NCBI GenBank assembly: GCA_964533575.1
Contig: CAZHMG010000001.1
Coordinates: 11,385-75,384 of the forward strand
Direction: 5' to 3'
DNA from: an uncultured Thermoleophilia bacterium
GTDB lineage: Bacteria > Actinomycetota > Thermoleophilia > UBA2241
Length of the DNA stretch: 64,000 nt
Shown here: one piece after another, positions 1 through 64,000 of the stretch
Numbering within the stretch: the stretch's first letter is position 1
Layout: the number at the start of each line of letters is the position of its first letter
Position numbers and translations under genes: made by a program
The notes under the pieces: model-generated
Seen by the model: only the letters and a program-made list of their open reading frames with translations
What the model was told of the DNA's origin: nothing
The model's database searches: none

Positions 1-448
1 GGACCGCGAGCGCGACGCCTGGGCAGATGAGACCGTACGAGGCGATGCTGCGCTTCTCCCCGCGGACGAAGTCCGCGAAGTAGTTCTGCTTGCGCATGAT
101 GGCCAGGCCGGCCAGGCCCATGACGAGCTGCGCTCCGACGAGGAGACCGAGGAACACGAGCCAGATCGCGGGCGGGACTGAGGCATTGAGCAGCGTGTGG
201 CTGATGCCATTGACGTCCCGCAGCACCGTGATGCCGAAGAGCGTGAGGATCGGGATGCCCATCCACAGCGTGGGTCCCGCCTCCGCGGCCATCCCATGGC
301 GCAGCATGGCGCCGAAGCTCACCGGCAGCTTGACGGCGATCCAGCTGACTGAGGCCGCGAGGAACAGGAAGGTCCCCAGGAGGCCGATCACCACGCTGGC
401 CTTCGTGTCGCTCATGGCTGCGGAGGCGGCGAACCCCGTGGCGATCAT
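1..448 (-). CDS. TsoY-like multi-pass membrane protein, apparently only the C-terminal half; runs off the window edge
   Basis: Not in the ORF track. Hand translation from ATG 448 (ATGA overlap with the upstream stop) gives MIATGFAASAAMS...GPTLWMGIPILTLFGIT...SYGLICPGVALAV, hydrophobic and resembling, from memory, the C-terminal half of TsoY-family proteins. Confidence 0.55.
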   Translation of the reverse strand, partial: MIATGFAASAAMSDTKASVVIGLLGTFLFLAASVSWIAVKLPVSFGAMLRHGMAAEAGPTLWMGIPILTLFGITVLRDVNGISHTLLNASVPPAIWLVFLGLLVGAQLVMGLAGLAIMRKQNYFADFVRGEKRSIASYGLICPGVALAV

Positions 449-1157
449 TTGCCGCGGCGACGTTCCTCCGCGATCTCCTCCCCGGTACGACCCGTCCGCG
501 CAGCACCGCGCATCATCTCCATGACGTGGGCGGTGTCGAGCGTGTGCCCCTGGCGCTTCAGCTGGAACATCCGCTTGGCTTCTGGCAGCTGACCGGCCAC
601 GTAGACGACGGTCACGAAGACCGCGAAGAAGAACTCGGGGCTCCCGAGACCGTTACGCCACCAGAACCACGGGATGGTGAGCGCGACGCCCGCGACGAAC
701 GAGAGGACCGGCCAGAGCCTGCCGAGCACCATCCCGCCCAGGTGGGTCACAATCGCGCCCACGGGGCTGATGGCCAGCAGCATGCCGAGGATCGATGAGT
801 TGCCGCCGCCGCCGCTGAACCGGTACCAGACCGGCCACAGGTGCCCTACCAGCACGGCGCCGCCGCAGACCAGCGCGTAGGGCTCGTCGGGGAAGAGCAG
901 CCTGAGCACGAGGACGGGCGCGAACGCCTTGGCCATGTCGAGGAAGGTCACGAGCATGCCCCAGCGGGGGCCGAACGCGATCATGACATTCGTGGCGCCG
1001 ATGGCGTGAGAGACGAGTTCTGCCTCGCCGTCCTTGGTCGGAGTGCGAATGAGGGCGGGCGGCTCGCCGGGAGTCCGCGCGGCGAAGACGATGCGCGCGA
1101 ACTGGATGCTGCCGATGAGGTAGCCACCCACCGCGATCGCCGCGACGGCGGCGGTGT

Positions 1158-1161
<4 letters not shown>
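445..1161 (-). CDS. PlsY-like glycerol-3-phosphate acyltransferase family membrane protein (divergent)
   Basis: GYLIGSI, GATNV, DMAKA, GHLWPVW and FSGGGG motifs; multiple TM segments. Start set at GTG 1161 (GTGA overlap with the ATPase stop). Confidence 0.8.
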
Positions 1162-1856
<695 letters not shown>

Positions 1857-1864
1857 GCCGTCTC

Positions 1865-3031
1865 CTACTCGTACCTGAGGGCCTGGACGGGACTGAGCCG
1901 GGCGGCGTGCCAGGCGGGCCATAGCCCGGCCAGCACGCCGAGGACGAGCGAGAACGCGACGGAGCCGATCGCGAGACGCGGGGTGAGCAGGAACAGCTGC
2001 GTGGCCCCCATGACCCCGGAGCGGTTTGTCGCCTCCACGATCAGGTAGCCGAGGCCGAGGCCGATGAGGCCGCCGATCAGGCCGATGACCGCCGCCTCGG
2101 CCACGAACTGGCGCAGGATGGCCGCGCGGGTCGCGCCGATCGCCTTGCGGATGCCGATCTCGCGCGTACGCTCCGACACCGAGATCGTCATCGTGTTGAT
2201 GATGGACAACCCGCCCACCACCAGGGCGATGAGCCCGACGGTGTAGATGAGGTAGTTGAAGATCTGCAACGGTTCCTGCACGAACTCCCTGAATCCGGCA
2301 GGCCCCTGGACGTTGTAGCTGTCGCCGAGCTGCTTCGACACCGTCGTCACGAGGTCGTCGGGGTCGATGCCGTCGTCGGCGAACAGCACGATGCTGGTCG
2401 CCAGCGCGTCCTTGTCGAGACCCTCGGCGACGGCGTCGGGCAGCGTGTCCAGAAACAGCTCCTGCGCGTCCGGGAGGGTCATGACCACAGTGGAATCAGG
2501 CGCGGTGAGGGTGCGCTCGTAGATGCCCACGACCTCGAACTCCCGTCCCCGTATCTTGACCGTCCCCCCGACCTCGGCGCCGAGCTGCGACACCAGATCC
2601 GCGCCGACCGTGACCTTTCCCCGATCATCCTTGGTGAGATCGCGTCCTTCCGCCAGCGTGAGCTCGAACGTCTCGACGCCCACGTCGCGGAAGTCGGTCG
2701 CCTCGACCATCGGGGGCGTCCCCATGCTGATCGTCTGCACGTCGTCTTCGAGCAGGAAGTTCAGCGTCACGGAGCCGCGTTTGACGCCTTTCGCCGCTTC
2801 CGCGTCCTCGAGCACCTCCGAGGAGATCGGCGACATGCCGAAGCCCGCGAAGGTGGAGCCGTCCGTGACGATGACCTTGTCCGAGTAGTACTCGACTCCA
2901 CCGTCGACGAGCAGCTGGAGCTTCTCCGCGACCGAGCCGGTCACGACGAGCGCCAGCACGCCGATCGTGATGCCGAAGATGGTCAGGAAGGCCCGGGCCT
3001 TCCTCCTGAAGACGTTACGCAGGGTCTGCAT
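1865..3031 (-). CDS. ABC transporter permease (FtsX/MacB family)
   Basis: N-terminal TM, large extracytoplasmic domain, SVSERTREIGIRKAIGA motif, C-terminal PAWHAARLSPVQALRYE. Confidence 0.93.
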   Translation of the reverse strand: MQTLRNVFRRKARAFLTIFGITIGVLALVVTGSVAEKLQLLVDGGVEYYSDKVIVTDGSTFAGFGMSPISSEVLEDAEAAKGVKRGSVTLNFLLEDDVQTISMGTPPMVEATDFRDVGVETFELTLAEGRDLTKDDRGKVTVGADLVSQLGAEVGGTVKIRGREFEVVGIYERTLTAPDSTVVMTLPDAQELFLDTLPDAVAEGLDKDALATSIVLFADDGIDPDDLVTTVSKQLGDSYNVQGPAGFREFVQEPLQIFNYLIYTVGLIALVVGGLSIINTMTISVSERTREIGIRKAIGATRAAILRQFVAEAAVIGLIGGLIGLGLGYLIVEATNRSGVMGATQLFLLTPRLAIGSVAFSLVLGVLAGLWPAWHAARLSPVQALRYE

Positions 3032-5330
3032 CGAGACTCCGCGCTTCCGTGAACCACGAGGCGTCCTCGAGGACCGACACCGTGCCGTGGAGCCCGTCGA
3101 CCGTCACGAGCGTGCCGTCGTCGAGCGTGAGCGCGCCGCGGACGGAGACCACCGCAGGCACGCCGAACTCGCGGGCGAGGATGGCGCTGTGCGAGAGCAT
3201 GCCGCCCGATTCGGCGACGATGGCGCCGGCGCGCGTGAACAGCGCGTTCCAGCTCGCGTCCGAGAAGGGCACGACCACAACCGAGCCCTGGTCCACGCGC
3301 TCGATGTCGTCAAGCCCTCGGCAGACGACCACTCGGCCGGTGTAGCGGCCCCGCGACGAGGCGATGCCGCGAAGGGTGTGACGCCGCGGGAGCTCGATCA
3401 GGTCGGCTGTGTCCCCGACCACGACTTCCGGCGGCTCTCCCCCGGAGGCGATCTCGACCTCGGCGCGCCGGCTGCGGACGATCGTGCGGGCCTCTGAGGG
3501 CGTCAGGCCGGCGTCGACGACGCGGCGCAGTTCGTCGAGCGTGAAGTAGAAGACGTCGTCGCGGACCTCCAGCGCGCCGGTCTCGATGAGACGGCCGGCC
3601 AGCTCGAGGACGATCGGCCGGTAGTGCCCGTACGTATGGGTGTAGAGCGAGCTCGTCTCGTCGCGCAGCGTGTGGTACCGCGAGGCACGACGCCAGGCGC
3701 GGCGCAGGCGACGCCGGGATGGCTCCTGATGTCCCGCCGCGGTCCACTTCGGAGGGGCGTCGAGGCGGGCAGCGACCATGGCGAGAACGACCTCCGGCTG
3801 CTCCGACCATGGCGGGCTCGCCATGTTCACGCCGCTCTCGGCGAGATGGCCGAAGCGGCGCATGAACTCATCGAAACCGCGCACGAAGCCGCTGACGGCG
3901 GCGCGAGAGGCGGCCGCTGCGCCGGGCGCATCGGCCGCCTCCCGCAGCTTCGCGATCTCTCGGGCGCGCAGCTGCGTCTGCTGCTCGAGGGGCAGCACAC
4001 GAGCGAGGTTCGCGAGCTCATCGAGCGCTCGCCCCACGTTATGGACCGAGCTTGCGTCGCCGCGCAGGTCCAGCGGCTCGTCGGGCCCGAGCAGGCCCGC
4101 GCGCTGCATGCGGCCGCGCAGTCGCATCGTGTACATCCGCATGATCATCAGCGTGACCGTGTGGTGGTACGTCGCCGACTTCATGATCGGTTCGAGCGCA
4201 TCCATCCGCCGCAGCAGGGCGGGCGCATCGAGCGTCGCGAGGTCCACCGCCTCCGCGAAAGCGCGCGAGTTCCGCCATGCGGCCGGCAGCTCGCGCTCCA
4301 GCGTTCGTTCGTAGCGGCTGAAGTGGGCAAGCGCATGCAGCGTGTGGGGAAGCCGTCGCAACGCTCGCGGTTTGGGGCGCGGCATCCGCGGCATCGCGCC
4401 CTTCTCCATCCCGGCAAGCAGCTCGAGTGAGTCTTCGGGGAGGCCGAACTCGGCGAACAGCCGCGAGAGAGCGCCCACATTGATGTAGAAACGGTAGTGG
4501 ATGAGCGTCCCCGCGTCCTTCGGATCGATGTCGATAGGACCGAGCAGGTCCTGCAGGAACCGGATGAACACCCGGCTCATGAGCGGGCCGTTCACCGACC
4601 ACACCAGGGGCAGGATGATGCCCGGCAGCATGTCCCGCGCCATCCGGCTGCTGTAGATGTCGGGATGCCCGCCCGTGGTCATCGGCCGCGCCTGCAGCCA
4701 CCACAGCGTTCCGTCCCACGCCCACTCCGCGTCGATCGGCGACCTGAACGCGGCCTCGATGCGCTCAACGCCCTCGACGATCGCGTTCGCCACCCCCTCG
4801 GGCAGAGCGGGCTCGTCGGGAACGACGATCCATTCGCCGCGCTTGCGCACCCACCGCTCGGGCCTTTCGCGCCCGGCCAGCAGGTCCTCCGCGGTACCGC
4901 GGGTGGCCTCGATCACGCACTCCTTGATGCCCGTGAGCGGGTTCCGGCTGAAGACGACGCCCGCGACCTTGGCATGCACCATGCGCTGCACGAGCACGGA
5001 GTCGCTGCCGTGCTCCCGGACGCGCAGCGCCGCGGTCGCCACTTCCCCCGCTGGGACGTCCAGGATGGTGAGGAACTGCCCGGCGTGCGAGCGCGTCGCG
5101 CCGTCTTCGCTGCTCGATGACGACCGGACCGCGTAGGTGGAGGTCCCATCCACCGCCGAGCCGAGCATCGTGGCGAGCCGCTGCGGGTCGGCCGTCTCAA
5201 GGGACGAGCTCGGCACGACCCACGCCTGCGGAACTCTGAAACCAAGGGAGTTGAGGCGCGCAAGGGACCGAGCCTTGGCCCCAACGTCGCGCCGATGCCG
5301 GGCGCGACTCAGCCCCACCAGACCGGACAC
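3015..5330 (-). CDS. PEP/pyruvate-binding (ATP-grasp) plus PEP-utilizer His-domain phosphotransferase (PPDK/rifampin phosphotransferase-like architecture)
   Basis: GAKA, AVRSSSSSEDG...SHAGQF, DAEWA and LQARPMT in the N-domain; C-terminal phospho-His swivel motif GGMLSHSAILAREFGVPAVV. Start trimmed to GTG 5330 after an AAGGGGG RBS. Confidence 0.88.
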   Translation of the reverse strand: MSGLVGLSRARHRRDVGAKARSLARLNSLGFRVPQAWVVPSSSLETADPQRLATMLGSAVDGTSTYAVRSSSSSEDGATRSHAGQFLTILDVPAGEVATAALRVREHGSDSVLVQRMVHAKVAGVVFSRNPLTGIKECVIEATRGTAEDLLAGRERPERWVRKRGEWIVVPDEPALPEGVANAIVEGVERIEAAFRSPIDAEWAWDGTLWWLQARPMTTGGHPDIYSSRMARDMLPGIILPLVWSVNGPLMSRVFIRFLQDLLGPIDIDPKDAGTLIHYRFYINVGALSRLFAEFGLPEDSLELLAGMEKGAMPRMPRPKPRALRRLPHTLHALAHFSRYERTLERELPAAWRNSRAFAEAVDLATLDAPALLRRMDALEPIMKSATYHHTVTLMIMRMYTMRLRGRMQRAGLLGPDEPLDLRGDASSVHNVGRALDELANLARVLPLEQQTQLRAREIAKLREAADAPGAAAASRAAVSGFVRGFDEFMRRFGHLAESGVNMASPPWSEQPEVVLAMVAARLDAPPKWTAAGHQEPSRRRLRRAWRRASRYHTLRDETSSLYTHTYGHYRPIVLELAGRLIETGALEVRDDVFYFTLDELRRVVDAGLTPSEARTIVRSRRAEVEIASGGEPPEVVVGDTADLIELPRRHTLRGIASSRGRYTGRVVVCRGLDDIERVDQGSVVVVPFSDASWNALFTRAGAIVAESGGMLSHSAILAREFGVPAVVSVRGALTLDDGTLVTVDGLHGTVSVLEDASWFTEARSLDADPA

Positions 5331-5508
5331 CGGATCCCCCTTCCGCGCGTGCGATCGATCGTCTGTCGCGACGCTTCGACGATACCACGCACTCGGCAAC
5401 GCACGGAAGTACGAGCGCAGTTGACGCGGGCTGAGCGGCGCGACGGACGTGCGAGCGCCGCCGAACCAGCGGGGAGTATCCTTAGGGAGTCGACTCCCTG
5501 GAGAGGTG

Positions 5509-5625
5509 ATGCTGTCGCTGCATCCCGCACGGCGCCGTGCCGTCGCGCTTGTGATCATCGCCGTGCTGATCACGGTGTCGGCGATTGTGCCGACCTGGTG
5601 CGCCGTCAGCGGCCTCTGGCGGTGA
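5509..5625 (+). CDS. Small single-TM protein (38 aa)
   Basis: GGAGAGG RBS before ATG 5509; MLSLHPARRRAVALVIIAVLITVSAIVPTWCAVSGLWR; stop 3 nt before the molybdoenzyme start. Below the ORF-track cutoff. Confidence 0.5.
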   Translation: MLSLHPARRRAVALVIIAVLITVSAIVPTWCAVSGLWR

Positions 5626-5628
5626 CTG

Positions 5629-7320
5629 ATGGCGGGCATCCGGGCGACGGGTAGAGCGGGACGCGCCCTCACGGGTCTGGCCGCCGGCGCCTTGGCCGGT
5701 GCGGCCCTCCTCGGCCTCCTCGCGCTCGGCGCTCTCGCCGGACTGCCCAACGTGGCGTTCGTCCTGTTCGACTGGCTGGTACGCGTACTGCCGGGCGTGA
5801 TCGTTGTGTGGGGCCTCGAGACGACGCTGCGTCTCCTCGAAGGGCTCGGGTTCGACATCGCCGACACGACCAAAGCGGTCGAGACGGCGCTGGCGCAGCT
5901 AGGCCTCTTCATCCCAGCCGCGTTCGCGGGCCTGGCCTTCTTCGTCGCAGTCGATCCGCGCCACGCCGCCCGCGCGCCGGGGATCGGCCGGATCGTCGGC
6001 TTCGCCGTGGGCGTCGCGTTCGCCTTCCTCGTGCTATGGGAGAGCTCCGTTCCCACCGCCGGCGTCGTGGCGGGCGCGCTCTGGGTCGTCGCCGTCTTCT
6101 TCGTCTGGGGGTGGGCGCTGGGCCGCCTGTTCCCTGTCGCCTATCCGATGACAAGCTCGGCGGCGGCCGAGCCGGCGCTGGCCTCTCCTCCCGCGGTCCA
6201 GCCGTCCTCCCCCGCCCCACCTCCGGCCCAGCAGGCGGATGCGGAGGCGGAGCGGCTCGACCGTCGCCATTTCGTCATCCGCATGGGCGGTCTGGCCGCA
6301 ACGCTCGTCGTCCTCGGGGCCGAAGTGGCCCAGATCCTGCGCGTCGAGAGCGGGCAGACAGTGCCGCAGCCCGGGGTCGCGCCGATCCCATTCCCGAACG
6401 CCGACTCTCCCGTGAAGCCCGTCGCCGGGACGCGCCCGGAGTACACCGCGGTCGCCGACCACTTCACCGTCGACATCGATCTCACGCCGCCGTCCATCGA
6501 CGTCGCCTCATGGCGGCTGCGCATCAGCGGTCTCGTCGGCCGCCCCACTGAGCTCACCTACGAGCAGCTCACCGGCGACTACCCCGCGCGCGACCAGTTC
6601 GTCACGCTCGCTTGCGTCTCGAACCCGGTCGGCGGGCCGCTCATCGGCACCACCCTCTGGAGCGGCCCTTCTCTGCGCGACGTCCTCAGCGCGGCGCAGC
6701 CTTCGCCGGCCGCGCGCTACGTCCACATGCTCTCAGACGACGGCTTCGACGAAGTCGTCGACCTGGCCGTCGTCCGCTCTGACCCGCGCATCATCCTGGC
6801 GCACTCCTGGAACGGCGAAGCGCTGACCGCCGAGCACGGCTTCCCCCTGCGCGTGGCCATCCCTGACGTCTACGGGATGAAGCAGCCCAAGTGGATCACG
6901 GAGATCGTCCTCGTGCCGGACTTCATCCCCGGCTACTGGGTCGCGCGAGGTTGGGACCGGCAGGCTCAGGTGCGGACGACGTCGGTGATCGACACGGTGG
7001 ATACGGGCGGCCTGACGACCAGGGACGGGCAGACGTACGTGCCCATCGGCGGCATCGCCGAGGCAGGCGCGCGCGGGATCTCGAGGGTAGAAGTCCAGAC
7101 GGACGGCGGCCCGTGGGAGGCGGCGGACCTGCGGCAGCCGCTCTCGCCGCTCACCTGGGTGATCTGGCGGTACGAGTGGCCCTGGCGGGAAGGCCGGCAC
7201 ACGTTCGCCGTGCGCGCCTATGACGGCCAGGGCCGCCTGCAGGAGACCGCGCCGAACCCGCCGGACCCCGCCGGCGCGACCGGCATCGACACGGAGACGG
7301 CTACCGTGCTGCCGGGGTGA
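5629..7320 (+). CDS. Membrane-anchored molybdopterin-dependent oxidoreductase (sulfite oxidase family)
   Basis: TLACVSN with the Mo-ligand Cys, HGFPLRV, YGMKQPKWI and GYWVARGW; C-terminal Ig-like dimerisation domain (GISRVEV, HTFAVRAYD); N-terminal TMs; internal twin-arginine-like DRRHFV. Confidence 0.9.
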   Translation: MAGIRATGRAGRALTGLAAGALAGAALLGLLALGALAGLPNVAFVLFDWLVRVLPGVIVVWGLETTLRLLEGLGFDIADTTKAVETALAQLGLFIPAAFAGLAFFVAVDPRHAARAPGIGRIVGFAVGVAFAFLVLWESSVPTAGVVAGALWVVAVFFVWGWALGRLFPVAYPMTSSAAAEPALASPPAVQPSSPAPPPAQQADAEAERLDRRHFVIRMGGLAATLVVLGAEVAQILRVESGQTVPQPGVAPIPFPNADSPVKPVAGTRPEYTAVADHFTVDIDLTPPSIDVASWRLRISGLVGRPTELTYEQLTGDYPARDQFVTLACVSNPVGGPLIGTTLWSGPSLRDVLSAAQPSPAARYVHMLSDDGFDEVVDLAVVRSDPRIILAHSWNGEALTAEHGFPLRVAIPDVYGMKQPKWITEIVLVPDFIPGYWVARGWDRQAQVRTTSVIDTVDTGGLTTRDGQTYVPIGGIAEAGARGISRVEVQTDGGPWEAADLRQPLSPLTWVIWRYEWPWREGRHTFAVRAYDGQGRLQETAPNPPDPAGATGIDTETATVLPG

Positions 7321-7464
7321 AGACGCCGGCGCTGTGTCGACATGCTGTCCAGACGCCCGAGCGACAGGGCCGCATGCTCGATCAGTTCCAGCAGGCCCGC
7401 GAGCCAGGCAGGAGTTGACCCAGCGAGTGGTGGCTGCTTCTGCATGGTCGCATCTGCCGATGGA

Positions 7465-8769
7465 TCAGGGCACTTCGATGAGAATCGCGCGGAAGTCGTT
7501 CACATTCGTGCGCGTAGGCCCTGTGAAGAACAAGCCGTCCACGCCTTCGAAGAACGCGTAGGCATCATTGCGAGCCAGGGCATCCGTGATCTGAACGGCC
7601 GTATTGAGCCCGTGCCGAAGGGCACCTGGGAGCAGGATGGCCCCGGCATTCTCCCCACTGCCGTCTATGCCGTCCGTATCCGCGGCGAGGGCGCTGATGC
7701 CGTTCGCGCCGGCGAGTCCCTGAGCCAAGCCAAGCAGGTACTCGGTGTTACGGCCGCCGCAACCGTCGCCGGTCACGGTCACCGTGGTCTCACCGCCGGA
7801 CAACAGCACGCACGGAAGGTCTGTCAGCCCGTGGCCCGAGGCGCAACTGAGAGCGATCTCTGCATGCCGCTTCCCGACTCGACGGGCCTCGCCTTGAATG
7901 TCGTAACCAAGCACAATGGGTGAGACGCCGGCTGCGCGAGCGGCGCGTGCCGCAGCATCAATAGCCTCGCGCGACGTCGCCAGCATCACCACATCATCCT
8001 CGGCGAAGGAGCCGTCACCGGGCTTCGGCGTCTCGCCGATGGCGTCATCACCGGCGAGCCGATCGCGTCGTCCCTCAGCACCATCTCCGATATGGCGCAC
8101 CACTGCCTCGGGCTCGGAGATGCGATAGCGGCGGAGGACGGCGCGCGCGTCGGCGAAGGTGGTCGGGTCAGGCACTGTCGGACCGGACGCGATGACCGAG
8201 GGCTCGTTACCCGGGACGTCGGAGATGACAAAGGTCACGACACGAGCCGGATGGGCGGCCTCCGCGAGACGGCCACCCTTGACGAGCGACAGATGCTTGC
8301 GGACGCAGTTGATGTCGCTGATGCTCGCGCCGCTGCGCAGCAAGGCGCGACTGACCGACTGCAGGTCCTGGAGCGTGAGTCCATCAGCCGGCCACTCCAG
8401 CAGCGCCGAGCCGCCGCCGGACAGAAGGCAAATGGCCAGATCGTGGGGCCCCAAATCGCGCATGATGTGCAGGATGCGTCGGCCCGCCTCCTGCCCCGCA
8501 GCATCTGGGACCGGATGTGCCGCCTCCAGCACATCGATCCGTTCACAGGGCTCGCCGTGCCCGTAGCGAGTGACAACAAGGCCCTCAAGTGGACCTTTCC
8601 ACTCGCGCTCCACGGCGAGCGCCATGCGGGCGGCAGCTTTGCCCGCTCCGACGACCACGGTCCGGCCCGGAGGGGGCGGCGGCAGACGCCCCGGCATGAG
8701 TTGCAGGGCGTCCGCCGCCGCCACAGCGGCGTCAAACAGCGTGTACAGCAGCGCGTGACGGGCACACAC
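7465..8769 (-). CDS. Glycerate 2-kinase, type II (DUF4147/MOFRL; TtuD/GckA family)
   Basis: GAGKAA, EAAHPVPD, LLSGGGSAL, VRKHLSLVKGGRLA, SGGETTV, GGRNTE, DTDGIDG and TGPTRTNVND. Confidence 0.93.
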   Translation of the reverse strand: MCARHALLYTLFDAAVAAADALQLMPGRLPPPPPGRTVVVGAGKAAARMALAVEREWKGPLEGLVVTRYGHGEPCERIDVLEAAHPVPDAAGQEAGRRILHIMRDLGPHDLAICLLSGGGSALLEWPADGLTLQDLQSVSRALLRSGASISDINCVRKHLSLVKGGRLAEAAHPARVVTFVISDVPGNEPSVIASGPTVPDPTTFADARAVLRRYRISEPEAVVRHIGDGAEGRRDRLAGDDAIGETPKPGDGSFAEDDVVMLATSREAIDAAARAARAAGVSPIVLGYDIQGEARRVGKRHAEIALSCASGHGLTDLPCVLLSGGETTVTVTGDGCGGRNTEYLLGLAQGLAGANGISALAADTDGIDGSGENAGAILLPGALRHGLNTAVQITDALARNDAYAFFEGVDGLFFTGPTRTNVNDFRAILIEVP

Positions 8770-8805
8770 CGTCTTGCCGCCGCTCGGAACTTCGCGCCGG
8801 TCGCG

Positions 8806-10290
8806 TCAGTAGGTGGGCGACAGGTCGAATTGGATGTGCTTCAGTTCCGTGTACTCGTACAGCGCCTCGATGCCCATCGCTCGGCCGTTGCCGCTTGCTT
8901 TGCAGCCGCCGAACTCGGTCTCTGCGTAGAACCTGTTGTAGGTATTGATCCAGACGGTGCCGGACTTGATCTTCCTGGCGACGCGCACCGCTCTGCTCAC
9001 ATCCCGGGTCCAGACGGCGCCGGCCAGACCGTACTTCGTTCCGTTCGCCAGCTTGATCGCCTCGTCCTCGGTGTGGAACTTCTGCACCGCGAGCACTGGC
9101 CCAAAGACTTCCTCGTTCACGAGTCGCGCATCGGGAGCGAGATCAGTGACGACGGTGGGAGCAACGAACCAGCCCTTGTCGTACTCGGCGCCGGCCAGAC
9201 GCTCGCCGCCCGTCAGCACCTTCCCCTCGCTCTTGCCGATTTCGATGTACTTCATCACCTTGTTGAGATGCGCCTCGGCGATCATCGGCCCCAGCTGAGT
9301 GCCCTCGTCCATACCTCGGCCGACCTTCAGCTTCTCGATCTCCGCCTTCATGCGACTGGTGAACTCATCGTGGATGGTGTCCTGCACGATGAGGCGCGTG
9401 CCCGCCATGCAGAACTGCCCCGACGTCTGGAGGAATGCCCAGACCGCGGCCGGGACCGCCTTGTCGAAATCCGCGTCCTCGAACACGACGTTCGGCGACT
9501 TGCCGCCCAATTCGGTGACGATCTTCTTGTGGGTCGGCGCGGCCACCTGGGCAATCTGAGCCGCCGTGATCCCGTCGCCGGTGAAGGCGATCATGTCGAC
9601 GTCGTGACTTGCGGCGAGGGCGTCACCGACAACGGGACCCGAACCGGACACGATGTTGACGATGCCTTTGGGGATCGACTCGACCTGAGAGAGGATCTCG
9701 ATGAACTGGGTGCAGATGGCCGGGGTGTAGCTGGCAGGCTTCACGATGACGGCGTTCCCCGCCGCGAGCGCCGGCGCCATGTCCCGGATCATGAGCGATG
9801 CCGGCCAGTTCCAGGGCACGATGATGGCGACCACTCCTATGGCCTCGCGGACGACAACGCCGAACGCAGTCTCCGAGATATTGGCGGAACGACCGTAGAC
9901 CTGGCGTGCCGCGCCGGCGTAGTAGCGAAGGAAGTCGATACAGCCGGCGTACTTCCCCGCAACGCACACGTGCGCCTCTTCCAGCGTCTTGCCGTTCTCG
10001 CGGGACAGCAGCTCGCAGAGCTCATCCTCCCGCGCTTCCAGGCGATCGGCGAACTCCAGCAACGCCTTCTGACGCAGGCCGGGCGACACCGACCATTCAG
10101 TCGTCTCGAAGGCGTGTCGTGCCGCCGCGATCGCCCGATCCATGTCGCCGGCCGTCGACTTCTGCGCGTACGCAACGACCTCCTGGGTTGCCGGATCGTA
10201 GCTCGTGATCAGTTCCCCGGATTCAGAGGGAACCCACTCCCCGCCGATGTAGTTCAAGTACGTCTTCGCTTCTGTCGCCACCGACATCAC
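8806..10290 (-). CDS. NAD(P)-dependent aldehyde dehydrogenase
   Basis: PWNWP, FTG, ELGGKSP, catalytic Cys in GQFCMA, EEVFGP and FGGCKASG. Confidence 0.95.
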   Translation of the reverse strand: MMSVATEAKTYLNYIGGEWVPSESGELITSYDPATQEVVAYAQKSTAGDMDRAIAAARHAFETTEWSVSPGLRQKALLEFADRLEAREDELCELLSRENGKTLEEAHVCVAGKYAGCIDFLRYYAGAARQVYGRSANISETAFGVVVREAIGVVAIIVPWNWPASLMIRDMAPALAAGNAVIVKPASYTPAICTQFIEILSQVESIPKGIVNIVSGSGPVVGDALAASHDVDMIAFTGDGITAAQIAQVAAPTHKKIVTELGGKSPNVVFEDADFDKAVPAAVWAFLQTSGQFCMAGTRLIVQDTIHDEFTSRMKAEIEKLKVGRGMDEGTQLGPMIAEAHLNKVMKYIEIGKSEGKVLTGGERLAGAEYDKGWFVAPTVVTDLAPDARLVNEEVFGPVLAVQKFHTEDEAIKLANGTKYGLAGAVWTRDVSRAVRVARKIKSGTVWINTYNRFYAETEFGGCKASGNGRAMGIEALYEYTELKHIQFDLSPTY

Positions 10291-13040
10291 ACGACCTCCT
10301 GTGTTCGGCCATTTCCTGCAGCGTGTGTTCGCGATCCGGCGAGGCGCGCTCGCTCGCCCAACTGATGCTCGATCGCCAGCAACCTGTTGTACTTCGCGTT
10401 CCGCTCGCCCCGCAGGGGCGAGCCGAGCTTGATTCGCTTCGCCGCGACGCCCACCGCCAGATCGGCGATGAAGCTGTCGTTCGTGTCGCTGGATCGCAGC
10501 GAGACGGTCACGGATAGCCCGGCGTCAGACGCCAGCCGGGCGGCGGCCAATGCGCCGCTGACCGTTCCGATCTGGTTGACCTTGAGCAGGACGGCGTTCG
10601 CCGCCCCGCGCTCGATACCGATGGCGATGCGTGCCGCGTTACTGGCAAAGAGATCGTCGCCGACGATGTCGAGCCCGGGAAGCGCCGCCGTCATAGCACG
10701 GAAGCCCTCGAAGTCATCCTCGTCAAAGGCGTCCTCGAGGAAGACCAGCGGGAACTCGGCGACCAGGGAACGGAAGTACTCGACGACGTCATCGCGCGTC
10801 CTGCTCGCCCCGGCGAGCATGTACCGGTCTTCCGCCCGTTGATAGAAGGCGCTGGCCGCGACGTCGACGCCGAGACTCATGCGGTCGCCGTAGCCCGCAC
10901 GATCAGAGGCCTCGAGCATGAGGGTGAAGGCCTCGCGAGTATCGGCGATGGGCGGCGCGAGCGCGCCGCCAACATCCGGTACCTGCCCGTACTTCGCGCA
11001 CAGCAACTCCTCGAGGACGATCCGGACCTCAAGGATGGCCTCGACCGCATCCGCGAACCGCATGAAGCCGTCCGGAATCAGGATGTAGTCCTCGATCTCC
11101 AGTCGCGACGGAGAGTGAGGACCGCCGGCGAGCACCGTCGCGATGGGAACGGGCAGCTGCGTGCGTCCAGCGCCCCCAAGATGCTCGTAGAGTGGTACAC
11201 CGCGGCTGAGCGCACCCGCTCGCGCCGCGGCCAGAGATGCAGCCAGCACGGCATTGCCGCCGAGATGGCTGAGGTTCGGTGTGCCGTCGAGCTCGAGGAG
11301 AGCCGCGTCAACGCGTGCCTGATCAGCGACCGGCATGCCGATGAGGGCCGGCGCGATGACACGATCGATCATGTCGACAGCGCGCCTGACGCCAAGGCCG
11401 CGGTAGCGGTCCCCGCCGTCGACCAGCTCCACCGCTTCGTAGGTTCCCTTCGACGTTCCGCTGGGCACGGACGAGACGGCCTCGAAGCCGCGCTCTGTGC
11501 GAACCGTGGCGCTGACGGTGGGGCGTCCGGACCCGCTCAGGACCTCGAGACCCTCAACCGCCGCGATCGAATCTGCATGCTCGGTGGCCTTTGCCTGGCC
11601 TTCGGACGACACACCTTTGGAGGCGCTTCGCGCCGGCCTGTCACCGACGAGGAGGACTCTCAGGTTCATCACGTTGGTCCCCGTGTGGCCGGTGCAGATC
11701 GCACCCCCCAACTGCATCAGAGCCTCGCTGCTCCGGTGTGATGTGAGGGCTGCGGCGAGGTCGATGCCGAGCCGAGCTGCCTGCTCGCGCGTCGTCCAGT
11801 CGACGAGTCCGCCGGCGATGTCGGTCGGCCCATCGGTGCCGTCGGAATCCAGCGCCGCGAAGGCGACACGTTCCTTCGCTGAGACCTTGGCGGCGAACGC
11901 CAGCGCCGTCTCCTGATTCGGACCACCCCAGCCGTCGTCCCCGCTGATCGTGACCGTTGTCTCGCCGCCCGAGACGATCGCGGCCGGCAGCGGAAACGGC
12001 GAGTCGTCTCCCGCCATCTGCTTGGCGAGGCCCGCGAGAAAGACGCCGAGCTCGCGGGCCTCGCCCTCGATCGCCGTCGACAGCACGGTCGCGCCGTACC
12101 CCATACGGAACGCGTGATCGGCCGCGGCCCTGCACGCGCTTGCCGCGTCGCCGACGCTCACTATCGTCGATTCCGTGCCCTCAAGGCTCTTCAGCGTCTC
12201 GAGCTGAGAGTGCCTCTCCCCCGACTCGAGGTACTCACGTATTGATCTCGGCGTCTCCGCCCACAATCCGTAGTGTGTGAGCACTGCGACGGCATCCGAG
12301 AACGTGGTCGGATCAGGAAGGCACATGTCGGGCCAGGGCAAGCCCTCAGGAGCCGTGTCAAGCGTGAGCGTGATGGCTCTTGCGGGCTGCACCGCCGTCA
12401 CGAGCCTGCCACCCTTGAGCAGGCAGAGATGCCGGCGGACTGTGTTTATCTCCCGTATCGTCGCGCCACACTTCAGCAGCAGGTCCGTGAGGGTTGCCAC
12501 GTCGCTCAGGCTGATGCCCTCGGGAGGCAGCGTCGCCAATGACGAGGCGCCGCCCGTGACGACGAGGAAGACGAGATCGCGGGGTCCGGCGGACTGGGCG
12601 AGGTGCAGCATGTGCCGAGCGCCCCGCACGCTGTCGTGGTCTGGCAGCGGATGACCGGCTTCCCGTACCTCGACCCTGCTCAGTTGCCCGGTCTCACCCC
12701 TCTTGACGACCACGACGCCGCCGCTCACGCGCTCTCCCAGAAGTTGCTCGAGGGCGGCAGCGATGCGCAGAGAAGCCTTGCCGGCGCCGACGATGAAGAC
12801 GCGGTCAATCTCTCGCAGATCAACGACCTCATCGCCCGCGTGAAGGATCTCCCCCGCGAGTCGCACGCGCTCGAAGGTGCCCACCGCCGGATCGGCGCCG
12901 CGCACGCCCGCGACGAGGATGTCGAGCAGATCGGCGCGCAAGCGCGCGTCGCCGTGTCCCAGCAGCACGTCACGATTCACAATCGCGGCTGATTGCAGCG
13001 ATGGAAGCGGAGAGCGGTAGTCCTCGGCCCCGAGCGTCAT
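10287..13040 (-). CDS. Fusion of type II glycerate kinase (DUF4147/MOFRL) and an enolase-like domain
   Basis: N-half: GAGKAS, EAGHPLPD, TGGASSL, KGGRL, SGGETTV, DSDGTDG, TGTNVMN. C-half: PSGTS, EAVEL, LGGNA, VDVAAS, LED, VGDDLF, LLKVNQIG, ERNAKYNRL. One open frame; start set at ATG 13040 (ATGA overlap). Confidence 0.9.
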   Translation of the reverse strand: MTLGAEDYRSPLPSLQSAAIVNRDVLLGHGDARLRADLLDILVAGVRGADPAVGTFERVRLAGEILHAGDEVVDLREIDRVFIVGAGKASLRIAAALEQLLGERVSGGVVVVKRGETGQLSRVEVREAGHPLPDHDSVRGARHMLHLAQSAGPRDLVFLVVTGGASSLATLPPEGISLSDVATLTDLLLKCGATIREINTVRRHLCLLKGGRLVTAVQPARAITLTLDTAPEGLPWPDMCLPDPTTFSDAVAVLTHYGLWAETPRSIREYLESGERHSQLETLKSLEGTESTIVSVGDAASACRAAADHAFRMGYGATVLSTAIEGEARELGVFLAGLAKQMAGDDSPFPLPAAIVSGGETTVTISGDDGWGGPNQETALAFAAKVSAKERVAFAALDSDGTDGPTDIAGGLVDWTTREQAARLGIDLAAALTSHRSSEALMQLGGAICTGHTGTNVMNLRVLLVGDRPARSASKGVSSEGQAKATEHADSIAAVEGLEVLSGSGRPTVSATVRTERGFEAVSSVPSGTSKGTYEAVELVDGGDRYRGLGVRRAVDMIDRVIAPALIGMPVADQARVDAALLELDGTPNLSHLGGNAVLAASLAAARAGALSRGVPLYEHLGGAGRTQLPVPIATVLAGGPHSPSRLEIEDYILIPDGFMRFADAVEAILEVRIVLEELLCAKYGQVPDVGGALAPPIADTREAFTLMLEASDRAGYGDRMSLGVDVAASAFYQRAEDRYMLAGASRTRDDVVEYFRSLVAEFPLVFLEDAFDEDDFEGFRAMTAALPGLDIVGDDLFASNAARIAIGIERGAANAVLLKVNQIGTVSGALAAARLASDAGLSVTVSLRSSDTNDSFIADLAVGVAAKRIKLGSPLRGERNAKYNRLLAIEHQLGERARLAGSRTHAAGNGRTQEVV

Positions 13041-14005
13041 GGTCGAACCGAACCCGAGAGATCGTTGGCCGGCCATGTCGGGGGTCGGCCGTTCAGCACT
13101 TCGACGATTCCCTGGGCCGAGTGCACCGCCATGTTCTTCATGGCGGCGTTCGTATGTGCAGCCATGTGCGGTGTGAGTACGACGTTCTCCAGCTCGAAGA
13201 GCGGGTCACCGTCGGCGGGTGGATCCGTGGTGAAGACGTCGATGCCCGCGCCGGCGAGGTGGCCCGAGCGCAAGGCTGCGACGAGCGCTGGTTCGTCCAC
13301 GAGCTCAGCCCGTGCACAATTGATCAGATATGAACCCGGCCTCATCTGCCCGAGTTCCTCAGCGCCGATGAGGCCGCGCGTCTGCTCGTTCAGCGCCGCA
13401 TTCAGCGAGACGAAATCGGATGACCGCAGCAGCGACTCCAGATCGGCGACCATCTGAACGGGGACGTCCGGCGGCGCTGCCGCGACGGATGGATCGAAGG
13501 CCTTCACTGCCATGCCGAGGCCGCGCGCGGCACGTACCGCGAGCGCGCGGCCGACGTTGCCGAGCCCGACGATGCCGAGCGTCGCTTCGCCGAGCTCGAT
13601 TCCGTAATGGCGGTGACGGAAGTCGAAATCTCCCGCGCGTATGGCTGCATCCGCGCGCGTCATATTCTTCGCGAGCACGATGATCATGCCCAGCACGTGC
13701 TCGGCGACGGAGACGCCGTTGGCCGCGGGAGTGTAGGTGACTTGAATCCCGCGCCGGGTCGCCGTCGCCAGATCGATGGTGTCCAGGCCTGCGCCGTGAC
13801 GGGAGATCACTCGCAGCCGCGACCCTGCCTCGATGATCTCACGGTCGACCTTGAAGTTGCGGATCAGCAGGCCGTCCGCATCCGCCACCGCTGCCCTGAG
13901 GCTCTCGTGATCACACTCCGGCAGTTGGCGCACGGACAGCCCGTGCGAAGCCAGGAGTTCTATGCCTTCGGCGGCTATCGGTTGCGCAACGAGCACTACT
14001 TGCAT
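13037..14005 (-). CDS. D-isomer-specific 2-hydroxyacid dehydrogenase (SerA/hydroxypyruvate reductase-like)
   Basis: GAGLDTID, VAEH, Rossmann GLGNVG, INCARAELVDE, GIDVF and LTPHMA. Confidence 0.93.
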   Translation of the reverse strand: MQVVLVAQPIAAEGIELLASHGLSVRQLPECDHESLRAAVADADGLLIRNFKVDREIIEAGSRLRVISRHGAGLDTIDLATATRRGIQVTYTPAANGVSVAEHVLGMIIVLAKNMTRADAAIRAGDFDFRHRHYGIELGEATLGIVGLGNVGRALAVRAARGLGMAVKAFDPSVAAAPPDVPVQMVADLESLLRSSDFVSLNAALNEQTRGLIGAEELGQMRPGSYLINCARAELVDEPALVAALRSGHLAGAGIDVFTTDPPADGDPLFELENVVLTPHMAAHTNAAMKNMAVHSAQGIVEVLNGRPPTWPANDLSGSVRP

Positions 14006-14056
14006 CTGTCTTCCTCCGCATCACGCCGCAGCATCTGGCACGCGCGACGCCGTCGC

Positions 14057-15016
14057 TTAGATGTGAGCCTCCGCCTCGAAGCACGCGACCAGGTGGCCCG
14101 GACGCACTTCGCGCAGCAGCGGCAGGCGTTCGGTGCAGCCGGGCTGCACCCAGGGGCACCGCGGCGCGAGGTTGCAGCGGTTGTCGGGAAGATCGACGGG
14201 GCTGGGGATCTCTCCCTTCAGCATGACCCCCTCCCGCTTCTGGTCCGGATCCGGCGACAGGTGAGCGCTGAGGAGTGCGCGCGTGTATGGATGGATGGGC
14301 AAATCGAGCACTGAACGGGTGGGGCCCTGCTCGATGATTCGCCCGAGATACATGACCAGGATGCGGTGACTCAGCTCGCCGATGACGGTGAGGTCGTGCG
14401 TGATGAAGAGATAGGCCATACCAAGCTCGGCCTGCAGCTTCCTCAGCAGCAGCACGATCTCGGCCCGAAAGCGGATGTCGAGCAGCGACGTCGGTTCGTC
14501 AAGGATGACGAGCTTGGGATTCGTCGCGATCGCGCGCGCTATCCCTACGCGTTGCTGCTCGCCCTGGGTCAATTCGACGGGATACTTGGCCATGTGCGCC
14601 GTGCTCAGCTCAACCATCTCGAGCACCTCCGCGACGCGGCGGCGCCGGGCCGCCCTCTCCAGGGCGCCCTGGACGATCAGGGGATCCTCGATGATCTTCC
14701 TGACGATCTTCCGTGGATTCAGTGAGTCGTAGGGATCCTGAAAGACGATCTGCGCCTGACCTCGGAACTGCTTGAGCTGCTTTCTGTCGAAGCGGGTGAT
14801 GTCGTCGCCGAGAAAGATGGTCGAGCCCGAGGTGGGCTCGATAAGATGGATCGCGCACCTTCCAAGCGTCGTCTTGCCGGAGCCGCTCTCGCCGACCAAC
14901 CCGACCGTCTCGCCCTGGGCGATCTCGAAGTCGACCCCGTTGACCGCATTCACCTTCGAATGCTTCTTCAGGGGGAAGCACTTGTACAGATTCTCGATCG
15001 TGAGCACCGAACTCAT
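14057..15016 (-). CDS. Oligopeptide/dipeptide ABC transporter ATP-binding protein (OppF/DppF)
   Basis: GESGSGKT, QDPYDSLNP, DEPT, HPYTRALL and the C-terminal Cys motif. Start set at ATG 15016 (ATGA overlap). Confidence 0.92.
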   Translation of the reverse strand: MSSVLTIENLYKCFPLKKHSKVNAVNGVDFEIAQGETVGLVGESGSGKTTLGRCAIHLIEPTSGSTIFLGDDITRFDRKQLKQFRGQAQIVFQDPYDSLNPRKIVRKIIEDPLIVQGALERAARRRRVAEVLEMVELSTAHMAKYPVELTQGEQQRVGIARAIATNPKLVILDEPTSLLDIRFRAEIVLLLRKLQAELGMAYLFITHDLTVIGELSHRILVMYLGRIIEQGPTRSVLDLPIHPYTRALLSAHLSPDPDQKREGVMLKGEIPSPVDLPDNRCNLAPRCPWVQPGCTERLPLLREVRPGHLVACFEAEAHI

Positions 15017-16005
15017 GTCAAGGTTTCCCATTTGTGACACTTCACCTCATGGCCCTCGCTCACCGCGCTCATCTCCGGGTTCACGTCCCAGCATTGATCG
15101 CCCGAGAGGCTGCAGCGCGGAGCAAACGAACATCCGTTGCCGACCCGCTTTCCCGTCGAAAACCCGGACACTTCAGCGTCCAGACCGACTCCCCCTGATT
15201 GCGAGGCGAAAGCTGCCGCCAGCAGGTAGCGGCTGTAGGGGTGCCGCGCATTCTTGAAGAAGTCCCTCACCGTCCCCATCTCGACCAGCTCGCCTTGCCC
15301 AAGCACGGCGACCTTGTTGCAGTAGTTGGCGACGATGCCGAGATCGCGCGTGGCCAGCAGCACGCCCGCGCGAAGCTCCTTCAACAGCCCCGACATGAGC
15401 TCGAGCACCTGCGTCTGGATGGTGACGTCGAGACCCATCGTGGGTTCGTCGGCGAGCAGCACCTGCGGGGTCATCGCCAGGGCGATCGCGAGCACAACCC
15501 TCTGAGCCATTCCCCCGCTCAACTCGTGCGGGTAGTTCTCGTAGTTGCGGGCAGGATCCGGCATCTGGACGAGGCGGAACATCTCGAGCACCTTCGCCCG
15601 TGCCTGAGCGCGATCCAGCTTCAGATTCGCCTGCATCACGTTGCACGCCTGGTCGCCGACGGTGATGATCGGACTCAGGCGTTCGCGGGCGTTGGGAGGG
15701 ATGAAGACGATGGCCTTGCCCCAGATGCGGCGCAGCTGCTCCTCGTCCTTGTCGAGGAGGTTCTCCCACGCTTCCCCATTACGGACGGAGAGCTCCTCCG
15801 CCTCCATCCACAGAGGTGGCTGGGGGTTGCGTCCCAGAGCATCGATCAGCACCGACTTGCCCGATCCGGTCTCGCCCACGAGTCCGACCACGTCTGACTG
15901 CTCCAGCGTAATTGTGATGCCGTTCAGCAGCTTCCGGCTCGTCCCCGTGAACGCCGACGGGGCGTACACGCTGAGATCTCTGACCTTGAGGACCGCGTCT
16001 GTCAT
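15013..16005 (-). CDS. Oligopeptide/dipeptide ABC transporter ATP-binding protein (OppD/DppD)
   Basis: GETGSGKS, YPHELSGGMAQRV, ADEPTMGLDVT, HPYS and CSFAPRC. Confidence 0.92.
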   Translation of the reverse strand: MTDAVLKVRDLSVYAPSAFTGTSRKLLNGITITLEQSDVVGLVGETGSGKSVLIDALGRNPQPPLWMEAEELSVRNGEAWENLLDKDEEQLRRIWGKAIVFIPPNARERLSPIITVGDQACNVMQANLKLDRAQARAKVLEMFRLVQMPDPARNYENYPHELSGGMAQRVVLAIALAMTPQVLLADEPTMGLDVTIQTQVLELMSGLLKELRAGVLLATRDLGIVANYCNKVAVLGQGELVEMGTVRDFFKNARHPYSRYLLAAAFASQSGGVGLDAEVSGFSTGKRVGNGCSFAPRCSLSGDQCWDVNPEMSAVSEGHEVKCHKWETLT

Positions 16006-16019
16006 GGCTCCATCCAGTG

Positions 16020-16049
16020 GGGGGGCCGGGCCGGTGCGCCCGGCCCCCC
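16020..16049 (-). other. Intra-operon stem-loop after the substrate-binding protein gene (likely mRNA stabiliser or attenuator)
   Basis: Perfect 12-bp inverted repeat GGGGGGCCGGGC-cggtgc-GCCCGGCCCCCC between the SBP and OppD genes. Confidence 0.7.
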
Positions 16050-16075
16050 TGTCTCCCTTTACGCTCTCTGCCGGA

Positions 16076-17737
16076 TCACTTCGTGACTTCGTCGTACCTG
16101 GTGGTTTCGCCGATGTCCAGGCTCCACCCGTTGATGTTGTCGCGCACGGCCATCCGGTAGCCCTCCTGGACGACGAAGCCCACGGGCGCCGCCTCGAGGA
16201 TGTCCTCCTGGATCTTCTGGTGGAACTCGTAGCGCTCCTGCTCGTCGACGATGCTCACGCCCTCCTTGATCATCTTGTCGATGTTCGGATCGGAGAAGTA
16301 GCCGAAGTTGCAGAAGCCGTTGGTGTCGTACATGAGGCCGACGTCGTAGTTCGGATCCGGAGCGAACGGGTAGATCCGGATGAGCGCAAACGGGGCCTTC
16401 TTTGAGGTGTAGAGCGTCTCAAGGGTGCCGAGCGGAGTCTTGCGCAGCGAGACGTTGATGCCGATCTTCGCCAGCTCTTCCTTGATCGTGACGCACGCCG
16501 TCTCGTGCGGCAGCACGCCGGCCTGGTAGTAGAGGTCCACGTCGAACCCCTTCTCGTAGCCGGCCTCCTTCATCAGCTGCTTGGCCTTCTCGATGTCGTA
16601 GTTGTAGGGGAAGGCGCTGGTATCCAGGGCGCCCGGATACTGGACCGGGTATACCGCCGCCATGGGCTGCGCCATGCCGTAGTAGGCCGACTGGATGATC
16701 TTGTCGCGATCGATCGCGAAGTTGACGGCTTGACGCACCTTCTTGTTCGCGAACTCGGGCACAACTTTCTGGTTCAGCACGAGGTGCGTCAGCCAGAAGC
16801 CCTGCGTCTCAACAGTCTTGACGCCTTCCACGTCGCGCAGCGACGTGATCTCGTTCGGCGACATCTCCTGAGCCACGTCGATCGTCCCGTCCTGGAGGGC
16901 GGCGTACCTGGTGGAGCTCTCGGGGATGACCTTGATGATGATCTTCTTGATCTTCGGCTCGCCCATGAAGTAGTTGGGGTTCGCCGTCAGCACGGCCTGC
17001 TTGCCGGGGGTGAACTCGGTCACGTAGTAGGGGCCGTAGGCGGGCGAGTTCTTGTCGATGTAGGCGGTTCCGGCATCGCCGAGGGGATCACCGTTCGATT
17101 CGGCCGCAACCTGCTGCTTGTCATAGGGGAAGGTGCAGTTGCTGAGGGCCATCATCGAGACGACCTGCGGGTTGGGCACCGTCGAGGTGAAGGAGATCGT
17201 GTACTTGTCGATGACCTTGATCGCCTTGATGTCGGGAATGGCCATGACGCTGGCGTAGAAGGCGCTGGCGCCGTTCATCTTCAGGCCGCGCTCCCACTTG
17301 TAGTACACATCGTCGGCGGTCAGCTCGTGGTCGTAGGCGCTCTTGACGCCCTTCTTGAGCTTGAAGGTGACGGTCTTGCCGTCCTCGGACACCTCATGGG
17401 ATTCGGCCAGACGAGGCTCAAGCGAGGTGTACTCAGACACCGTCAGGCCCTCCGCCTGCTCCGAAGGGATGCTTTCGTAGCGAAGGAGCGTGTCCGTCAA
17501 CTGGCGGAGAAACACCCAGATCATCGGGTGATTGGCCTTCTCGACGTCGAGGTGCGGCGGCAGTTCGATCGTGCCGACGATCAAGGTGTCGCTGCCGCCC
17601 GCGGCTGCAGGGCTTGCCTCGTTCGACGCGCTCGGCGAGTCGTCGCCGCCGCACCCCACGAGCAGCAGACCGACTGCCATGACGAGGGCTGCTACGAGGC
17701 CCAGAATCACGAACTTTCGTTTGTAGAAGTCTCCCAT
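16076..17737 (-). CDS. ABC transporter substrate-binding lipoprotein, family 5 (OppA/DppA-like)
   Basis: Lipobox LLVGC; PRLAES...TFKLKKGVK...LTADDVYY family-5 signature; VRQAVNFAIDR. Start set at ATG 17737 after a GGGAG RBS. Confidence 0.93.
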   Translation of the reverse strand: MGDFYKRKFVILGLVAALVMAVGLLLVGCGGDDSPSASNEASPAAAGGSDTLIVGTIELPPHLDVEKANHPMIWVFLRQLTDTLLRYESIPSEQAEGLTVSEYTSLEPRLAESHEVSEDGKTVTFKLKKGVKSAYDHELTADDVYYKWERGLKMNGASAFYASVMAIPDIKAIKVIDKYTISFTSTVPNPQVVSMMALSNCTFPYDKQQVAAESNGDPLGDAGTAYIDKNSPAYGPYYVTEFTPGKQAVLTANPNYFMGEPKIKKIIIKVIPESSTRYAALQDGTIDVAQEMSPNEITSLRDVEGVKTVETQGFWLTHLVLNQKVVPEFANKKVRQAVNFAIDRDKIIQSAYYGMAQPMAAVYPVQYPGALDTSAFPYNYDIEKAKQLMKEAGYEKGFDVDLYYQAGVLPHETACVTIKEELAKIGINVSLRKTPLGTLETLYTSKKAPFALIRIYPFAPDPNYDVGLMYDTNGFCNFGYFSDPNIDKMIKEGVSIVDEQERYEFHQKIQEDILEAAPVGFVVQEGYRMAVRDNINGWSLDIGETTRYDEVTK

Positions 17738-17862
17738 GGTGTTTCTCCCCTCACGCCTGAATCCGGATGATCGTCCGCCCTGCTCGCCCGGGCGGCTCCC
17801 ACAAGTCAACACTGCTTCTCAGCTCGCCTCCTTGCTTCGACTGTCGCAACGGTCGACGCCAA

Positions 17863-18804
17863 CTACATCCGGGCCGCGATGGCCTCGGCCTCGACTTCCT
17901 CATCGGTGAGCACCGCTTCGTCCGACTCACCCACGCCATAACCCATCCGAATGCGCTCCAGCGGATCCAGAAGGGCGGTGATGGCCTCACCCACGACCGA
18001 GTAGCAGAAGATGGTCACGGCCATGAACACGCCTGGGAAGAACGACGGCCACCACTGGCCGGTGATGATCGAAGGGCCACCGATCGCGATCATCGACCCC
18101 CACTCGGGCGTCGGGACGCGCACGCCGGCCCCGACGAAACTCAGGCCGGCGATCAGCAGGATCCCGAAGCCCATGACGGTCGACAGCATCGCGATGACCG
18201 GATTCAGCGCGTTGGGCATCAGGTGCACGAACGCGATCCTGAGGTTCGAATCGCCGGCGGCCCGCGCGGCCTCGACGAAAGTCCTGTCCCGCAAGGCCAG
18301 CACCTCCGAACGCGCCAGCCGCAGATTCGAGATGTGGTTCGCCACGACGATCGCGAGGACCAGGTTGGCCGGCCGTGGGCCGAACGCAGCGACGAGCAAC
18401 AACGCGAGGACGAAGATCGGGAACGCCTGCAGGACGTCCTCGATGCGGAGGATGATCCTCGCGACGAATCCGTTCAGCCCTCCGCGGCCGTCGAAGTACC
18501 CGGTGTACACCCCAACCGGCGCACCGATAAGCATCGACAGGGCGGCGCCGGCAAAGGCGATCACCAGATCGGTTCGATAGGCCGCAATGGTGCGCGAGAA
18601 CACGTCCATCGCGTTGGCGTCCGTCCCGAACCAGTACTCTCCAGACGGGGGGAGAAGCACCGCCCCGGGGATGGATTCCGTCGGGGAATGCGGCACCACG
18701 TACGGACCTATGAGCGCCAGGAGCAGCGAGATCGCGACGTAGATGAAGCCGAGCGTATAGAGAGGGTGTCTCCTCAGGTATCTGAGCGCATAACTCTGGC
18801 TCAT
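17863..18804 (-). CDS. Peptide ABC transporter permease (OppC/DppC)
   Basis: WFGTD, EAA motif FVEAARAAG, HLMPN and PEWGSM. Confidence 0.93.
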   Translation of the reverse strand: MSQSYALRYLRRHPLYTLGFIYVAISLLLALIGPYVVPHSPTESIPGAVLLPPSGEYWFGTDANAMDVFSRTIAAYRTDLVIAFAGAALSMLIGAPVGVYTGYFDGRGGLNGFVARIILRIEDVLQAFPIFVLALLLVAAFGPRPANLVLAIVVANHISNLRLARSEVLALRDRTFVEAARAAGDSNLRIAFVHLMPNALNPVIAMLSTVMGFGILLIAGLSFVGAGVRVPTPEWGSMIAIGGPSIITGQWWPSFFPGVFMAVTIFCYSVVGEAITALLDPLERIRMGYGVGESDEAVLTDEEVEAEAIAARM

Positions 18805-18825
18805 CGCGCATCCCCTGTCATGCGA

Positions 18826-19854
18826 CTAGCCAAGGCTCTTGATCCGTGGGTCGACCCAGAAGTAGACGAAGTCGACCAGCATGTAGACGACCAGGGTGAG
18901 CAGGGCCGACACCAGCACCACTCCCTGGATGGCCTGGAAGTCAGAATTGATGACTGCCTGTACGGCGTACTGGCCGAATCCACCCCAGCTGAAGACGGTC
19001 TCTACGAGCACGGCGCCGCCGATCAGGAAACCGAAGGTGAAGGCGGTCATCGTGGCCACCGACGGGTACACGGACTTGCGAATGTACGTCTGGATGAGGC
19101 CGGGCGAGAGGCCGGAGACCTTCGCGTAATCCACGTAGGCGCTCTGCTTGACGTGATTCGCCGTGACGATGGCGATCTTGGCAACGGCGCCGCTGTAGAC
19201 GAACGTGAGGACGAAGACCGGAAGCGCGAGGTGAGTGAGGCTGCTCCACAGCGCCTCCCAGTTGGCGGTGAGCAGGCTGTCGATCACGTACGCGCCCGTG
19301 ATCGTGTCCGGAGGCGCCATACCGATGTCGATCTGCCCCACCGGCGCAGGCGCCCACTGCAGCTGCACGTAGAAGATGAAGATCAGCAGCAGACCCAGCC
19401 AGAAGTCCGGGAAGGCCCCGGCCAGCATCCCGTAGCCGAACATCGTCTTCCGGGCGGCTCCCCGCGTCACGCTCTTGCGCACCGACACGGACTTGAGCGC
19501 GAGCGGCACCACCACCAGGATCGTGAGCAGCAGCGAGATGACGATCAGTTCGAGCGTGGCAGGCAGCCTCATGGCTATGTCGTCGCGGACCGTGTTGCCC
19601 GTGTACCACGACTTCCCAAGGTCGCCTTGCACCACGTTGGTGAGGTAGTACCAGAACTGCTCTATGAGCGACCCGGTGAGCCCCATCTGCTCCCTGATCT
19701 TCTCCACGCCCTCCTCGGGCACCAGCGGCCCAGCCATGAGGCGGGCGGGGTCACCGGGAATCAGACGGACGACCAGGAAGGCGATCAGGACGATACCGAC
19801 TATCTGGGGTATGAAGAATACTGCGCGTACCCCGAGGTACTTCAGGTACTTCAT
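18826..19854 (-). CDS. Peptide ABC transporter permease (OppB/DppB)
   Basis: IPGDPA, GDLGKS, RLPATLEL, VETVFSWGGFG and VDPRI. Confidence 0.93.
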   Translation of the reverse strand: MKYLKYLGVRAVFFIPQIVGIVLIAFLVVRLIPGDPARLMAGPLVPEEGVEKIREQMGLTGSLIEQFWYYLTNVVQGDLGKSWYTGNTVRDDIAMRLPATLELIVISLLLTILVVVPLALKSVSVRKSVTRGAARKTMFGYGMLAGAFPDFWLGLLLIFIFYVQLQWAPAPVGQIDIGMAPPDTITGAYVIDSLLTANWEALWSSLTHLALPVFVLTFVYSGAVAKIAIVTANHVKQSAYVDYAKVSGLSPGLIQTYIRKSVYPSVATMTAFTFGFLIGGAVLVETVFSWGGFGQYAVQAVINSDFQAIQGVVLVSALLTLVVYMLVDFVYFWVDPRIKSLG

Positions 19855-19873
19855 CGGAATCTCCCTCTCGCCA

Positions 19874-20629
19874 TCAGTGCAGGGTGGCGCCGCAGTCGAC
19901 GAGCAGTGTCTGGCCGGTGATGTCGTCCGACAGGCTGGAGGCGAAGAAGAGCACCGCTCCCACAGGACTGTCGGGCTGCTGCGAGCGCTTGAGGCACGTC
20001 ATCGGGATGACCGTCTGCTTGCCCTCTTCACCAAAGACATCCAGGCTCGCCTGGGTCGTGACCATGCCGGGAGCGACGGCATTCACGTTGATGTTGGAGG
20101 GCCCCAGCGATCGCGCGAGCGTGCGCGTAAGGCCGAGCACGGCGCCCTTCGCCGCCGTGTAGTGGTCTATGCCAGGGAAGCCGTTCCAGACGATGGCCGA
20201 ACCCATGTTGATGATCTTGCCGCCGCCCTGCTGCTTCATGTAGGGATACACGGCCTTGCAGCAGAGGAACATGCCCTTGGCGTGGACCGCCATGATCTTG
20301 TCCCACTCCTCCACGCTGATCTCGGTGAAGAACTTGGGGGTGAGGCCGCCGTAGATGCCGGCGTTGTTCACGAGAACGTCGAGCCTGCCGAACCGCTCCC
20401 ACGTCCGTTCGGCCATGGTCGTCACGTCGTCCTCGGAGGTGACGTCGACGTGGAGTGCGAGGACCTCGCCCCCCATGGCCTCGATCTCGTCGGCTACACC
20501 GTGGCAATCGAGGATGTCGCCCACCACGATACGCGAACCTTCGCGCGCAAAGGCGAGGGCGAACTCCCTGCCGAGGCCGCGGGCGCTTCCCGTCACGGCC
20601 ACCGTCTTACCCTCGAGGCCCATGTTCAT
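19874..20629 (-). CDS. Short-chain dehydrogenase/reductase (SDR)
   Basis: TGSARGLG, VNNAG, catalytic YTAAK, NAVAPG and ITGQ. Start set at ATG 20629 (ATGA overlap). Confidence 0.93.
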   Translation of the reverse strand: MNMGLEGKTVAVTGSARGLGREFALAFAREGSRIVVGDILDCHGVADEIEAMGGEVLALHVDVTSEDDVTTMAERTWERFGRLDVLVNNAGIYGGLTPKFFTEISVEEWDKIMAVHAKGMFLCCKAVYPYMKQQGGGKIINMGSAIVWNGFPGIDHYTAAKGAVLGLTRTLARSLGPSNINVNAVAPGMVTTQASLDVFGEEGKQTVIPMTCLKRSQQPDSPVGAVLFFASSLSDDITGQTLLVDCGATLH

Positions 20630-21063
20630 GACCGCCCACGCCCTTCCGCCCCGCCAGAACCGTTCAGGGTTGCAGCCGGCGGGCAGGCGAAGATCCCGTC
20701 GACCTCCACCTGAATGCCCCGCAGTCCCACTTCGACCAGCGTTCGGGCCGGGCGCCGGTCCGGGAAGTACTCGCGGTACAGCTCGTTGAACGACGGCACG
20801 TTGGCGACGTTCGCGAGGTAGATCGTGAGCTTCAGCGCATCGGCCAGCCCACATCCCGCCGCCTCGACCACCGCCGCCAGATTGTCGAGCGTGACGCGAA
20901 CCTCGTGCTCGAAGCTGCCCACGTCAGGCTCATTACGCTGGGGATCGAGGGGTCCCTGGCCCGAGACGAACAGGAGTCCGCCGTAGCGGACCGCCTGAGG
21001 AAAGGGCCCCCGCCCCACGGGCGCTTTCGAAGAGTGCACTGTGTCGATCTGAAGTGAACCCAT
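20626..21063 (-). CDS. RidA/YjgF/UK114 family imine deaminase
   Basis: GPFPQAV, LFVSGQGP, FNELYREYF, PART (conserved Arg) and VEVDGI. Start set at ATG 21063. Confidence 0.9.
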   Translation of the reverse strand: MGSLQIDTVHSSKAPVGRGPFPQAVRYGGLLFVSGQGPLDPQRNEPDVGSFEHEVRVTLDNLAAVVEAAGCGLADALKLTIYLANVANVPSFNELYREYFPDRRPARTLVEVGLRGIQVEVDGIFACPPAATLNGSGGAEGRGRS

Positions 21064-21092
21064 GGTGCCTCCGCCTCTCCCCGTCACCTCAT

Positions 21093-22259
21093 TCACGTTG
21101 TCCTCGGCTCAGGGGTGGAGCGCAAACCGAGGAGCCGCGCGACATTGCCCCCGAACAACAGATCTCGATGGTCGTCCGAGAGAGTCAGATCGAGACACTC
21201 GAGGTAGTCTCGGCCCTGCCTGTAGGTGCAGTTGCGCTGGATGTTCGGCAGGTCTGAACCCCACACCAGTTTCTCCGGACCGAGGACGTCGAACAGCTCC
21301 TCGGCGAGCGGCTTCACCTGAGCATACGGATACCGCCATACGGTGCCGCCGGGCACCGGATGGCTGACCTGCATGGGGAACAGCAGCTCGAGGTGAACGT
21401 TCGGCCGCCGCCAGATCTCCCAGAGTTCATCCGGGACGGCCTTCAGCGTGTCGCCGTCCCTCAGATGGCCCAGGGGCACGCCATGGACGAGCACGCACTG
21501 GATATCGGGAGCATAGTCGAGCCATCGCTCGAACCGGTGCATCTGGACCATGAAGCGCTCGAACGGCGACTTGTCGCGCAGCTCGGGCTCTGGACTGCCG
21601 GTGATGTCCCAGAACACCGGGATCCCCAGAGCCCGCACCTCGTCCCAGAAAGCGTGGTAGCACTCGTCATCAAGATGGCGCCGATACCCGATTTCGAAGA
21701 ACCGGGGGGTTCCGAAGTACAGCGCCTTCAGGCCGAGATCCTTGACGCCACGCGTGAGCTCGGCGATCTGCCGCTCCTCGTCGGCCCGCGCCTCGTTGAC
21801 CTGGACGGTGCCCACGAAGGTGTCGGGATACGCTCGCTGAGCCTCGGCGAAAAAGTCGTTCAGGCACCCATAAAGCCAAGCGTTCTGGAGCACCGCCATC
21901 TCCACGCCCGCGTACGCCAGCTCCGCCTTGATGTAGTCCGGGGATGCCGTGGTGTCCTGGAGAGTCGGCCCGTACAGGTTCAGATAGTAGTCCTCACGGT
22001 TCTTCGTCCACTCAAGCCGTCCGTACTTGCCGACGCGGAAGGCGACGTCGAGAGCGCCGTCGGCTCCCGTCGACTGCGGATCCCAAACCCCCCACTCGGC
22101 CCGATCGGCGACCACACTGTCGTCGCTGCTCCTTCTGACTGCCTGCGACGGCGAGTCCGAGACGAACTTCTGCAGATACAGCAAGGTCGTGAGATCAGAA
22201 TCAGGACGCCTCTCGCCGGACAGCGCCGGAAAGGCGTGGACATGAGCATCGATGATCAT
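21093..22259 (-). CDS. Amidohydrolase family protein (amidohydrolase_2-like)
   Basis: IIDAHVH metal-binding motif, VLVHG and WGSDLP. Start set at ATG 22259. Confidence 0.88.
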   Translation of the reverse strand: MIIDAHVHAFPALSGERRPDSDLTTLLYLQKFVSDSPSQAVRRSSDDSVVADRAEWGVWDPQSTGADGALDVAFRVGKYGRLEWTKNREDYYLNLYGPTLQDTTASPDYIKAELAYAGVEMAVLQNAWLYGCLNDFFAEAQRAYPDTFVGTVQVNEARADEERQIAELTRGVKDLGLKALYFGTPRFFEIGYRRHLDDECYHAFWDEVRALGIPVFWDITGSPEPELRDKSPFERFMVQMHRFERWLDYAPDIQCVLVHGVPLGHLRDGDTLKAVPDELWEIWRRPNVHLELLFPMQVSHPVPGGTVWRYPYAQVKPLAEELFDVLGPEKLVWGSDLPNIQRNCTYRQGRDYLECLDLTLSDDHRDLLFGGNVARLLGLRSTPEPRTT

Positions 22260-22302
22260 GTGCTTCTGGCCTCCAACGCTGTCATGGACGGCATGAGCTC
22301 TC

Positions 22303-23103
22303 TCAGTCGATGTTGTCGGTGACGACGTAGCCGCCGCTGATGAGCTGCAGACCCGGCATGTCGTCGTTGGGCCGGCCCTGCAGCGCAACGCTGTAGAGGT
22401 CGCCGCGCAGGTGGACCCTGACGATCTGCACAGGGCGATCGCCCTCGATGTAGCTGACCGACTCGTGCAGGAGAAGCGGCTGCGCGGCCTCTACACCGAG
22501 CATGGCGGCCTGTCTCAATGTGGGCTGAACTGGGCGGATGTCCATCTCGACGCGCACCACGTCGAACCCTGCCGAACGGATCAAGCCGAGAATGGACTGG
22601 TGCGCGAGGTCGGCCTTGGCGATCACACGACCGAGCTCAAGCGGGAAGAAGCGCGACTCGAGCCAGAGTGGCTTGTCGCCTGCCCGCCCGAGACGGCGAA
22701 TGCGGACGACGATGTCATGACACTCGAGGCCCAGCTTGGCAGCCACAGACTCCGGCGCCTCTCCCTCCGTGGCTTCGAGCAGATCAGCTTGGGGCTCCAA
22801 GCCACCAACCCTGAGCTCCTCCTCGAAGCCGCGGAACTGACTGTGTGAGTCCCCAGGCGCGGACAGGCGATCGACCAACGAAGACAGAACGGTCCGGGCG
22901 CCACGACGACGAATGACCAAGCCGTCCTCTTCGAGCCGGTCGAGCGCCCGCCGAACGGTGACGCGACTCACGCCATACTTGGCGGCCAATTCGTTCTCGC
23001 CCGGAATCGGCACGCCGGCCTTGTAGTCCCCGCCGGCGAACTCTTGGCGGAGCTTCAACTCCAACTGGTAGTACAGGCTCACTGGCGCTTTGGTGTCGAG
23101 CAC
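22303..23103 (-). CDS. GntR family transcriptional regulator (HutC/UTRA subfamily)
   Basis: LYYQL, IPGENELAAKYGVSRVTVRRAL winged HTH, C-terminal UTRA-like domain (RIRRLG...PLWLE). Confidence 0.93.
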   Translation of the reverse strand: MLDTKAPVSLYYQLELKLRQEFAGGDYKAGVPIPGENELAAKYGVSRVTVRRALDRLEEDGLVIRRRGARTVLSSLVDRLSAPGDSHSQFRGFEEELRVGGLEPQADLLEATEGEAPESVAAKLGLECHDIVVRIRRLGRAGDKPLWLESRFFPLELGRVIAKADLAHQSILGLIRSAGFDVVRVEMDIRPVQPTLRQAAMLGVEAAQPLLLHESVSYIEGDRPVQIVRVHLRGDLYSVALQGRPNDDMPGLQLISGGYVVTDNID

Positions 23104-23132
23104 GGCTCCCCCAGACAGCCGATTTGTCTGCT

Positions 23133-23171
23133 TGTATGGTCACGTATACATGTTCTTCTCTGCTTGCGCAA
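23133..23171 (-). promoter_or_regulatory. Putative sigma70 promoter of the GntR operon with an overlapping candidate operator
   Basis: On the minus strand TTGCGC-N17-TATACG; imperfect palindrome TGTATGGTCACGTATACA (23133-23150) overlaps the -10; locally AT-rich. Confidence 0.45.
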
Positions 23172-23183
23172 TGCTTCTTGCCG

Positions 23184-23414
23184 TTAGGGCCCCGCGGACG
23201 GGAACCCGGCACGGTGCTCGACGAGCACCGGGAGGCGGCGGCGCTCCCTGGGCCGCAGGATCTCGAAGCCGAAGCGATCGCTCATCGCCTTCCAGCGGTA
23301 GAAGGTCGAGCGGTGGATGCCGTGCAGGCGGCAGGCCGCGGCCACCGCGCCGAGAGCTCCCGCGCTGGCGAGCACACGTAGACGGTAGGCGAAAAGGACA
23401 TCATCATTGGTCAT
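23184..23414 (-). pseudogene. IS481-family transposase fragment
   Basis: 76 aa, HTH only; premature stop. Confidence 0.78.
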
Positions 23415-23527
23415 GGGGCGGCGCTCCTGCTGCGAGAACCTGGACAGTCCTTGCAGAGAAGGATGCGTCGCCCCACCTCAGGGCGGCAAGAGGATTCCGA
23501 GTGTCGGCACTACTCGGGGATAGGACA
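23184..23527 (-). mobile_element. Truncated IS481-family insertion sequence (left end plus transposase N-terminus)
   Basis: The minus strand starts TGTCCTATCCCCGAGTAGTGCCGACAC, an IS481-like TGT end. ORF 23414-23184 has the HTH AACRLHGIHRSTFYRW and LRPRERRR but no DDE domain. No right end found. Confidence 0.75.
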
Positions 23528-23529
23528 GG

Positions 23530-23600
23530 CTAGCCGGCCGCGGCGCCCACGTTGACACCGACCGTCAGCCCGTCCGCTCGATACGCCTCCCGGACCTCGC
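23530..23600 (-). pseudogene. HIT-family hydrolase remnant
   Basis: REAYRADGLTVGVNVGAAAG* matches the HIT (P)DGFNVGVNxGxAAGQ segment; it stops where Q is expected, 2 nt from the IS end, and lacks the HxHxH triad. Confidence 0.5.
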
Positions 23601-23733
23601 GGCGCGGGGCGCCTCCCTCACCCCACCAGCTCGACCTCGCCGGCCTGCCACGTCTTGTCGAAGAACGGCTCGAGGGGAACGAGGATGCACGACGCCCTCT
23701 GATCACCACAGCGATCTCACGTGGCTGCAACGC

Positions 23734-23761
23734 TTGACAGCCGTTCCCTCACATCTACGGT
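23734..23761 (+). promoter_or_regulatory. Putative sigma70 promoter of the acyl-CoA ligase operon
   Basis: TTGACA-N16-TACGGT ending about 60 nt upstream of the ATG at 23819. Confidence 0.5.
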
Positions 23762-23818
23762 GAAGGTAGGCGCCACACATGCCGGAGGGTCTGCCGAGGA
23801 TCTGACTGGGAAGCTCTC

Positions 23819-25561
23819 ATGCCTGCGCTGGGGGATCCAACTGAGTCCGGGTTACGCCCGTGGCTGCGGCACTACGACCACGGTGTTTCCGCCACGATTG
23901 AATACCCGAAGCTCACCATGGCAGGGATCCTTCGGCGCACAGCGCTTCGGTACCCCGAGCGTCCAGCGCTGATCTTCTTCGGCCGCCGGACGCTCTTTCG
24001 CGATCTGGACGAGCGCGTCACGCGGCTGGCGAGCGCCCTCCGCACCCTAGGGCTGCGCCCGGGCGACCGCGTGGCCCTCTTCCTGCCCAATTGCCCGCAA
24101 TTGATCGAGAGCTTCTACGCCGTCTGGCGCGCCGGCTGCGTGGCCATACCGGTCAATCCCCATGCCACGGGCGCTGAGCTGGCACGCGAGCTCTTTGATT
24201 CGGAGGCGGCCGGCATCGTGGCGCTCGATCGCCTGTGGCTGCGTCTGCCCGCCGTCACCCTGCCGCCGACCCTGCGGCGGATCGTGCTGGCCGACATCAC
24301 TGACGACCTGCCGCTCACGCTGCGGGTCGGCGCCAGGCTCGCACAGCAGGTCTCCTCTCCTCCCCTGCCGGCGCGAACCGGCCCGGAGCCCGTCCGTCTC
24401 ACTGCGCTGGTGACCGAAAGGGGGCACGAGACCGACGATGCCGGCACGAAGACCTCCGATCCGGCCGTCCTGCTCTACACGGGCGGGACGACAGGACTTC
24501 CGAAAGCTGCCGTCCTGACGAACGGCAACCTCGTCGCGAATGCCTGCCAGCTGGGGGCTTGGGCGGCGGGCCTGCATGACGGCGCCGAGGTCATGCTGTC
24601 TGCCCTTCCGCTCGTCCACGGCTACGCGATGACCGCTTGCATGAACGTCGCAGTGCTGCGCGGCTGGACCCAGGTCCTGCTCCCCGACCCGCGCGACCTC
24701 GACCAGCTCCTCGAGGCCATCGAGCGCCAGCGCGTCACGGTGTTTCCAGGCGTGCCCACGCTCTACGCCGCGCTGTGCGGGCACGCCGACGTCCGCTCCG
24801 GGAAGCGGGACCTTCGCTCGATCGAGGCCTGCATCAGCGGTGCTGCCAGCCTGCCCACAGGCATCCAGGACGAATTCGAGCGAGTGACGGACGGCAGGCT
24901 GGTCGAGGGCTATGGGCTGACCGAGGCTTCTCCGGCGACGCACTGCAACCCACTCAGCGGCAGGGGCAGGAGCGGCACGATCGGGCTGCCGCTGCCGGAC
25001 ACTGACTGCCGACTCGTCGATCCCGAGACCGAGACCCGACCCGTCGGCCTGGGAGAGCACGGCGTGCTCTGCGTGAGTGGGCCGCAGGTCATGGCCGGCT
25101 ACTGGAACAGGCCGGATGACTCTGAGCAGACCCTGAGGCGCGACGAGACGGGCAGGGTCTGGCTGCACACGGGTGACATCGCCACGATGGACGCCGACGG
25201 CTACTTCCGCATCGTCGATCGCAAGAAGGACGTTATCGTCGCGGCGGGGGGCCTCAAGGTCTATCCCAACGAGATCGAGAACGTGCTGTCGACGCATGCC
25301 GCGGTCAGGCAGGCGGCTGTGATCGGCGTGCCACCCGGCGGTGCCGATCAGCGCGTCAAGGCGTTCGTGGTGCTGCGGGAGGGCGAGAGCGCCGCCGCCG
25401 AGGAACTGCTCGCCTTCCTGCGAACACGCCTCGCACCCTACAAGATGCCGAAGACCATCGAGGTGCGCGACGAGCTGCCCCAGGCGTTCACCGGCAAAGT
25501 GCTGCGCCGCGTCCTGGCCGACGAGGAGAGGGCTGCAGCCGAGATCAAGCAGAGCGGCTGA
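23819..25561 (+). CDS. Long-chain fatty acid--CoA ligase (FadD-like AMP-binding enzyme)
   Basis: YTGGTTGLPK, EGYGLTE, WLHTGD, DRKKD, VYPNEIE and GKVLRR. Confidence 0.93.
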   Translation: MPALGDPTESGLRPWLRHYDHGVSATIEYPKLTMAGILRRTALRYPERPALIFFGRRTLFRDLDERVTRLASALRTLGLRPGDRVALFLPNCPQLIESFYAVWRAGCVAIPVNPHATGAELARELFDSEAAGIVALDRLWLRLPAVTLPPTLRRIVLADITDDLPLTLRVGARLAQQVSSPPLPARTGPEPVRLTALVTERGHETDDAGTKTSDPAVLLYTGGTTGLPKAAVLTNGNLVANACQLGAWAAGLHDGAEVMLSALPLVHGYAMTACMNVAVLRGWTQVLLPDPRDLDQLLEAIERQRVTVFPGVPTLYAALCGHADVRSGKRDLRSIEACISGAASLPTGIQDEFERVTDGRLVEGYGLTEASPATHCNPLSGRGRSGTIGLPLPDTDCRLVDPETETRPVGLGEHGVLCVSGPQVMAGYWNRPDDSEQTLRRDETGRVWLHTGDIATMDADGYFRIVDRKKDVIVAAGGLKVYPNEIENVLSTHAAVRQAAVIGVPPGGADQRVKAFVVLREGESAAAEELLAFLRTRLAPYKMPKTIEVRDELPQAFTGKVLRRVLADEERAAAEIKQSG

Positions 25562-25585
25562 CGTCCATTCAGGAGAGGAGGAGAC

Positions 25586-27103
25586 ATGCGAGGCGGAGGC
25601 GAGGTTGACCTCGGTGTGAGGGTAGCGGAGATCCTCAACCGACATCCGGCGATAGGCTTGGCGTTGGGCGTGGTTCGCAACGGACGGCTCGAGTCGTTTG
25701 CGGCCCGCGGCCTCGCAGACGTCGCCGCGGGCACGCCAATCACCGAGGACACGATCTTCCGCGTCGCCTCGATCACCAAGACCTTCACCGCCGTCGCTAT
25801 CATGCAGCTCCAGGAGCAGGGATTGATCGACCTGGACGCCCCGGCGAACGACTACCTGCGCGCGTTCGAACTGAAGCCCGCGAATGCGTCGTGGCGTCCG
25901 GCGACCGTGCGCGATCTGCTCACGCACACCGCCGGCGTCCCGGAGACCGTGCAGCCGTGGCACGTCCTGCTCCCGGACTACGGCGAGAGCGTGAAGGCGG
26001 GGAGATCGGCGCCGCCGCTGGCGGAGTTCTACGGCGGCGCCCTTCGCCTCGAGGCCGAGCCGGGCACGCGGTTCGTCTACGGGAACCACAGCCCCGCGGC
26101 GCTCGGCCAGATCGTCGAAGACGTGAGCGACGAGCCACTGACGCACTACTTCCAGGACCATATCCTCGCGCCGCTCGGCATGGCCAACGCCGGTCTTGGC
26201 GGGTCCACCGCGGTCACCCCCCAGCTCGCGACGGGCTACCGGCTGCGATCGCGCGGCCCGGTGCCCGTTCCTGAGCGGGAGTTCGCCACCGCGGCGGCCG
26301 CCTCCCTCTGCGCCAGCTCGCGAGACATGGCTCGGTACCTGGCGGCGCTCCTGAACGGCGGCGCCAACAACGAGGGGCGTATTCTGCAGCCCGAGAGCGT
26401 CGCCGAGATGTTCGCGCCGCAGTACCAGCCGGATCCGCGCCTCGCGGGTATGGGCCTCGCGTTCTTCAGAGTCAACCTGCAGGGCCACCGCGCGGTCGAG
26501 CATTCCGGACTTCTCCCCGGCTTCGATTCCCAGGTGATGCTGGCCCCGGACGACGGCGTCGCCGTCATGGCCTTCACCAACGGCACGAGACAGGGCATCA
26601 TGTGGTTGGGAGGCGAGGCGCAGCGACTGCTCGGCGAGCTCGTCGGCGCCCCGGACGAGCCGATCCGCGCGGGCGTCCCCCACCATCCCGAGATCTGGCC
26701 GCAGCTCTGCGGCTGGTACCGGCTCTCAGCCGGGATCAGGGATCTGCGACTGGCCGGGTTCATGGGCCCAGGCATCGAAGTCTTCATCCGCCGCGGGCGC
26801 CCGATGCTGCGCTTCCTCACCCCTGTGCCGGCGCTGTGCCAGGGCTTCCCGCTCCACCCGGACGACGAGAACGACCCCTACGTCTTCCGCGTGGATTTCT
26901 CCGACATGGGCGCGCCGCGGATCGCGTTCAGCACCGGTCCGCATGGAGTTGTGACTGCCGTCACGCTCGACCACCCGCTGATGGCCCTGCGCCTCAGGAA
27001 GCAGAGTCCCGCCACGAATCCGCGGCGATGGGCGATGGGGACGCTGGCGGCGCTCGGGACGGCCGGCGCAGCCGCCGCCGTCCTGCGCGCCGTCCGTGAG
27101 TGA
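25586..27103 (+). CDS. Serine hydrolase, beta-lactamase-related (class C/PBP fold), with C-terminal extension
   Basis: SxxK in FRVASITK, LLTHTAG, YGN, HSG; hydrophobic C-terminal tail. Confidence 0.88.
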   Translation: MRGGGEVDLGVRVAEILNRHPAIGLALGVVRNGRLESFAARGLADVAAGTPITEDTIFRVASITKTFTAVAIMQLQEQGLIDLDAPANDYLRAFELKPANASWRPATVRDLLTHTAGVPETVQPWHVLLPDYGESVKAGRSAPPLAEFYGGALRLEAEPGTRFVYGNHSPAALGQIVEDVSDEPLTHYFQDHILAPLGMANAGLGGSTAVTPQLATGYRLRSRGPVPVPEREFATAAAASLCASSRDMARYLAALLNGGANNEGRILQPESVAEMFAPQYQPDPRLAGMGLAFFRVNLQGHRAVEHSGLLPGFDSQVMLAPDDGVAVMAFTNGTRQGIMWLGGEAQRLLGELVGAPDEPIRAGVPHHPEIWPQLCGWYRLSAGIRDLRLAGFMGPGIEVFIRRGRPMLRFLTPVPALCQGFPLHPDDENDPYVFRVDFSDMGAPRIAFSTGPHGVVTAVTLDHPLMALRLRKQSPATNPRRWAMGTLAALGTAGAAAAVLRAVRE

Positions 27104-27112
27104 GGAGACGAG

Positions 27113-28498
27113 ATGGATGCCGAGGAGCTGCACCGCCTCAAGCAGGATGCCGTCGACAGGATCATCTTCCACGCGACGCCCAAGAAGTGGGTGAGCGACT
27201 CCGGTCCGTGGGTGCTGGAGCGGGGCGAAGGGACCTTGATCCGCGACGCGGACGGCCACGAGTACCTCGACGCGCTGTCCGGCGGCGTCTTCGCCGTGCT
27301 CGCCGGCTACGGTCGCGAGGAGATCGCGCGGGCGATGTACGACCAGGCGGTGCAGCTGAACTACACGAGCCCGTATGCGACGACCAGCGAAGTGACCGTG
27401 GAGCTGGCGCGAAAGCTGGCCGAAGTCACGCCGGGCCAGCTCTCCGCCTCGTTCTTCTGCACCAGCGGTTCGGAGGCGATCGAGGCCGCGATCAAGCTGG
27501 CGCGGCAGTATCACGAGGCGCGCGGCGAGACTCGACGCCACAAGGTCGTCTCGTTGCGCCGCTCGTACCACGGCGCGACGATGGGCGCCCTGTCGGCCAC
27601 CGGCTGGAGTCCCGGCTTCGGAGTGTTCCGCCGCAGCGCCGACCCCATGGTGCCGATGGCGGGGTTCGCGAGCGCCATGCCTCCCTACTGTTATCGGTGC
27701 GAGCTCGGCCTGAGCAGTCCCGAGTGCCGGCTCGCCTGCGCGACCAGCATCGAGCAGGCCATCCTCGGCAGCGATCCGGAGCTGGTGTCGTGCGTCGTCC
27801 TCGAACCGGTCATGGGGACGGGCGGGTGCATCGTGCCTCCGGCCGGTTACCTCGCCACGGTACGGGAGATCTGCGACCGCTACAGCGTCCTGCTCATCTC
27901 CGACGAAGTCGTGTGCGGCTTCGGCAGGACGGGGCGATGGTTCGGCGTCGACCACTTCGGCGTGACACCTGATGTCATGGTCGTGGCCAAGGGGCTCACG
28001 AGCGGGTACGCACCCATGGCCGCAACCATCGCCACGCGCGAGATCGCGGACACGCTTCCCGTCTTCTTCGACGTCCACACGTACGGCGGCCACCCGGTCT
28101 CCGCAGCCGCCGCCCTCGCCAACATCCGCATCATCGAGCGCGAGCACCTCGTCGACAATGCGGCGACGGTCGGCGCCCACCTGCTGTCGCTCCTCGAGGA
28201 GCTGCGACGGCATCCCATCGTCGGCGACGTCAGGGGGCTGGGCCTGTTCGCCGCGATCGAGCTGAGCAGGGATCCGGAACGGGGCGAGGACTCCGCCGCC
28301 GCACTGCACATGGACAACCAGGTCGCCGCCGTCGCGCTCTCGATGGGACTGTTCGTGCGGCCGCTCGGCGGCACGATCCTGCTCGGCCCCCCGCTGATCT
28401 TCACCAGAGCCCAGGCGGAACGAACGGTCGAGGTGCTCGACGCGGCGCTCGCTCTGGTGGAGGAGCGGCCGGCCGGCCTGGGCGGGGCGGGCGCATGA
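27113..28498 (+). CDS. Class III PLP-dependent aminotransferase (omega-amine transaminase type)
   Basis: SGSEAIE, SYHGAT, EPVMG, DEVVCGFGRTG, PLP lysine in AKGLTSGY, HTYGGHP. Confidence 0.93.
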   Translation: MDAEELHRLKQDAVDRIIFHATPKKWVSDSGPWVLERGEGTLIRDADGHEYLDALSGGVFAVLAGYGREEIARAMYDQAVQLNYTSPYATTSEVTVELARKLAEVTPGQLSASFFCTSGSEAIEAAIKLARQYHEARGETRRHKVVSLRRSYHGATMGALSATGWSPGFGVFRRSADPMVPMAGFASAMPPYCYRCELGLSSPECRLACATSIEQAILGSDPELVSCVVLEPVMGTGGCIVPPAGYLATVREICDRYSVLLISDEVVCGFGRTGRWFGVDHFGVTPDVMVVAKGLTSGYAPMAATIATREIADTLPVFFDVHTYGGHPVSAAAALANIRIIEREHLVDNAATVGAHLLSLLEELRRHPIVGDVRGLGLFAAIELSRDPERGEDSAAALHMDNQVAAVALSMGLFVRPLGGTILLGPPLIFTRAQAERTVEVLDAALALVEERPAGLGGAGA

Positions 28499-29904
28499 GC
28501 GCTGCGGGCCAAAGCGCCCGGACCGCCCCCAGGCGAGCTGGTGGTATCTCTCGCCTGACCCCGTTCGACCGCATGTACCTGCGTGACGAGTCGCCCGACT
28601 GGCCGTGCCACTTCGGCGGTCTGGCCGTTCTGGAGGGCCAGGCGCTGCTGGACTCCGCCGGCGTGCTGCGGCTGGCCGAGATCAGAGAGCGGCTGGACCG
28701 CCGGCTGGCGCGCGTCCCGGAGTTGCGGCGGCGCGTGTACTTTCCCGGGACGCTGAGGGGCGGTCCGCTCTGGGTCGACGACGCACGATTCGCGATAGAG
28801 CAGCACGTCCTTCAGGCGGCCGTTCCGGCACCCGGCGGAGAGACCGAGCTGCTCGAGACGGCCGCCTGGCTCTACGGGCACCTGCTGGATCGCCGGCGGC
28901 CCTTGTGGGAGCTCTGGTTCCTGACCGGCATGAGCAACGGCCGCGTCGGCTTGCTGCTCAAGCTGCATCATTCGGTCGCCGACGGAACCGCGGCCGTTCG
29001 GGCAATGCAGTCCCTGTTCGATGCGGCGGCCGACGCGGCGGAGCCTGCGAAGTCCCCCTGGACGCCACGGCCCCTCCCGGGCAGCCTGCCGCTGCTCTTC
29101 GACGCGTTCGCCGCCAAGGCGCGCGGCCTCCGCCGCGGCGTAACCGCGCTCGGCCATCCGCGGCGCCTCGCGAAGGGGGCAAGGGTCGTCGCCCTGGTGC
29201 TCGGACGGACGATGGGGCAGAAGGGCGCGCCGCGCACCTCCCTCAACCAGGTCGTCCGGGCCGGGCGCCGGCTGCGTTGCGCCCGGCTCGATCTCGCCGC
29301 AGTGAAGCAGGCCGCGCACGGTCACGACGGCAAGGTCAACGACGTCGTGCTCGACCTGTGGGCGGGAGGGCTGCGTTCCTTGCTCGTCTCCCGCCACGAG
29401 CGCGTCGCCGGCGTCGAACTCGCCACTGGCCAGGCAATCTCGCTGCGATCGTCGGACGACGCGTCCGTCGACAACCAGGCCGGGACTGTCGTGCTGCGCC
29501 TGCCGGTCTGGGAGCCCGATCCGATCCGCCGGCTCGACCTGATCGTCGCGATGACGCGCAAGGTCAAGGCTCGCCAGCAGCCCGCCGCCATCAAGGACGT
29601 CGCGGCGGCGATGGCGACGTCGCCGCTCGCGCCCTATTTCAATCGGCATCAGAAGGCCGCCAACGTCATCGTCACGAACGTCCCTGGACCACCCCGGCAC
29701 ATGCACATCATGGGCGCCCGGGTCAACGAGATCCTGCCGATCATCCCGCTCATCGGCAACATCGGCCTCACCCTGTGCGCGCTTTCCTATGCGGGTCAGA
29801 TCTCTCTCGTTGTGACCGCCGATGCGACCGCCTTCCCCGACCTTGAGGTGCTGACGGCGGCGATGGAGCGCGAGTGGGAAGTGCTCGCCAGCCAGTTGCA
29901 GTGA
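28495..29904 (+). CDS. Wax ester synthase/diacylglycerol acyltransferase (WS/DGAT) family O-acyltransferase
   Basis: LDRRRPLWE, catalytic HHSVADG, VNDVVL, TNVPGP and SYAGQ; ATGA overlap with the aminotransferase. Confidence 0.92.
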   Translation: MSAAGQSARTAPRRAGGISRLTPFDRMYLRDESPDWPCHFGGLAVLEGQALLDSAGVLRLAEIRERLDRRLARVPELRRRVYFPGTLRGGPLWVDDARFAIEQHVLQAAVPAPGGETELLETAAWLYGHLLDRRRPLWELWFLTGMSNGRVGLLLKLHHSVADGTAAVRAMQSLFDAAADAAEPAKSPWTPRPLPGSLPLLFDAFAAKARGLRRGVTALGHPRRLAKGARVVALVLGRTMGQKGAPRTSLNQVVRAGRRLRCARLDLAAVKQAAHGHDGKVNDVVLDLWAGGLRSLLVSRHERVAGVELATGQAISLRSSDDASVDNQAGTVVLRLPVWEPDPIRRLDLIVAMTRKVKARQQPAAIKDVAAAMATSPLAPYFNRHQKAANVIVTNVPGPPRHMHIMGARVNEILPIIPLIGNIGLTLCALSYAGQISLVVTADATAFPDLEVLTAAMEREWEVLASQLQ

Positions 29905-30073
29905 CGATCCGCTGCCAGTGGGGCTGTAGCATGCTGATTGAAGGGCGGAGTGCACTCGACATGAGAACGGTCCTCGCGCCCTCCTCCTCAGGTGGAGAAT
30001 AGCGCGACGACCGCGGTCATCGTTGTGTCGCCCAACCGCACCCGTCGTCGACCGCCCCCGGTGGCCGGCCTTC

Positions 30074-30514
30074 TCAGTGGTGCGGCAGCGCCCGCCGATC
30101 GTGCCCACTGGACATGTAGGCGACGATGTGGGCGATCAGGCCGAGGCTCCACGGGATCGTGACCCAGTACGCGTACTCCAGTCCGCCGCCCGTCACTATG
30201 TCCTGCAGCCACAGGAACGCATTGACGATCGCGAACACGACGGCATGCATGATCAGAGCCGCGAAGTCGCTCACAGGCTTGCGGGCATCCGGATGGCGGA
30301 GGTCCTGTATTGCGACCACGGCGGCGACCGCGAGCAGGACGAGGCCGACGACGACCATCCCGTAACCCCACCACGACACGATGTCGCCCACACGCCACGA
30401 CAGATCCCCGCCGATCCCGACGTACTGATCCTCGCCTCCGTACAGGATGAAGACGCCGAGCAGTGCCACGCAGGCGCCGACGATTCCCAGAACCCATTCG
30501 CTCACTCTGGACAC
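30074..30514 (-). CDS. Small membrane protein with C-terminal 2TM-like domain
   Basis: Four hydrophobic segments; HAVVFAIVNAFL...YWVTIPWSLGLIAH pattern; GGAGG RBS before GTG 30514. Confidence 0.72.
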   Translation of the reverse strand: MSRVSEWVLGIVGACVALLGVFILYGGEDQYVGIGGDLSWRVGDIVSWWGYGMVVVGLVLLAVAAVVAIQDLRHPDARKPVSDFAALIMHAVVFAIVNAFLWLQDIVTGGGLEYAYWVTIPWSLGLIAHIVAYMSSGHDRRALPHH

Positions 30515-30592
30515 GGGTACCTCCCCTCCCCGACATCCCATCCATGGAATTCTTGCCACTTCTTGCGGATCGGAAACCGTTGTGTGCGTCGG

Positions 30593-32974
30593 CTACTCCA
30601 TCACCTTCGTCGCAGCGGCAAGGTCGAGGCGGAACACGCGGCGCAACGACGGCACCTCGGAGAGGAGCAGGATCGCCAGCACCGACAGCACGATCCAGAC
30701 GTAACTCGTGGGACGGATGTAGACGGGCATGGTGTACGCCTCCGTCGACATCGCGTTGAAGATGGCGCCGGCGGCCAGCCTGCCCAGCCACAGGCCGAGC
30801 GGCAGGCTGACGACGGCGAGCAGCAGGTTCTCGGCCGTGATCATGGCGACGACGTGCCTGCGGTCCTCGCCGATCGTGTGCATCGTCGCGATCTCGCGCG
30901 TACGTTCGATCACGTTGGTCGTGAAGGTGTTGTAGACGACGACGAACGCCACCGCGAAGGCGAATGCGAAGAGCACGCCGACGAAGAAGCGCATGAACGC
31001 GAGGAGCGAATCGAGCACGCCGAAGAGCGACTCCTTGATCGTGACGCTGGCCACGCCGGGCTGGGCATAGAGCGCCCGTTCGAGCGCGTTCAGGTCGGCG
31101 GTGTCGTAGCGGATGTAGACGGCGTTCATGACGGGCTGCGACGAGGATGCGAGTGCCTGGCCGGTCGCCTCCCCCACGAAGATCGGCGCGCCGAACCCCT
31201 CGTCGGACAGGGTCCCGACCTCGAGCCGCACAACGTCATCCCGATACGGGCTGCGCACCTCGACCGTGTCGCCGACACCGAGGCCGAGACGTTCGGCAAG
31301 ACCGGCGGGAAAGACGATTCCGCCCCGGCTCAGGGTTTCGCCCACCGGGGCGCCATCGACCACCGTGAAGCCGTGGAAGCCCATGTCCGGCGCGGCCGCC
31401 GTGAGCGCGACCTCGCGCGTCTCGTCGCCGGCCTGCAGCCGCACGGGGACGACGAGCGCCGCCTCCGCGGAGGTGACGCCCGGCAGCCCGGCCACGTCCT
31501 CGAGGGCCGACGCCGGCACGTTCTCCTCGTAGGCGACGACGGCGTCCCACGTCTCGATCTCCTCGACCTGACGGTCGATGAGGTACCTGATCGAGTCGTT
31601 CATCGCCCACGTCGACACAATGAGGATCAGTGCGAACACCGTGCCCACGATCGTGTACAGACTGCGGCGTCGCGTGCGGAACACGTTACGCAGCGGCAGC
31701 CTGACGACGATCGAGCGCGGAAGTGCCCAGCCAAAGGCGCGCTCTACCAGAGGTACGTGGCCTTTGATCTGGCCGAGCGAGGGGTCGCTGTGCATCGCCA
31801 GCGCCGGTCGCAAGCGGGCGCTGCGCAAGGCCGGGCCGAGACCCGCGAGCACGCACACGACAACGCTGATCGCGACGGCGCTGCCGGCAATGCCCCAGTG
31901 CACGCTCGTCTCGTGGAACGGCAGGTTGAGGAGACTGCGGTAGCTCTCACCGATGCCGTAGGCCATGAGCAGCCCGAGCCCGATGCCGAGCAGGGACCCC
32001 ACCGCACCGACGATCAGCGTGAAGCCGAGGTACTGGGTGAGAATCTGCCGGTCGGTGTAACCGAGCGCCTTGGAGAGCCCGATCTCGCCCCGCTGGCTCT
32101 GCACGAGGCGGGCCATCGCGATGGCCAGTGCCATGGCGCTGACGGCGAGGATCATGAGCGGCACAATCCTCGCAAGGTTCTCGTTCTGGCGGATCTCCTC
32201 GCGCATGCCGAAGTTCGACGGCTGGTCCTCCTGCACCGTCGAACTCAGCACGTAGTAGGGCGCGAGGATGTCCTCCACGCCGGCGATCACCGCGACCCGG
32301 TCGGCGCCGTCCTCCACGAGCACGGCGAACGAATTCATCCGGCCGGGCCGCCGGCTCGCCAGCTCGACGCTCGCCTGCGGCGCGAAGACGACGGCGAACT
32401 CGGCGGGGTTGGGGATCTCGTCTTTCGTGCGGCGGAGGAAGAAGTACTCGGCACTGGCGACGATGCCGCGCACGGTGAGCGTCACCGTGGCCCCCTCAGT
32501 GCGCAGCGCCACAGTGTCGCCGACGCCGATGCCGCGCTCTTCGGCGAAGCCGTTCTGCAGCAGGATGCCCGTAGGATCGCGCGGATCGAGGTATGAGCCC
32601 TCCAGCACGCGCACATCGTTCACGGCCGGATGCTCGTCAGCGGGGATGCCGACGGCCCGCATCGCGACCTCGTCGCGCCCTACCGTCAGGCCCGTGTCGA
32701 CGATCAGCCGGCCTTGGACGGCGTCGACGCCGTCGACCTCGGCGAGCTCGGGAACGACACTCGCCGGGGCGTCCACCACCTTCGTCTCGAAGTCCGCCAG
32801 GGCGAACGTCTCATTGGCCAGGTCGGCGGAGGCGCGCAGGTCGAGCGCCGCGCCGACGAAGGCAACGTACACGGCGACCCCGAGCGTCACGAGCACGATG
32901 AGCCCGGCGAACTGCCCTCTCCGAGCCTTGATGTCGCGCCACGTCTTGAGCGTCATCGGTCGCATCAGATTCAC
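30593..32974 (-). CDS. ABC transporter permease, duplicated FtsX/MacB type
   Basis: Two FtsX modules (QRGEIGLSKALGY and ERTREIATMHTIG). Confidence 0.92.
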   Translation of the reverse strand: MNLMRPMTLKTWRDIKARRGQFAGLIVLVTLGVAVYVAFVGAALDLRASADLANETFALADFETKVVDAPASVVPELAEVDGVDAVQGRLIVDTGLTVGRDEVAMRAVGIPADEHPAVNDVRVLEGSYLDPRDPTGILLQNGFAEERGIGVGDTVALRTEGATVTLTVRGIVASAEYFFLRRTKDEIPNPAEFAVVFAPQASVELASRRPGRMNSFAVLVEDGADRVAVIAGVEDILAPYYVLSSTVQEDQPSNFGMREEIRQNENLARIVPLMILAVSAMALAIAMARLVQSQRGEIGLSKALGYTDRQILTQYLGFTLIVGAVGSLLGIGLGLLMAYGIGESYRSLLNLPFHETSVHWGIAGSAVAISVVVCVLAGLGPALRSARLRPALAMHSDPSLGQIKGHVPLVERAFGWALPRSIVVRLPLRNVFRTRRRSLYTIVGTVFALILIVSTWAMNDSIRYLIDRQVEEIETWDAVVAYEENVPASALEDVAGLPGVTSAEAALVVPVRLQAGDETREVALTAAAPDMGFHGFTVVDGAPVGETLSRGGIVFPAGLAERLGLGVGDTVEVRSPYRDDVVRLEVGTLSDEGFGAPIFVGEATGQALASSSQPVMNAVYIRYDTADLNALERALYAQPGVASVTIKESLFGVLDSLLAFMRFFVGVLFAFAFAVAFVVVYNTFTTNVIERTREIATMHTIGEDRRHVVAMITAENLLLAVVSLPLGLWLGRLAAGAIFNAMSTEAYTMPVYIRPTSYVWIVLSVLAILLLSEVPSLRRVFRLDLAAATKVME

Positions 32975-33702
32975 CAGACGATGTCGGCGGGGTCGACCGG
33001 GTGGTCGTTGCGCTCCTCAGCGTAGATCCTGCCGTCGCGCAGGCGAATGATGCGGTCGGCAACCTGGGCCACGGGTGAGTTGTGCGTGACGAGGACGACG
33101 CTGCGCCCCTGCAGGTTGAGCTGCTTGAGCGTGCCGAGCACGAGCTTGCCGGTCTCGAAGTCGAGGTTGCCGGTGGGCTCGTCGCCGAGGATCAGCGGCG
33201 GGTCCTTGGCCAAGGCGCGGGCGACAGCCACCCGCTGCTGCTCGCCGCCGGAGAGCTGGCTCGGGAAGTGGTGTGCCCGGTCGGCGAGCCCGACTGCCGC
33301 GAGCAACTCATGCGGGTCGGTGGGCGGCGCCTGGCGATCGCGCGCCGCCAGCTCGTACGCGTAGCGTACGTTCTCCTCCGCGGTGAGGGTCGGGATCAGG
33401 TTGAAGAACTGGAAGATGAAGCCGACCTTCTCGCGGCGGTAGTAGGCAAGCTGCTTGCTGCTGTGACGGGTGATGTCCTCGCCGTCGACCACGACGGTGC
33501 CGCTCGACGGTGAATCGAGCCCCCCAAGCAGGTTCAAAAGCGTCGTCTTGCCCGAGCCCGACGGGCCGAGGACGGCGATGAACTCGCCGCGGCCGATGTC
33601 GAGGTCGACGTCGTCGAGCGCGTGGATGACGACCTCGCCCAGCGTGTAGGTCTTCGATACGCCACGCAGCGTCGCCAGGACGTCGTGCCCATCCACGCTC
33701 AT
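32971..33702 (-). CDS. ABC transporter ATP-binding protein (LolD/MacB type)
   Basis: GPSGSGKT, LSGGEQQRV, DEPTGNLD and VTHN. Start set at ATG 33702. Confidence 0.94.
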   Translation of the reverse strand: MSVDGHDVLATLRGVSKTYTLGEVVIHALDDVDLDIGRGEFIAVLGPSGSGKTTLLNLLGGLDSPSSGTVVVDGEDITRHSSKQLAYYRREKVGFIFQFFNLIPTLTAEENVRYAYELAARDRQAPPTDPHELLAAVGLADRAHHFPSQLSGGEQQRVAVARALAKDPPLILGDEPTGNLDFETGKLVLGTLKQLNLQGRSVVLVTHNSPVAQVADRIIRLRDGRIYAEERNDHPVDPADIVW

Positions 33703-33810
33703 CCCATCCCCCCACAGTCGCATCCGAGCCGTGATTCGACGATATCGCGCCCGGCCTCGTCTGCCAAACGTGATCACGCTGAACGATTGTCGGCCGCGGT
33801 CCGAAGCCCC

Positions 33811-33847
33811 ACGAAGAGGGCCGCCCCGGCGGGGCGGCCCTCTTCGT
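33811..33847 (-). terminator. Strong hairpin (terminator) downstream of the beta-helix gene
   Basis: Perfect 17-bp stem ACGAAGAGGGCCGCCCC-ggc-GGGGCGGCCCTCTTCGT. Confidence 0.75.
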
Positions 33848-33876
33848 TGACGCTGCGCGGCCGATACGTTCGCGGC

Positions 33877-35694
33877 TCAGATCTCCGCAATCACGGCCTT
33901 CGCCTTCATCTCGATCAGCTGCGCCGTCTGGGTGTCGCCCAAAGTGACCTTGGCGTCGGCGATCAGTTCGTTGAGAGCGGCTACCGCTCCCGCTTCGTCC
34001 TCCTGAGCGAGCGCCGCCGAGGCGGCATCGACGCCGGCGAGCAGGCGGGCGGTCAGCGTCGCGTCGATCTCCCCGGCATCAGACAACGCCGTGAGGAAGG
34101 CGCGCAGGCCGGGCAGCCCCAGGATGTACTCATCTGCCCCGATGTCCACCGCCGGCTTACCGTCGGCGTCGCCGTCGACGACGCGCTTGCCGCCGTAGAA
34201 GTCCGTTGCGGGCAGGGCCGGCCAGGAGAGGTTGCCGTGCTTGAGCCTCTCGCCGGTGTCGACGCAGGGCGAGCCGTACGTCAGGTGGAAGTCGCCGGCG
34301 GCCGGATCCGCCAGGAGAGGGTCGAGGTCGTAGAGGTTGCCGTACTCCGTGAAGGCCATGGGCAGGGTCCCGGCGACGTGGTTGATCTCTCGGGGCACAG
34401 AGTTCGGCCACCAGCAAACATTCTCGTAGAAGAGGCAGTTCGTGAGCGTTCCTCCGCGGCCGCCGCTGTAGAAGAGGGCGCCTCCGCCTGAGCGCACGGC
34501 GTTGTCGCTGAAGATGCAGTTCGTGATGGTGCCGGCGGCCAGGTTGTAGATGGCGCCACCCGCTGCTGTGTATGGCCTGAAGCGCGGCTCATACCCCGAC
34601 GTGAGATGCCGCCAGCCGTTCTTGAAGAAGGTGCAGTTCAGGATGGTGGAATTGGCGCGGTTGAAGATCGCCCCGCCGAGCCCCTCCCCATACGTGGTGA
34701 AGTTGGCGGTGAAGAGGCAGTTGGTGAGGGTCGGCTCGCTGTAGTAGTTGAGCATCGCGCCACCGTGTGTGGCCGAGTTCCCCGTGAAGGAACAGCCCTC
34801 CACAGTCTGCATGCCCGCGGCGTTGTACATACCGCCCCCGCCCCCGTATTCGAAGCTCGCGCCTGCATAGGCGGTGTTGTCGCTGAAGGTGCAGCCTGTG
34901 ACGCGGGGCCAGCTCTGTTCGGCGTATGAGCCGTAGGTACCGTAGTTGTACATGCCGCCGCCCCGCCCCCAGGCGTTCGTGGCCCAGGCGCCACCCGCAT
35001 AGTTCAACCTGAAGACGCAGTTGGTGACGGTCGGCGCGCTCTGCTCGTTGCACATGCCGGCGCCGACGGCTACCGAGTAGTTGTCCTTGGCGTCCACGCG
35101 GTTGTCGCTGAAGACGCAGTTGGTGATGGCGAGGGCGCTCTTGAAGTTGTATATTCCGGCGCCCCGAGTGTCCCTGATCTGGAGACTGGAGGCCCCTGTG
35201 ACGCGATCGCCGCGCCCCAGCGTTACCGTGAACCCATCGAGCACGGCGCCGGTCACGCCACTGGCGTAGACGACGTGGTAGCTGTTGTCCGTGACGTCAC
35301 CGGCGACTCCGATGTCGCCACTCAGAATGGTCAGCGCCGGATCCGAGCTCCGCTTCTTCAGGTCCTTCTCGACACCGACGAAGCCGCCGTAGAGGGCGAC
35401 GCCGCTCTTCAGGCTGAAGGAGGCCGTACGCGCGTCGGCGGAGCCGTCGAGAGACACACTTGGCTTGTAGGTGCCGGCAGCCACCCAGATGCTGTCGCCG
35501 GCGACGACCGCGTCCAGGGCGCTCTGCAGATCGGTGAAGGCGTTCTCCCAGCTCGTGCCGTCGTTGGCCCCGGCGGCGTCGTCGTTGACGAAGTATGTGA
35601 CCGGAGCCGCATCTGACTGGGCGGCCGCAGGGCCACCAACGAGCAGGAGCAGGGCGATCACCACCAATCCTGTCGCGAACGCCAAACGTCTCAT
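33877..35694 (-). CDS. Secreted right-handed parallel beta-helix protein (choice-of-anchor Q/Pmp-like repeats) with C-terminal FIMAH-like helical domain
   Basis: Signal peptide; DGTSWENAFTDLQSAL; repeated TNCxFxxN/GGxxYN units; DFHLTYGSPCVDTG and VDIGADE; helical C-terminus. Start set at ATG 35694 after GGAGGAG. Confidence 0.82.
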   Translation of the reverse strand: MRRLAFATGLVVIALLLLVGGPAAAQSDAAPVTYFVNDDAAGANDGTSWENAFTDLQSALDAVVAGDSIWVAAGTYKPSVSLDGSADARTASFSLKSGVALYGGFVGVEKDLKKRSSDPALTILSGDIGVAGDVTDNSYHVVYASGVTGAVLDGFTVTLGRGDRVTGASSLQIRDTRGAGIYNFKSALAITNCVFSDNRVDAKDNYSVAVGAGMCNEQSAPTVTNCVFRLNYAGGAWATNAWGRGGGMYNYGTYGSYAEQSWPRVTGCTFSDNTAYAGASFEYGGGGGMYNAAGMQTVEGCSFTGNSATHGGAMLNYYSEPTLTNCLFTANFTTYGEGLGGAIFNRANSTILNCTFFKNGWRHLTSGYEPRFRPYTAAGGAIYNLAAGTITNCIFSDNAVRSGGGALFYSGGRGGTLTNCLFYENVCWWPNSVPREINHVAGTLPMAFTEYGNLYDLDPLLADPAAGDFHLTYGSPCVDTGERLKHGNLSWPALPATDFYGGKRVVDGDADGKPAVDIGADEYILGLPGLRAFLTALSDAGEIDATLTARLLAGVDAASAALAQEDEAGAVAALNELIADAKVTLGDTQTAQLIEMKAKAVIAEI

Positions 35695-35889
35695 CGCTCC
35701 TCCTCCCCCCACTGGCTTGGATCCCTGCCTGTCGTCTACCTGGACGAATCGCGCTCGCTGCCAGGCAGACTTGGCTGATCTGGAGATCGGAGGTGTCGGG
35801 GTGCCTCCCGTGGTTGCTTCCGAGAGATGCGCTCCCGGGCAGCTCCAGATACGGCTTACCCTGATTGTGGCCCGAGCGAGGTGCCGGCG

Positions 35890-35933
35890 CACTGTCCTGA
35901 TGGACAGTCTGAGGGACAGTCTGAGGGACCGTC
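35890..35933. promoter_or_regulatory. Regulator binding site: 20-bp palindrome plus two extra half-sites
   Basis: CACTGTCCTGATGGACAGTC (35890-35909), then GGGACAGTC (35913-35921) and GGGACCGTC (35925-35933) at 12-bp spacing, between the divergent beta-helix and kinase genes. Confidence 0.72.
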
Positions 35934-36046
35934 GGGGAGTCGAGCGGCTCCGCAAGCCTGCCGGTTCCCTTCGGGGTAGCCCTACGAGTAGGCTACGGGG
36001 CGGGTCTTGATGGAGCGGTCCGAAGGGGGAGGCTCCCCCGCTCCAG

Positions 36047-37783
36047 ATGCTTTGGACGAAAGCTGCACGGATGGCTTCGTACGCCTACAGCACTTCTCTG
36101 CTGCCGCCGCTCCTCGCGATGCTCTTCATCGCGCTCCTCTCCCTGTACGGCTGGCGACACCGCAAGGTCCCGGGCGCGGTCCCATTCGCGGCCGCCTGCC
36201 TGTTCGGCGTCGCCTGGTCGCTCGGCTCGATGCTCAGCGGCGCCGCGCAGGAGCCGGAGACGAAGATCTTCTGGCTGAGGTTCGCGACCGTATGGCAGCT
36301 GCCGCTCGTCACGGCTGGTACGTGCTTTGCGCTCCAGTACGCCGGTCTGGGGCACTGGCTGACCCGCAGGGTACTGCTCGCACTCGCCGTGCCCCCGCTT
36401 CTGTTCGCCGCCGTGATCGCGACCGACGGCCTCCACCACCTCGCGTGGGCCGGCCTCACGGTCGTCGACGGATCCGTCCGAGCGGTCTACGGCCCCTTCA
36501 TAACTGCGGAGCTCGCGTACAGCTACGTCCTGTTCGTTATCAATGTCTCGGTGTTGCTCTGGTTGTTCGTCCGCTCGCCGCGGCACCGCGCGCCCGTCGC
36601 CCTCATGGTGCTCGCCCAGGTGGGAGCGCGCGTCACGTTCGAGTTCGGCGTCGTGCGGTCGTCCTTCCCTCCACAGTGGGACCCCGACCTGTTCGTCCTC
36701 CTCGTCACGTTCGGCGTGTACGCGATCGCGCTGTTCGGCTTCAACGTGCTCAACCCTGTGCCAGCCGCCCGCAGGGCGACGCTCACCCAGATGCGCGACG
36801 GCATGGTGGTCGTCGACGGCGGCGGGCGGATCGCGGACGTCAATCCCGGGGCCGAGCGCGCGCTCGGCAGGCGGGCGGCCGAGCTGCTCGGCCGCCCGCT
36901 CGGCACGGTGCCTGCGCTCGACGATCTGCTGTCGCCGCAGACGAACACGGACGCGAGCGGCAGCGACCAGGCCGATGTCGGGCCGCCCGCCCGGGACTTG
37001 AACGGCCGGCACTACCTCGTCGAGACGAAGTCGCTGGAGGATCGTCGCGGACGGCCGCTGGGCCGCCTGATCCTGCTCCACGACGTCACGGAGCAGCAGC
37101 AGGCCCAGGCTCGCCTCCTCGAGCAGGAGCGGGTGGTCGCCACACTGCAGGAGCGGGAACGACTCGCCCGCGAGCTGCACGACAGCGTGGGCCAGGTGCT
37201 CGGCTACGTGAGCATGCAGGCCCAGACGGCGAGCAAGCGCCTGCGCGACGGCGACGGCGGGAGGGCGGAGCAGCTGCTCGATCGGCTCGCCTCCGTCGCG
37301 CAGCAGGCGCATGCCGACGTGCGTGAGTCCATCCTGGCGCTTCATGCCGCGCCGTCAGCGGACTGGGCGTTCGTGCCCACGCTCCAGCGCCACCTCGAGG
37401 ACTTCGAGACGCAGTACGGCGTGACGACGGAGCTCACGGTGGACGGGCTGACCGACGACTCGTTTCCACCGGAGGCTGGGGTGCAACTGCTGCGGGTGGT
37501 TCAGGAAGCCATGACGAATGCGCGCCGGCACGGCCACGCACAGACCATCAACGTCGCGATGGAACGGCGCGGAGACAAGACGCACATCACGGTGGCGGAC
37601 GACGGCGACGGATTCGAACCGCTCATGCTGGGCGCCGACGGCGACGGCCACTTCGGCCTGCGCTTCATGCGTGAGCGGATGGCGCAGATCGCCGGCGACG
37701 TGACGATCGATTCCAGCCCCGGCGCCGGGACGAGAGTGCAACTCACGGCGCCGCTGGGCGCAGGACGGGAGGACGCGGAATGA
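36047..37783 (+). CDS. Sensor histidine kinase (N-terminal 7TM, PAS, HisKA_3, HATPase)
   Basis: Seven hydrophobic segments; PAS MRDGMVVVD...VNP; ERERLARELHDSVGQ; QEAMTNARRHG, DDGDGF, HFGLRFMRER. ATG 36071 is an alternative start. Confidence 0.93.
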   Translation: MLWTKAARMASYAYSTSLLPPLLAMLFIALLSLYGWRHRKVPGAVPFAAACLFGVAWSLGSMLSGAAQEPETKIFWLRFATVWQLPLVTAGTCFALQYAGLGHWLTRRVLLALAVPPLLFAAVIATDGLHHLAWAGLTVVDGSVRAVYGPFITAELAYSYVLFVINVSVLLWLFVRSPRHRAPVALMVLAQVGARVTFEFGVVRSSFPPQWDPDLFVLLVTFGVYAIALFGFNVLNPVPAARRATLTQMRDGMVVVDGGGRIADVNPGAERALGRRAAELLGRPLGTVPALDDLLSPQTNTDASGSDQADVGPPARDLNGRHYLVETKSLEDRRGRPLGRLILLHDVTEQQQAQARLLEQERVVATLQERERLARELHDSVGQVLGYVSMQAQTASKRLRDGDGGRAEQLLDRLASVAQQAHADVRESILALHAAPSADWAFVPTLQRHLEDFETQYGVTTELTVDGLTDDSFPPEAGVQLLRVVQEAMTNARRHGHAQTINVAMERRGDKTHITVADDGDGFEPLMLGADGDGHFGLRFMRERMAQIAGDVTIDSSPGAGTRVQLTAPLGAGREDAE

Positions 37784-38580
37784 GAGTGCTGCTGGCAGAC
37801 GACCACACCCTGCTTCTGGAGGGCTTGCGGAACCTCCTCGAAGCACACGACATCGAGGTCGTCGGGACGGCCGGCAACGGTCGCGAGGCGGCCGAACTGG
37901 CCAGGCAACTCCTCCCCGACGTCATCCTCATGGACATCCGCATGCCGGTCTGCAACGGCCTCACCGCGACTCGGCTCATCAAGGCCGAGCTGCCCCAGGT
38001 GAAGATCGTCGTGCTGACGACGTCGGCCGACGAGCGAGATCTGTTCGAGGCGGTCAAGTCAGGAGCGGGGGGCTACCTCCTCAAGAGCATAGACGCCGAC
38101 AGCCTCCTGGAAGCGTTGCGCGATGTGCAGCAGGACGTGCCACCCTTCGCTCCCGGGCTCGCGGCGAGGCTGCTGGCCGAGCTCTCGCGGAGCTCCGAGG
38201 ACGCAGAGGGAGGCGACGCGAGCGGCCAGAGCGCGACCAGCGGCGGCGACACCAGGAGTGCAACGAGCGGCGGCGAGGCGGACGGGAGCGGCCGAGCCTC
38301 TACCGAGACGCCCTCCCGCCCGCCCGCGCCGCCCTCCCCTCCGCCCGACATGCCGCCCGATCTCGACGAGCCGCTGAGCCCGCGACAGGTCGAAGTGCTC
38401 GCCCTGGTCGCGCAGGGCCTCTCGTACAAGGAGGTCGGCGAGCGTGTCTACCTCAGCCCTCGCACGGTGAAGTACCACATGGCCGAGATCATGCGGAAGC
38501 TCCACGTCCAGAACCGGGCGCAGGTCCTGGCGCATGCAGGCCACCTGCTGCGGGAGTGCGGGGTCGAGGAGAACGACTAG
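37780..38580 (+). CDS. NarL/LuxR family response regulator
   Basis: LLADDH, phospho-Asp PDVILMD, GYLLK; LuxR HTH LSPRQVEVL...TVKYHMAEIMRKL; ATGA overlap with the kinase. Confidence 0.95.
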   Translation: MRVLLADDHTLLLEGLRNLLEAHDIEVVGTAGNGREAAELARQLLPDVILMDIRMPVCNGLTATRLIKAELPQVKIVVLTTSADERDLFEAVKSGAGGYLLKSIDADSLLEALRDVQQDVPPFAPGLAARLLAELSRSSEDAEGGDASGQSATSGGDTRSATSGGEADGSGRASTETPSRPPAPPSPPPDMPPDLDEPLSPRQVEVLALVAQGLSYKEVGERVYLSPRTVKYHMAEIMRKLHVQNRAQVLAHAGHLLRECGVEEND

Positions 38581-38647
38581 CGCGCCAGTAGCAGCAGCCC
38601 GTCTGCCGGACCTCCGCCTCGGTGCGGATGAGGCCAGTGCGTACGGT

Positions 38648-38682
38648 CGGGGGCTCGGACGGCGGTGCCGTCCGAGCCCCCG
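38648..38682. terminator. Hairpin between convergent genes (bidirectional terminator)
   Basis: 16-bp perfect stem CGGGGGCTCGGACGGC-ggt-GCCGTCCGAGCCCCCG. Confidence 0.75.
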
Positions 38683-38699
38683 GCTGCAAAGCCCGATCG

Positions 38700-41339
38700 C
38701 TACTTGAGCGATACCAGCACGACGTGCTCCACGCCGTCGCCGAGGTCGACGCGCAGCTGATAGGTGCCCGCGGTCAGCCCCTTGGTGCCCCAGTTGAAGA
38801 CGTACTGCCCGCTCAAAGGGTCATAGCGGAAGAGGTTGCCCGTCGTCGCGGCGCCGGTGCTGACCGCCTCCACGGTGTCGCCCACGATCCCGCTGGACAC
38901 CTTCGCGTAGTAAAACTTGGCCACGAGGTCCGTGATGCCCGCGCTGTCTCCCGTGAGGGCGAACCTGACGGGCACGGTGCTCTTCAGCTTGAAGACGGAC
39001 GAGTCGTCGGCGTTGATCGGCTGGAGGAAACCCGACCAGCTGATCGTGGGTGCCACGAATGGCGTCACCGTCACCGTGAAGCTGCCGCCGGCCTTGTTGC
39101 CGGCGCTGTCGGTCGCCGTGCAGTTCACCGTGGTGGCGCCCACCGGGAAGGTCGAGCCCGAGGCCGGGTCGCAGCTCACTGCGACGGCACCATCGACAGC
39201 ATCGTTGGCGGTCGCCGTGAACTCAACGACGGCGCCGACGGCGCCGGCCGCCTCGACCGTCATGTCTTCAGGCAGGTGCAGGACGGGAGCCGCGTCGACG
39301 ATCGTCACCGTGAAGCTGCCGGTCGTCGTGTTGCCGGACCCGTCGGTCGCGCTGCAGTTCACGGTGTTGGTGCCCACCGGGAAGGTCGAGCCGGAGGCTG
39401 GGTCGCAGGTCACGGCGAGGGACGCGCCGTTCGCATCTTTCGCCGTCGCCGTGAACTCGACGACGGCGCCGTCGGCGCTCGTCGCCTCAACGGTCATGTC
39501 GTCGGGCAGATGAAGGACCGGCGCCACGACTATCACCGCTTCGATCGACACGTAGGTCGTTGACTGGCCGAAGAAGGGGACTGCAATCCCGTCCGTGATC
39601 ACATTCGCTGTGGCGCCGTGGGGGTCGACCGCCAACGTGTCGTAGCCTTCCCCACCGTCCACGAAGATGGTACCGCGGGCGAGCGCGGAGATGTCGAAGC
39701 GGTTGTCTCCATGCCCGCCGATCAATCTGACGCCCTCGATGTTGCCGAGGAACGTCCCCACGCCTGCCTGGTCTCTGCCTTCGATCCAGGTGAGGCCGCT
39801 GTCCGTCAGGGCGAAGTCGGAGTCGCACGTCTCGACGATCGTGTCGGCTTCGCCGCCGGTGCTCGGTTCGGTGATCGTGTTGGTCCCTGGTCCACCCGTG
39901 TACTGGTCGTTGCCGCCGTAACCGTACATGGCGTCGTCGCCGGCGCCGCCGATCAACACGTCGGCGCCGGTCCCGCCCCTGAGCACGTCGTTCCCGGGAC
40001 CGCCGTCGAACACCGCCCGGCCGGTGAACATTGGGGCGCTCAGCGTGTTGTTCCCCGACCCACCGGTCAGGCTCGCGACTTCGATCCCCGAGAGGGTATC
40101 GTCGTCCTCCGCCCCGATGGTCAGGCTCGTGTTGGCCAAGGTGAAGTTCGCGTCGCGGGTCTCGACCACCGTGTCGATCCCGGCCCCGCCGGTGATGGTG
40201 TCTCCGCCCGGTCCGCCGGACATGGCGTCGTCTCCGGCGCCGCCGATCAACTCTTCGGCGCCGGTCCCACCCCTGAGCGTGTCGTTCCCGGCGCCGCCGT
40301 CGAGTACTACAGCGCCGGTGAAGCTCAAAACGGTCAGGCTATTGTTTCCCGATCCGCCGGTCAGGTGGGCCGCCTCGATCGAAGAAAGGGTGTCCTCGCT
40401 CACCCCGTCAATGGCCAGGCTCGTGTTGGTCAAGGCGAAGTCCGCGTCGCGGGTCTCGGCCACCGTGTCGGTCCCGAAGCCGCCGTCCATGGCGTCGTCG
40501 CCGGCGCCGCCGATCAACGCGTCGTCGCCGGTCCCACCCCTGAGCACGTCGTTCCCGGGACCTCCATCGAGGTCCGCCTGACCGGTGAACATTGAGGCGC
40601 TCAGCGTGTTGTTCCCCGGCCCTCCAGTCAGCCGCGCAGCTTGGATCCCGCGGAGGGTGTCGTTGCCCTCTGCCCCGATTGTCAGACTCGTATTGCTCAA
40701 CGTGATGTTCGCATCGCGCGTCTCGACAAGAGTGTCGACGCCGCCGCCTCCGGTGATATTGTCCGTGCCTTGTCCACCGGTGAAGACGTTATCGCTGTCA
40801 TTGCCCGTGAGGGTGTCGTTGCCGACACCGCCGATCACGTTCTGGATGTTGCTGACACCGCTCGTCGCTGGGGTGGCCGCGCCCAAACCGAGGTTGACGT
40901 TTACCCCCGTGGTGAGCGCCGAGAAGTCCAGCGTGTCGGTGCCCGCGCCGCCGTTGATCGTCCCGCTGACCGCGCCTCCTGCGAAGCCGAAGGTGTCGTC
41001 GCCGGCGCCGCCGACCAGATAGCCGATCCCGCTGAAGGTGATGCTGCTGTAGCCCGCGACGGTGATCGTGCCGGCATTCGCCCCGGTCAGGCTCCAGGTC
41101 GTGGTCGCGGCGATGTCGACAACGACCATGTCGGACCCGGCGCCGACAATGGTGGCGACGTCGTAGTGAATCACCCCGCCGATATCCCGGTAATCGGGCG
41201 TGGCGTTCCCGTTCGCATCGACGACCGTGAACGCGGGGGCGGCGGCCGACGCCTGCGGGGCGCCGACCAATGCAGCGACCCCCAACGCCAGCGCCGCCAG
41301 GGCCGTCAGCAGGACGCCCCTGTACCTGTGGTTGCTCAT
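38700..41339 (-). CDS. Secreted RTX-like Ca-binding repeat protein with two HYR domains and C-terminal PxKF domain
   Basis: Sec signal peptide; many GGxGxD nonapeptides in about 90-aa tandem units; two HYR repeats (CDPASGSTFPVG...VNC); FLQPIN...STVPVRF...YVFNW. Confidence 0.87.
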   Translation of the reverse strand: MSNHRYRGVLLTALAALALGVAALVGAPQASAAAPAFTVVDANGNATPDYRDIGGVIHYDVATIVGAGSDMVVVDIAATTTWSLTGANAGTITVAGYSSITFSGIGYLVGGAGDDTFGFAGGAVSGTINGGAGTDTLDFSALTTGVNVNLGLGAATPATSGVSNIQNVIGGVGNDTLTGNDSDNVFTGGQGTDNITGGGGVDTLVETRDANITLSNTSLTIGAEGNDTLRGIQAARLTGGPGNNTLSASMFTGQADLDGGPGNDVLRGGTGDDALIGGAGDDAMDGGFGTDTVAETRDADFALTNTSLAIDGVSEDTLSSIEAAHLTGGSGNNSLTVLSFTGAVVLDGGAGNDTLRGGTGAEELIGGAGDDAMSGGPGGDTITGGAGIDTVVETRDANFTLANTSLTIGAEDDDTLSGIEVASLTGGSGNNTLSAPMFTGRAVFDGGPGNDVLRGGTGADVLIGGAGDDAMYGYGGNDQYTGGPGTNTITEPSTGGEADTIVETCDSDFALTDSGLTWIEGRDQAGVGTFLGNIEGVRLIGGHGDNRFDISALARGTIFVDGGEGYDTLAVDPHGATANVITDGIAVPFFGQSTTYVSIEAVIVVAPVLHLPDDMTVEATSADGAVVEFTATAKDANGASLAVTCDPASGSTFPVGTNTVNCSATDGSGNTTTGSFTVTIVDAAPVLHLPEDMTVEAAGAVGAVVEFTATANDAVDGAVAVSCDPASGSTFPVGATTVNCTATDSAGNKAGGSFTVTVTPFVAPTISWSGFLQPINADDSSVFKLKSTVPVRFALTGDSAGITDLVAKFYYAKVSSGIVGDTVEAVSTGAATTGNLFRYDPLSGQYVFNWGTKGLTAGTYQLRVDLGDGVEHVVLVSLK

Positions 41340-41707
41340 AATGCCCCCGCCTTTCCCATCTCATTCGGCCCCTGCCCCGCCCCATCGGCGATGAGCGCCG
41401 CCAGCGCGTCGGCAGAGAGTTCACGGTACTGGCGGCCCGTCCAGAGCCGCACCAGGTTCACATCAGGGCTGATGCCGAGCACCAGCAGGTCCGGGTCGTT
41501 CTCGAGCAGACGGAAGCATGCCTCCGGATAACCGTTCTCGATGTCGAAAAGGACGACGTCCGGGCGGCACGCCCGCAGCTCGTCGGCGCCGAGCTGCGGC
41601 GCCGGGAGCCGGATCAGCTCGAATTCAGACGCCCGATCAAGGCTCGCGCCTACACTGCCGAGCACGATCGAGTCGCCGTACAGAAGGATGCGCCGCTGCT
41701 CGCTCAT
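41336..41707 (-). CDS. Small degenerate receiver-like protein
   Basis: 123 aa; RILLYGDS...RPDVVLFDI...LLVLGIS follows the REC beta-alpha pattern; GGAGG RBS; ATGA overlap with the RTX gene. Confidence 0.65.
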   Translation of the reverse strand: MSEQRRILLYGDSIVLGSVGASLDRASEFELIRLPAPQLGADELRACRPDVVLFDIENGYPEACFRLLENDPDLLVLGISPDVNLVRLWTGRQYRELSADALAALIADGAGQGPNEMGKAGAL

Positions 41708-41768
41708 GGCCTCGCCTCCGCAGGATGCGTCTACTGCACACAACTCTCCGGCAGGCGGGGCCGCCGCA

Positions 41769-41812
41769 CAATGTCCCGCGGGACAGTCGTGGGACAGTCT
41801 CGGGGGACAGTC
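41769..41812. promoter_or_regulatory. Regulator binding site: 20-bp palindrome plus two extra half-sites
   Basis: CAATGTCCCGCGGGACAGTC (41769-41788), GGGACAGTC (41791-41799) and GGGACAGTC (41804-41812). Confidence 0.72.
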
Positions 41813-41932
41813 GTGGATACGCCTGGAGACCTCGACTCATGTGACGATCCTGAAGCCTGAGCGTCTTTCCTGCCCCAACCGGGTAGCAATGCCTTTTCGG
41901 CTTACGCAAAACACGGCACGGGAGCGTTGATC

Positions 41933-42274
41933 ATGCATGTACGACTGGTACGGTTCGAGGGCGGGACTCCCGAAGCCATCCTCGCCGAAACGGAAGAGAT
42001 ACGACGCGACGTCGACGCGATCAAGCGCCATCAACCGACGTCCTACTTCTCCAGGGAGCTGATGGGGCTCACAAGCCGCATGCGGGTGTTCGTGAACCGC
42101 GAGCAAGGCTCTGTCGCGATCCTGTTCTTCTCCGACAGCGCGGCCAACGCGGCCGAGATAGACCGGATCCTGGACGCAATGGCGCCGAGGCACGAGGGCT
42201 TCGGACGGCGGGTATCCAGGGACATCTACGAAGTCGTGCTGGACGAGGGGCTGCGCATGAGTCAGGCGGCGTAG
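41933..42274 (+). CDS. Hypothetical protein (small alpha/beta, possibly dimeric alpha-beta barrel-like)
   Basis: GGAG RBS, normal codon usage, MHVRLVRFEG...DIYEV pattern; fills the gap between minus-strand genes. Confidence 0.65.
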   Translation: MHVRLVRFEGGTPEAILAETEEIRRDVDAIKRHQPTSYFSRELMGLTSRMRVFVNREQGSVAILFFSDSAANAAEIDRILDAMAPRHEGFGRRVSRDIYEVVLDEGLRMSQAA

Positions 42275-42370
42275 GCCGGAGCGAGAGGTTCGCCCCGCCC
42301 CCGGGACACGGCGCGAAACGCAGCGCATGGCCGGCGAGCCGGCCGGACCGCGGGTTCCTCCATCAGAGAC

Positions 42371-42406
42371 GACGCCGGCGCCGCCGTGATCGGCGGCGCC
42401 GGCGTC
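42371..42406 (-). terminator. Hairpin terminator, copy 1 of 3
   Basis: 16-bp stem GACGCCGGCGCCGCCG-tgat-CGGCGGCGCCGGCGTC. Confidence 0.72.
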
Positions 42407-42438
42407 TGCTGCAACGTGGGACTGATCCCGACTCTAGC

Positions 42439-43605
42439 TCAGGGCATCACCTTCTCCAGCTTCTCGATGCCCAGCAGCCAACGGTCCGCCGTCTCGACCG
42501 GGATGGCCTTGCCCGACTGGGCCTTGATCTCGCTCCCCGTGGCGTGGAGGAGGTTCGCGGTCGTCTTGTAGGCACCCCGCTGGTATGCCGCCCTGGCGGC
42601 CAGCAGCTTCGCCTTCAGCGACGCCTTGAGGCCTGCGGGCAGCGTGACGTGCTCCTGCACGCCGAGGGCCAGATCCTGTGTCGCCGAAGCGATGCTCCCG
42701 CCGTCGGCGTCGACCGCCATGATGTTGACGCCCGCCGCGAAGAGGGTTGGGTTCGCCTCGGTGCCATCGGTCCTGATCTTCCCGATGTAGTTCATCTCTC
42801 CCATGTAGCCTCTGGTCCAGTAGATGTAGTGGTTGTACGCGTTGAACGTCCCCCCGAGGAACGACTGGCCGGTGATCCAGTCCTTGTTGAGGTGCAGTGA
42901 CCAGATGAGTCCGGAGGGCGTCTCTCCCCGACCTATCGTGCCCGCGTACGTCGAGAAGTAGAAGTAGGGTGATCCGACCCAGAGATCGCCGACGCCGTAC
43001 CACATTCGGCTTTCGGGAATCCACCAATCGTCGAACAGGACCTCTTTGTCGGTGCCGTCCGTCTTGGCGCGCGCGACGTGGCGCCCCGAGATGTTGGGCT
43101 CGTCGTACGACCAGTAGATGTGGTTGTCGTAGACGGCCAGTCCGTACGCACGCGTGCTGATCACGTTCTGGTTCACCTCGGTGCCGTCGACCCTCGCCCG
43201 GCCGATGCTCGAGCCGTCGTTGGTCCAGTAGAGGTGCGAGACACCGACGTCGATCTTCTGGGGATACCGGCATCCCGTGATGAAGCTCTGGTTGACCTCG
43301 GTCCCGTCGATTCTGGCCCGGCCGATGGTCCCGCCAAGGTAGTTCGTCCAGTAGATGTACCCCCCGCCGACCGTGACGCCCATCGCCTCGTTGCAGCCCG
43401 TGATGAAGTTCATGTCGACGCCGCTGCCGTCGTTGTTGGCGCGCCCGATGGCGTCCTCCGTCATATTGCTGCGCGTCCAGTAGACGAAAGCATCGGCCGG
43501 CGGCGCCAGCACCGCCGGCAGCAGGAGCGCCGCCGCAAGGATGGTGAACGCCAGCACCGCCCGCAGGCGCCATCCGTCCCCTAAGAATGTCGATACACTG
43601 CCCAT
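42439..43605 (-). CDS. Secreted YWTD-like beta-propeller protein with C-terminal FIMAH-like domain (paralog 1)
   Basis: Signal peptide ending ADA; repeats YWTN...IGRARIDGT; C-terminal LPAGLKASLKAKL...AQSGKAIP. Start set at ATG 43605. Confidence 0.82.
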   Translation of the reverse strand: MGSVSTFLGDGWRLRAVLAFTILAAALLLPAVLAPPADAFVYWTRSNMTEDAIGRANNDGSGVDMNFITGCNEAMGVTVGGGYIYWTNYLGGTIGRARIDGTEVNQSFITGCRYPQKIDVGVSHLYWTNDGSSIGRARVDGTEVNQNVISTRAYGLAVYDNHIYWSYDEPNISGRHVARAKTDGTDKEVLFDDWWIPESRMWYGVGDLWVGSPYFYFSTYAGTIGRGETPSGLIWSLHLNKDWITGQSFLGGTFNAYNHYIYWTRGYMGEMNYIGKIRTDGTEANPTLFAAGVNIMAVDADGGSIASATQDLALGVQEHVTLPAGLKASLKAKLLAARAAYQRGAYKTTANLLHATGSEIKAQSGKAIPVETADRWLLGIEKLEKVMP

Positions 43606-43654
43606 GTGCCTCTCCCCCAATCCCTTCTGCCCGCCCTTGATGCCGTGTGTATCG

Positions 43655-43732
43655 AGTCTATGAGCGGCTGGGCGCTCATACAATGTCCGCAGCGACAGTG
43701 CGCGGACTCAGCGACTGTCCCTTCGGACAGTC
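43655..43732 (-). promoter_or_regulatory. Promoter with two palindromic regulator sites
   Basis: Minus strand TTGTAT-N17-TAGACT; sites CAATGTCCGCAGCGACAGTG (43681-43700, overlapping the -35) and GACTGTCCCTTCGGACAGTC (43713-43732). Confidence 0.72.
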
Positions 43733-43791
43733 ATGCTTCACCAGGCGCACCGATGGTCACTCTGACGTGGGATACAGGAGGGCGAATGACA

Positions 43792-43825
43792 GAGCCGGCG
43801 CCGCCGTGAACGGCGGCGCCGGCTC
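43792..43825 (-). terminator. Hairpin terminator, copy 2 of 3
   Basis: GAGCCGGCGCCGCCG-tgaa-CGGCGGCGCCGGCTC. Confidence 0.72.
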
Positions 43826-43836
43826 GCTGTGCATTA

Positions 43837-45027
43837 TCAGGCGGAAGGCGACCCTGCCTCAGGCACCACCTTCTCCAGTCTCTCGAGTACGAGCAGCCAG
43901 CGCTCGGCCGTCTCGGCCGGGATGCCCTTGCCGGCCTGGGCCTTGATCTCATTGGCCGTCGCCTTGAGGGTGTTCAGCGTCGTCTTGTAGGCGCCCCGCT
44001 CGTACGCCGCCTTGGCGGCGAGCAGCTTCGCCTTCAGCGACGCCCTGAGGCCGGCGGGCAGCGTCGCGTGCTCCTGCACGCCGAGGGCCAGGACCTGCGT
44101 CGCCGTGGCGGCGCTCCCGCCGTCCACGGCGACGTCCAGTGCGGATTCGCCCGCGGCGAACAGTTGCGGATTTGCTCTTGTTCCGTCGGTCTTGACCTTG
44201 CCGACGTAGTTCATCTCACCGGGGACGCCGTTCCAGCCCGTGATCCAGTAGATGTAGCCCTCGTACGCATCAAACGTGCCGCCGAGGTCCGGCTGCCCGG
44301 CGATGTGATCCCCGTCGAGGTGCAGCGACCAGATGAGCCCCGAGGGCGTCTCCCCACGGCCTATGTAGTCGCCGCTCGTGTAGTAGAAGTAGGGCGACCC
44401 GACCCAGACCGCACCAAGGCCGCCGTTATCCCTGGTGAACAGAATCTCCTGATCGCTGCCGTCCGTCTTCGCCCAGGAAAGACACATCTTCGACGTGACG
44501 TAGGGTTTGTAGTACGTCCAGTAGATGTGGTTGTCGTAGACGGCAAGCCCCGTCGCGTGCGTGCTGATCACGTCCTGGTTCACCTCGGTGCCGTCGACCC
44601 TTGCCCGGGCGATGCTGGGATGGCCGCCGTACGGGTCCCAATTGGTCCAGTAGACGTGAGAGACGCCGACATCGATGATACTGGGATACCTGCAGCCGGT
44701 GATGAACGACTGGTTGACCTCGGAGCCGTCGATCTTGGCCCGTCCGATGGTGCCGCCCTGCAGGTTGGCCCAGTAGATGTACCCCCCGCCGACCGTGACG
44801 CCTTTCACTCCGACGCAGCCGGTGATGAAGTTCATGTCGACGGCGCTGCCGTCATTATTGGCGCGCCCGATGGCGTCCTCCGTCAGGTTGCTGCGCGTCC
44901 AGTAGATGAAGGCGTCGGCAGGCGGCGCCAGCACCGCCGGCAGCAGGAGCGCCGCCGTGAGGATGGCGAGCGCCAGAGCCCCCCGCAACCGCCATCCGCC
45001 CCCGAAGAATGTCGATACATCGCCCAT
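43837..45027 (-). CDS. Secreted YWTD-like beta-propeller protein with FIMAH-like domain (paralog 2)
   Basis: Same architecture as paralog 1, with high visible identity. Start set at ATG 45027. Confidence 0.82.
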   Translation of the reverse strand: MGDVSTFFGGGWRLRGALALAILTAALLLPAVLAPPADAFIYWTRSNLTEDAIGRANNDGSAVDMNFITGCVGVKGVTVGGGYIYWANLQGGTIGRAKIDGSEVNQSFITGCRYPSIIDVGVSHVYWTNWDPYGGHPSIARARVDGTEVNQDVISTHATGLAVYDNHIYWTYYKPYVTSKMCLSWAKTDGSDQEILFTRDNGGLGAVWVGSPYFYYTSGDYIGRGETPSGLIWSLHLDGDHIAGQPDLGGTFDAYEGYIYWITGWNGVPGEMNYVGKVKTDGTRANPQLFAAGESALDVAVDGGSAATATQVLALGVQEHATLPAGLRASLKAKLLAAKAAYERGAYKTTLNTLKATANEIKAQAGKGIPAETAERWLLVLERLEKVVPEAGSPSA

Positions 45028-45076
45028 GTGCCTCTCCCCCAATCCTTCTGCCCGCCCTTGGTGCCGTGATGCATCG

Positions 45077-45154
45077 AGTCTACGAGCGGTGCCGGCGTCC
45101 GCACAATGTCCGCAGCGACAGTTCCCCGTTTGCAGACTGTCCCTCGGGACAGTC
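45077..45154 (-). promoter_or_regulatory. Promoter with two palindromic regulator sites
   Basis: TTGTGC-N18-TAGACT; sites CAATGTCCGCAGCGACAGTT (45104-45123) and the perfect GACTGTCCCTCGGGACAGTC (45135-45154). Confidence 0.75.
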
Positions 45155-45277
45155 GTGCATCATCCCGATGTGAACGAAGCAAGCATCCTTCCTTGGCCGC
45201 TGTCGAATGCCAGTGCGGGGACCGGCATAGGGGGCAGCATTCCGTCTCTGACGGCCGGCACAGGAAAGCGAATGACA

Positions 45278-45314
45278 GAGCCGGCGCCGGCGCCGTGAGC
45301 GGCGGCGCCGGCTC
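45278..45314 (-). terminator. Hairpin terminator, copy 3 of 3
   Basis: GAGCCGGCGCCG...CGGCGCCGGCTC, homologous to copies 1 and 2. Confidence 0.68.
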
Positions 45315-45321
45315 GTGGCCG

Positions 45322-46497
45322 TCAGGCGGAAGGTGATCCTGCCTCGGGCACCACCTTCTGCAGTCGCTCAAGCACGAGCAGCCAGCGCTCCGCCGTCTCG
45401 GTGGGAATGGCCTTGCCCGACTGGGCCTTGATCTCGTTGGCCGTCGCGTGGAGCACGTTCAGCGTCGTCTTGTAGGCGCCCCGCTCGTAGGCCGCCCTGG
45501 CGGCCAGCAGCTTGGCTTTCAGCGACGCCTTGAGGCCGGCGGGCAGCGCGACGTGCTCCTGGACGTCGAGGGCCAGGTCCTGCGTCGCCGCGGCGACGCT
45601 GCCGCCGTCGGCGTCGACCCCCCTGACACCCACGCCCGCGGCCAGGAGTGTCGGATTGGCGCTGAACCCGTCGGTCCTGACCACGCCGATGTAGTTCATC
45701 TCTCCGGGAACGCCGTTGTACCCCGTGATCCAGAAGATGTGCCCGTCATGCACAGTGAATGGCGAGCCGAGGTTGGGCTGATTCTTGATCCAGGTCCTGT
45801 AGATGGGTCCCGACGGCAGCTGTCCTACGCCGATCGCGTCGCCCGTCCCGACGTAGAAGTAGTCGTCCGACATGACCTGGATGGGGCCGAGGTCGTAGTC
45901 CTGGAGCAGCTTCTCTTGCTGGCTGCCGTCGGCCGCGGCGCGGGCCATCCAGATCGCGCCCGTGTTGACGTTCGGCAGGGAGTACGTCCAGTAGATGTGG
46001 CCGTTGTAGTAGGAAAGCCCTACCGCATGCGTGCTGATCAGGTTCTGATTCACCTCGGTGCCGTCCACCCTCGCCCGGGCGATGGTGGAATTGCCGTGCG
46101 GGTCCCAGTTGGTCCAGTAGATGTCGGAGGGGCCGACGGCGATGTGGTCTGGGTACCTGCAACCGGTGATGAACTGTTGGTTGACCTGGGTCCCGTCGAT
46201 CCTGGCCCGCCCGATTGAGTGGCTGCGCATGTTGGTCCAGTAGATCCAGCCGCCGCTGACCGTGACGCCGCTCGCTCCGCTGCAGCCCGTGATGAAGTAC
46301 GGGTCGACCGCGCTGCCGTTGTTGTTGGCGCGCCCGATGCAGTCCTCCTGCATGTTCTGCCGAGTCCAGTAGACGAACGCGTCGGCCGGCGGCGGCAGCA
46401 CCGCCGGCAGCAGGAGCGCCGGCATGAGGATGGCGGCTGCCAGCAACGCCCGCAGCCGCCATCCATGTGTGAAACGATCCTTCGCTACGTGGTCCAT
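45322..46497 (-). CDS. Secreted YWTD-like beta-propeller protein with FIMAH-like domain (paralog 3)
   Basis: Same architecture as paralogs 1 and 2. Start set at ATG 46497 after GGAGGGGAG. Confidence 0.82.
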   Translation of the reverse strand: MDHVAKDRFTHGWRLRALLAAAILMPALLLPAVLPPPADAFVYWTRQNMQEDCIGRANNNGSAVDPYFITGCSGASGVTVSGGWIYWTNMRSHSIGRARIDGTQVNQQFITGCRYPDHIAVGPSDIYWTNWDPHGNSTIARARVDGTEVNQNLISTHAVGLSYYNGHIYWTYSLPNVNTGAIWMARAAADGSQQEKLLQDYDLGPIQVMSDDYFYVGTGDAIGVGQLPSGPIYRTWIKNQPNLGSPFTVHDGHIFWITGYNGVPGEMNYIGVVRTDGFSANPTLLAAGVGVRGVDADGGSVAAATQDLALDVQEHVALPAGLKASLKAKLLAARAAYERGAYKTTLNVLHATANEIKAQSGKAIPTETAERWLLVLERLQKVVPEAGSPSA

Positions 46498-46536
46498 GGC
46501 TCTCCCCTCCATCCCGCTGCCCACCTCACCACATCG

Positions 46537-46606
46537 AGTCTACGAGCGGTGCCGGCGCCCGCACAATGTCCGCAGCGACAGTTGCCCACTGTCCCTCGGG
46601 ACAGTC
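46537..46606 (-). promoter_or_regulatory. Promoter with two palindromic regulator sites
   Basis: TTGTGC-N18-TAGACT; sites CAATGTCCGCAGCGACAGTT (46564-46583) and CACTGTCCCTCGGGACAGTC (46587-46606). Confidence 0.75.
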
Positions 46607-46636
46607 ATGCGCGAGCGGCGACGAAGCCTCTCCTGC

Positions 46637-47245
46637 TTACGGCCGCCGTCCCGTGAGCCCGAGCAGGCGATCCTGGAGGGGCGCGTCGTCCGGGACCTCG
46701 ACCTCGGAGCCGAACACGCCGATCTGCCGCCATTCGTCGGCGTGCGGCTCGACGATCTCCCAGACGGCCTGCACCAGATCGTCGGGCAAGTCGCTGTCGA
46801 TGCCGATCGCCTTGGCGATGTCGTAGGCGCGCATCGCACGGAACAGGATCGCATGCCACAGCGCCTCGCGGGCCGTGTAGTCACCGTAGGAGTAGTGGAC
46901 GGTGCGGTCGTCCAGGTCCGACTCGTCGAGGTCCTGCACGGCTTGGATCGACTTCTGCACGAGCTCCGCGAAGCGATCCTTCGGCGCGTCCCCGAGCAGC
47001 TCGTTGTCGAGCGCACCGCCGAACGCATCCGGCCCGGCCTCGTCCATCATCATGCCGGCCATCATGGTCGGGATCCACGCCTCGTCGTAGGCCTGGTAGT
47101 CGAGGATCTCGCGCAGCGTGTAGGTGCGATCGCCTCTGGTGGGAAAGCCGTCCGGCAGCTGCATCTCCCACTGATCATCGCGGATCTGGCCGACGACGGC
47201 CTCCAAGGTTCGATCGGCTCGAATGAATGTCTGTCTCTCGTCCAT
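46637..47245 (-). CDS. TIGR03086-like DinB/MDMPI superfamily protein
   Basis: DDQW...PT...TLREIL N-terminus, YDIAKAIG and C-terminal PDDAPLQDRLLGLTGRRP typical of the family; the usual metal His residues look substituted. Confidence 0.75.
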   Translation of the reverse strand: MDERQTFIRADRTLEAVVGQIRDDQWEMQLPDGFPTRGDRTYTLREILDYQAYDEAWIPTMMAGMMMDEAGPDAFGGALDNELLGDAPKDRFAELVQKSIQAVQDLDESDLDDRTVHYSYGDYTAREALWHAILFRAMRAYDIAKAIGIDSDLPDDLVQAVWEIVEPHADEWRQIGVFGSEVEVPDDAPLQDRLLGLTGRRP

Positions 47246-47416
47246 CGTGCGCCTCCTTCACCGGCCAACGGCTTCTCTCGAAGAAAACGGTTCCCCGAAG
47301 GCGAACATGGAGAAGCATACGATGGTCTCGTTGCCGTCCCGCAGGGCCGGCGAGACGCCCGATAGCGAAGCTTCCCGTTGAAGCGAAACGGTTCGTCGTG
47401 CGGTGAGAGGACGTGC

Positions 47417-48571
47417 GTGAGCGAGCACTGGCAGGTACTTGAGTACGAGGGGCCAGGCTGGCAGGCGCGGCTTGAGCGCGATTGGCTGCGCCTCTACGCC
47501 TCGATGCCCTTGCGTACCGTCTACGACAGCCACCACGCGCATCGTCTCTACGCCCGTCACCTCATGCCGGCCAGCCACCGGCTGCGCTACTTCGGCCTCT
47601 CCGACGGCGAGCGCGTGCGCGCGATCTGCCCGCTGGAAGCGACCGTCGACCACGGCCTGGGCATCCCAACGGCGGTCCTGAGCACTCCCTACCACTTCCA
47701 CCACTGGCCCTTCTCCGACATCATCTGCCCTGAAGACGCCGCCAGGGCAGCGTTCATTCCCGAGCTGGTCCGCCACCTTCGCGGGAGCGGCGAACGCCGC
47801 CTGCTCCTGCTCGGTCCGGTTCCCATCAGGTCGCAGCTCTGGAACGGCCTCAGAGAGCTTCGGCCGTACCGCTACTGCGCCTACGTGTCACACACCGCCG
47901 CCGTCATTGACTGTCGGATCAGGTACGAGGACCTGCTCGCGGGGCTGCCGGGGAAGTTCCGCAGGGAGGTCCTCCGGAAGCGGCGCCGGCTGAACGCGCT
48001 GCCCGAGGTGCAGTACACATGGGCGTCCGCGGAGCCCGAGCTGTCGCAGGAATTCGAGCACTTCCTGGCGCTCGAGGCATCGGGCTGGAAGGCCACGGCC
48101 GGCAACGTCATCAAGTTCCAGCCTGAAGTCGAAGCCTTCTACCGCGGGCTCCTGACGCTCAACGACGCCGGCGATCACGTCACCATGCTGGGCATCTCCA
48201 CGGACGGGCACTGCATCGCCGCCCAATTCGCCGTCCACACCGGACAACAGCTCCTGGAGGTGAAGACGGCGTACGACGAAGCCTTTACGAGCGTCGGTCC
48301 GGGCCAGGAACTCATGCGCGCGTTTCTCGAGCACTGCTGCGGTGACCCGAGCATCACGATCCTCAACATGATCGCGGCCTCGAGGTGGCTGCAGGACTGG
48401 CAGCCGCAGCTGGTGACCATGGGCAGAGCCTACATAGCGCTCGAGGGCGTCGAGAGCCTGGCATGGATCAGGGCCTTGTCGGTGAGGTACGGAAGCGCGC
48501 GACCGCTGCTCCACCGGATTCGCGAGAAGGTGAACAGCAGCCGTCGCGTGCCCGCCGGCCATGACCAATGA
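47417..48571 (+). CDS. GNAT family N-acetyltransferase (CelD/BcsL-like, Acetyltransf_6)
   Basis: KFRREVLRKRRRL, FLALEASGWK, FYRGL and KTAYDEAFTSVGPGQEL; GAGAGG RBS before GTG 47417. Confidence 0.82.
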   Translation: MSEHWQVLEYEGPGWQARLERDWLRLYASMPLRTVYDSHHAHRLYARHLMPASHRLRYFGLSDGERVRAICPLEATVDHGLGIPTAVLSTPYHFHHWPFSDIICPEDAARAAFIPELVRHLRGSGERRLLLLGPVPIRSQLWNGLRELRPYRYCAYVSHTAAVIDCRIRYEDLLAGLPGKFRREVLRKRRRLNALPEVQYTWASAEPELSQEFEHFLALEASGWKATAGNVIKFQPEVEAFYRGLLTLNDAGDHVTMLGISTDGHCIAAQFAVHTGQQLLEVKTAYDEAFTSVGPGQELMRAFLEHCCGDPSITILNMIAASRWLQDWQPQLVTMGRAYIALEGVESLAWIRALSVRYGSARPLLHRIREKVNSSRRVPAGHDQ

Positions 48572-48943
48572 TCGACAGAAGAAGCGTGGAGCAGAGAATC
48601 GTGACTCCACGCGCCTCTTCGGTCTGAAGGGAAGACGTCATGAACAAGCCGCTTGGGACAGGTGCCCACAGGAGTGAACCCCAACGCGCGGCCGACGATC
48701 ACGAGGGCCTGACCGGCCGTTGCTGCGCATCTCTTGCGCCGCTCACGCCGCTCTTCTCGCGCACCTCCTCGGGCGCCCACGCCGCCCCATCCACTTCGTG
48801 CGCGACCATGCGGCTGTCGGAGACGCTACGAGTAGAGATGGTGTTGCCTTTCGTAGGCGACACTGCCGCGTGCAATGGATGCAGGCGACTGACCTTGGAG
48901 CATTGGAGAGGGACTTGAACAAGCCTGAGCCGCCCGTCCCTGC

Positions 48944-50596
48944 TCAGATCAGGTTGCCGGGGGGGCGGTCCTCGGGGCGGCTCTCTGCGGCCCAGCGACG
49001 GTAGTCGGCGGCGCGCCGACGGCCCTCCGGTGTCGCACACGCGCCGCCCTCCGACGTGCAGAGGAGCTCTCGCGGCAGGCTGCGTCCGAGCGTGTCGACG
49101 ACGTCGAGCGCTTCGTGCAGCGGGAGGACGGCCTCGTGGCCGGCAAGCGCTAGATCGGCGAAGACGTGGGCCATGCACGTGGCCGCGAGGACCCGGCTGC
49201 GGCACGGCTGGCAAAGACCACCCGGGATAGGATCGCACGGCATGCCGGTGAACGCCTGGAGCGTCAGCGACGCCGCGTCCTCCGCCTGTCCGGGCGAGCC
49301 TCCGACCATCTCGACGATACCGGCCGCCGCCATGGCGCCGCAGACACCTGCCTCCCCGGAACACCCGACCACCTCGCCGGTCGGCTCCGTGCGGGTGAAG
49401 GCGATCGCTCCGACGCCGGCGGCGACGAAGAGGCCGCGCAGCAGATCGTCGTCGGTGAGGCCCCGGGCCTCTTGCACGGCGTTCAGGGCGGCGTAGACGT
49501 AGCCGCCACCGCCGCCCATGGGGCCGGGCACGGTCTTGACGCCGGGGATCCCGGCGCCGGCCCCGTAGGCCCAGCGGATCGTGGCAGCCGTGAGCGGGTC
49601 GACCAGCGCCTTTCCGTGTCGTTGATGCAGCGCCCAGCGTGTCGCGAAGTCGGGCTTGAAGGGCCCTGTCGGGACCTGGACACCCTCATCGTACGCGGCG
49701 CGGGTCTGGCGCCGCATGAGGCTCGCCAGCGACCGCATGGTGGCCAGCACCCTCTCCCTCGACCACCCGGATGCGTCCATCTCGTACTGCAGCGCGACCT
49801 CGCTCAGCGGGACTCCTCGCTCCGCCGCGATCTCGCGCCAGCGCGTCATCGTGGCGAAGAGCTGCGGCCGGCGGGCCGCGGACCTCAGCACCGGCAAGAC
49901 CGGACGCAGCAGAGCCACGCGGCCGGCATGGCCCTCGCGCGTGAGATGGCCACGCACGGCGCCCGCGTCGGCCTCGGCGGCGAGCCGGAACACGTGCAGG
50001 CGGGCGCCGCCCCCCTCCTCTACCGTCTCGTCGCTGAGAACTGCAGGCAGCCGATCGCGAACCGCGGCAAGCTGCCGCGCGCCCAAGGTTCCGGCGGGGT
50101 CGAACACCAGGAGCACGGCCTCGTCGCCGGACGTCCGCAGCGGGAAGCCGTCGACGAGCAGCGTCTCGACCATGCCGCCGCCTGTCGACGTCCCCAGCAG
50201 GCTCACCTCACGGCCGTCCGCGGCGGTGAGGACGAAGTTCATGGCATTGGGATGGTCGCTCCCGGCGAGCCGGATGAACGAGAATTCGACCGCCAGACCT
50301 GCCTCCTCGGCGAGCGCAAGAGAATGGAAGAGACGCTCGTCGTCGGGGGCAAGGCCGAGCACGCCGGCCACCATGGCACGGTCCTCGGCCATGATCCCGA
50401 ACGTCCCGGCAAACGACCCCTGCGCGTCCAGCTCGATCCGCGCCCGCACCGGCGGCTCTCCCAGGAGATCGCGGGCGAGGTTGCCGAGACGGCACGGCGC
50501 GGCCGTGTGCGAGCTCGAGCCGGGCTGCATGACAGGCCCGAAGACATCGTTGAAGAACTCCGGATAGGTCTCGGCCTCGTTGATCAGTGTCCCTAT
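48944..50596 (-). CDS. Fe-S-dependent L-serine dehydratase-like protein, fused beta, ACT-like and alpha domains (divergent)
   Basis: FNDVFGPVMQPGSSSHTA, GSFA, HPN and STGGG (beta); GCSGE, CDP and QPC cluster cysteines (alpha). Start uncertain: homology begins near 50596 but no ATG lies there. Confidence 0.8.
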   Translation of the reverse strand: MGTLINEAETYPEFFNDVFGPVMQPGSSSHTAAPCRLGNLARDLLGEPPVRARIELDAQGSFAGTFGIMAEDRAMVAGVLGLAPDDERLFHSLALAEEAGLAVEFSFIRLAGSDHPNAMNFVLTAADGREVSLLGTSTGGGMVETLLVDGFPLRTSGDEAVLLVFDPAGTLGARQLAAVRDRLPAVLSDETVEEGGGARLHVFRLAAEADAGAVRGHLTREGHAGRVALLRPVLPVLRSAARRPQLFATMTRWREIAAERGVPLSEVALQYEMDASGWSRERVLATMRSLASLMRRQTRAAYDEGVQVPTGPFKPDFATRWALHQRHGKALVDPLTAATIRWAYGAGAGIPGVKTVPGPMGGGGGYVYAALNAVQEARGLTDDDLLRGLFVAAGVGAIAFTRTEPTGEVVGCSGEAGVCGAMAAAGIVEMVGGSPGQAEDAASLTLQAFTGMPCDPIPGGLCQPCRSRVLAATCMAHVFADLALAGHEAVLPLHEALDVVDTLGRSLPRELLCTSEGGACATPEGRRRAADYRRWAAESRPEDRPPGNLI

Positions 50597-51030
50597 CAGT
50601 GTCCTGACTCCCCCGGGAGATGCGCGGACGGGAAGAGGATCCCTGTCCGGTCCGGCGCTCGCCGCGTGCTGTTGAGGCCGGGGTTGAGCGCTTGCCGGCG
50701 ACCCAGCGCCCACTCCCGGCACCGCCCACAGATGCGCGTCCAGGGTCTTCCCCGCAACCTCAAGCCCCGCCTGCCGGGACTCCTCGTACGGCAGCCCGAA
50801 GCGACGCAGAACGCATCGTACTCCTCGTCGGCACCGTGAGGGCATCGAACTCAGCGGACGACGACTCACAGCCTCTGTCGCCGCCGTATGCCAGATCACC
50901 GACTCTTTCTCTCGGAATCGAGACCCTCATCTACATCGCGGTTGGCATGATCAGTTACTCGATGTTTGATGCTCTTAGCAGAGTGCAGTATCGTGCTCCG
51001 CACGTCGTGGTCCTACCCGTGTGACCTCAA

Positions 51031-52053
51031 GTGACTGAAAGGGGTTACGTGAACCCAACCGGCGGCATGCGTGCTCAGGCGGGACTCATGGTTCTGCTCG
51101 TGGCGCTTGTCTGCTGCTCCCACGCCCGATCAATCGCCTTCCTGTTCCCTCTCGTGGCTCTTCTCTCGTGGCTCTACCTCGACATCCATTACGCCCTATC
51201 CTTGGGAGCCTCGACGCGATCGGACAGACGCGAGCGGCTCGATCGCGTGGTTACCGTGCAAACCGCGACGGTCGTGGGCGTGCCAATGGCTCTCTACGCG
51301 GCTACCACGCTTCTCGCCGCTCCCAAGCTCGACGACTGGTCGTTCGCGGTCATCGTCACTGCACTGGCGGTCATGGACACCATCGCGTACCTCTCAAGCT
51401 TGGTCGACTGGTACTACACGAGAACTCGCGTCGACGGAATCGTCTGCTACCCGCCGTGTATTCACTCATCGCGTGAGTCTGACGAGGTGAGAAATCGACG
51501 CTGGCAGAGCGTGACGAGACGCTGGTACATGCACCGAAGCGTAGCTTGGCTGGTCGGTGTTGTCTCGGCGATTGTTGCCGTGGCTGGCGGCGCTAACATC
51601 GTGCTTTCCCTTGCGAGCATCGCCGAGGACAACAAGCTGTTCGCCATTCTCGTCGGCATCGTTCCCGCCATCATCGGCATCATCATCGCGTCGCCATCAG
51701 AGTATGTGTCGAACCACGGCAAGGCCGTCTCTGCATGGTGGTCGCCGCCACTCATCTTCGTTGGCGACGTCATCGACCTGGGCGATGACCGGCGATGGTA
51801 TGTCCGCGACATAGCCGTCGACCGTATGACTCTGGTTCTGCTCGACCCACCTGATGGAGACACGATCGTCAAGCACTACTCCCTGCGAAGCGTGGATCAC
51901 GACTTCCGGCGCAAGATCAAGAACGTCAGCCCTTGCAGCACCGACGCGTGCAGGCGGATCAATCAGGACGCACAGGGTTGTCAGTGCGACTTCGATGACA
52001 CGCGACTCAGGCATGGTGGCAGCGCGGCACCACGGCATGTCCTGATCCTCTGA
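51031..52053 (+). CDS. Hypothetical multi-pass membrane protein with Cys-rich C-terminus
   Basis: About six hydrophobic segments; more A/T-ending codons than core genes; C-terminal CSTDAC...CQC. Confidence 0.7.
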   Translation: MTERGYVNPTGGMRAQAGLMVLLVALVCCSHARSIAFLFPLVALLSWLYLDIHYALSLGASTRSDRRERLDRVVTVQTATVVGVPMALYAATTLLAAPKLDDWSFAVIVTALAVMDTIAYLSSLVDWYYTRTRVDGIVCYPPCIHSSRESDEVRNRRWQSVTRRWYMHRSVAWLVGVVSAIVAVAGGANIVLSLASIAEDNKLFAILVGIVPAIIGIIIASPSEYVSNHGKAVSAWWSPPLIFVGDVIDLGDDRRWYVRDIAVDRMTLVLLDPPDGDTIVKHYSLRSVDHDFRRKIKNVSPCSTDACRRINQDAQGCQCDFDDTRLRHGGSAAPRHVLIL

Positions 52054-52105
52054 GTACGCGCGTGTTCCTCGGCGCCCCCGCTACGACGCAGCCCCGCGCC
52101 CGGCC

Positions 52106-53515
52106 TCACCACGTCCGCCCCGCCCTGCTCATGTACGTCCAGATGCTGTGGTCAAGCCGGGAGGCGGAGACGCCGAGGAGGCTCGCGGCTTGCGTGATCG
52201 TCGCGCGAGCCTCCTCGTAGTCGCGCGCCTGGACTCCGGCTCGCTCGAGGAAGCGCAGCAGATGGACGTCGACTGCGGCCGTGTCCTGCTCGCCGCAGAG
52301 GATCTTGAAGTAGTCGATGGTCTTCGGTCCGATGCCGCGCACGCCGGCCAGCTTGTCGGCGTTGGCGCGGCACTCCGTCCCCTCGCTGCAGAGCCAGCGT
52401 CGCAGGTCCGCCTCGGTCTCGACACCTTCGGCGATGAACAGCTCGGCCACCGCCTGCATGCGGCCCAGCTTCTCCGGGTGCGTCCAGCGCACGACCTCTT
52501 CCCCACCGCGCTCATGCAACAGCGTGAGGAAGCCCGAGGTCGTGGCCGCCTCAGGGAACGTCGCCATGACGTGCTGCACCCGCGGCCAGACGACCGTCTC
52601 GTAGCGAAGTCCGGACTGCAGGACCGCGTCCGTGATTGTCGCGCCCATGTGGTTGTAGGGCAGCGCGAGGTCCTCGACCATCTCGAAGTCGGGAAGGCCG
52701 GCGATGAAAGCCGCCACGCGTTCGGCATCGATGGAGTCCTGCTGCCCCTGTTCGCTGCCGCGGTCCTCTGCACCGACGCCGGGCCGCTGCTCAGGCTTCG
52801 GGGTGAGGCGCAGCCCAGCCGTCGGCGCCCAGATCCAGCCCTCGATGCGAGCGGTCTCGAGGTCGTCCGGCGGCACAGCACATCCCAGGAGGAAGTCGGC
52901 CGCGGCCAGCACGCAGACGCAGGCGTCGACCGCATCGGCATTCGCGAGCTGCGCCTGTCCAAGGCAAGAGCAGTCGAGCACATCGGACAAGCCCTCCAGG
53001 CAGCCGCCACGGTCCGGCGCCCCATGGGCGATGCGCGTGGCGGCCGGGTACACCTCGATCGCCCGCCACGGCTCGGCCTCGTCTACCTGCCAGGCCAGCG
53101 GCAACGGGCTACCGGTACGGTCACGAAGCTCATCCAATAGCGCCAAGGCAGCGACGGCAGTACGAGCGATCAAATTGGCGCCGACCTCGAGCGGCTGCTT
53201 TCCGAGACGGGCGCGTATGGCGCGCTCGGTGTCGCGCGTGAACAGCGCGTTGGATTGGGCGGGCACCACCTGCCCGGCGCGGTGGCCGGCCAGCGATTCG
53301 GCCAACGGTCGCGGCCACCCGAGAGGTGCGTCGAGGGCGATGAGCACATCGTCGGCATCGCGAAGCCATTCCGCGGCAATTGCGGCGGCAGGCCGCGATG
53401 GACTCGCGACGGTGCACTGCTTGACGCAAACGCGCCCTTCATCGAGGACACCCAGTGCGAGGCCGGTCTTGTTCGGCTGCGTCGCGCAGTCGATGCCGAG
53501 CAGCAGTGTCGTCAC
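52106..53515 (-). CDS. DUF429 (RNase H-like predicted nuclease) fused to an HhH-GPD-like DNA glycosylase domain
   Basis: N-half: LGIDCA, IALDAPLGWP, RDTE, IEVYPAA, DAVDA, EGWIWAP. C-half: HMGATITDAVLQSG, HhH GVRGIGPKT, AVDVH, LDHSIW. Confidence 0.78.
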   Translation of the reverse strand: MTTLLLGIDCATQPNKTGLALGVLDEGRVCVKQCTVASPSRPAAAIAAEWLRDADDVLIALDAPLGWPRPLAESLAGHRAGQVVPAQSNALFTRDTERAIRARLGKQPLEVGANLIARTAVAALALLDELRDRTGSPLPLAWQVDEAEPWRAIEVYPAATRIAHGAPDRGGCLEGLSDVLDCSCLGQAQLANADAVDACVCVLAAADFLLGCAVPPDDLETARIEGWIWAPTAGLRLTPKPEQRPGVGAEDRGSEQGQQDSIDAERVAAFIAGLPDFEMVEDLALPYNHMGATITDAVLQSGLRYETVVWPRVQHVMATFPEAATTSGFLTLLHERGGEEVVRWTHPEKLGRMQAVAELFIAEGVETEADLRRWLCSEGTECRANADKLAGVRGIGPKTIDYFKILCGEQDTAAVDVHLLRFLERAGVQARDYEEARATITQAASLLGVSASRLDHSIWTYMSRAGRTW

Positions 53516-54453
53516 ACGTCACCTCTCTGCGCAAAGGTCGCCTCTGACCGCACCGCTCTCCCCCACTGCCTAAGCCAAGTCTCCTGAATCGCGCTGTAGA
53601 GGAGCTGGACGTCGGTCTGAAGTCCAATGTTTGCGGTCCAACCCGGCGTCTGCTCGTCGTTGCGAACGCATCGCTGCAACCAGAAGAGCGCGCAGCGCAG
53701 CTCGGCGAACGAGCTCTCGAAGCATCCGCCCTCACGAAAGCGTTGCCACACATCCTCAGCGATGCCGGGACACTTCCGACGAACCGCCGCGGCATAGCGG
53801 TAGCCATCGAATGCCTGACCGTACTCGGCAAGGATCAGGCGCCAGTCGGTGAGCGAGGGAGCCGGAGGCCGCCAGAGATCGTCGATGCAGTGCATGACGA
53901 TGGCTCGCAGGTCGCGCAGTCGCCGCGACAGATCGTTACTGGGCAGATGGTCAAGGTTCAGTGGCGGCTGCCGGGCGACCACCACCTCTTCCTCAAGCTC
54001 CGCCAAGTGCTCGCCGGAATGCACAGGATGGACGGCGACGCACAGATGCTCCCGCATCCATTCGCCGAGCCTTGCCTCCGACGACTGCTCGAGCTTTCTG
54101 GGTCCTACGACGTCGAGCGCAAGCGGTCCGAGCAGGATCGATGCGAGGGTTCGTCGCAAGGTCGAACCCCGCACGCGGCCCCGCAGGTGATTCCCGCCGA
54201 TGCGCGATCCGAGAGTGGATGCACTTGGCGTGTGCGCCTTCGATGAGGCTGCCCCGGCCTGGCCCACGTAGATGAGTCCCGCCGGCAGTTCGATGCCCAG
54301 GCCGCAACTGAGATGGTCAGCGCCTTCGACATCAACCCGCCAAGCGTACAGGCCGGGCTGGTCGAGTCCCTCGAGCCTGCCCGGCCAGTCCCTGGCCGCA
54401 ATCCACATACCGCTCACGCCGAACGCATCGAGCGCTTCACTAGCAGGCGTCAT
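53512..54453 (-). CDS. GIY-YIG-like nuclease with an extra C-terminal helical domain
   Basis: PGLYAW, LIYVGQAG, TLGSRI...H, STLRRTL, LEEEVV and PPLN; GTGA overlap with the downstream gene. Confidence 0.75.
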   Translation of the reverse strand: MTPASEALDAFGVSGMWIAARDWPGRLEGLDQPGLYAWRVDVEGADHLSCGLGIELPAGLIYVGQAGAASSKAHTPSASTLGSRIGGNHLRGRVRGSTLRRTLASILLGPLALDVVGPRKLEQSSEARLGEWMREHLCVAVHPVHSGEHLAELEEEVVVARQPPLNLDHLPSNDLSRRLRDLRAIVMHCIDDLWRPPAPSLTDWRLILAEYGQAFDGYRYAAAVRRKCPGIAEDVWQRFREGGCFESSFAELRCALFWLQRCVRNDEQTPGWTANIGLQTDVQLLYSAIQETWLRQWGRAVRSEATFAQRGDV

Positions 54454-54661
54454 CGCACCATCGATTCGTCATCGAGCAGGAAGCCTCCCCCTATCAACGT
54501 CTGCGACTGCGAGCAGCAGAGTAGCAGCACGACGAGACGGCAATCCACACCAGGTGTCCAGGTGTAAATCCCCGTGGCGCGCCAGCCACCGTCGTCTGAC
54601 AAGTGATCACATGACACGGCTAGCCAGAACCGCAGCCGCCGGAGACAGCCCTCGGATGCCA

Positions 54662-55759
54662 TCACATCTGTGCAGCAGGGTCATCGATTCGCTCCTCCTT
54701 GAGCTTAGCCGCCTCGCGATAGGCATCACTCAGGATCGCGAGAACCTTGTCATCGACGAAAGGAGCAGCGCGTCCGACGCTCACCTCGATGCCCGTCGCC
54801 GCCTCAACCGGCTCGATCGAACTCGGGGCGCGTCGCTCGAATACGCTGCGCCAAAGACTCAACGACGCCCGGCCATTCTCGTTCCAGATCGTCACCAATC
54901 CGACATCGTCTCCGAGGACTGCGGGGCGAAGCACCTTGCGACCAGTCACGCCCGTCGTGGTCGTCAGACTGGCGATCCCCTCGCGCTGCAGGCTCACAGC
55001 CCAGTCAGCCAGCTTCTTCAGAAGGGGGCGCTCGGACGCCGGCGCAAGTTCAATTGCAGAGATGAAGTCATCAGCACCCCGTGTCGTGACCGGGCCGGGG
55101 CCGCCAGCATTCGCGGCATCTGCGCTCTGAGGCTCGACGCGTTCGGGCTCCACGCGCTGGGGCACAATCACTCGCGCTCCGCCGACCTCGTACTGTGCCA
55201 CCGTGACGAGATCAATGACGACGCCCGCAGCGATGTCTTCAAGGTAGCCGACCAGACTCACCAACTCAGGTGGAGCATCGTCCAGCACCCAGACGAGCCG
55301 AAAGGCCCCGCCGTTGAGACTCTCCTGCATCGCTCCGCGAAACACAGCGCCGTCCAGCTCAGCATCCTGGAACTCGCGCGAGGCCAACCCCGCGATCGTC
55401 GCGGCCCCACGATCGTGCAGATGCCGCGCCAGTGTACCCACCTCGAATCCGCCCAGAGAAACACCACGCAGGAATGATGCATACGAGAGCAGCTGTGCAA
55501 CGACGGCTCGACGTGCCTCCGAGTTGCTCGCCAGCTTGACCTCGATGAGGACGAAGCGGCCAGTACGCTCAAGAGCCAAGACATCGGCCGTGCCGTTGCC
55601 GAGGGTGACCTCGCTACCCAGAACGATCATCTCTGGAGAACCGGCAAGCGGCAGGAGCTCAGGCGTCGAGGCAACTAGCTGATGCAGTTCTCGTTCATTC
55701 GGAAAGCCTGCAGACTCTAAGCGCTCATAACCGCCCGCAGCTTGTCGCCATATCGCCAT
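54662..55759 (-). CDS. NucS/DUF91-like PD-(D/E)XK endonuclease
   Basis: ERELH...PELL, ADVLAL...VLIEVK and AVVAQLLSYA motifs. Confidence 0.78.
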   Translation of the reverse strand: MAIWRQAAGGYERLESAGFPNERELHQLVASTPELLPLAGSPEMIVLGSEVTLGNGTADVLALERTGRFVLIEVKLASNSEARRAVVAQLLSYASFLRGVSLGGFEVGTLARHLHDRGAATIAGLASREFQDAELDGAVFRGAMQESLNGGAFRLVWVLDDAPPELVSLVGYLEDIAAGVVIDLVTVAQYEVGGARVIVPQRVEPERVEPQSADAANAGGPGPVTTRGADDFISAIELAPASERPLLKKLADWAVSLQREGIASLTTTTGVTGRKVLRPAVLGDDVGLVTIWNENGRASLSLWRSVFERRAPSSIEPVEAATGIEVSVGRAAPFVDDKVLAILSDAYREAAKLKEERIDDPAAQM

Positions 55760-55958
55760 CAGCAGTCACCTGCGACATACGCGCGCCCGCGCCGACGAAA
55801 CCTGTGGACCTGACCATTCATGGTTGAGTCTTGCGCAAGACCGTCTCGCGATCTTGCGCTGTCTTCCCGAAGACTACGTCGATCAGCGCAGAACCCCCCC
55901 ATTCAACTCGGCATACGCGAACAGACAGCGAGGCCGGTGATGATTCTCCAGTCGAGTA

Positions 55959-58943
55959 CTACACTTCGTCTGCCGTCACGGCCACGGCAAACGGCACGTC
56001 GAGCGCCTCGAAATGCCGCTTCCCGCAACGGACCTTGTCCGCCTCCGAATTGCGCAGCTTCATGAAGTCGCGGGTGCTCTTCGTCTCGCGCACCATGTAG
56101 AGCGCCTCGCCGTTCTGCTTCAGGATGGCCCAGTCGGGGTTGTAGCTGCCGACCGGCGTGTCGATCACGAACCAATGCGGGAGCTTGACAAAGAGCTTGA
56201 TGTCGTCGCGCTCGTCGAGACGGCGGGCGAACTCGCGCTCGATCTCGGACTCGTAGGGCACGTAGTCATACACCGAGCACTGCACTTGTAGGGCGCTCAA
56301 GTAGTCGATCAGCTCCTCGTTCTTGAAGAGCAGCATCTCCCACTCGGTCGCGGGTCCGGCGCCTTCGATGCGCTCGTACTTGATGCCGTCTACGAGCAGT
56401 CGCCGTAACTCGGCCTTGAGGATGCCGGCGACCGCGTCGAGGAACTGCTGCGGGTTAAGGAAGAGATCACCCAAGCGTCCCGACTCGGTGAGGATGCGTA
56501 CCAGCGTGGAGCGCGTGAGCTCGGTCTCGTTCTGCAGGTAGGCGAGCACGTCTGGGATCGGCAGGTCGGCCAAGTCCACGCGTTCTTCGGCGACGCTCGA
56601 AGCGGCAGAGGTGACGCCCGCCTTGTCGACCTTCAGGCGGCCGGCGCTGACGCGAATGAGCGGCCGCTCGATGCTCGGCATGCCCTTGATGTTCAGGACC
56701 GCGCGCCGCACGAGCTCGTCTGTGCTGAACTCCACGCGATAGGTCGTCTTCGGTTTGATGCGGTCCCAGAGCGCCTTGAAGTCGGCGCTCAACGTGATAT
56801 CTCGGCGCAGCTTGTTTGCGCCCACGTCGCGCGCCCGCCGGATGTGCCGCTCAATCTGGTAGCCGGCGAGGAGATCGACGACCGCCGGCGCGAGGTCTTG
56901 GTGAGCCGGCGGCAACTCGAGGGCGAAGCCGGCGCGGCGAGGGTCGAATGCCGGCTGGATGCGGCCGTCCGCGTCGAGCAGCCCTTGCTTGACGAGCGCC
57001 GCACGCACCTCCTCCGCGGCGGCGCGGCCGAGAGGCTGCTCGCTGCCGTCCACCACTCGGCTCAGCTTGGCAAAGGCCGTGAGCGGTACCTTGCCGAAGG
57101 TCACGCCACACTCGGTCTCGTACTCGATCTGCAGCGCGCGGGCGAAGTCCTCGTAGCTCTCGTTGGCCATCACGTAGAGCCGGTTGACCGACTCGTCGAA
57201 CACACGATCGCCGTTCTGATCGACCGGCAAACGCAGGCCGCGGCCGATCTCCTGGCGCTTCTTCATCTGGCTGCGCGTCTCGTTGAGCGTGCAGATCTGA
57301 AAGACGTTGGGGTTGTCCCAACCCTCACGCAGCGCCGAGTGACTAAAGATGAAGCGGAGTGGCTCGTCGAGAGAGAGCAGCCGCTCCTTCTCGCGCATAA
57401 TGAGGCCGTAGGCGTCGTCGTCCGCCGCGGTGTCGCGGCCCTCGTGCGAGTCCTTGACGACGCCCTTCTTGTCTTGCGCGAAGTAGCCGTTGTGAAGGCG
57501 CTCGACCGGCTCCTTGAGCCATGGGAGCGCTGCGTATCTCTCGTCGCGTATCAGCGCAGCCAGCTCGGCCTCAAACGCTTCGGCGAACTTGCCGCCTACC
57601 GGCTGACCGCCCTCGTCGTAGTCGCGGTAGTTGGCGACGCGGTCGATGAAGAACAGCGAGAGCACCTTGACCCCGCGCTCGCGTACCTCGAGCTCTTTCT
57701 CCAGGTGCCGGCGGATTGTGTGCCGGATCTGGGCGCGCCAGACGTCGTCGCGCAGACCGCCGGCCTCCTCGCCCAGACGAAGCGTGCGGCCACTGCTGAA
57801 GCGCACGTACTCGGCGCCGGGGTCGGCGTTGATCTCGGCGACCTCGTATCCGTTGCGGTACACAGCGCGTTCGTTGGAGAGCGCGTACAGGTCGGCGCCG
57901 GTCTTGACCGTCACCGACTTCTCCTTGGGGCCACCGACCGACTGCACGTGGATGCGCAGTTTGGCCCTGATGCGTTTCTGGTAGTCGATGCGCTCGACGC
58001 GCACGAAGGCGTCGTTGGCGGCGCCCTCGGCCACGGCGCTGGCGACGACGATCTGCTTGACGAGCTTAAGCTCGAAGGCGCGCACGGGGTCGAGCCGGTA
58101 CACAAGGTTGTACGGGTCGCGGTGCGTGGCCGAGTAGCGCAGGGTGCAGAGCGGGTTGAGCGCCCGGATGGCCTCTTGGGCCTTGTCGGTCGAGTCGACG
58201 CTCTGCGGCTCGTCGATGATGACGACGGGCCGCGCCGCCTGCACGAACTCGATGGGCTGGCGGCCCGAGAGCCGGTCGCTCTCCTTGTAGATCACATTGC
58301 TCTTGCGCTCCTCGTCGGTGCCGGTGAAGTTCTTGCGGAAGGCATCGATGTTGATGATCAGGATCTGCAGTGTCGTGCTGGTGGCGAACTGGCGCAGCCT
58401 GTTGACCCGCTTGGCGTCGTAGACGAAGTGCTCAAACGGCAGGTTGTTGTAGAGCGCCCGGAAGTGCTCGGCCGTGATCTCGATGTTCTTGAGCACGCCC
58501 TCGCGGATGGCCACGCTGGGCACCACGATGACGAACTTCTGGAAGCCGTAGCGCTGGGAGAGCTCGAGGATGGTACGCAGGTACACGTACGTCTTGCCTG
58601 TGCCCGTCTCCATCTCGATGGAGAAGTGCGGGCAGCGGCGCGCCTGGTCGGCGGGGACGTCGAAGACGTCCCAGGCCTCGAGCGGCGCCCCCGGGTCTGC
58701 CGCTTCGATGTCGTTTCGCAGCTGGATCGCTCTGGCATTCCCCAGCAGCTTGTCGTCGGCGACCAGCAGGCGATTACCGGCGCCGAGTTCAGTGCGCTCT
58801 TGACCGGCGAACATGCCGCCAAGGTCGCCGACGTTCACCACCGCGAACTCCGGCGCGCCCTGCGGCTGGCCGTCGAAGAGATCCGTGATCGCCGCCACGG
58901 CGTCGAGTTGAAACTGCTGGCTGGCGTCGAACTTGAGCTTCAC
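55959..58943 (-). CDS. res: Type III restriction-modification system restriction subunit
   Basis: IEMETGTGKT, IIDEPQ, LRYSATH, FIFSHSALREGWDNPNVF, QEIGRGLR and nuclease YNPDWA...ETK. Confidence 0.95.
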   Translation of the reverse strand: MKLKFDASQQFQLDAVAAITDLFDGQPQGAPEFAVVNVGDLGGMFAGQERTELGAGNRLLVADDKLLGNARAIQLRNDIEAADPGAPLEAWDVFDVPADQARRCPHFSIEMETGTGKTYVYLRTILELSQRYGFQKFVIVVPSVAIREGVLKNIEITAEHFRALYNNLPFEHFVYDAKRVNRLRQFATSTTLQILIINIDAFRKNFTGTDEERKSNVIYKESDRLSGRQPIEFVQAARPVVIIDEPQSVDSTDKAQEAIRALNPLCTLRYSATHRDPYNLVYRLDPVRAFELKLVKQIVVASAVAEGAANDAFVRVERIDYQKRIRAKLRIHVQSVGGPKEKSVTVKTGADLYALSNERAVYRNGYEVAEINADPGAEYVRFSSGRTLRLGEEAGGLRDDVWRAQIRHTIRRHLEKELEVRERGVKVLSLFFIDRVANYRDYDEGGQPVGGKFAEAFEAELAALIRDERYAALPWLKEPVERLHNGYFAQDKKGVVKDSHEGRDTAADDDAYGLIMREKERLLSLDEPLRFIFSHSALREGWDNPNVFQICTLNETRSQMKKRQEIGRGLRLPVDQNGDRVFDESVNRLYVMANESYEDFARALQIEYETECGVTFGKVPLTAFAKLSRVVDGSEQPLGRAAAEEVRAALVKQGLLDADGRIQPAFDPRRAGFALELPPAHQDLAPAVVDLLAGYQIERHIRRARDVGANKLRRDITLSADFKALWDRIKPKTTYRVEFSTDELVRRAVLNIKGMPSIERPLIRVSAGRLKVDKAGVTSAASSVAEERVDLADLPIPDVLAYLQNETELTRSTLVRILTESGRLGDLFLNPQQFLDAVAGILKAELRRLLVDGIKYERIEGAGPATEWEMLLFKNEELIDYLSALQVQCSVYDYVPYESEIEREFARRLDERDDIKLFVKLPHWFVIDTPVGSYNPDWAILKQNGEALYMVRETKSTRDFMKLRNSEADKVRCGKRHFEALDVPFAVAVTADEV

Positions 58944-59977
58944 GATGCGCCACCATCGGCGCCGTCCGGCAGATGACGGCGAAGCGCGTCGATCGCCCTT
59001 TGGTCCTCGGAATCCGCAGCCTCGCGCTCCAGCTGTCGGCGGCCAGCATCGAACTCGGCGTAGCGCTGAGCGGCCAGCTCCTCTGCCACCGCGGCGCTGA
59101 CCTGACCTGCGTGGGTGAGTAGCTCGCGTTCATTGAAAGTCAGGAAGACGTCGAGCCGGTTCTCCCAGTCGCGCATGGTCATCGTCTTGCGCCTGCGTGC
59201 CTGATCCTCAGCGTAGTCCAAGTACATGACAACGATGCGGTCGAGCTCCTCGAGCTCGTCCGCCTGCAGGTAGTTCTTCGCGACGGCCACATCCTGTCGC
59301 CGCACCCGACCGGCCGCCCACGATTGCAGGCCCATGTTGGGCTTTGCGGCGTCGGCTCGCTCCACGACGATCTCTGCCGCGGTCTGCCCAGTGACTGCCC
59401 ACAGCATCTTGTTCTGGACCTTCTTGAAGAAGAGCTGGGCGACCTCGCTGCGCGAGTCGTAGTCGACCGCCGTTGCGTAGAGGTCACGCACCTTCTGATA
59501 GAAGCGCTTTTCCGAGGCTCGAATCTCGCGGATGCGCGCCAGCCACTCATCGAAGTAGTCCCAGCCGCCGGGCTCCTTGAGGCGGGCATCGTCCATGACG
59601 AAGCCCTTGATCAGGTACTCGCGAAGACTTGTGGTCGCCCATTGCCGAAACTGGGTCCCGCGGGGACTGCGCACGCGATAGCCGATGGCAAGGATCATGT
59701 CGAGGTTGTAGAACCGAACGCGGTAAGCCTTGCCGTCAGCGGCAGTTGTCAAAGATTCTTTGACAACTGCCGCGGCCTCTAGCTCTCCCTCTGCCAAGAT
59801 GTTGCGCGCGTGCACGCTGATGTTCTGTTTGCTCGTCTGGAAGAGCTCGGCCAACGCCATCTGCGTGAGCCACACCGTGCCCTGACTTACGCGCAGCTGG
59901 ACGGCCGCCGCACCGTCCTCAGTCGTGTAGAGGATGAGCTCGCCGGCGCCTTCGACAGGGATGGGATGGTTCGACAT
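58940..59977 (-). CDS. rhuM: RhuM family protein
   Basis: VWLTQ, YNLDMILAIGYRVRSPRGTQFRQWA, IRASEKRFYQK, VQNKM and AKNYL. Start set at ATG 59977. Confidence 0.9.
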   Translation of the reverse strand: MSNHPIPVEGAGELILYTTEDGAAAVQLRVSQGTVWLTQMALAELFQTSKQNISVHARNILAEGELEAAAVVKESLTTAADGKAYRVRFYNLDMILAIGYRVRSPRGTQFRQWATTSLREYLIKGFVMDDARLKEPGGWDYFDEWLARIREIRASEKRFYQKVRDLYATAVDYDSRSEVAQLFFKKVQNKMLWAVTGQTAAEIVVERADAAKPNMGLQSWAAGRVRRQDVAVAKNYLQADELEELDRIVVMYLDYAEDQARRRKTMTMRDWENRLDVFLTFNERELLTHAGQVSAAVAEELAAQRYAEFDAGRRQLEREAADSEDQRAIDALRRHLPDGADGGAS

Positions 59978-59985
59978 GCGGCCCC

Positions 59986-61875
59986 TCACACCGTCTTGAA
60001 GCTTGTGACGCCCTTGGTCTTGAAGATCTGCACGGCATTGGCCTTGAGCTGGTCGTTGCCGGCGAAGCCCTCGTCCAGGCACACCACGCGCTCGGGCTTG
60101 CTGCCGGCCATCGTGCGGATGAGAGCAAGCGTGAGCTCGCGCTCGAGGCAGATGAAGAGCGCGCCCCCGGCCACGGCGTACACCGTCTTGCCGGCCATGG
60201 AGACGGTGTCCACCGCTGTGGTAAGCGGGAAGCCGCTCTTGAGGAGGATCTCGTAGAGCAGATCCTCGTTGGAGCGGCCTCCCCTCACGTGGTCGACGTG
60301 CATGTCGAGCTGCTCCTCGAGCGCCTGCCCGTCGTGCGCGACCTGGGCGTTCCACGGCTTGAAGTTGGACTCTGCCAGCTTGAACACGCGGAAGCCGCGG
60401 TCGGCCGTCGCGCCGCCGTCCAAGTCGAGCTTGCCCGCGTCCTCGTCGTTCAGCTTGGCGATGACCTTCCGTACGCGGCTCTTGGCCATGTCGGCGATGG
60501 TCACTAGGCTGTCCTCTGGAACGGGAAGGGGTTCGGGCAGCTGAATTGCGACAAAGCGTCTATTCCCGCCATCCTCGGCGTTCTGGGCCAGGACCGCATG
60601 GGCACAAGGCGCACTTCCTGCGAAGAAGTCAAGCACAACGTCACCGGCGTCTGGTGTCGTGCCAATGCGGAGAGCATGACGAAGCAGTCGAGTGGGCTTG
60701 ACCGAATTCAGGACATTCTCAGTATTCTGGAAATCCACGAACGCGAGCAGTTCCTCCTTCGCCTCTTGCGTATGGCCAACCTGGGTATGAAGCCATAACG
60801 TCTGAGGCACTACGCCTGCTCGGACGTCGGTCAGGAAGCGCTTGATCCTAGGTACGTTCGATCCATTCTCGCCCCAATAGATGCGGTTATCCCTATCGAG
60901 ATCCTCGAAACGTTCTCTCGAGAACCGCCAATAGGTGCCTTTCGGATTCGAGTACGTCGCACCGCTTGGGCTGGTCACTTCGTATTGACCCTTGCTGTAG
61001 TAGTTGCGTGCCTGGATAGCTCCAGACATCCATGGACCTCGATCATCACTATCCGGATTTGTGTATCGTGATTCTGTCTCCGATGATCTGGGGAGGAGTG
61101 TCGGCTGCCAAGTCTCCTTTTGACGACAGTACACTAGGATGTAGTCGTGGTCTTCAGAGAAGAATGCGGCTGTGTTCTTTGGAGAGAACACCTTCTGCCA
61201 GACCACCGTGGCAACGAAGTTCTCCTCGCCGAAGACGTCGTCGCACACCCTTCTCAAGCTTGCGACCTCGTTGTCATCGATGCTGATGAAGATCACGCCG
61301 TCCTCGCACAGCAGATTCCGCGCGAGGTATAGCCGCGGGTACATCATGTTCAGCCACTTGGAGTGGAAGCGGCCGTCGGTGTCGGTGTTGGTGCCGAAGC
61401 GGTGGCCCTGGTCGTCAACCTGCCCGGTGTACTCTAAATAGGTCTGAAGGCTCTCGGTGTAGTTATCGGGGTAGATGAAGTCGTTGCCGGTGTTGTAGGG
61501 CGGGTCAATGTAGATCATCTTGACCTTGCCCAGGTACGACTTCTGCAGCAGCTTGAGGACCTCGAGGTTATCGCCCTCGATGATGAGGTTCTCCGTGGTG
61601 TCGAAGGCGACGCTCTCGTCCGGCGACGGCCGTAGGGTGCCGAGGCTGGGCGCCTGGATGGTGCGAAAGCAGTCGGCCTTGCCCGGCCAGCTCATGCCGT
61701 AGCGCTCCTTGCCCACGTCGACCGCCTCGCCGAGCGCCAGTTTGAGGCGATCGAAGTCGAGCTTGCCGCCCTCGTTGCGCACCTCGGGGAAGAGGCGCAG
61801 CAGCTCCTGCCGCCGCTCCTCGGCGATGTCCAGGGAGCGCAGGTCCAGCTTGTCGGAATCGTCAGTCATCATCAC
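59986..61875 (-). CDS. mod: Type III restriction-modification system methyltransferase subunit (N6-adenine, beta class)
   Basis: IEGDNLEVLK, IYIDPPYN, HSKWLNMMYPRL, central TRD, KPTRLL and VLDFFAGS. Confidence 0.95.
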   Translation of the reverse strand: MMMTDDSDKLDLRSLDIAEERRQELLRLFPEVRNEGGKLDFDRLKLALGEAVDVGKERYGMSWPGKADCFRTIQAPSLGTLRPSPDESVAFDTTENLIIEGDNLEVLKLLQKSYLGKVKMIYIDPPYNTGNDFIYPDNYTESLQTYLEYTGQVDDQGHRFGTNTDTDGRFHSKWLNMMYPRLYLARNLLCEDGVIFISIDDNEVASLRRVCDDVFGEENFVATVVWQKVFSPKNTAAFFSEDHDYILVYCRQKETWQPTLLPRSSETESRYTNPDSDDRGPWMSGAIQARNYYSKGQYEVTSPSGATYSNPKGTYWRFSRERFEDLDRDNRIYWGENGSNVPRIKRFLTDVRAGVVPQTLWLHTQVGHTQEAKEELLAFVDFQNTENVLNSVKPTRLLRHALRIGTTPDAGDVVLDFFAGSAPCAHAVLAQNAEDGGNRRFVAIQLPEPLPVPEDSLVTIADMAKSRVRKVIAKLNDEDAGKLDLDGGATADRGFRVFKLAESNFKPWNAQVAHDGQALEEQLDMHVDHVRGGRSNEDLLYEILLKSGFPLTTAVDTVSMAGKTVYAVAGGALFICLERELTLALIRTMAGSKPERVVCLDEGFAGNDQLKANAVQIFKTKGVTSFKTV

Positions 61876-63794
61876 TCCACGTCTTGAGCGTAGTCTAGGA
61901 TCGCCCTACACAGCTTGTTCAAGGTCGGAGACTCGAGACCCTCGTCTTGAGCCGCAGTCAGCCAGTCGGCAATGAACAGGTCGTTCTTCTCGAGGTTGCC
62001 CTCCTGCGCGTAACGCAAGCGAGCCGCTTCCATCAGACGTGTGTGGTTGGTCCCAAAGTCGTTCTTCACGATGTCACCTAGCTTGGTCGGCCAGATCGTG
62101 TGGTCGCGGCCCCAGACGGCGTCCTTGGGAAATGGCTCCCCACTCACTCCCAGCAACGACATGAGAGCCCGATTGTCCTTCTCGTGCTTCGAGCGTCGAC
62201 CCTCTCTGCGCTCGTCGCCGTCTGCATCGAACACAACGAAGGGGGTAATGCTGAGCCCACGGGCCATCGCCAGGGGATTGATCAGCTTGTCTTTGCCGTT
62301 CACCGGTATCAGATGGCAGCCGAGACGTCTGAAGTCCGACCAATGGCCGGCAAGGTGCAGAGCTGTCGTCAGGTACGAGACGTCCTCTAGCCCCTCAACG
62401 AGGACGGGGACCCTCGCAAAGACCATCTCTGCGATGCCGGGCTGGAGTGCCTGGTGAATCTTGGCGACAAGGCCCTCGGTACGCTGCTCAGGATCCTCTC
62501 CCTTCGCGTAGCGAATGCGCTCGCATAGATCAATGTGTGTAAGGGCACGAACGGTTGCGGTGGCCATTGGCTTCGCGCGGCGCACGAGGCGCACGTTCTC
62601 GAAGCCTTCGCCGCTGACGAAGAGCGGAGAGTGTGTTGTCACAACCACTTGAGCATTTCCGTTCGCTAGCTGCTGCAGGACGTCAGCCAAGTGCCTTGCC
62701 TGCGGGGGATGCTGATACAACTCCGGTTCCTCACAGCCGAGCAGCAGGGTGGGAGCAGTCGGAGCCTCGCAACTCGCGATCTCCTGCAGCAGCGCGAGGA
62801 GGTAGGACCGCTGCAGACCGTGACCCATCCTAGCGAGGCCACCCTGGAAGCCCCCTTCTCCAGTACTGACGCCGACCGTGGGTTTCTGGATGGAGACTGA
62901 CTTGTTCGGGTCGTACAGCCAGTCCATATCGAGGCGAGCATCCGAGTGTGCCCATTCCCGGAGGCGCGTCTGCAGAGCCGTCGAAACGTCGTCCAGCGAG
63001 CTCTTTCGCTCCTCAAGGAGCCGGCAGTACTTCTCGTTGGTTTCGTCCTTGAGTGCCTTGAACTGGTCATCGAAGTCCTCGCGCGCCTCGACCGCTCGCG
63101 AGATCAGTCTCTCAAACGCACTGTTCTTGGATTCTTGTCCCTCCTCGCGCGCGTCCTTCACCGCTGGGACGAAGACCCACTGTACGTGCTTCGCGAGCTT
63201 TCCCTTTCCGCCCACTCCGTAGAAGGTGTCTTCGCTCTCGATCAGCTCGCACTGATCTGAGTGCTCCGACTCGTAGTCCTGAAGCGCCTTGGCCCTTGCT
63301 TCCGTCGACGAAGCGTTTGGCAGATCCGGGAACTCGTCGCGCAGCTCCCCGAAGATCGTCTTCAATTCGTCCGCCTTCGCAGAGGACTTGCGAGCTTCGA
63401 AGAACCGACGAAACGGATCCATGCCCAGCCGATGACCACAGTGCCGTACCTGACCAGTGGCCGAGCCGACGTCGAAGACGGCCTCGGCAGTGACCACGAG
63501 TGTGTCTTGTCGCACATAGTCAGACAACTCATCTCTGGCGCTCTGATTGAGGTCGGAGAACACCACCGTGATCCGAACAGGCTCAGCAACCTTCTTGAGA
63601 AAGTAGTCCTCGTCGATGAGACTGCCGGTGGGGGTGGGGGACGACGCCTGCTCGAGGAAGAAGACATTGAGCGCCGCCAGCACTGTTGACTTGCCCGCAC
63701 CGTTCGGCCCGACCAGGCACGAATAGGACCCTAGGTGGATCGTCTCGTCTTTGAATCCGCGGAAGTTCTCAATTCGAATTGACTCGACTCTCAC
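61872..63794 (-). CDS. OLD-family ATP-dependent endonuclease (ABC ATPase plus TOPRIM)
   Basis: IENFRGF, GPNGAGKS, GHGLQR, EEPELYQHP and TTHSP; TOPRIM VEGLED and DAD; ATGA overlap with mod. Confidence 0.88.
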   Translation of the reverse strand: MRVESIRIENFRGFKDETIHLGSYSCLVGPNGAGKSTVLAALNVFFLEQASSPTPTGSLIDEDYFLKKVAEPVRITVVFSDLNQSARDELSDYVRQDTLVVTAEAVFDVGSATGQVRHCGHRLGMDPFRRFFEARKSSAKADELKTIFGELRDEFPDLPNASSTEARAKALQDYESEHSDQCELIESEDTFYGVGGKGKLAKHVQWVFVPAVKDAREEGQESKNSAFERLISRAVEAREDFDDQFKALKDETNEKYCRLLEERKSSLDDVSTALQTRLREWAHSDARLDMDWLYDPNKSVSIQKPTVGVSTGEGGFQGGLARMGHGLQRSYLLALLQEIASCEAPTAPTLLLGCEEPELYQHPPQARHLADVLQQLANGNAQVVVTTHSPLFVSGEGFENVRLVRRAKPMATATVRALTHIDLCERIRYAKGEDPEQRTEGLVAKIHQALQPGIAEMVFARVPVLVEGLEDVSYLTTALHLAGHWSDFRRLGCHLIPVNGKDKLINPLAMARGLSITPFVVFDADGDERREGRRSKHEKDNRALMSLLGVSGEPFPKDAVWGRDHTIWPTKLGDIVKNDFGTNHTRLMEAARLRYAQEGNLEKNDLFIADWLTAAQDEGLESPTLNKLCRAILDYAQDVE

Positions 63795-63816
63795 CAGTCA
63801 CCCCCCCACCGGACAG

Positions 63817-64000
63817 TCACCGGACGTGCCACCGCATCGTGAACAGCGGCGTCTGATCGACGCTCTGCTCCAACCGGCGCCCGATCTCATCGAGCAGCTC
63901 ATCCTTCTGCCGGTCAATGTCGCGGCTGGCCGCGTCGTACGTACGCCACGCCTCGTCGCGGTTCTCCTCAAGCTTGCGCGCTGAACGCTGAAGTTCGAGC
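63817..64000 (-). CDS. C-terminus of a SNF2-type helicase of the kind found upstream of type III R-M (partial)
   Basis: Hand translation LELQRSARKLEENRDEAWRTYDAASRDIDRQKDELLDEIGRRLEQSVDQTPLFTMRWHVR*; a coiled coil ending in LFTxRW, a tail I recognise from these helicases. Confidence 0.65.
   Translation of the reverse strand, partial: LELQRSARKLEENRDEAWRTYDAASRDIDRQKDELLDEIGRRLEQSVDQTPLFTMRWHVR

Follow-up and report, generated by a model that had tools for sequence, protein, structure and literature searches.

Gene content of the locus

The window (i.e., the whole 64,000-nucleotide stretch of DNA analyzed here) carries a row of genes that includes a MOFRL-type 2-hydroxyacid kinase fused to an enolase paralog (Table 1). 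The longest open reading frame of the fusion gene (10287..13076, minus strand) would encode up to 929 aa if the ATG at 13076 were used. The ATG at 13040 is the likely start, because it overlaps the stop codon of the upstream 2-hydroxyacid dehydrogenase gene (ATGA) and because a database copy of the protein (P0002) is 917 aa long. Pfam domains were assigned to residues 50 to 284 (DUF4147), 366 to 471 (MOFRL), 504 to 633 (Enolase_N; 141.6 bits), and 640 to 917 (Enolase_C; 254.9 bits) in the numbering of P0001, and the protein scored 400.8 bits against the NCBIfam enolase model (eno, TIGR01060), i.e., above the curated cut-off of 300. These assignments bear out the original prediction of a single 917-aa frame joining a MOFRL kinase to a full enolase fold. 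No stop codon separates the domains: the frame is unbroken at the junction in contigs from three additional samples of the study that yielded the window, for which no differences are listed, and in independent assemblies (L004, L005, and P0003 to P0008).

Table 1. Features of the fusion locus in the window
Feature	Position	Strand	Basis or remark
GK2, second free-standing MOFRL kinase, different MOFRL clade	7465..8769	-	Pfam, gene maps, tree
Aldehyde dehydrogenase	8806..10290	-	Pfam, NCBIfam; GTG start overlaps fusion stop as GTGA
Fusion gene, MOFRL-type 2-hydroxyacid kinase and enolase paralog	10287..13040	-	917 aa; ORF, Pfam, NCBIfam, start/stop overlap
Enolase-paralog part (Enolase_N and Enolase_C)	10287..11594	-	Alignments, AlphaFold2, Foldseek, clade
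Leu codon at H373 site	10499-10497	-	Alignments
D-V-G codons at D210/E211 site	10976-10968	-	Alignments
EDY codons	11093-11085	-	Alignments
Linker between kinase and enolase	about 11570-11645	-	~25 aa
Kinase part (DUF4147, MOFRL, and beginning of linker)	11595..13040	-	Pfam; PDB matches PH0495 and TM1585; clade membership
D-isomer 2-hydroxyacid dehydrogenase	13037..14005	-	Pfam; stop overlaps fusion start (ATGA)
Dpp/Opp-type ABC transporter, whole	14057..19854	-	Pfam, NCBIfam
ABC transporter ATPases	14057-15040, 15013-16005	-	
SBP_bac_5 binding protein of ABC transporter	16076-17812	-	
ABC transporter permeases	17863-18804, 18826-19854	-	
Short-chain dehydrogenase	19874..20854	-	Pfam, NCBIfam
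RidA (Rid family imine/enamine deaminase)	20626..21096	-	Pfam, NCBIfam
Amidohydro_2 family protein	21093..22388	-	Pfam
GntR/UTRA (HutC-type) regulator, head of gene row	22303..23103	-	Pfam, NCBIfam

The gene context is that of 2-hydroxy acid catabolism. The best solved relatives of the window dehydrogenase are McyI (1.5e-60) and phosphoglycerate dehydrogenases, and D-2-hydroxyacid dehydrogenase family genes adjoin the kinase/enolase pair in seven loci, including the window. The aldehyde dehydrogenase gene also lies 3' of the fusion in two related loci (L004 and L005), the gene maps of which contain no counterpart of GK2; the arrangement of the ABC transporter genes is identical in both. The start of the short-chain dehydrogenase is probably later than that of the longest frame, since the domain begins at residue 83. 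RidA is also present in L005, L030, and L032, while the regulator and the Amidohydro_2 gene, the product of which matches 4-oxalomesaconate hydratase only weakly, are conserved in L004, L005, L030, and L032. A sulfite-oxidase-family gene adjoins the window operon; in L004 and L005, the ORFs examined 3' of the fusion did not include one. Elsewhere, a GntR/FCD regulator is found with TctC/B/A at about 19 loci, nickel-pincer isomerases are encoded beside the pair in six, and L022 carries a true LarA.

Active site of the enolase-like domain

The enolase-like part was modeled confidently by AlphaFold2 (pLDDT, 91.6), and Foldseek comparisons of the model with enolases gave TM scores of 0.91 to 0.93. 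It shares the two-domain fold of enolase (EC 4.2.1.11; rmsd of 1.4 to 1.6 Å to the M. tuberculosis and M. jannaschii enolases; about 40 to 44% identity). Active-site residues are given here in the yeast enolase numbering of the original prediction, and their equivalents were located by aligning the protein with solved and canonical enolases other than that of yeast. The alignments largely uphold the residue equivalences originally proposed, E211 being the ambiguous one. The equivalents of the metal ligands D246, E295, and D320 are retained, as are the general base K345 (K832), K396 (K883), the lid serine S39 (S542), and the phosphate binders R374/S375 (R861/S862). H159 is also kept in the window (H654), as had been claimed, but the position is variable (H, F, or Y) across the subfamily.

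Unlike enolase, the window paralog has EDY in place of QEF (E662, D663, and Y664; i.e., Q167E and E168D) and SLRSSDT in place of SHRSGET (L860; i.e., H373L), again in agreement with the earlier reading. The further claim of an E211V substitution depends on the alignment of GDEGGFAP with PDVGGALAP: anchoring on the GG gives E211V, whereas an ungapped MAFFT alignment gives E211G together with D210V and HMMER places a two-residue gap. The loss of the acid stands in every case, since no conserved acid occupies the E211 site under any of the three readings or across the subfamily, in which the site is Gly or variable. The window paralog thus departs from enolase in the residues that handle the leaving 3-hydroxyl (i.e., E168, E211, H373, and Q167).

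The paralogs as a group show the same pattern. ED[YF] occurs in 35 of 35 paralog rows and L, I, V, or M replaces H373 in all 34 rows spanning that site; D246, E295, D320, K345, and K396 are retained in 34 of 34 rows spanning those sites, S39 in all covering rows, and R374/S375 invariantly in the rows that cover them. The metal ligands and S39 are invariant in alignment A1 too. Sixteen subfamily-specific positions set 32 paralogs apart from nine canonical enolases, and further fixed changes include A38T and T397L. Hydrophobic residues (Leu, Phe, Leu) predominate among those newly conserved on the C3 side, and some but not all paralog rows carry a basic residue in the SGTS[KR]G lid loop. E168, E211, and H373, by comparison, are invariant in 9/9 canonical rows, and 111 of the 150 best-scoring library representatives keep them.

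All residues for the formation of a Mg-stabilized enolate through alpha-proton abstraction are conserved in the paralogs, and this half-reaction is predicted from the sequence. A retained base and enolate-stabilizing Mg site combined with a lost leaving-group acid would also suit an enzyme that racemizes or epimerizes a 2-phospho acid, in which K345 would take the C2 proton, the proton would be returned from the opposite face, and the product would feed canonical enolase or another enzyme; 1,1-proton transfer is common in the enolase superfamily. We consider such a role improbable. In the paralog alignments, no conserved second base facing K345 is evident, a second racemase would be odd in the six loci with nickel-pincer racemase genes beside the pair, and the D-specific dehydrogenase already supplies one enantiomer.

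Conservation and linkage to a dedicated kinase

The tree groups the enolase paralogs in one clade of 37 rows (support, 98), the core of which comprises 33 rows (support, 99). This clade is under strong purifying selection, with dN/dS values for the enolase-like part of 0.06 to 0.10 where the dS of a pair did not exceed 1 and of 0.15 to 0.17 for the window versus L004 and L005. Homologs that share the signature (ED[YF], with L, I, V, or M at H373) and are under purifying selection, of the kind that the original prediction had proposed to look for, therefore exist, and they fall in one clade. Scattered decay of the enolase domain was considered and rejected, since the substitution signature is common to all 35 related rows. 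Broken copies are isolated (a frameshift in L018 and five stops in G404). Together with the missing canonical E168, E211, and H373, such copies would fit a catalytically dead domain, whether a copy in decay or a partner with a structural or regulatory role for the kinase. However, the low dN/dS values, the invariance of the Mg ligands, K345, K396, and R374/S375 in covering rows, the confident structural model, and the fixation of the replacement residues themselves make a dead domain highly improbable.

The genome that carries the window also encodes a canonical enolase (687 bits), and one cooccurs with the paralog in 5/5 other genomes tested (658 to 706 bits; six of six including the window's), so that the paralog is a second copy in each. 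It further differs from enolase in its genetic linkage to a MOFRL kinase and a transporter operon. In 29/29 related loci, the paralog lies next to a MOFRL kinase gene or is fused to it (27 separate and two fused), and among 401 Bacillota genomes sampled independently, the kinase gene lay directly upstream in three of the four matches that scored above the canonical range. The pair recurs in many bacterial phyla. Fusion arose twice (i.e., in Thermoleophilia and in P0007/P0008), and these two independent events, together with overlapping genes, suggest channeling from kinase to enolase.

The kinases, paired and fused alike, fall in a single MOFRL clade of 33 rows (support, 98), within which the MOFRL-dehydrogenase fusions P0009 and P0010 nest. 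The window kinase shares the DUF4147 and MOFRL domains of the class II (MOFRL) glycerate 2-kinases (PH0495, 1x3l; TM1585, 2b8n; and Thermoproteus tenax GK) and is strongly similar to both solved members (2.9e-94 for PH0495 and 2.7e-75 for TM1585), with GGETTV and DxDGxDGPTD motifs visible in the alignment. It differs in that its clade travels with the enolase paralog and excludes GK2, the second kinase of the same operon. It also scores below the cut-offs of two NCBIfam glycerate 2-kinase equivalogs (NF041176, 191.1 versus 550; NF040791, 133.6 versus 670), which is weak evidence because both models are archaeal. The clade signature, the purifying selection, the canonical enolase alongside, and the dedicated kinase clade indicate that the paralog likely has a function distinct from that of the housekeeping enolase and coupled to the kinase, and to this extent the original interpretation is supported in part.

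Proposed reaction and its wider meaning

The recurrence of the pair across many bacterial phyla suggests that it probably degrades a hydroxy acid. In our preferred reading (probability, roughly 0.55), the kinase phosphorylates the 2-hydroxyl of a nonglycerate D-2-hydroxy acid, after which the paralog takes the C2 proton and eliminates a C3 group. We infer that the fusion would act as a two-step catabolic module, in which the MOFRL domain would use ATP on a D-2-hydroxy acid (taken up or formed locally) other than plain D-glycerate, and the enolase-paralog domain would hold the 2-phospho-carboxylate in the manner of enolase (i.e., with two Mg ions, R374/S375, and K396). K345 would then abstract the C2 proton, the C3 group would leave, and the phosphoenolpyruvate (PEP) or close analogue formed would enter central metabolism. 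Apart from an isomerase or dehydrogenase in some, the TctABC-type loci have no conserved enzyme gene beside the pair, so the product should be a central metabolite. That the paralog catalyzes something other than the dehydration of 2-phosphoglycerate (2-PG) is, in our judgment, somewhat more likely than not. The rebuilt C3 side of the pocket (E167/D168 for Q167/E168, no E211, and Leu for H373) points to two options: the leaving group may need no E211-type acid (e.g., sulfite from 3-sulfolactate), or the substrate may carry an extra C3 substituent, with E167/D168 serving as the acid (e.g., tartrate or a C4 2,3-dihydroxy acid).

We give a low probability to the sulfolactate form, in which 3-sulfolactate taken up via TctABC would be 2-phosphorylated by the MOFRL kinase and converted by the paralog to PEP and sulfite, the ATP spent being regained through pyruvate kinase. 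When coenzyme M is made by the phosphosulfolactate route, ComA joins sulfite to PEP; the paralog would run this reaction backward from the same compound (2-phospho-3-sulfolactate), whereas ComA is not known to be an enolase homologue and its route is biosynthetic. Beyond the one unconserved sulfite-oxidase-family neighbor, no sulfonate link was found at the pair. The hydrophobic C3-side residues would be a poor fit for an anionic leaving group (e.g., sulfonate), and we count the variable lid-loop residue and the lack of a conserved sulfite-handling gene beside the pair against our preferred reading.

Alternatively, the protein may be an ordinary bifunctional glycerate 2-kinase/enolase that converts D-glycerate through 2-PG to PEP, with E167/D168 replacing E211/H373 and protonating the leaving hydroxyl; the pairing would then only make glycerate catabolism self-contained. 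The TIGR01060 score above the cut-off fits this route, as do the two acidic residues at 167 and 168 in all 35 rows, which could replace E211, and a dehydrogenase followed by a kinase, which also suits hydroxypyruvate reduction to D-glycerate and then 2-PG. To our knowledge, every characterized MOFRL enzyme is a glycerate 2-kinase, presumably including PH0495 (an archaeal protein, listed as hypothetical in its database entry). The close similarity of the window kinase to PH0495 therefore sets a high prior for D-glycerate and would keep glycerate or a close analogue plausible, against our preferred reading; the likeness to TM1585 also fits the ordinary route. Lactate-racemase-group enzymes racemize glycerate (PMC11770544), which would suit the LarA of L022. 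We nevertheless regard the ordinary glycerate route as unlikely, though it carries some weight. An alternative signature fixed across many phyla is not what a redundant enolase should show, the canonical enzyme is already present in every genome tested, and GK2 would be redundant if both kinases of the operon phosphorylated glycerate. Furthermore, the canonical residues lost here are those that are invariant in the nine canonical rows, and mutations of E168, E211, and H373 in yeast enolase lower activity by orders of magnitude. Tartrate utilization operons with the MOFRL kinase TtuD, like other glycerate pathways, rely on the housekeeping enolase; the window system resembles them in that its operon for carboxylate catabolism combines a MOFRL kinase with dehydrogenases and a transporter but has a dedicated, rewired enolase paralog as an obligatory partner.

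Enolase proper (Pfam Enolase_C/Enolase_N) is, as far as we know, treated as a single-function family, and pipelines name all members phosphopyruvate hydratase; the JGI annotation of P0004 is an example. Our literature and structure searches returned no paper and no solved structure for the rewired subfamily. With its many phyla, fixed alternative active site, and own kinase, the paralog clade marks a likely unrecognized step in hydroxy-acid catabolism and a systematic misannotation, the window protein itself passing the equivalog cut-off. If our preferred reading is correct, this phosphorylation-assisted C3 lyase system would be the first non-enolase activity within the enolase family proper, and the sulfolactate form, if true, would represent a new desulfonation route that is widespread among anaerobes and soil bacteria. 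Through this finding, the substrates recognized by a set of TctC binding proteins and those converted by the "group 22" nickel-pincer isomerases can also be approached directly. Another noncanonical enolase clade exists, one member of which is fused to an unrelated APH-type kinase, hinting that a kinase plus an enolase-like lyase is a recurring design.

Fusion gene and enolase-like active site

The fusion gene is a single open reading frame on the minus strand (see the table). Translation from the ATG at 13040 yields 917 aa, the length of the database copy P0002, and the Pfam domains agree with the original prediction that one frame joins a MOFRL kinase to a complete enolase. Start and stop codons overlap at both ends of the gene: the ATG with the stop of the upstream gene (ATGA), and the fusion stop with the GTG at which the next gene begins (GTGA). 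The same study provided contigs from three other samples that span the gene with no differences listed, and two of these (X2 and X4) bridge the domain junction. The fused frame is also intact in six independent database or MAG versions.

Coordinates of features in the window and in other loci
Feature	Position	Strand	Remarks
PPDK_N-domain gene downstream	window 3015-6056	-	1,013 aa; PPDK_N and PEP-utilising mobile domain
Oxidoreductase ORF	window 5629-7320	+	molybdopterin oxidoreductase domain; convergent with operon end
Free-standing MOFRL kinase	window 7465-8769	-	
Fusion ORF	window 13076 to 10287	-	929 aa maximum
DUF4147	fusion residues 50-284		Pfam
MOFRL	fusion residues 366-471		Pfam
Enolase_N	fusion residues 504-633		Pfam
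Enolase_C	fusion residues 640-917		Pfam
Contig X2	window 11361-13076		bridges domain junction
Contig X4	window 11540-11807		bridges domain junction
Partial canonical enolase, L002	G000:C21:33465-34349		window genome; contig end
Enolase-like frame, L024	about 11370-12599		Marasmitruncus massiliensis; open from just past kinase stop
Decayed pair, L050	G404:C2		kinase remnant at contig start
Divergent ED-like enolase, L078	G232:C50:8241-9497	-	FEDY, SMRS

The fusion scored 400.8 bits against the NCBIfam enolase equivalog TIGR01060 (cut-off, 300), so automatic annotation would assign the name phosphopyruvate hydratase, which JGI has given to one relative. AlphaFold2 modelled the enolase part with confidence (pLDDT, 91.6), and the model superposes on solved enolases with TM scores of 0.91 to 0.93 and rmsd values of 1.4 to 1.6 A. 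The best solved matches to this part, by sequence and by fold, are all entries named enolase.

The active site was compared by HMMER alignment to solved enolases, by MAFFT alignment with nine canonical enolases (including that of the same genome), and by a column-wise contrast. Sites of the enolase-like protein (here called the paralog) carry the yeast residue numbers of the original prediction, which we assume to be equivalent. The titles of PDB entries for Mycobacterium tuberculosis enolase mutants (i.e., E163A, E204A, and S42A) agree with these being studied catalytic positions. All three comparisons supported the retention of the Mg ligands, K345, K396, S39, and R374/S375 in the fusion, and the alignments bore out EDY at the QEF site and SLRSSDT at the SHRSGET site. 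QEF, DEGG, and SHRS are retained in the two canonical sequences whose HMMER alignments to the fusion were inspected. The proposed E211V replacement depends on the alignment: it holds if the two glycines are anchored (GDEGGFAP to PDVGGALAP), while MAFFT gives E211G and HMMER a gap; a conserved acid at position 211 is absent in every alignment. H159, also predicted to be kept, is present in the fusion, and the site is H, F, or Y among relatives.

These replacements are shared by the paralog family. ED[YF] occurs in 35/35 paralog rows, and at the H373 site the residue is aliphatic or Met in 34/34 rows with coverage there (Leu in 30, Met in 2, Ile in 1, and Val in 1); within the same 35-row set, no row that covers the Mg ligands or the two lysines lacks them. 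At 16 positions, the nine canonical enolases are fixed for one residue and 32 paralogs for another (i.e., A38T, N to T, A to S after H159, Q167E, E168D, A to F, E211G, G to A, A to G, I to L, T to A, H373L, T to F, T397L, D to E, and Q to R). The original prediction proposed a check for homologs sharing the V and L substitutions; the Leu is common, and position 211 is Gly in the family contrast. The part of the site that is retained (Mg, K345, K396, and R374/S375) is predicted to bind a 2-phospho-carboxylate and remove the C2 proton, and the rebuilt part would be the one facing C3.

Distribution and descent of the kinase-paralog pair

A scan of one genome per species yielded 29 loci with both kinase and enolase-like parts. 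The carriers belong to Thermoleophilia, several Bacillota lineages (including Lachnospiraceae and M. massiliensis), Desulfovibrionaceae, other Deltaproteobacteria-labelled MAGs, Nitrospirota, Planctomycetaceae, Synergistaceae, Atribacterota, Bacteroidota, and Treponemataceae. Only two loci, both from Thermoleophilia, are fused as in the window; the other 27 have a kinase gene followed by a separate enolase-like gene, often with overlap. Frameshifts interrupt the enolase-like copy of L018 and the kinase copy of L021, and contig ends cut two loci. The enolase-like frame of L024 contains no ATG, GTG, or TTG ahead of the lid-loop motif, the first such codon lying at 11520; this paralog may use a rare start codon or be N-terminally short.

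In a FastTree phylogeny of 105 enolase rows, the paralogs formed a clade of 37 rows with a support of 98 and a 33-row core with a support of 99 (local support values, not bootstrap values, here and below). Nei-Gojobori dN/dS ratios were 0.06 to 0.10 for paralog pairs with dS up to about 1, 0.15 to 0.17 for the enolase-like part of the window versus L004 or L005, and 0.06 to 0.22 for the kinase part. The substitutions are thus neither unique nor scattered, being shared across the paralog rows, fixed in alignment columns, and confined to a supported clade with dN/dS of 0.06 to 0.17; as judged from these sequences, the paralog represents a family rather than a decayed copy.

The kinases tell a parallel history. 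Among 55 MOFRL proteins placed in a tree, a single clade (33 rows; support, 98) unites the paired with the fused kinases; it also includes two MOFRL-2-hydroxyacid-dehydrogenase fusions (P0009 and P0010) and excludes the free-standing MOFRL kinase of the window operon. The kinases co-diverge with the paralogs, in that the kinase-tree groupings match the enolase-tree groupings. Fused forms occupy two separate places in the trees (i.e., Thermoleophilia, and P0007/P0008 in a Lachnospiraceae-type group), which indicates that the fusion arose twice.

When a profile built from 26 paralogs was run on 1.84 billion cluster representatives, the key alignment columns of the best 150 matches marked 111 as canonical (QEEH) and about 11 as bearing the ED signature. 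An even sample of 401 Bacillota genomes gave four matches above the canonical range (about 476 bits or less). Two of these (G226, 671.6 bits; G001, 670.1 bits) have a MOFRL kinase adjoining upstream. The third (G404, 498.5 bits) has five in-frame stops and a kinase remnant directly upstream, and this locus (L050) is a decayed instance of the pair. The fourth (L078 in G232, 480.9 bits) has as neighbours an FAD-linked oxidase, an ECF S component, a LarA, and a regulator of the SorC type, with no MOFRL gene in the 13 kb of sequence examined, so the kinase link is not absolute for the outer branches. The core paralog clade is tied to the kinase; the clade is rare (under 1% of sampled species), yet phylogenetically wide.

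The paralog is an extra copy beside a canonical enolase in all six genomes tested. The window genome carries its canonical enolase on another contig (C36; 687 bits; QEF, DEGG, and SHRS present), and in each of five other pair-bearing genomes a canonical enolase (658 to 706 bits) accompanies the paralog (383 to 439 bits). A second, partial canonical enolase of the window genome (L002; 462 bits), behind a MazG-like gene, could be a real duplicate or part of the assembly's reported 3.3% contamination.

Gene context and candidate substrates

Two layouts emerged when every ORF from the window and the 29 loci was assigned to a cluster and cluster representatives were compared with Pfam and NCBIfam. 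In type A (about 19 to 20 loci), a GntR/FCD regulator and a tripartite tricarboxylate transporter (TctC, TctB, and TctA) flank the pair, and the only conserved enzyme genes by it, in some loci, encode an isomerase or a dehydrogenase. Directly upstream of the kinase, L018, L023, L025, L027, and L028 carry a nickel-pincer isomerase assigned to NCBIfam "group 22" (489 bits in L025; cut-off, 400). This fixed position suggests that the isomerase racemises or epimerises the hydroxy acid used by the pair; the accessible parts of the LarA papers searched give no substrate for this group. A true LarA occurs in L022, and a D-2-hydroxyacid dehydrogenase in L011 and L022.

Type B loci (the window, L004, L005, L030 from Bacillota, and L032 from Treponemataceae) share a GntR/UTRA regulator, an Amidohydro_2 protein, RidA, an ABC transporter (Dpp-type in Thermoleophilia, Liv-type in L030 and L032), a D-2-hydroxyacid dehydrogenase, and the pair; those of Thermoleophilia additionally encode a short-chain dehydrogenase and an aldehyde dehydrogenase. 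The Amidohydro_2 protein had just a weak LigJ match, no NCBIfam match, and no informative relative, and the ESM Atlas returned nothing beyond generic "amidohydrolase" and "enolase" clusters. The dehydrogenase adjoining the fusion is closest to McyI and phosphoglycerate dehydrogenases, whose substrates are 2-hydroxy acids with a distal anionic group. The gene at 3015-6056, downstream of the fusion on the same strand, would encode a PEP synthase or phosphotransferase-like enzyme, judging by its domains.

The dedicated kinase clade, the D-specific dehydrogenase or racemase upstream, and the gene content of type A point to a catabolic two-step module, which would produce PEP, or a close analogue of it, from a small D-2-hydroxy acid. 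A serious rival is ordinary glycerate metabolism (i.e., hydroxypyruvate to glycerate to 2-PG), a route that requires exactly these partners and fits a kinase domain close in sequence to the solved MOFRL proteins PH0495 (2.9e-94) and TM1585 (2.7e-75). However, the paralogs consistently lack three residues that do not vary among the canonical enolases compared, each genome tested already has a canonical enolase, and the window operon contains a second MOFRL kinase.

Among substrates that would suit the rebuilt C3 side, one candidate would release sulfite, a good leaving group, from C3. Such chemistry would account for the loss of E211 and fits both the TctABC-type importer and the phosphoglycerate-dehydrogenase-like partner; however, the new paralog residues are mainly hydrophobic, the lid loop does not always carry the Lys/Arg, and sulfite genes are not conserved near the pair. 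The oxidoreductase ORF of the window, which is closest to SorA/sulfite oxidases (2.5e-18) and whose true start is probably later given its overlap with the gene at 3015-6056, was dropped as a sulfite link, since it was not seen in L004 or L005 in the set of ORFs inspected downstream of their fusions. Another candidate is a C4 acid substituted at C3, with E167/D168 as the acid; it fits the hydrophobic lining, but its product would require further enzymes.

Other enolase-kinase designs

The paralog is a variant inside a very well-known enzyme family, possibly with a new reaction. We found no mention in the literature searched of the pair or of the candidate intermediates, and the pair is not mentioned in the accessible parts of PMC2063504, PMC11770544, PMC11796402, PMC12611868, PMC7583248, and PMC4570537.

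A second noncanonical enolase clade (15 rows; local support, 99) retains Q167 and E211 and has E168D and H373A/G. Its members include P0122, P0157, P0162, P0165, P0188, and P0202, together with P0204, P0206, P0214, P0229, P0237, and others (library matches). In P0204 (745 aa), an APH-family phosphotransferase domain is joined to the enolase, which makes this protein another kinase-enolase design, with a kinase fold unrelated to MOFRL. Two gene calls, P0011 (860 aa) and P0015 (656 aa), have the reverse order (i.e., enolase, then MOFRL kinase), with a joining stretch that looks frameshifted. Their enolases retain QEF and DEGG, and P0011 has SERS instead of SHRS. These gene calls suggest that other actinobacteria-like genomes contain enolase and MOFRL neighbours of another kind.

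Follow-up and report, generated by a model that had tools for sequence, protein, structure and literature searches.

In an uncultured actinobacterium of soil and rock, a palindrome marks the promoters of several secreted-protein genes next to genes for a sensor kinase and a response regulator. What acts on it? The repeat, GACTGTCCC-NN-GGGACAGTC in a 9-2-9 arrangement, lies in a stretch of 64,000 nucleotides (hereafter, the window) and, as judged from sequence comparison, is very probably the docking site of the adjacent regulator. The pair consists of:

36047..37783, plus strand: sensor histidine kinase with HisKA_7TM, PAS, HisKA_3 and HATPase_c domains (Pfam)
37780..38580, plus strand: NarL/FixJ-family response regulator with a REC domain, a GerE helix-turn-helix (HTH) and a long low-complexity linker

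The Pfam search bore out the domain make-up that the initial annotation had given for this 7TM-kinase/NarL-type pair. NarL-type regulators pair with kinases of the HisKA_3 type, which this kinase matches at 5.8e-15, and His378 is invariant across 10 orthologs. The regulator, whose start overlaps the kinase stop (ATGA), matches Response_reg (3.7e-28) and, in its C-terminal HTH domain, GerE (2.4e-17); D7, D8, D52, T80 and K102 do not vary among 15 orthologs. With its receiver pocket, GerE HTH and adjoining HisKA_3 kinase gene it belongs to the NarL/FixJ (LuxR-type) family, and the solved proteins closest to it are VraR, NarL and DevR, along with DesR and the LiaR DNA-binding domain. Kinase and regulator are kept together at all orthologous loci.

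Copies of the palindrome in the window and the assembly

All eight palindromes and four half-sites reported previously are present, with the following mismatches to GACTGTCCC-NN-GGGACAGTC or to its half-site:

35890: palindrome, 3 mismatches
41769: palindrome, 2 mismatches
43681: palindrome, 5 mismatches
43713: palindrome, 1 mismatch
45104: palindrome, 5 mismatches
45135: palindrome, 0 mismatches
46564: palindrome, 5 mismatches
46587: palindrome, 1 mismatch
35913, 41791 and 41804: half-sites, exact
35925: half-site, 1 mismatch

We found a further exact half-site at 41780. Allowing 3 mismatches or fewer, we counted 6 palindrome matches in the window, the sixth being a direct pair at 41793 that was absent from the earlier list of palindromes, while 100 dinucleotide-preserving shuffles of the window gave a mean of 0.06 (largest 2). 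In the whole assembly (2,514,067 bases in 140 contigs, rated 95.6% complete) there are 7 matches at the same threshold, 6 of them in the window, and a perfect copy outside it lies at C54:15274. Palindromic copies are thus confined to six promoter regions. The earlier description of the locus as a complete regulon goes too far: five of these regions lie in the window and the sixth is on contig C54. Given 6 window matches against 0.06 expected, and six promoter regions genome-wide, a chance origin of the motif is excluded.

The exact 9-mer half-site occurs 28 times in the genome (its reversed control, 8 times). Twelve of these copies fall within the six promoter regions. The other 16 stand alone, and heuristic gene calls place 12 of them in coding DNA and 4 between genes; at five isolated copies we looked for a partner half-site and found none. 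The weak promoter-proximal palindromes of the propeller genes (43681, 45104 and 46564) are not significant when taken alone; they are supported by their fixed position over the -35 element and by equivalents in other genomes.

Proposed target genes and the layout of their promoters

The genes that follow the motif, and the promoters that carry it, are all on the minus strand:

33877..35694, minus strand: secreted right-handed beta-helix protein gene, target 1 (Pfam Beta_helix, 9.9e-17)
35864..35933, minus strand: beta-helix promoter, laid out like the one upstream of the ortholog in genome G007
38700..41339, minus strand: secreted RTX-repeat/HYR-domain protein gene, its start overlapping the REC-like stop (ATGA)
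41336..41707, minus strand: gene of a REC-like 123-aa protein, an orphan family with no Pfam match; first gene of target operon 2
41743..41812, minus strand: REC-like/RTX promoter, three direct half-sites (41804, 41791, 41780) and an inverted half-site
42439..43605, minus strand: secreted beta-propeller gene 1 (DUF5050/YWTD-like)
43655..43732, minus strand: propeller 1 promoter, strong distal palindrome 43713, weak proximal 43681 over -35 TTGTAT, 17 nt, TAGACT
43837..45027, minus strand: secreted beta-propeller gene 2
45077..45154, minus strand: propeller 2 promoter, perfect distal palindrome 45135, weak proximal 45104 over -35 TTGTGC, 18 nt, TAGACT
45322..46512, minus strand: secreted beta-propeller gene 3, start ATG at 46512 or 46497
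46537..46606, minus strand: propeller 3 promoter, distal palindrome 46587, weak proximal 46564 over -35 TTGTGC, 18 nt, TAGACT

After correction of gene starts, all copies in the window are intergenic, as had been claimed. The 35890 cluster falls within an over-long open reading frame beginning at TTG 35955; the true start of the beta-helix gene is Met 35694, after which a signal-peptide-like N-terminus follows. The listed open reading frame 42434-43573 was rejected as propeller 1, being in the wrong frame. The RTX/HYR gene is probably co-transcribed with the REC-like gene, since their start and stop overlap.

The propeller promoters have the -35 and -10 elements originally assigned to them (TTGTAT or TTGTGC, 17 or 18 nt, TAGACT), and their second palindromes lie 23, 31 and 32 bp upstream of the proximal ones. 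The usual grammar, which the initial annotation missed, consists of direct repeats and one inverted half-site. In the beta-helix promoter three direct half-sites (35925, 35913 and the left half of 35890) precede an inverted one that covers the -35 position (35887-35892), followed by 17 nt and a -10-like CACAAT (35864-35869), and the beta-helix ortholog of G007 has an identical upstream layout. The inverted half-site of the REC-like/RTX promoter ends in the -35 TTG (-35 at 41766-41771), 17 nt from a -10-like GAGAGT (41743-41748), and this layout, GAGAGT included, recurs in G007, G268 and contig L062. For a symmetric GerE-type dimer, half-sites in direct repeat depart from the textbook picture, a point against the regulator as their reader.

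To describe the grammar across genomes, we aligned the 39 well-anchored promoters out of 45, and obtained the consensus CTGTCCC-NN-GGGACATTG. In 39/39 promoters the last three letters of the inner half-site are the -35 TTG, and the distance from the TTGnnn to the nAnnnT hexamer is 17 nt in 32 of them, 18 nt in five and 16 nt in two, while the spacers show no sequence conservation. Because the inner half-site ends in the -35 TTG, the dyad is placed near -42.5 relative to a start predicted from the putative -10. Half-sites recur at 11-12 bp, in a tandem and helically phased arrangement. A generic sigma-70 scan of 35600-46800 returned 0 promoter-like sites because the -35 hexamers are poor, and thus the -35/-10 assignment rests on our own alignment.

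The repeats might instead be non-regulatory, remnants of a copied promoter cassette, ends of a mobile element or recombination sites: the three propeller promoters belong to tandem paralogs, extra spacer bases are common to the beta-helix and propeller 2/3 promoters of the present genome (G000), and a tRNA-Met gene ends about 130 bp before the C54 copy. However, the motif stands in front of non-homologous genes, as had been noted, and is kept while flanks and spacers diverge among genomes of 46-71% G+C; its register with the -10 is fixed and no transposase or integrase is associated with it, which makes such an origin scarcely conceivable.

The initial annotation also suggested that the pair autoregulates through the 35890 cluster. 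This idea was not upheld, as the array points at the beta-helix gene and autoregulation is not conserved: no array was found before the kinase gene in G027, G037, G102, G055 or G155, and in G007 and G347 the array adjoining the kinase gene likewise points away from it.

Regulator, motif and REC-like gene in related genomes

Among 401 Thermoleophilia genomes, the regulator ortholog, the REC-like gene and the motif travel together. The regulator ortholog is present in 10 genomes and the REC-like gene in 12, namely the same 10 together with G005, where the regulator is present in fragments, and G268. The motif at no more than 1 mismatch occurs in 15: eight of the 10 regulator-positive genomes, G005, G268 and five with single one-mismatch matches, which look like chance since a reversed control pattern matched 6 of the 401. 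The two regulator-positive genomes without such a match are G018, with a half-site array at the regulator, and G155, with a variant motif. In eight genomes (G027, G018, G347, G265, G102, G055, G155 and G005) kinase, regulator, sites and REC-like gene follow one another in this order on one strand, and the order recurs in metagenome contigs of 46-71% G+C. Unlinked targets retain the motif too, e.g., a propeller gene on another contig of G007. Co-occurrence of this kind cannot separate the regulator from other items inherited with the cassette.

A different, unlinked transcription factor could therefore bind the motif while the kinase/regulator pair merely co-travels in the island; co-occurrence is not binding, and G268 has the motif but no detected regulator. 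This fragmented genome (rated 91% complete, 350 contigs) has 4-5 sites and two REC-like genes, and no kinase or regulator ortholog was detected in it, the best HTH identity being 46-48%. However, its site-bearing contigs are all short (4.3-7.3 kb), so the pair may simply be unassembled. We regard an unlinked factor as improbable, as the regulator gene is directly beside the sites in the eight genomes and in divergent low-GC contigs, the compared loci share no further DNA-binding gene next to the sites, and motif variants occur only where the recognition helix of the regulator differs. In G155 alone, the half-sites are ACTCTCC/GGAGAGT, including a perfect variant palindrome, and G155 is also alone in two Arg replacements, by Cys at the position directly preceding the T-V-K of the recognition helix and by Gln further along that helix. 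Contigs L080 and L079 likewise combine altered recognition helices with altered sites; the co-variation thus comes from one lineage within the class and two distant contigs. The REC and HTH parts of the G155 regulator gene are in different frames, so that system may be decaying.

The REC-like gene, overlooked at first, is the universal and most conserved target in the relatives. All genomes that bear the motif have this gene, even G268, and its own promoter carries the motif wherever upstream DNA is readable; the predicted core target is this gene, with a varying set of secreted proteins behind it. A Pfam search with the 123-aa protein gave no match even at E 5. What remote similarity it shows points to receiver domains: an hhalign comparison with the alignment of the regulator gave a probability of 69% and E 4.6e-5 over 56 columns, with an invariant Asp55 opposite Asp52. 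At the first acidic position the residue is D, N or R, and we saw no counterpart of the receiver Lys. The AlphaFold model (pLDDT 73) has a beta-alpha pattern and then a hairpin, a predicted small alpha/beta receiver-like domain without an HTH. Foldseek with this model found nothing at E <= 1e-3, and its weak matches included DivK, a LuxR-family receiver and also tRNA-synthetase anticodon-binding domains. The distribution of the gene and its motif-bearing promoter would suit a protein that recognises the sites itself, alone or with a partner, and autoregulates. However, the predicted HTH-less fold, the remote similarity pointing to receivers and a 9-2-9 dyad fitting a GerE-type dimer make this highly unlikely.

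Probable activation by the regulator, and known systems

Co-occurrence, adjacency in eight genomes, the geometry of 39 promoters and the co-variation of motif and helix all back the regulator as the reader of the motif, and give comparative support to the original proposal that the adjacent 7TM-kinase/NarL pair controls the secreted-protein promoters via sites overlapping the -35. We consider it likely that the half-sites (core TGTCCC/GGGACA) are operators of the regulator at 37780-38580, with the kinase at 36047-37783 as partner, for class II activation of the secreted-protein set; the predicted geometry resembles that of class II promoters, in which the activator site overlaps the -35 and the dyad is near -41.5.

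The membrane kinase would sense a signal and phosphorylate the regulator, presumably at Asp52 in view of the conserved residues. A regulator dimer would then occupy the promoter-proximal inverted pair, the inner half-site of which ends in the -35 TTG, and further protomers may bind at one to three half-sites farther upstream, which recur every 11-12 bp and lie on one face of the helix, or, at the propeller genes, the second palindrome 23-32 bp upstream instead. By analogy with DosR/DevR, the bound regulator would recruit RNA polymerase to promoters with poor -35 elements. The predicted output consists of variable secreted or surface proteins, here beta-helix, RTX/HYR and beta-propeller proteins and in relatives PKD/Ig/TIG and small secreted proteins, with the small cytoplasmic REC-like protein always among the targets. 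Speculatively, the latter probably feeds back on the system. The regulon would be clean but fairly ordinary.

The same regulator could bind these sites and repress, or act dually, its occupancy of the -35 blocking RNA polymerase until a signal removes it. The overlap of the proximal half-site with the -35 in all 39 aligned promoters would permit this, and sequence by itself fits either sign of regulation. Yet apart from the TTG of the half-site the -35 hexamers are poor and no sigma-70-like promoter was detected, which fits dependence on an activator; a fixed register with the -10 is unneeded by a repressor; and a dyad near -42.5 accompanied by upstream sites in phase is the layout with which DevR activates (PMC3177182). 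We thus find repression unlikely.

The proposed activation by the regulator invites comparison with the DosR/DevR regulon of Mycobacterium tuberculosis. In the Dev-box consensus of DosR, GGG lies on the outside of the dyad, whereas here it faces the centre (TGTCCC-NN-GGGACA); DosS and DosT are GAF/haem sensors, in contrast to the 7TM-PAS kinase described here. Upstream of the proximal pair there are mostly half-sites in direct repeat, every 11-12 bp, in place of full boxes, the targets are secreted proteins rather than dormancy genes, and the residues corresponding to DosR K182/N183 seem to be different, as read via alignments to VraR/LiaR. Both systems have a NarL/FixJ-family regulator (DevR 3c3w matches ours at E 2e-34), a dyad of about 20 bp with GGGAC/GTCCC cores, and sites that come in tandem, at least two of them, with helical phasing. 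At tgs1-Rv3131, helically phased DevR boxes are centred at -42.5 and -63.5, the tandem arrangement being required (PMC3177182), the proximal one at the position predicted for the dyad here. According to PMC13486717, DosR reads GGGACT/TGTCCC via helix alpha9 and activates through contact with sigma region 4.

The VraSR/LiaSR cell-envelope stress systems of Firmicutes have a HisKA_3-type kinase and a NarL-type regulator as well; VraR 5hev is the closest solved match to the regulator (E 1.1e-46), and its HTH is matched best by the DNA-binding domains of LiaR and VraR. They differ in kinase architecture, operator sequence and regulon content, and their third component, LiaF/VraT, is a membrane protein, whereas here it is the cytoplasmic REC-like protein. 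The NarL 7-2-7 sites of Escherichia coli are inverted half-sites 2 bp apart bound by a GerE-type dimer, and NarL promoters also have single and differently oriented half-sites. The inverted half-sites and the 2-bp gap are common to both systems; half-site sequence and length differ, as does the sensor, NarX having a periplasmic nitrate sensor and the present kinase a 7TM domain.

The inverted repeat and the genes it precedes

The sequence makes a well-supported case that the 9-2-9 inverted repeat marks a real regulon of an uncharacterised NarL-type system. Pfam searches confirmed the gene calls of the initial annotation, namely a Beta_helix protein, a HisKA_7TM-PAS-HisKA_3-HATPase kinase, a REC+GerE regulator, an RTX/HYR protein and DUF5050/YWTD-like propellers; the beta-helix, RTX and propeller proteins have signal-peptide-like N-termini.

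Genes of the locus
Beta-helix gene, minus strand, start at Met 35694
Kinase gene, 36047..37783, plus strand
Regulator gene, 37780..38580, plus strand, overlapping the kinase gene by ATGA
REC-like gene, 41336-41707, minus strand, 123 aa, no Pfam match, overlapping the RTX start by ATGA
Propeller 1 gene, 42439-43605, minus strand (the listed ORF 42434-43573 is out of frame)

With the beta-helix start set at Met 35694, the cluster of sites at 35890 is intergenic, as had been proposed. The palindromes and half-sites of the initial annotation are all present; mismatches were scored against GACTGTCCC-NN-GGGACAGTC.

Motif copies in the window
Palindrome 35890, 3 mismatches
Palindrome 41769, 2 mismatches
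Palindrome 43681, 5 mismatches
Palindrome 43713, 1 mismatch
Palindrome 45104, 5 mismatches
Palindrome 45135, 0 mismatches
Palindrome 46564, 5 mismatches
Palindrome 46587, 1 mismatch
Half-sites 35913, 41791 and 41804, exact
Half-site 35925, 1 mismatch

The window (G+C about 66%) is C1:11385-75384 of G000, a 2.51-Mb assembly of 140 contigs with a completeness rating of 95.6%. It contains 6 matches at three mismatches or fewer, against a mean of 0.06 in 100 shuffles (0/100 with 6), and the whole assembly contains 7, i.e., these six and a perfect copy at C54:15274. Exact 9-mer half-sites occur 28 times in the genome, 12 within six promoter regions and 16 scattered, 12 of these 16 in coding DNA according to heuristic gene calls; the reversed control 9-mer has 8 copies. 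Thus, from the shuffle, genome-wide and half-site counts, the motif is neither a chance pattern nor frequent in coding DNA. Equal frequency in coding DNA, named beforehand as an argument against the regulon, was not found in the genome-wide scan of G000, where the palindromic copies lie in six promoter regions. The scattered exact half-sites in G000 were rejected as extra regulon members, a partner half-site being found at 0/5 of those inspected.

The copy on contig C54 belongs to a sixth motif-bearing promoter, located outside the window (L027, G000 C54 15066-15420). A tRNA-Met gene (15066-15142) lies approximately 130 bp before its start. Besides a perfect palindrome, it contains direct half-sites in three copies and, over the -35, an inverted one. 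Downstream lie a REC-like paralog (15411-15800) and an ORF with a signal-peptide-like start which runs off the contig and gave nothing meaningful in Pfam at E 5. Because of this promoter, the view that the window holds the complete regulon had to be given up.

Two further features of the coding regions were recorded. An ORF of 115 aa (window 41927-42274), whose codon bias is good, is divergent from the REC-like promoter region; it matched no Pfam family, even at E 5, and the searched loci of relatives contain no equivalent. In addition, a FIMAH-like helical C-terminal domain recurs on otherwise unrelated regulon proteins (window 33877-34060 and 42439-42620; 8284-9825 of the extracted locus L022). 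The match is weak in the beta-helix protein (E 0.009) and is also seen in the HYR protein of the related genome G037, and the propeller C-terminus matches other proteins in relatives.

Promoter layout and comparison with DosR/DevR

That a NarL-type regulator has palindromic class II sites is a textbook principle. Of 45 promoters gathered from metagenome contigs, G000 and 11 further genomes, we anchored 39; those left out were G000 propeller 3, L066 and L070, anchored on the distal palindrome, and L079, L080 and G155, with variant motifs. The common layout, read towards the target gene, starts with 1-3 direct copies of the GACTGTCCC half-site, repeated every 11-12 bp, followed by an inverted half-site reading GGGACATTG (sometimes ...AGTG), a spacer without conservation and a -10-like nAnnnT hexamer. 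The consensus of the 39 promoters is CTGTCCC-NN-GGGACATTG. The distance between the TTG-starting hexamer and the -10-like hexamer (most commonly CAGACT, n=12) is 17 nt in 32/39, 18 nt in 5/39 and 16 nt in 2/39 promoters, and the dyad centre, reckoned from a start predicted some 7 nt past the -10, would lie near -42.5 by the usual numbering. The G000 propeller promoters show a variant layout, in which a weak proximal palindrome covers the -35 and a strong one lies 23, 31 or 32 bp upstream. A search for RNA data sets covering 41300-46700 of the window found none. A generic sigma-70 scan of 35600-46800 returned 0 sites, since only TTG of the -35 is retained. An ECF-sigma promoter was also considered and rejected: the element is dyadic, occurs in repeated arrays and has a distinct -10 downstream of it, spaced as for sigma-70.

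The -35/-10 spacers of the beta-helix and propeller 2/3 promoters (35870-35886, 45083-45100, 46543-46560) share the run CGCCGGCACC...GCTCG. The orthologous promoters in G007 are without this run, and its presence in G000 hints at copied promoters or at gene conversion inside that genome.

The regulator is a NarL/FixJ-family protein, with VraR (5hev), NarL (1a04) and DevR (3c3w) as the best solved matches, and its phospho-acceptor residues are intact. Between REC and HTH it carries about 60 low-complexity residues, many of them Pro, Ser, Gly and Ala (window 38185-38370), and the length of this linker varies widely among 15 orthologs. Speculatively, such a linker might allow the DNA-binding domains to take either orientation.

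The closest worked example is DosR/DevR, whose core pentamer is identical to the half-site core described here. However, in our motif this pentamer faces the dyad centre, and the upstream elements are direct repeats. One DevR study places the boxes at tgs1-Rv3131 at centres -42.5 and -63.5, in helical phase, with tandem sites required (PMC3177182), and a DosR study has helix alpha9 reading GGGACT/TGTCCC and sigma region 4 being contacted (PMC13486717).

Co-occurrence and co-variation of motif and regulator

Among 41 relatives, full-length regulator orthologs with more than 60% identity were found only in G007, G027 and G037, with regulator fragments in G018 and G005; in this sample the palindrome occurs only in G000, G005, G007, G027 and G037. 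We then counted the same elements in a class-wide sample of 401 genomes.

Occurrence of regulator, REC-like gene and motif in 401 Thermoleophilia genomes
Regulator ortholog (E <= 1e-45): 10/401 (G000, G007, G018, G347, G027, G037, G055, G102, G155, G265)
REC-like gene: 12/401 (the 10 regulator-positive genomes, G005, G268)
Motif, at most 1 mismatch: 15/401 (8 of the 10 regulator-positive genomes, G005, G268, 5 single matches)
Reversed control pattern: 6/401 (G010, G158, G206, G210, G284, G365)

The five single matches, each with one mismatch, are at chance level, because the reversed control pattern gives six genomes. Regulator-positive G018 has no scoring palindrome, but its regulator contig ends in an array of half-sites; G155, also regulator-positive, has a variant motif, and in G005 the regulator is present in pieces. 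The one real exception is G268 (rated 91% complete, 350 contigs), with 4-5 sites and two REC-like genes, the motif-bearing contigs being short (4.3-7.3 kb). No kinase or regulator ortholog was found in this genome, the best HTH identity being 46-48%. The motif had been expected only in genomes with the regulator: the regulator-positive set keeps its sites, while G268 departs from the rule.

Across all prokaryote species genomes, exact GACTGTCCC-NN-GGGACATTG occurs at 8 loci, five of them in Thermoleophilia, Gaiellales or actinobacterial MAGs. The remaining three loci come from unrelated phyla, one site each in MAGs of the Gemmatimonadaceae, Planctomycetales and Thermodesulfobacteriota; with no regulator ortholog found there, they were treated as chance rather than as regulon sites. 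By our own rough estimate, 10-20 chance matches would be expected for 18 specified bases in 596 Gb. The Thermodesulfobacteriota locus (L033 4270-4320) combines the exact site with an upstream direct half-site, giving a direct-direct-inverted layout in AT-rich surroundings; it is explained either by chance or by a remote form of the system that has so far gone unrecognised.

All regulators with the standard motif retain [ST][PA]R-T-[VI]-K-Y-H-M-[AG]-E in the recognition-helix region. In G155 this region reads A-T-C-T-V-K, with Gln replacing Arg later in the helix, and the readable half-sites of its REC-like promoter have C (once A) at the G position of ACTGTCC. One site is a perfect variant palindrome, which occurs once in G155 and is absent from G000, G102 and G027. 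Further carriers of the helix variant were sought in the genus of G155, which comprises four genomes; apart from G155 itself, the regulator is present there in G102 alone. At L080 the helix reads S-E-R, I-I-E-K and the sites ACTGTACC / GGTACATTG, and at L079 both helix and sites are more divergent. Such co-variation, seen in very few lineages, is the pattern that direct recognition would predict, and the G155 variant with its helix change offers a natural basis for a specificity swap. The REC and HTH parts of the G155 regulator lie in different reading frames (L054, G155:C9, 7770-8470), either the linker being frameshifted or the assembly being in error.

The REC-like protein and the spread of the cassette

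The REC-like protein forms an orphan family of 21 homologs, 0/21 with a Pfam domain, and a Pfam search with it at E 5 gave nothing meaningful. Its sole remote similarity is to receivers: hhalign against the regulator alignment gave a probability of 69%, with the invariant Asp55 aligned with regulator Asp52. The structure model (pLDDT 73) shows a beta-alpha pattern followed by a hairpin; Foldseek against the PDB found nothing at E <= 1e-3, with weak fold matches, and the Atlas neighbours are unnamed clusters, Chloroflexota being their most frequent label. A complex prediction with kinase residues 352-578, run without controls, scored 0.00 and speaks neither for nor against an interaction. The protein, invariably co-regulated, is a candidate new accessory component, and our guess is that it feeds back on the kinase or regulator.

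Kinase, regulator, sites and REC-like gene follow in this order on one strand in G027, G018, G347, G265, G102, G055, G155 and G005; in G000, G007 and G037 the cassette is rearranged. Autoregulation through the 35890 cluster, as first proposed, is not conserved: the kinase-adjoining arrays in G000, G007 and G347 face away from the kinase gene, and no array was found before this gene in G027, G037, G102, G055 or G155.

A metagenome search with the REC-like alignment yielded 20 loci with 46 to 71% G+C, some of them duplicates (L071 = L073 = L074; L061 matches L062; L072 matches G037). Upstream DNA was available in 19/20, with the standard array in 17/19 and variants in 2/19. The regulator HTH lies in the flank of 14/20 loci, and by a crude test a signal-peptide-like protein directly 3' of the REC-like gene is present in 14/20. 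Other targets in relatives are PKD/DUF11/Ig proteins, a protein of >1,778 aa with PMP repeats, Ig and TIG domains, HYR/FIMAH proteins, DUF1254/DUF1214 proteins and small secreted proteins without a Pfam family.

A broader reading, which we consider possible and, with all its parts taken jointly, rather unlikely, would describe a portable three-gene sensory cassette of 7TM-PAS kinase, NarL-type regulator (its linker long and flexible) and orphan pseudo-receiver. It would bring its own promoter grammar, a direct TGTCCC array ending in an inverted half-site fused to the -35 TTG, and would have been transferred between Thermoleophilia and lineages of lower G+C, which are possibly Chloroflexota, each host's own secreted cargo set being recruited by acquiring the cassette promoter. 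The pseudo-receiver would always be the first induced gene, always ahead of a secreted protein, and its role would be either obligatory feedback, as a partner of the kinase or regulator, or assistance to the cargo in the cytoplasm. If true, this would be a three-component system and not a plain two-component regulon.

To our knowledge, no genetics is available for the class Thermoleophilia. Our literature search for HisKA_7TM found only census or review treatments of archaeal kinases, and that for the motif strings nothing relevant among the matches listed. A predicted operator, a promoter grammar and a target list are now on hand for this uncharacterised HisKA_7TM two-component family in Thermoleophilia.

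In G007, the propeller ortholog keeps its array despite lying on a contig separate from the regulator. This genome has a further target with the same array at L057 (G007:C1, 2480-5600), where a degenerate REC-like ORF of 94 aa comes first and then a secreted protein of 889 aa without a Pfam family.
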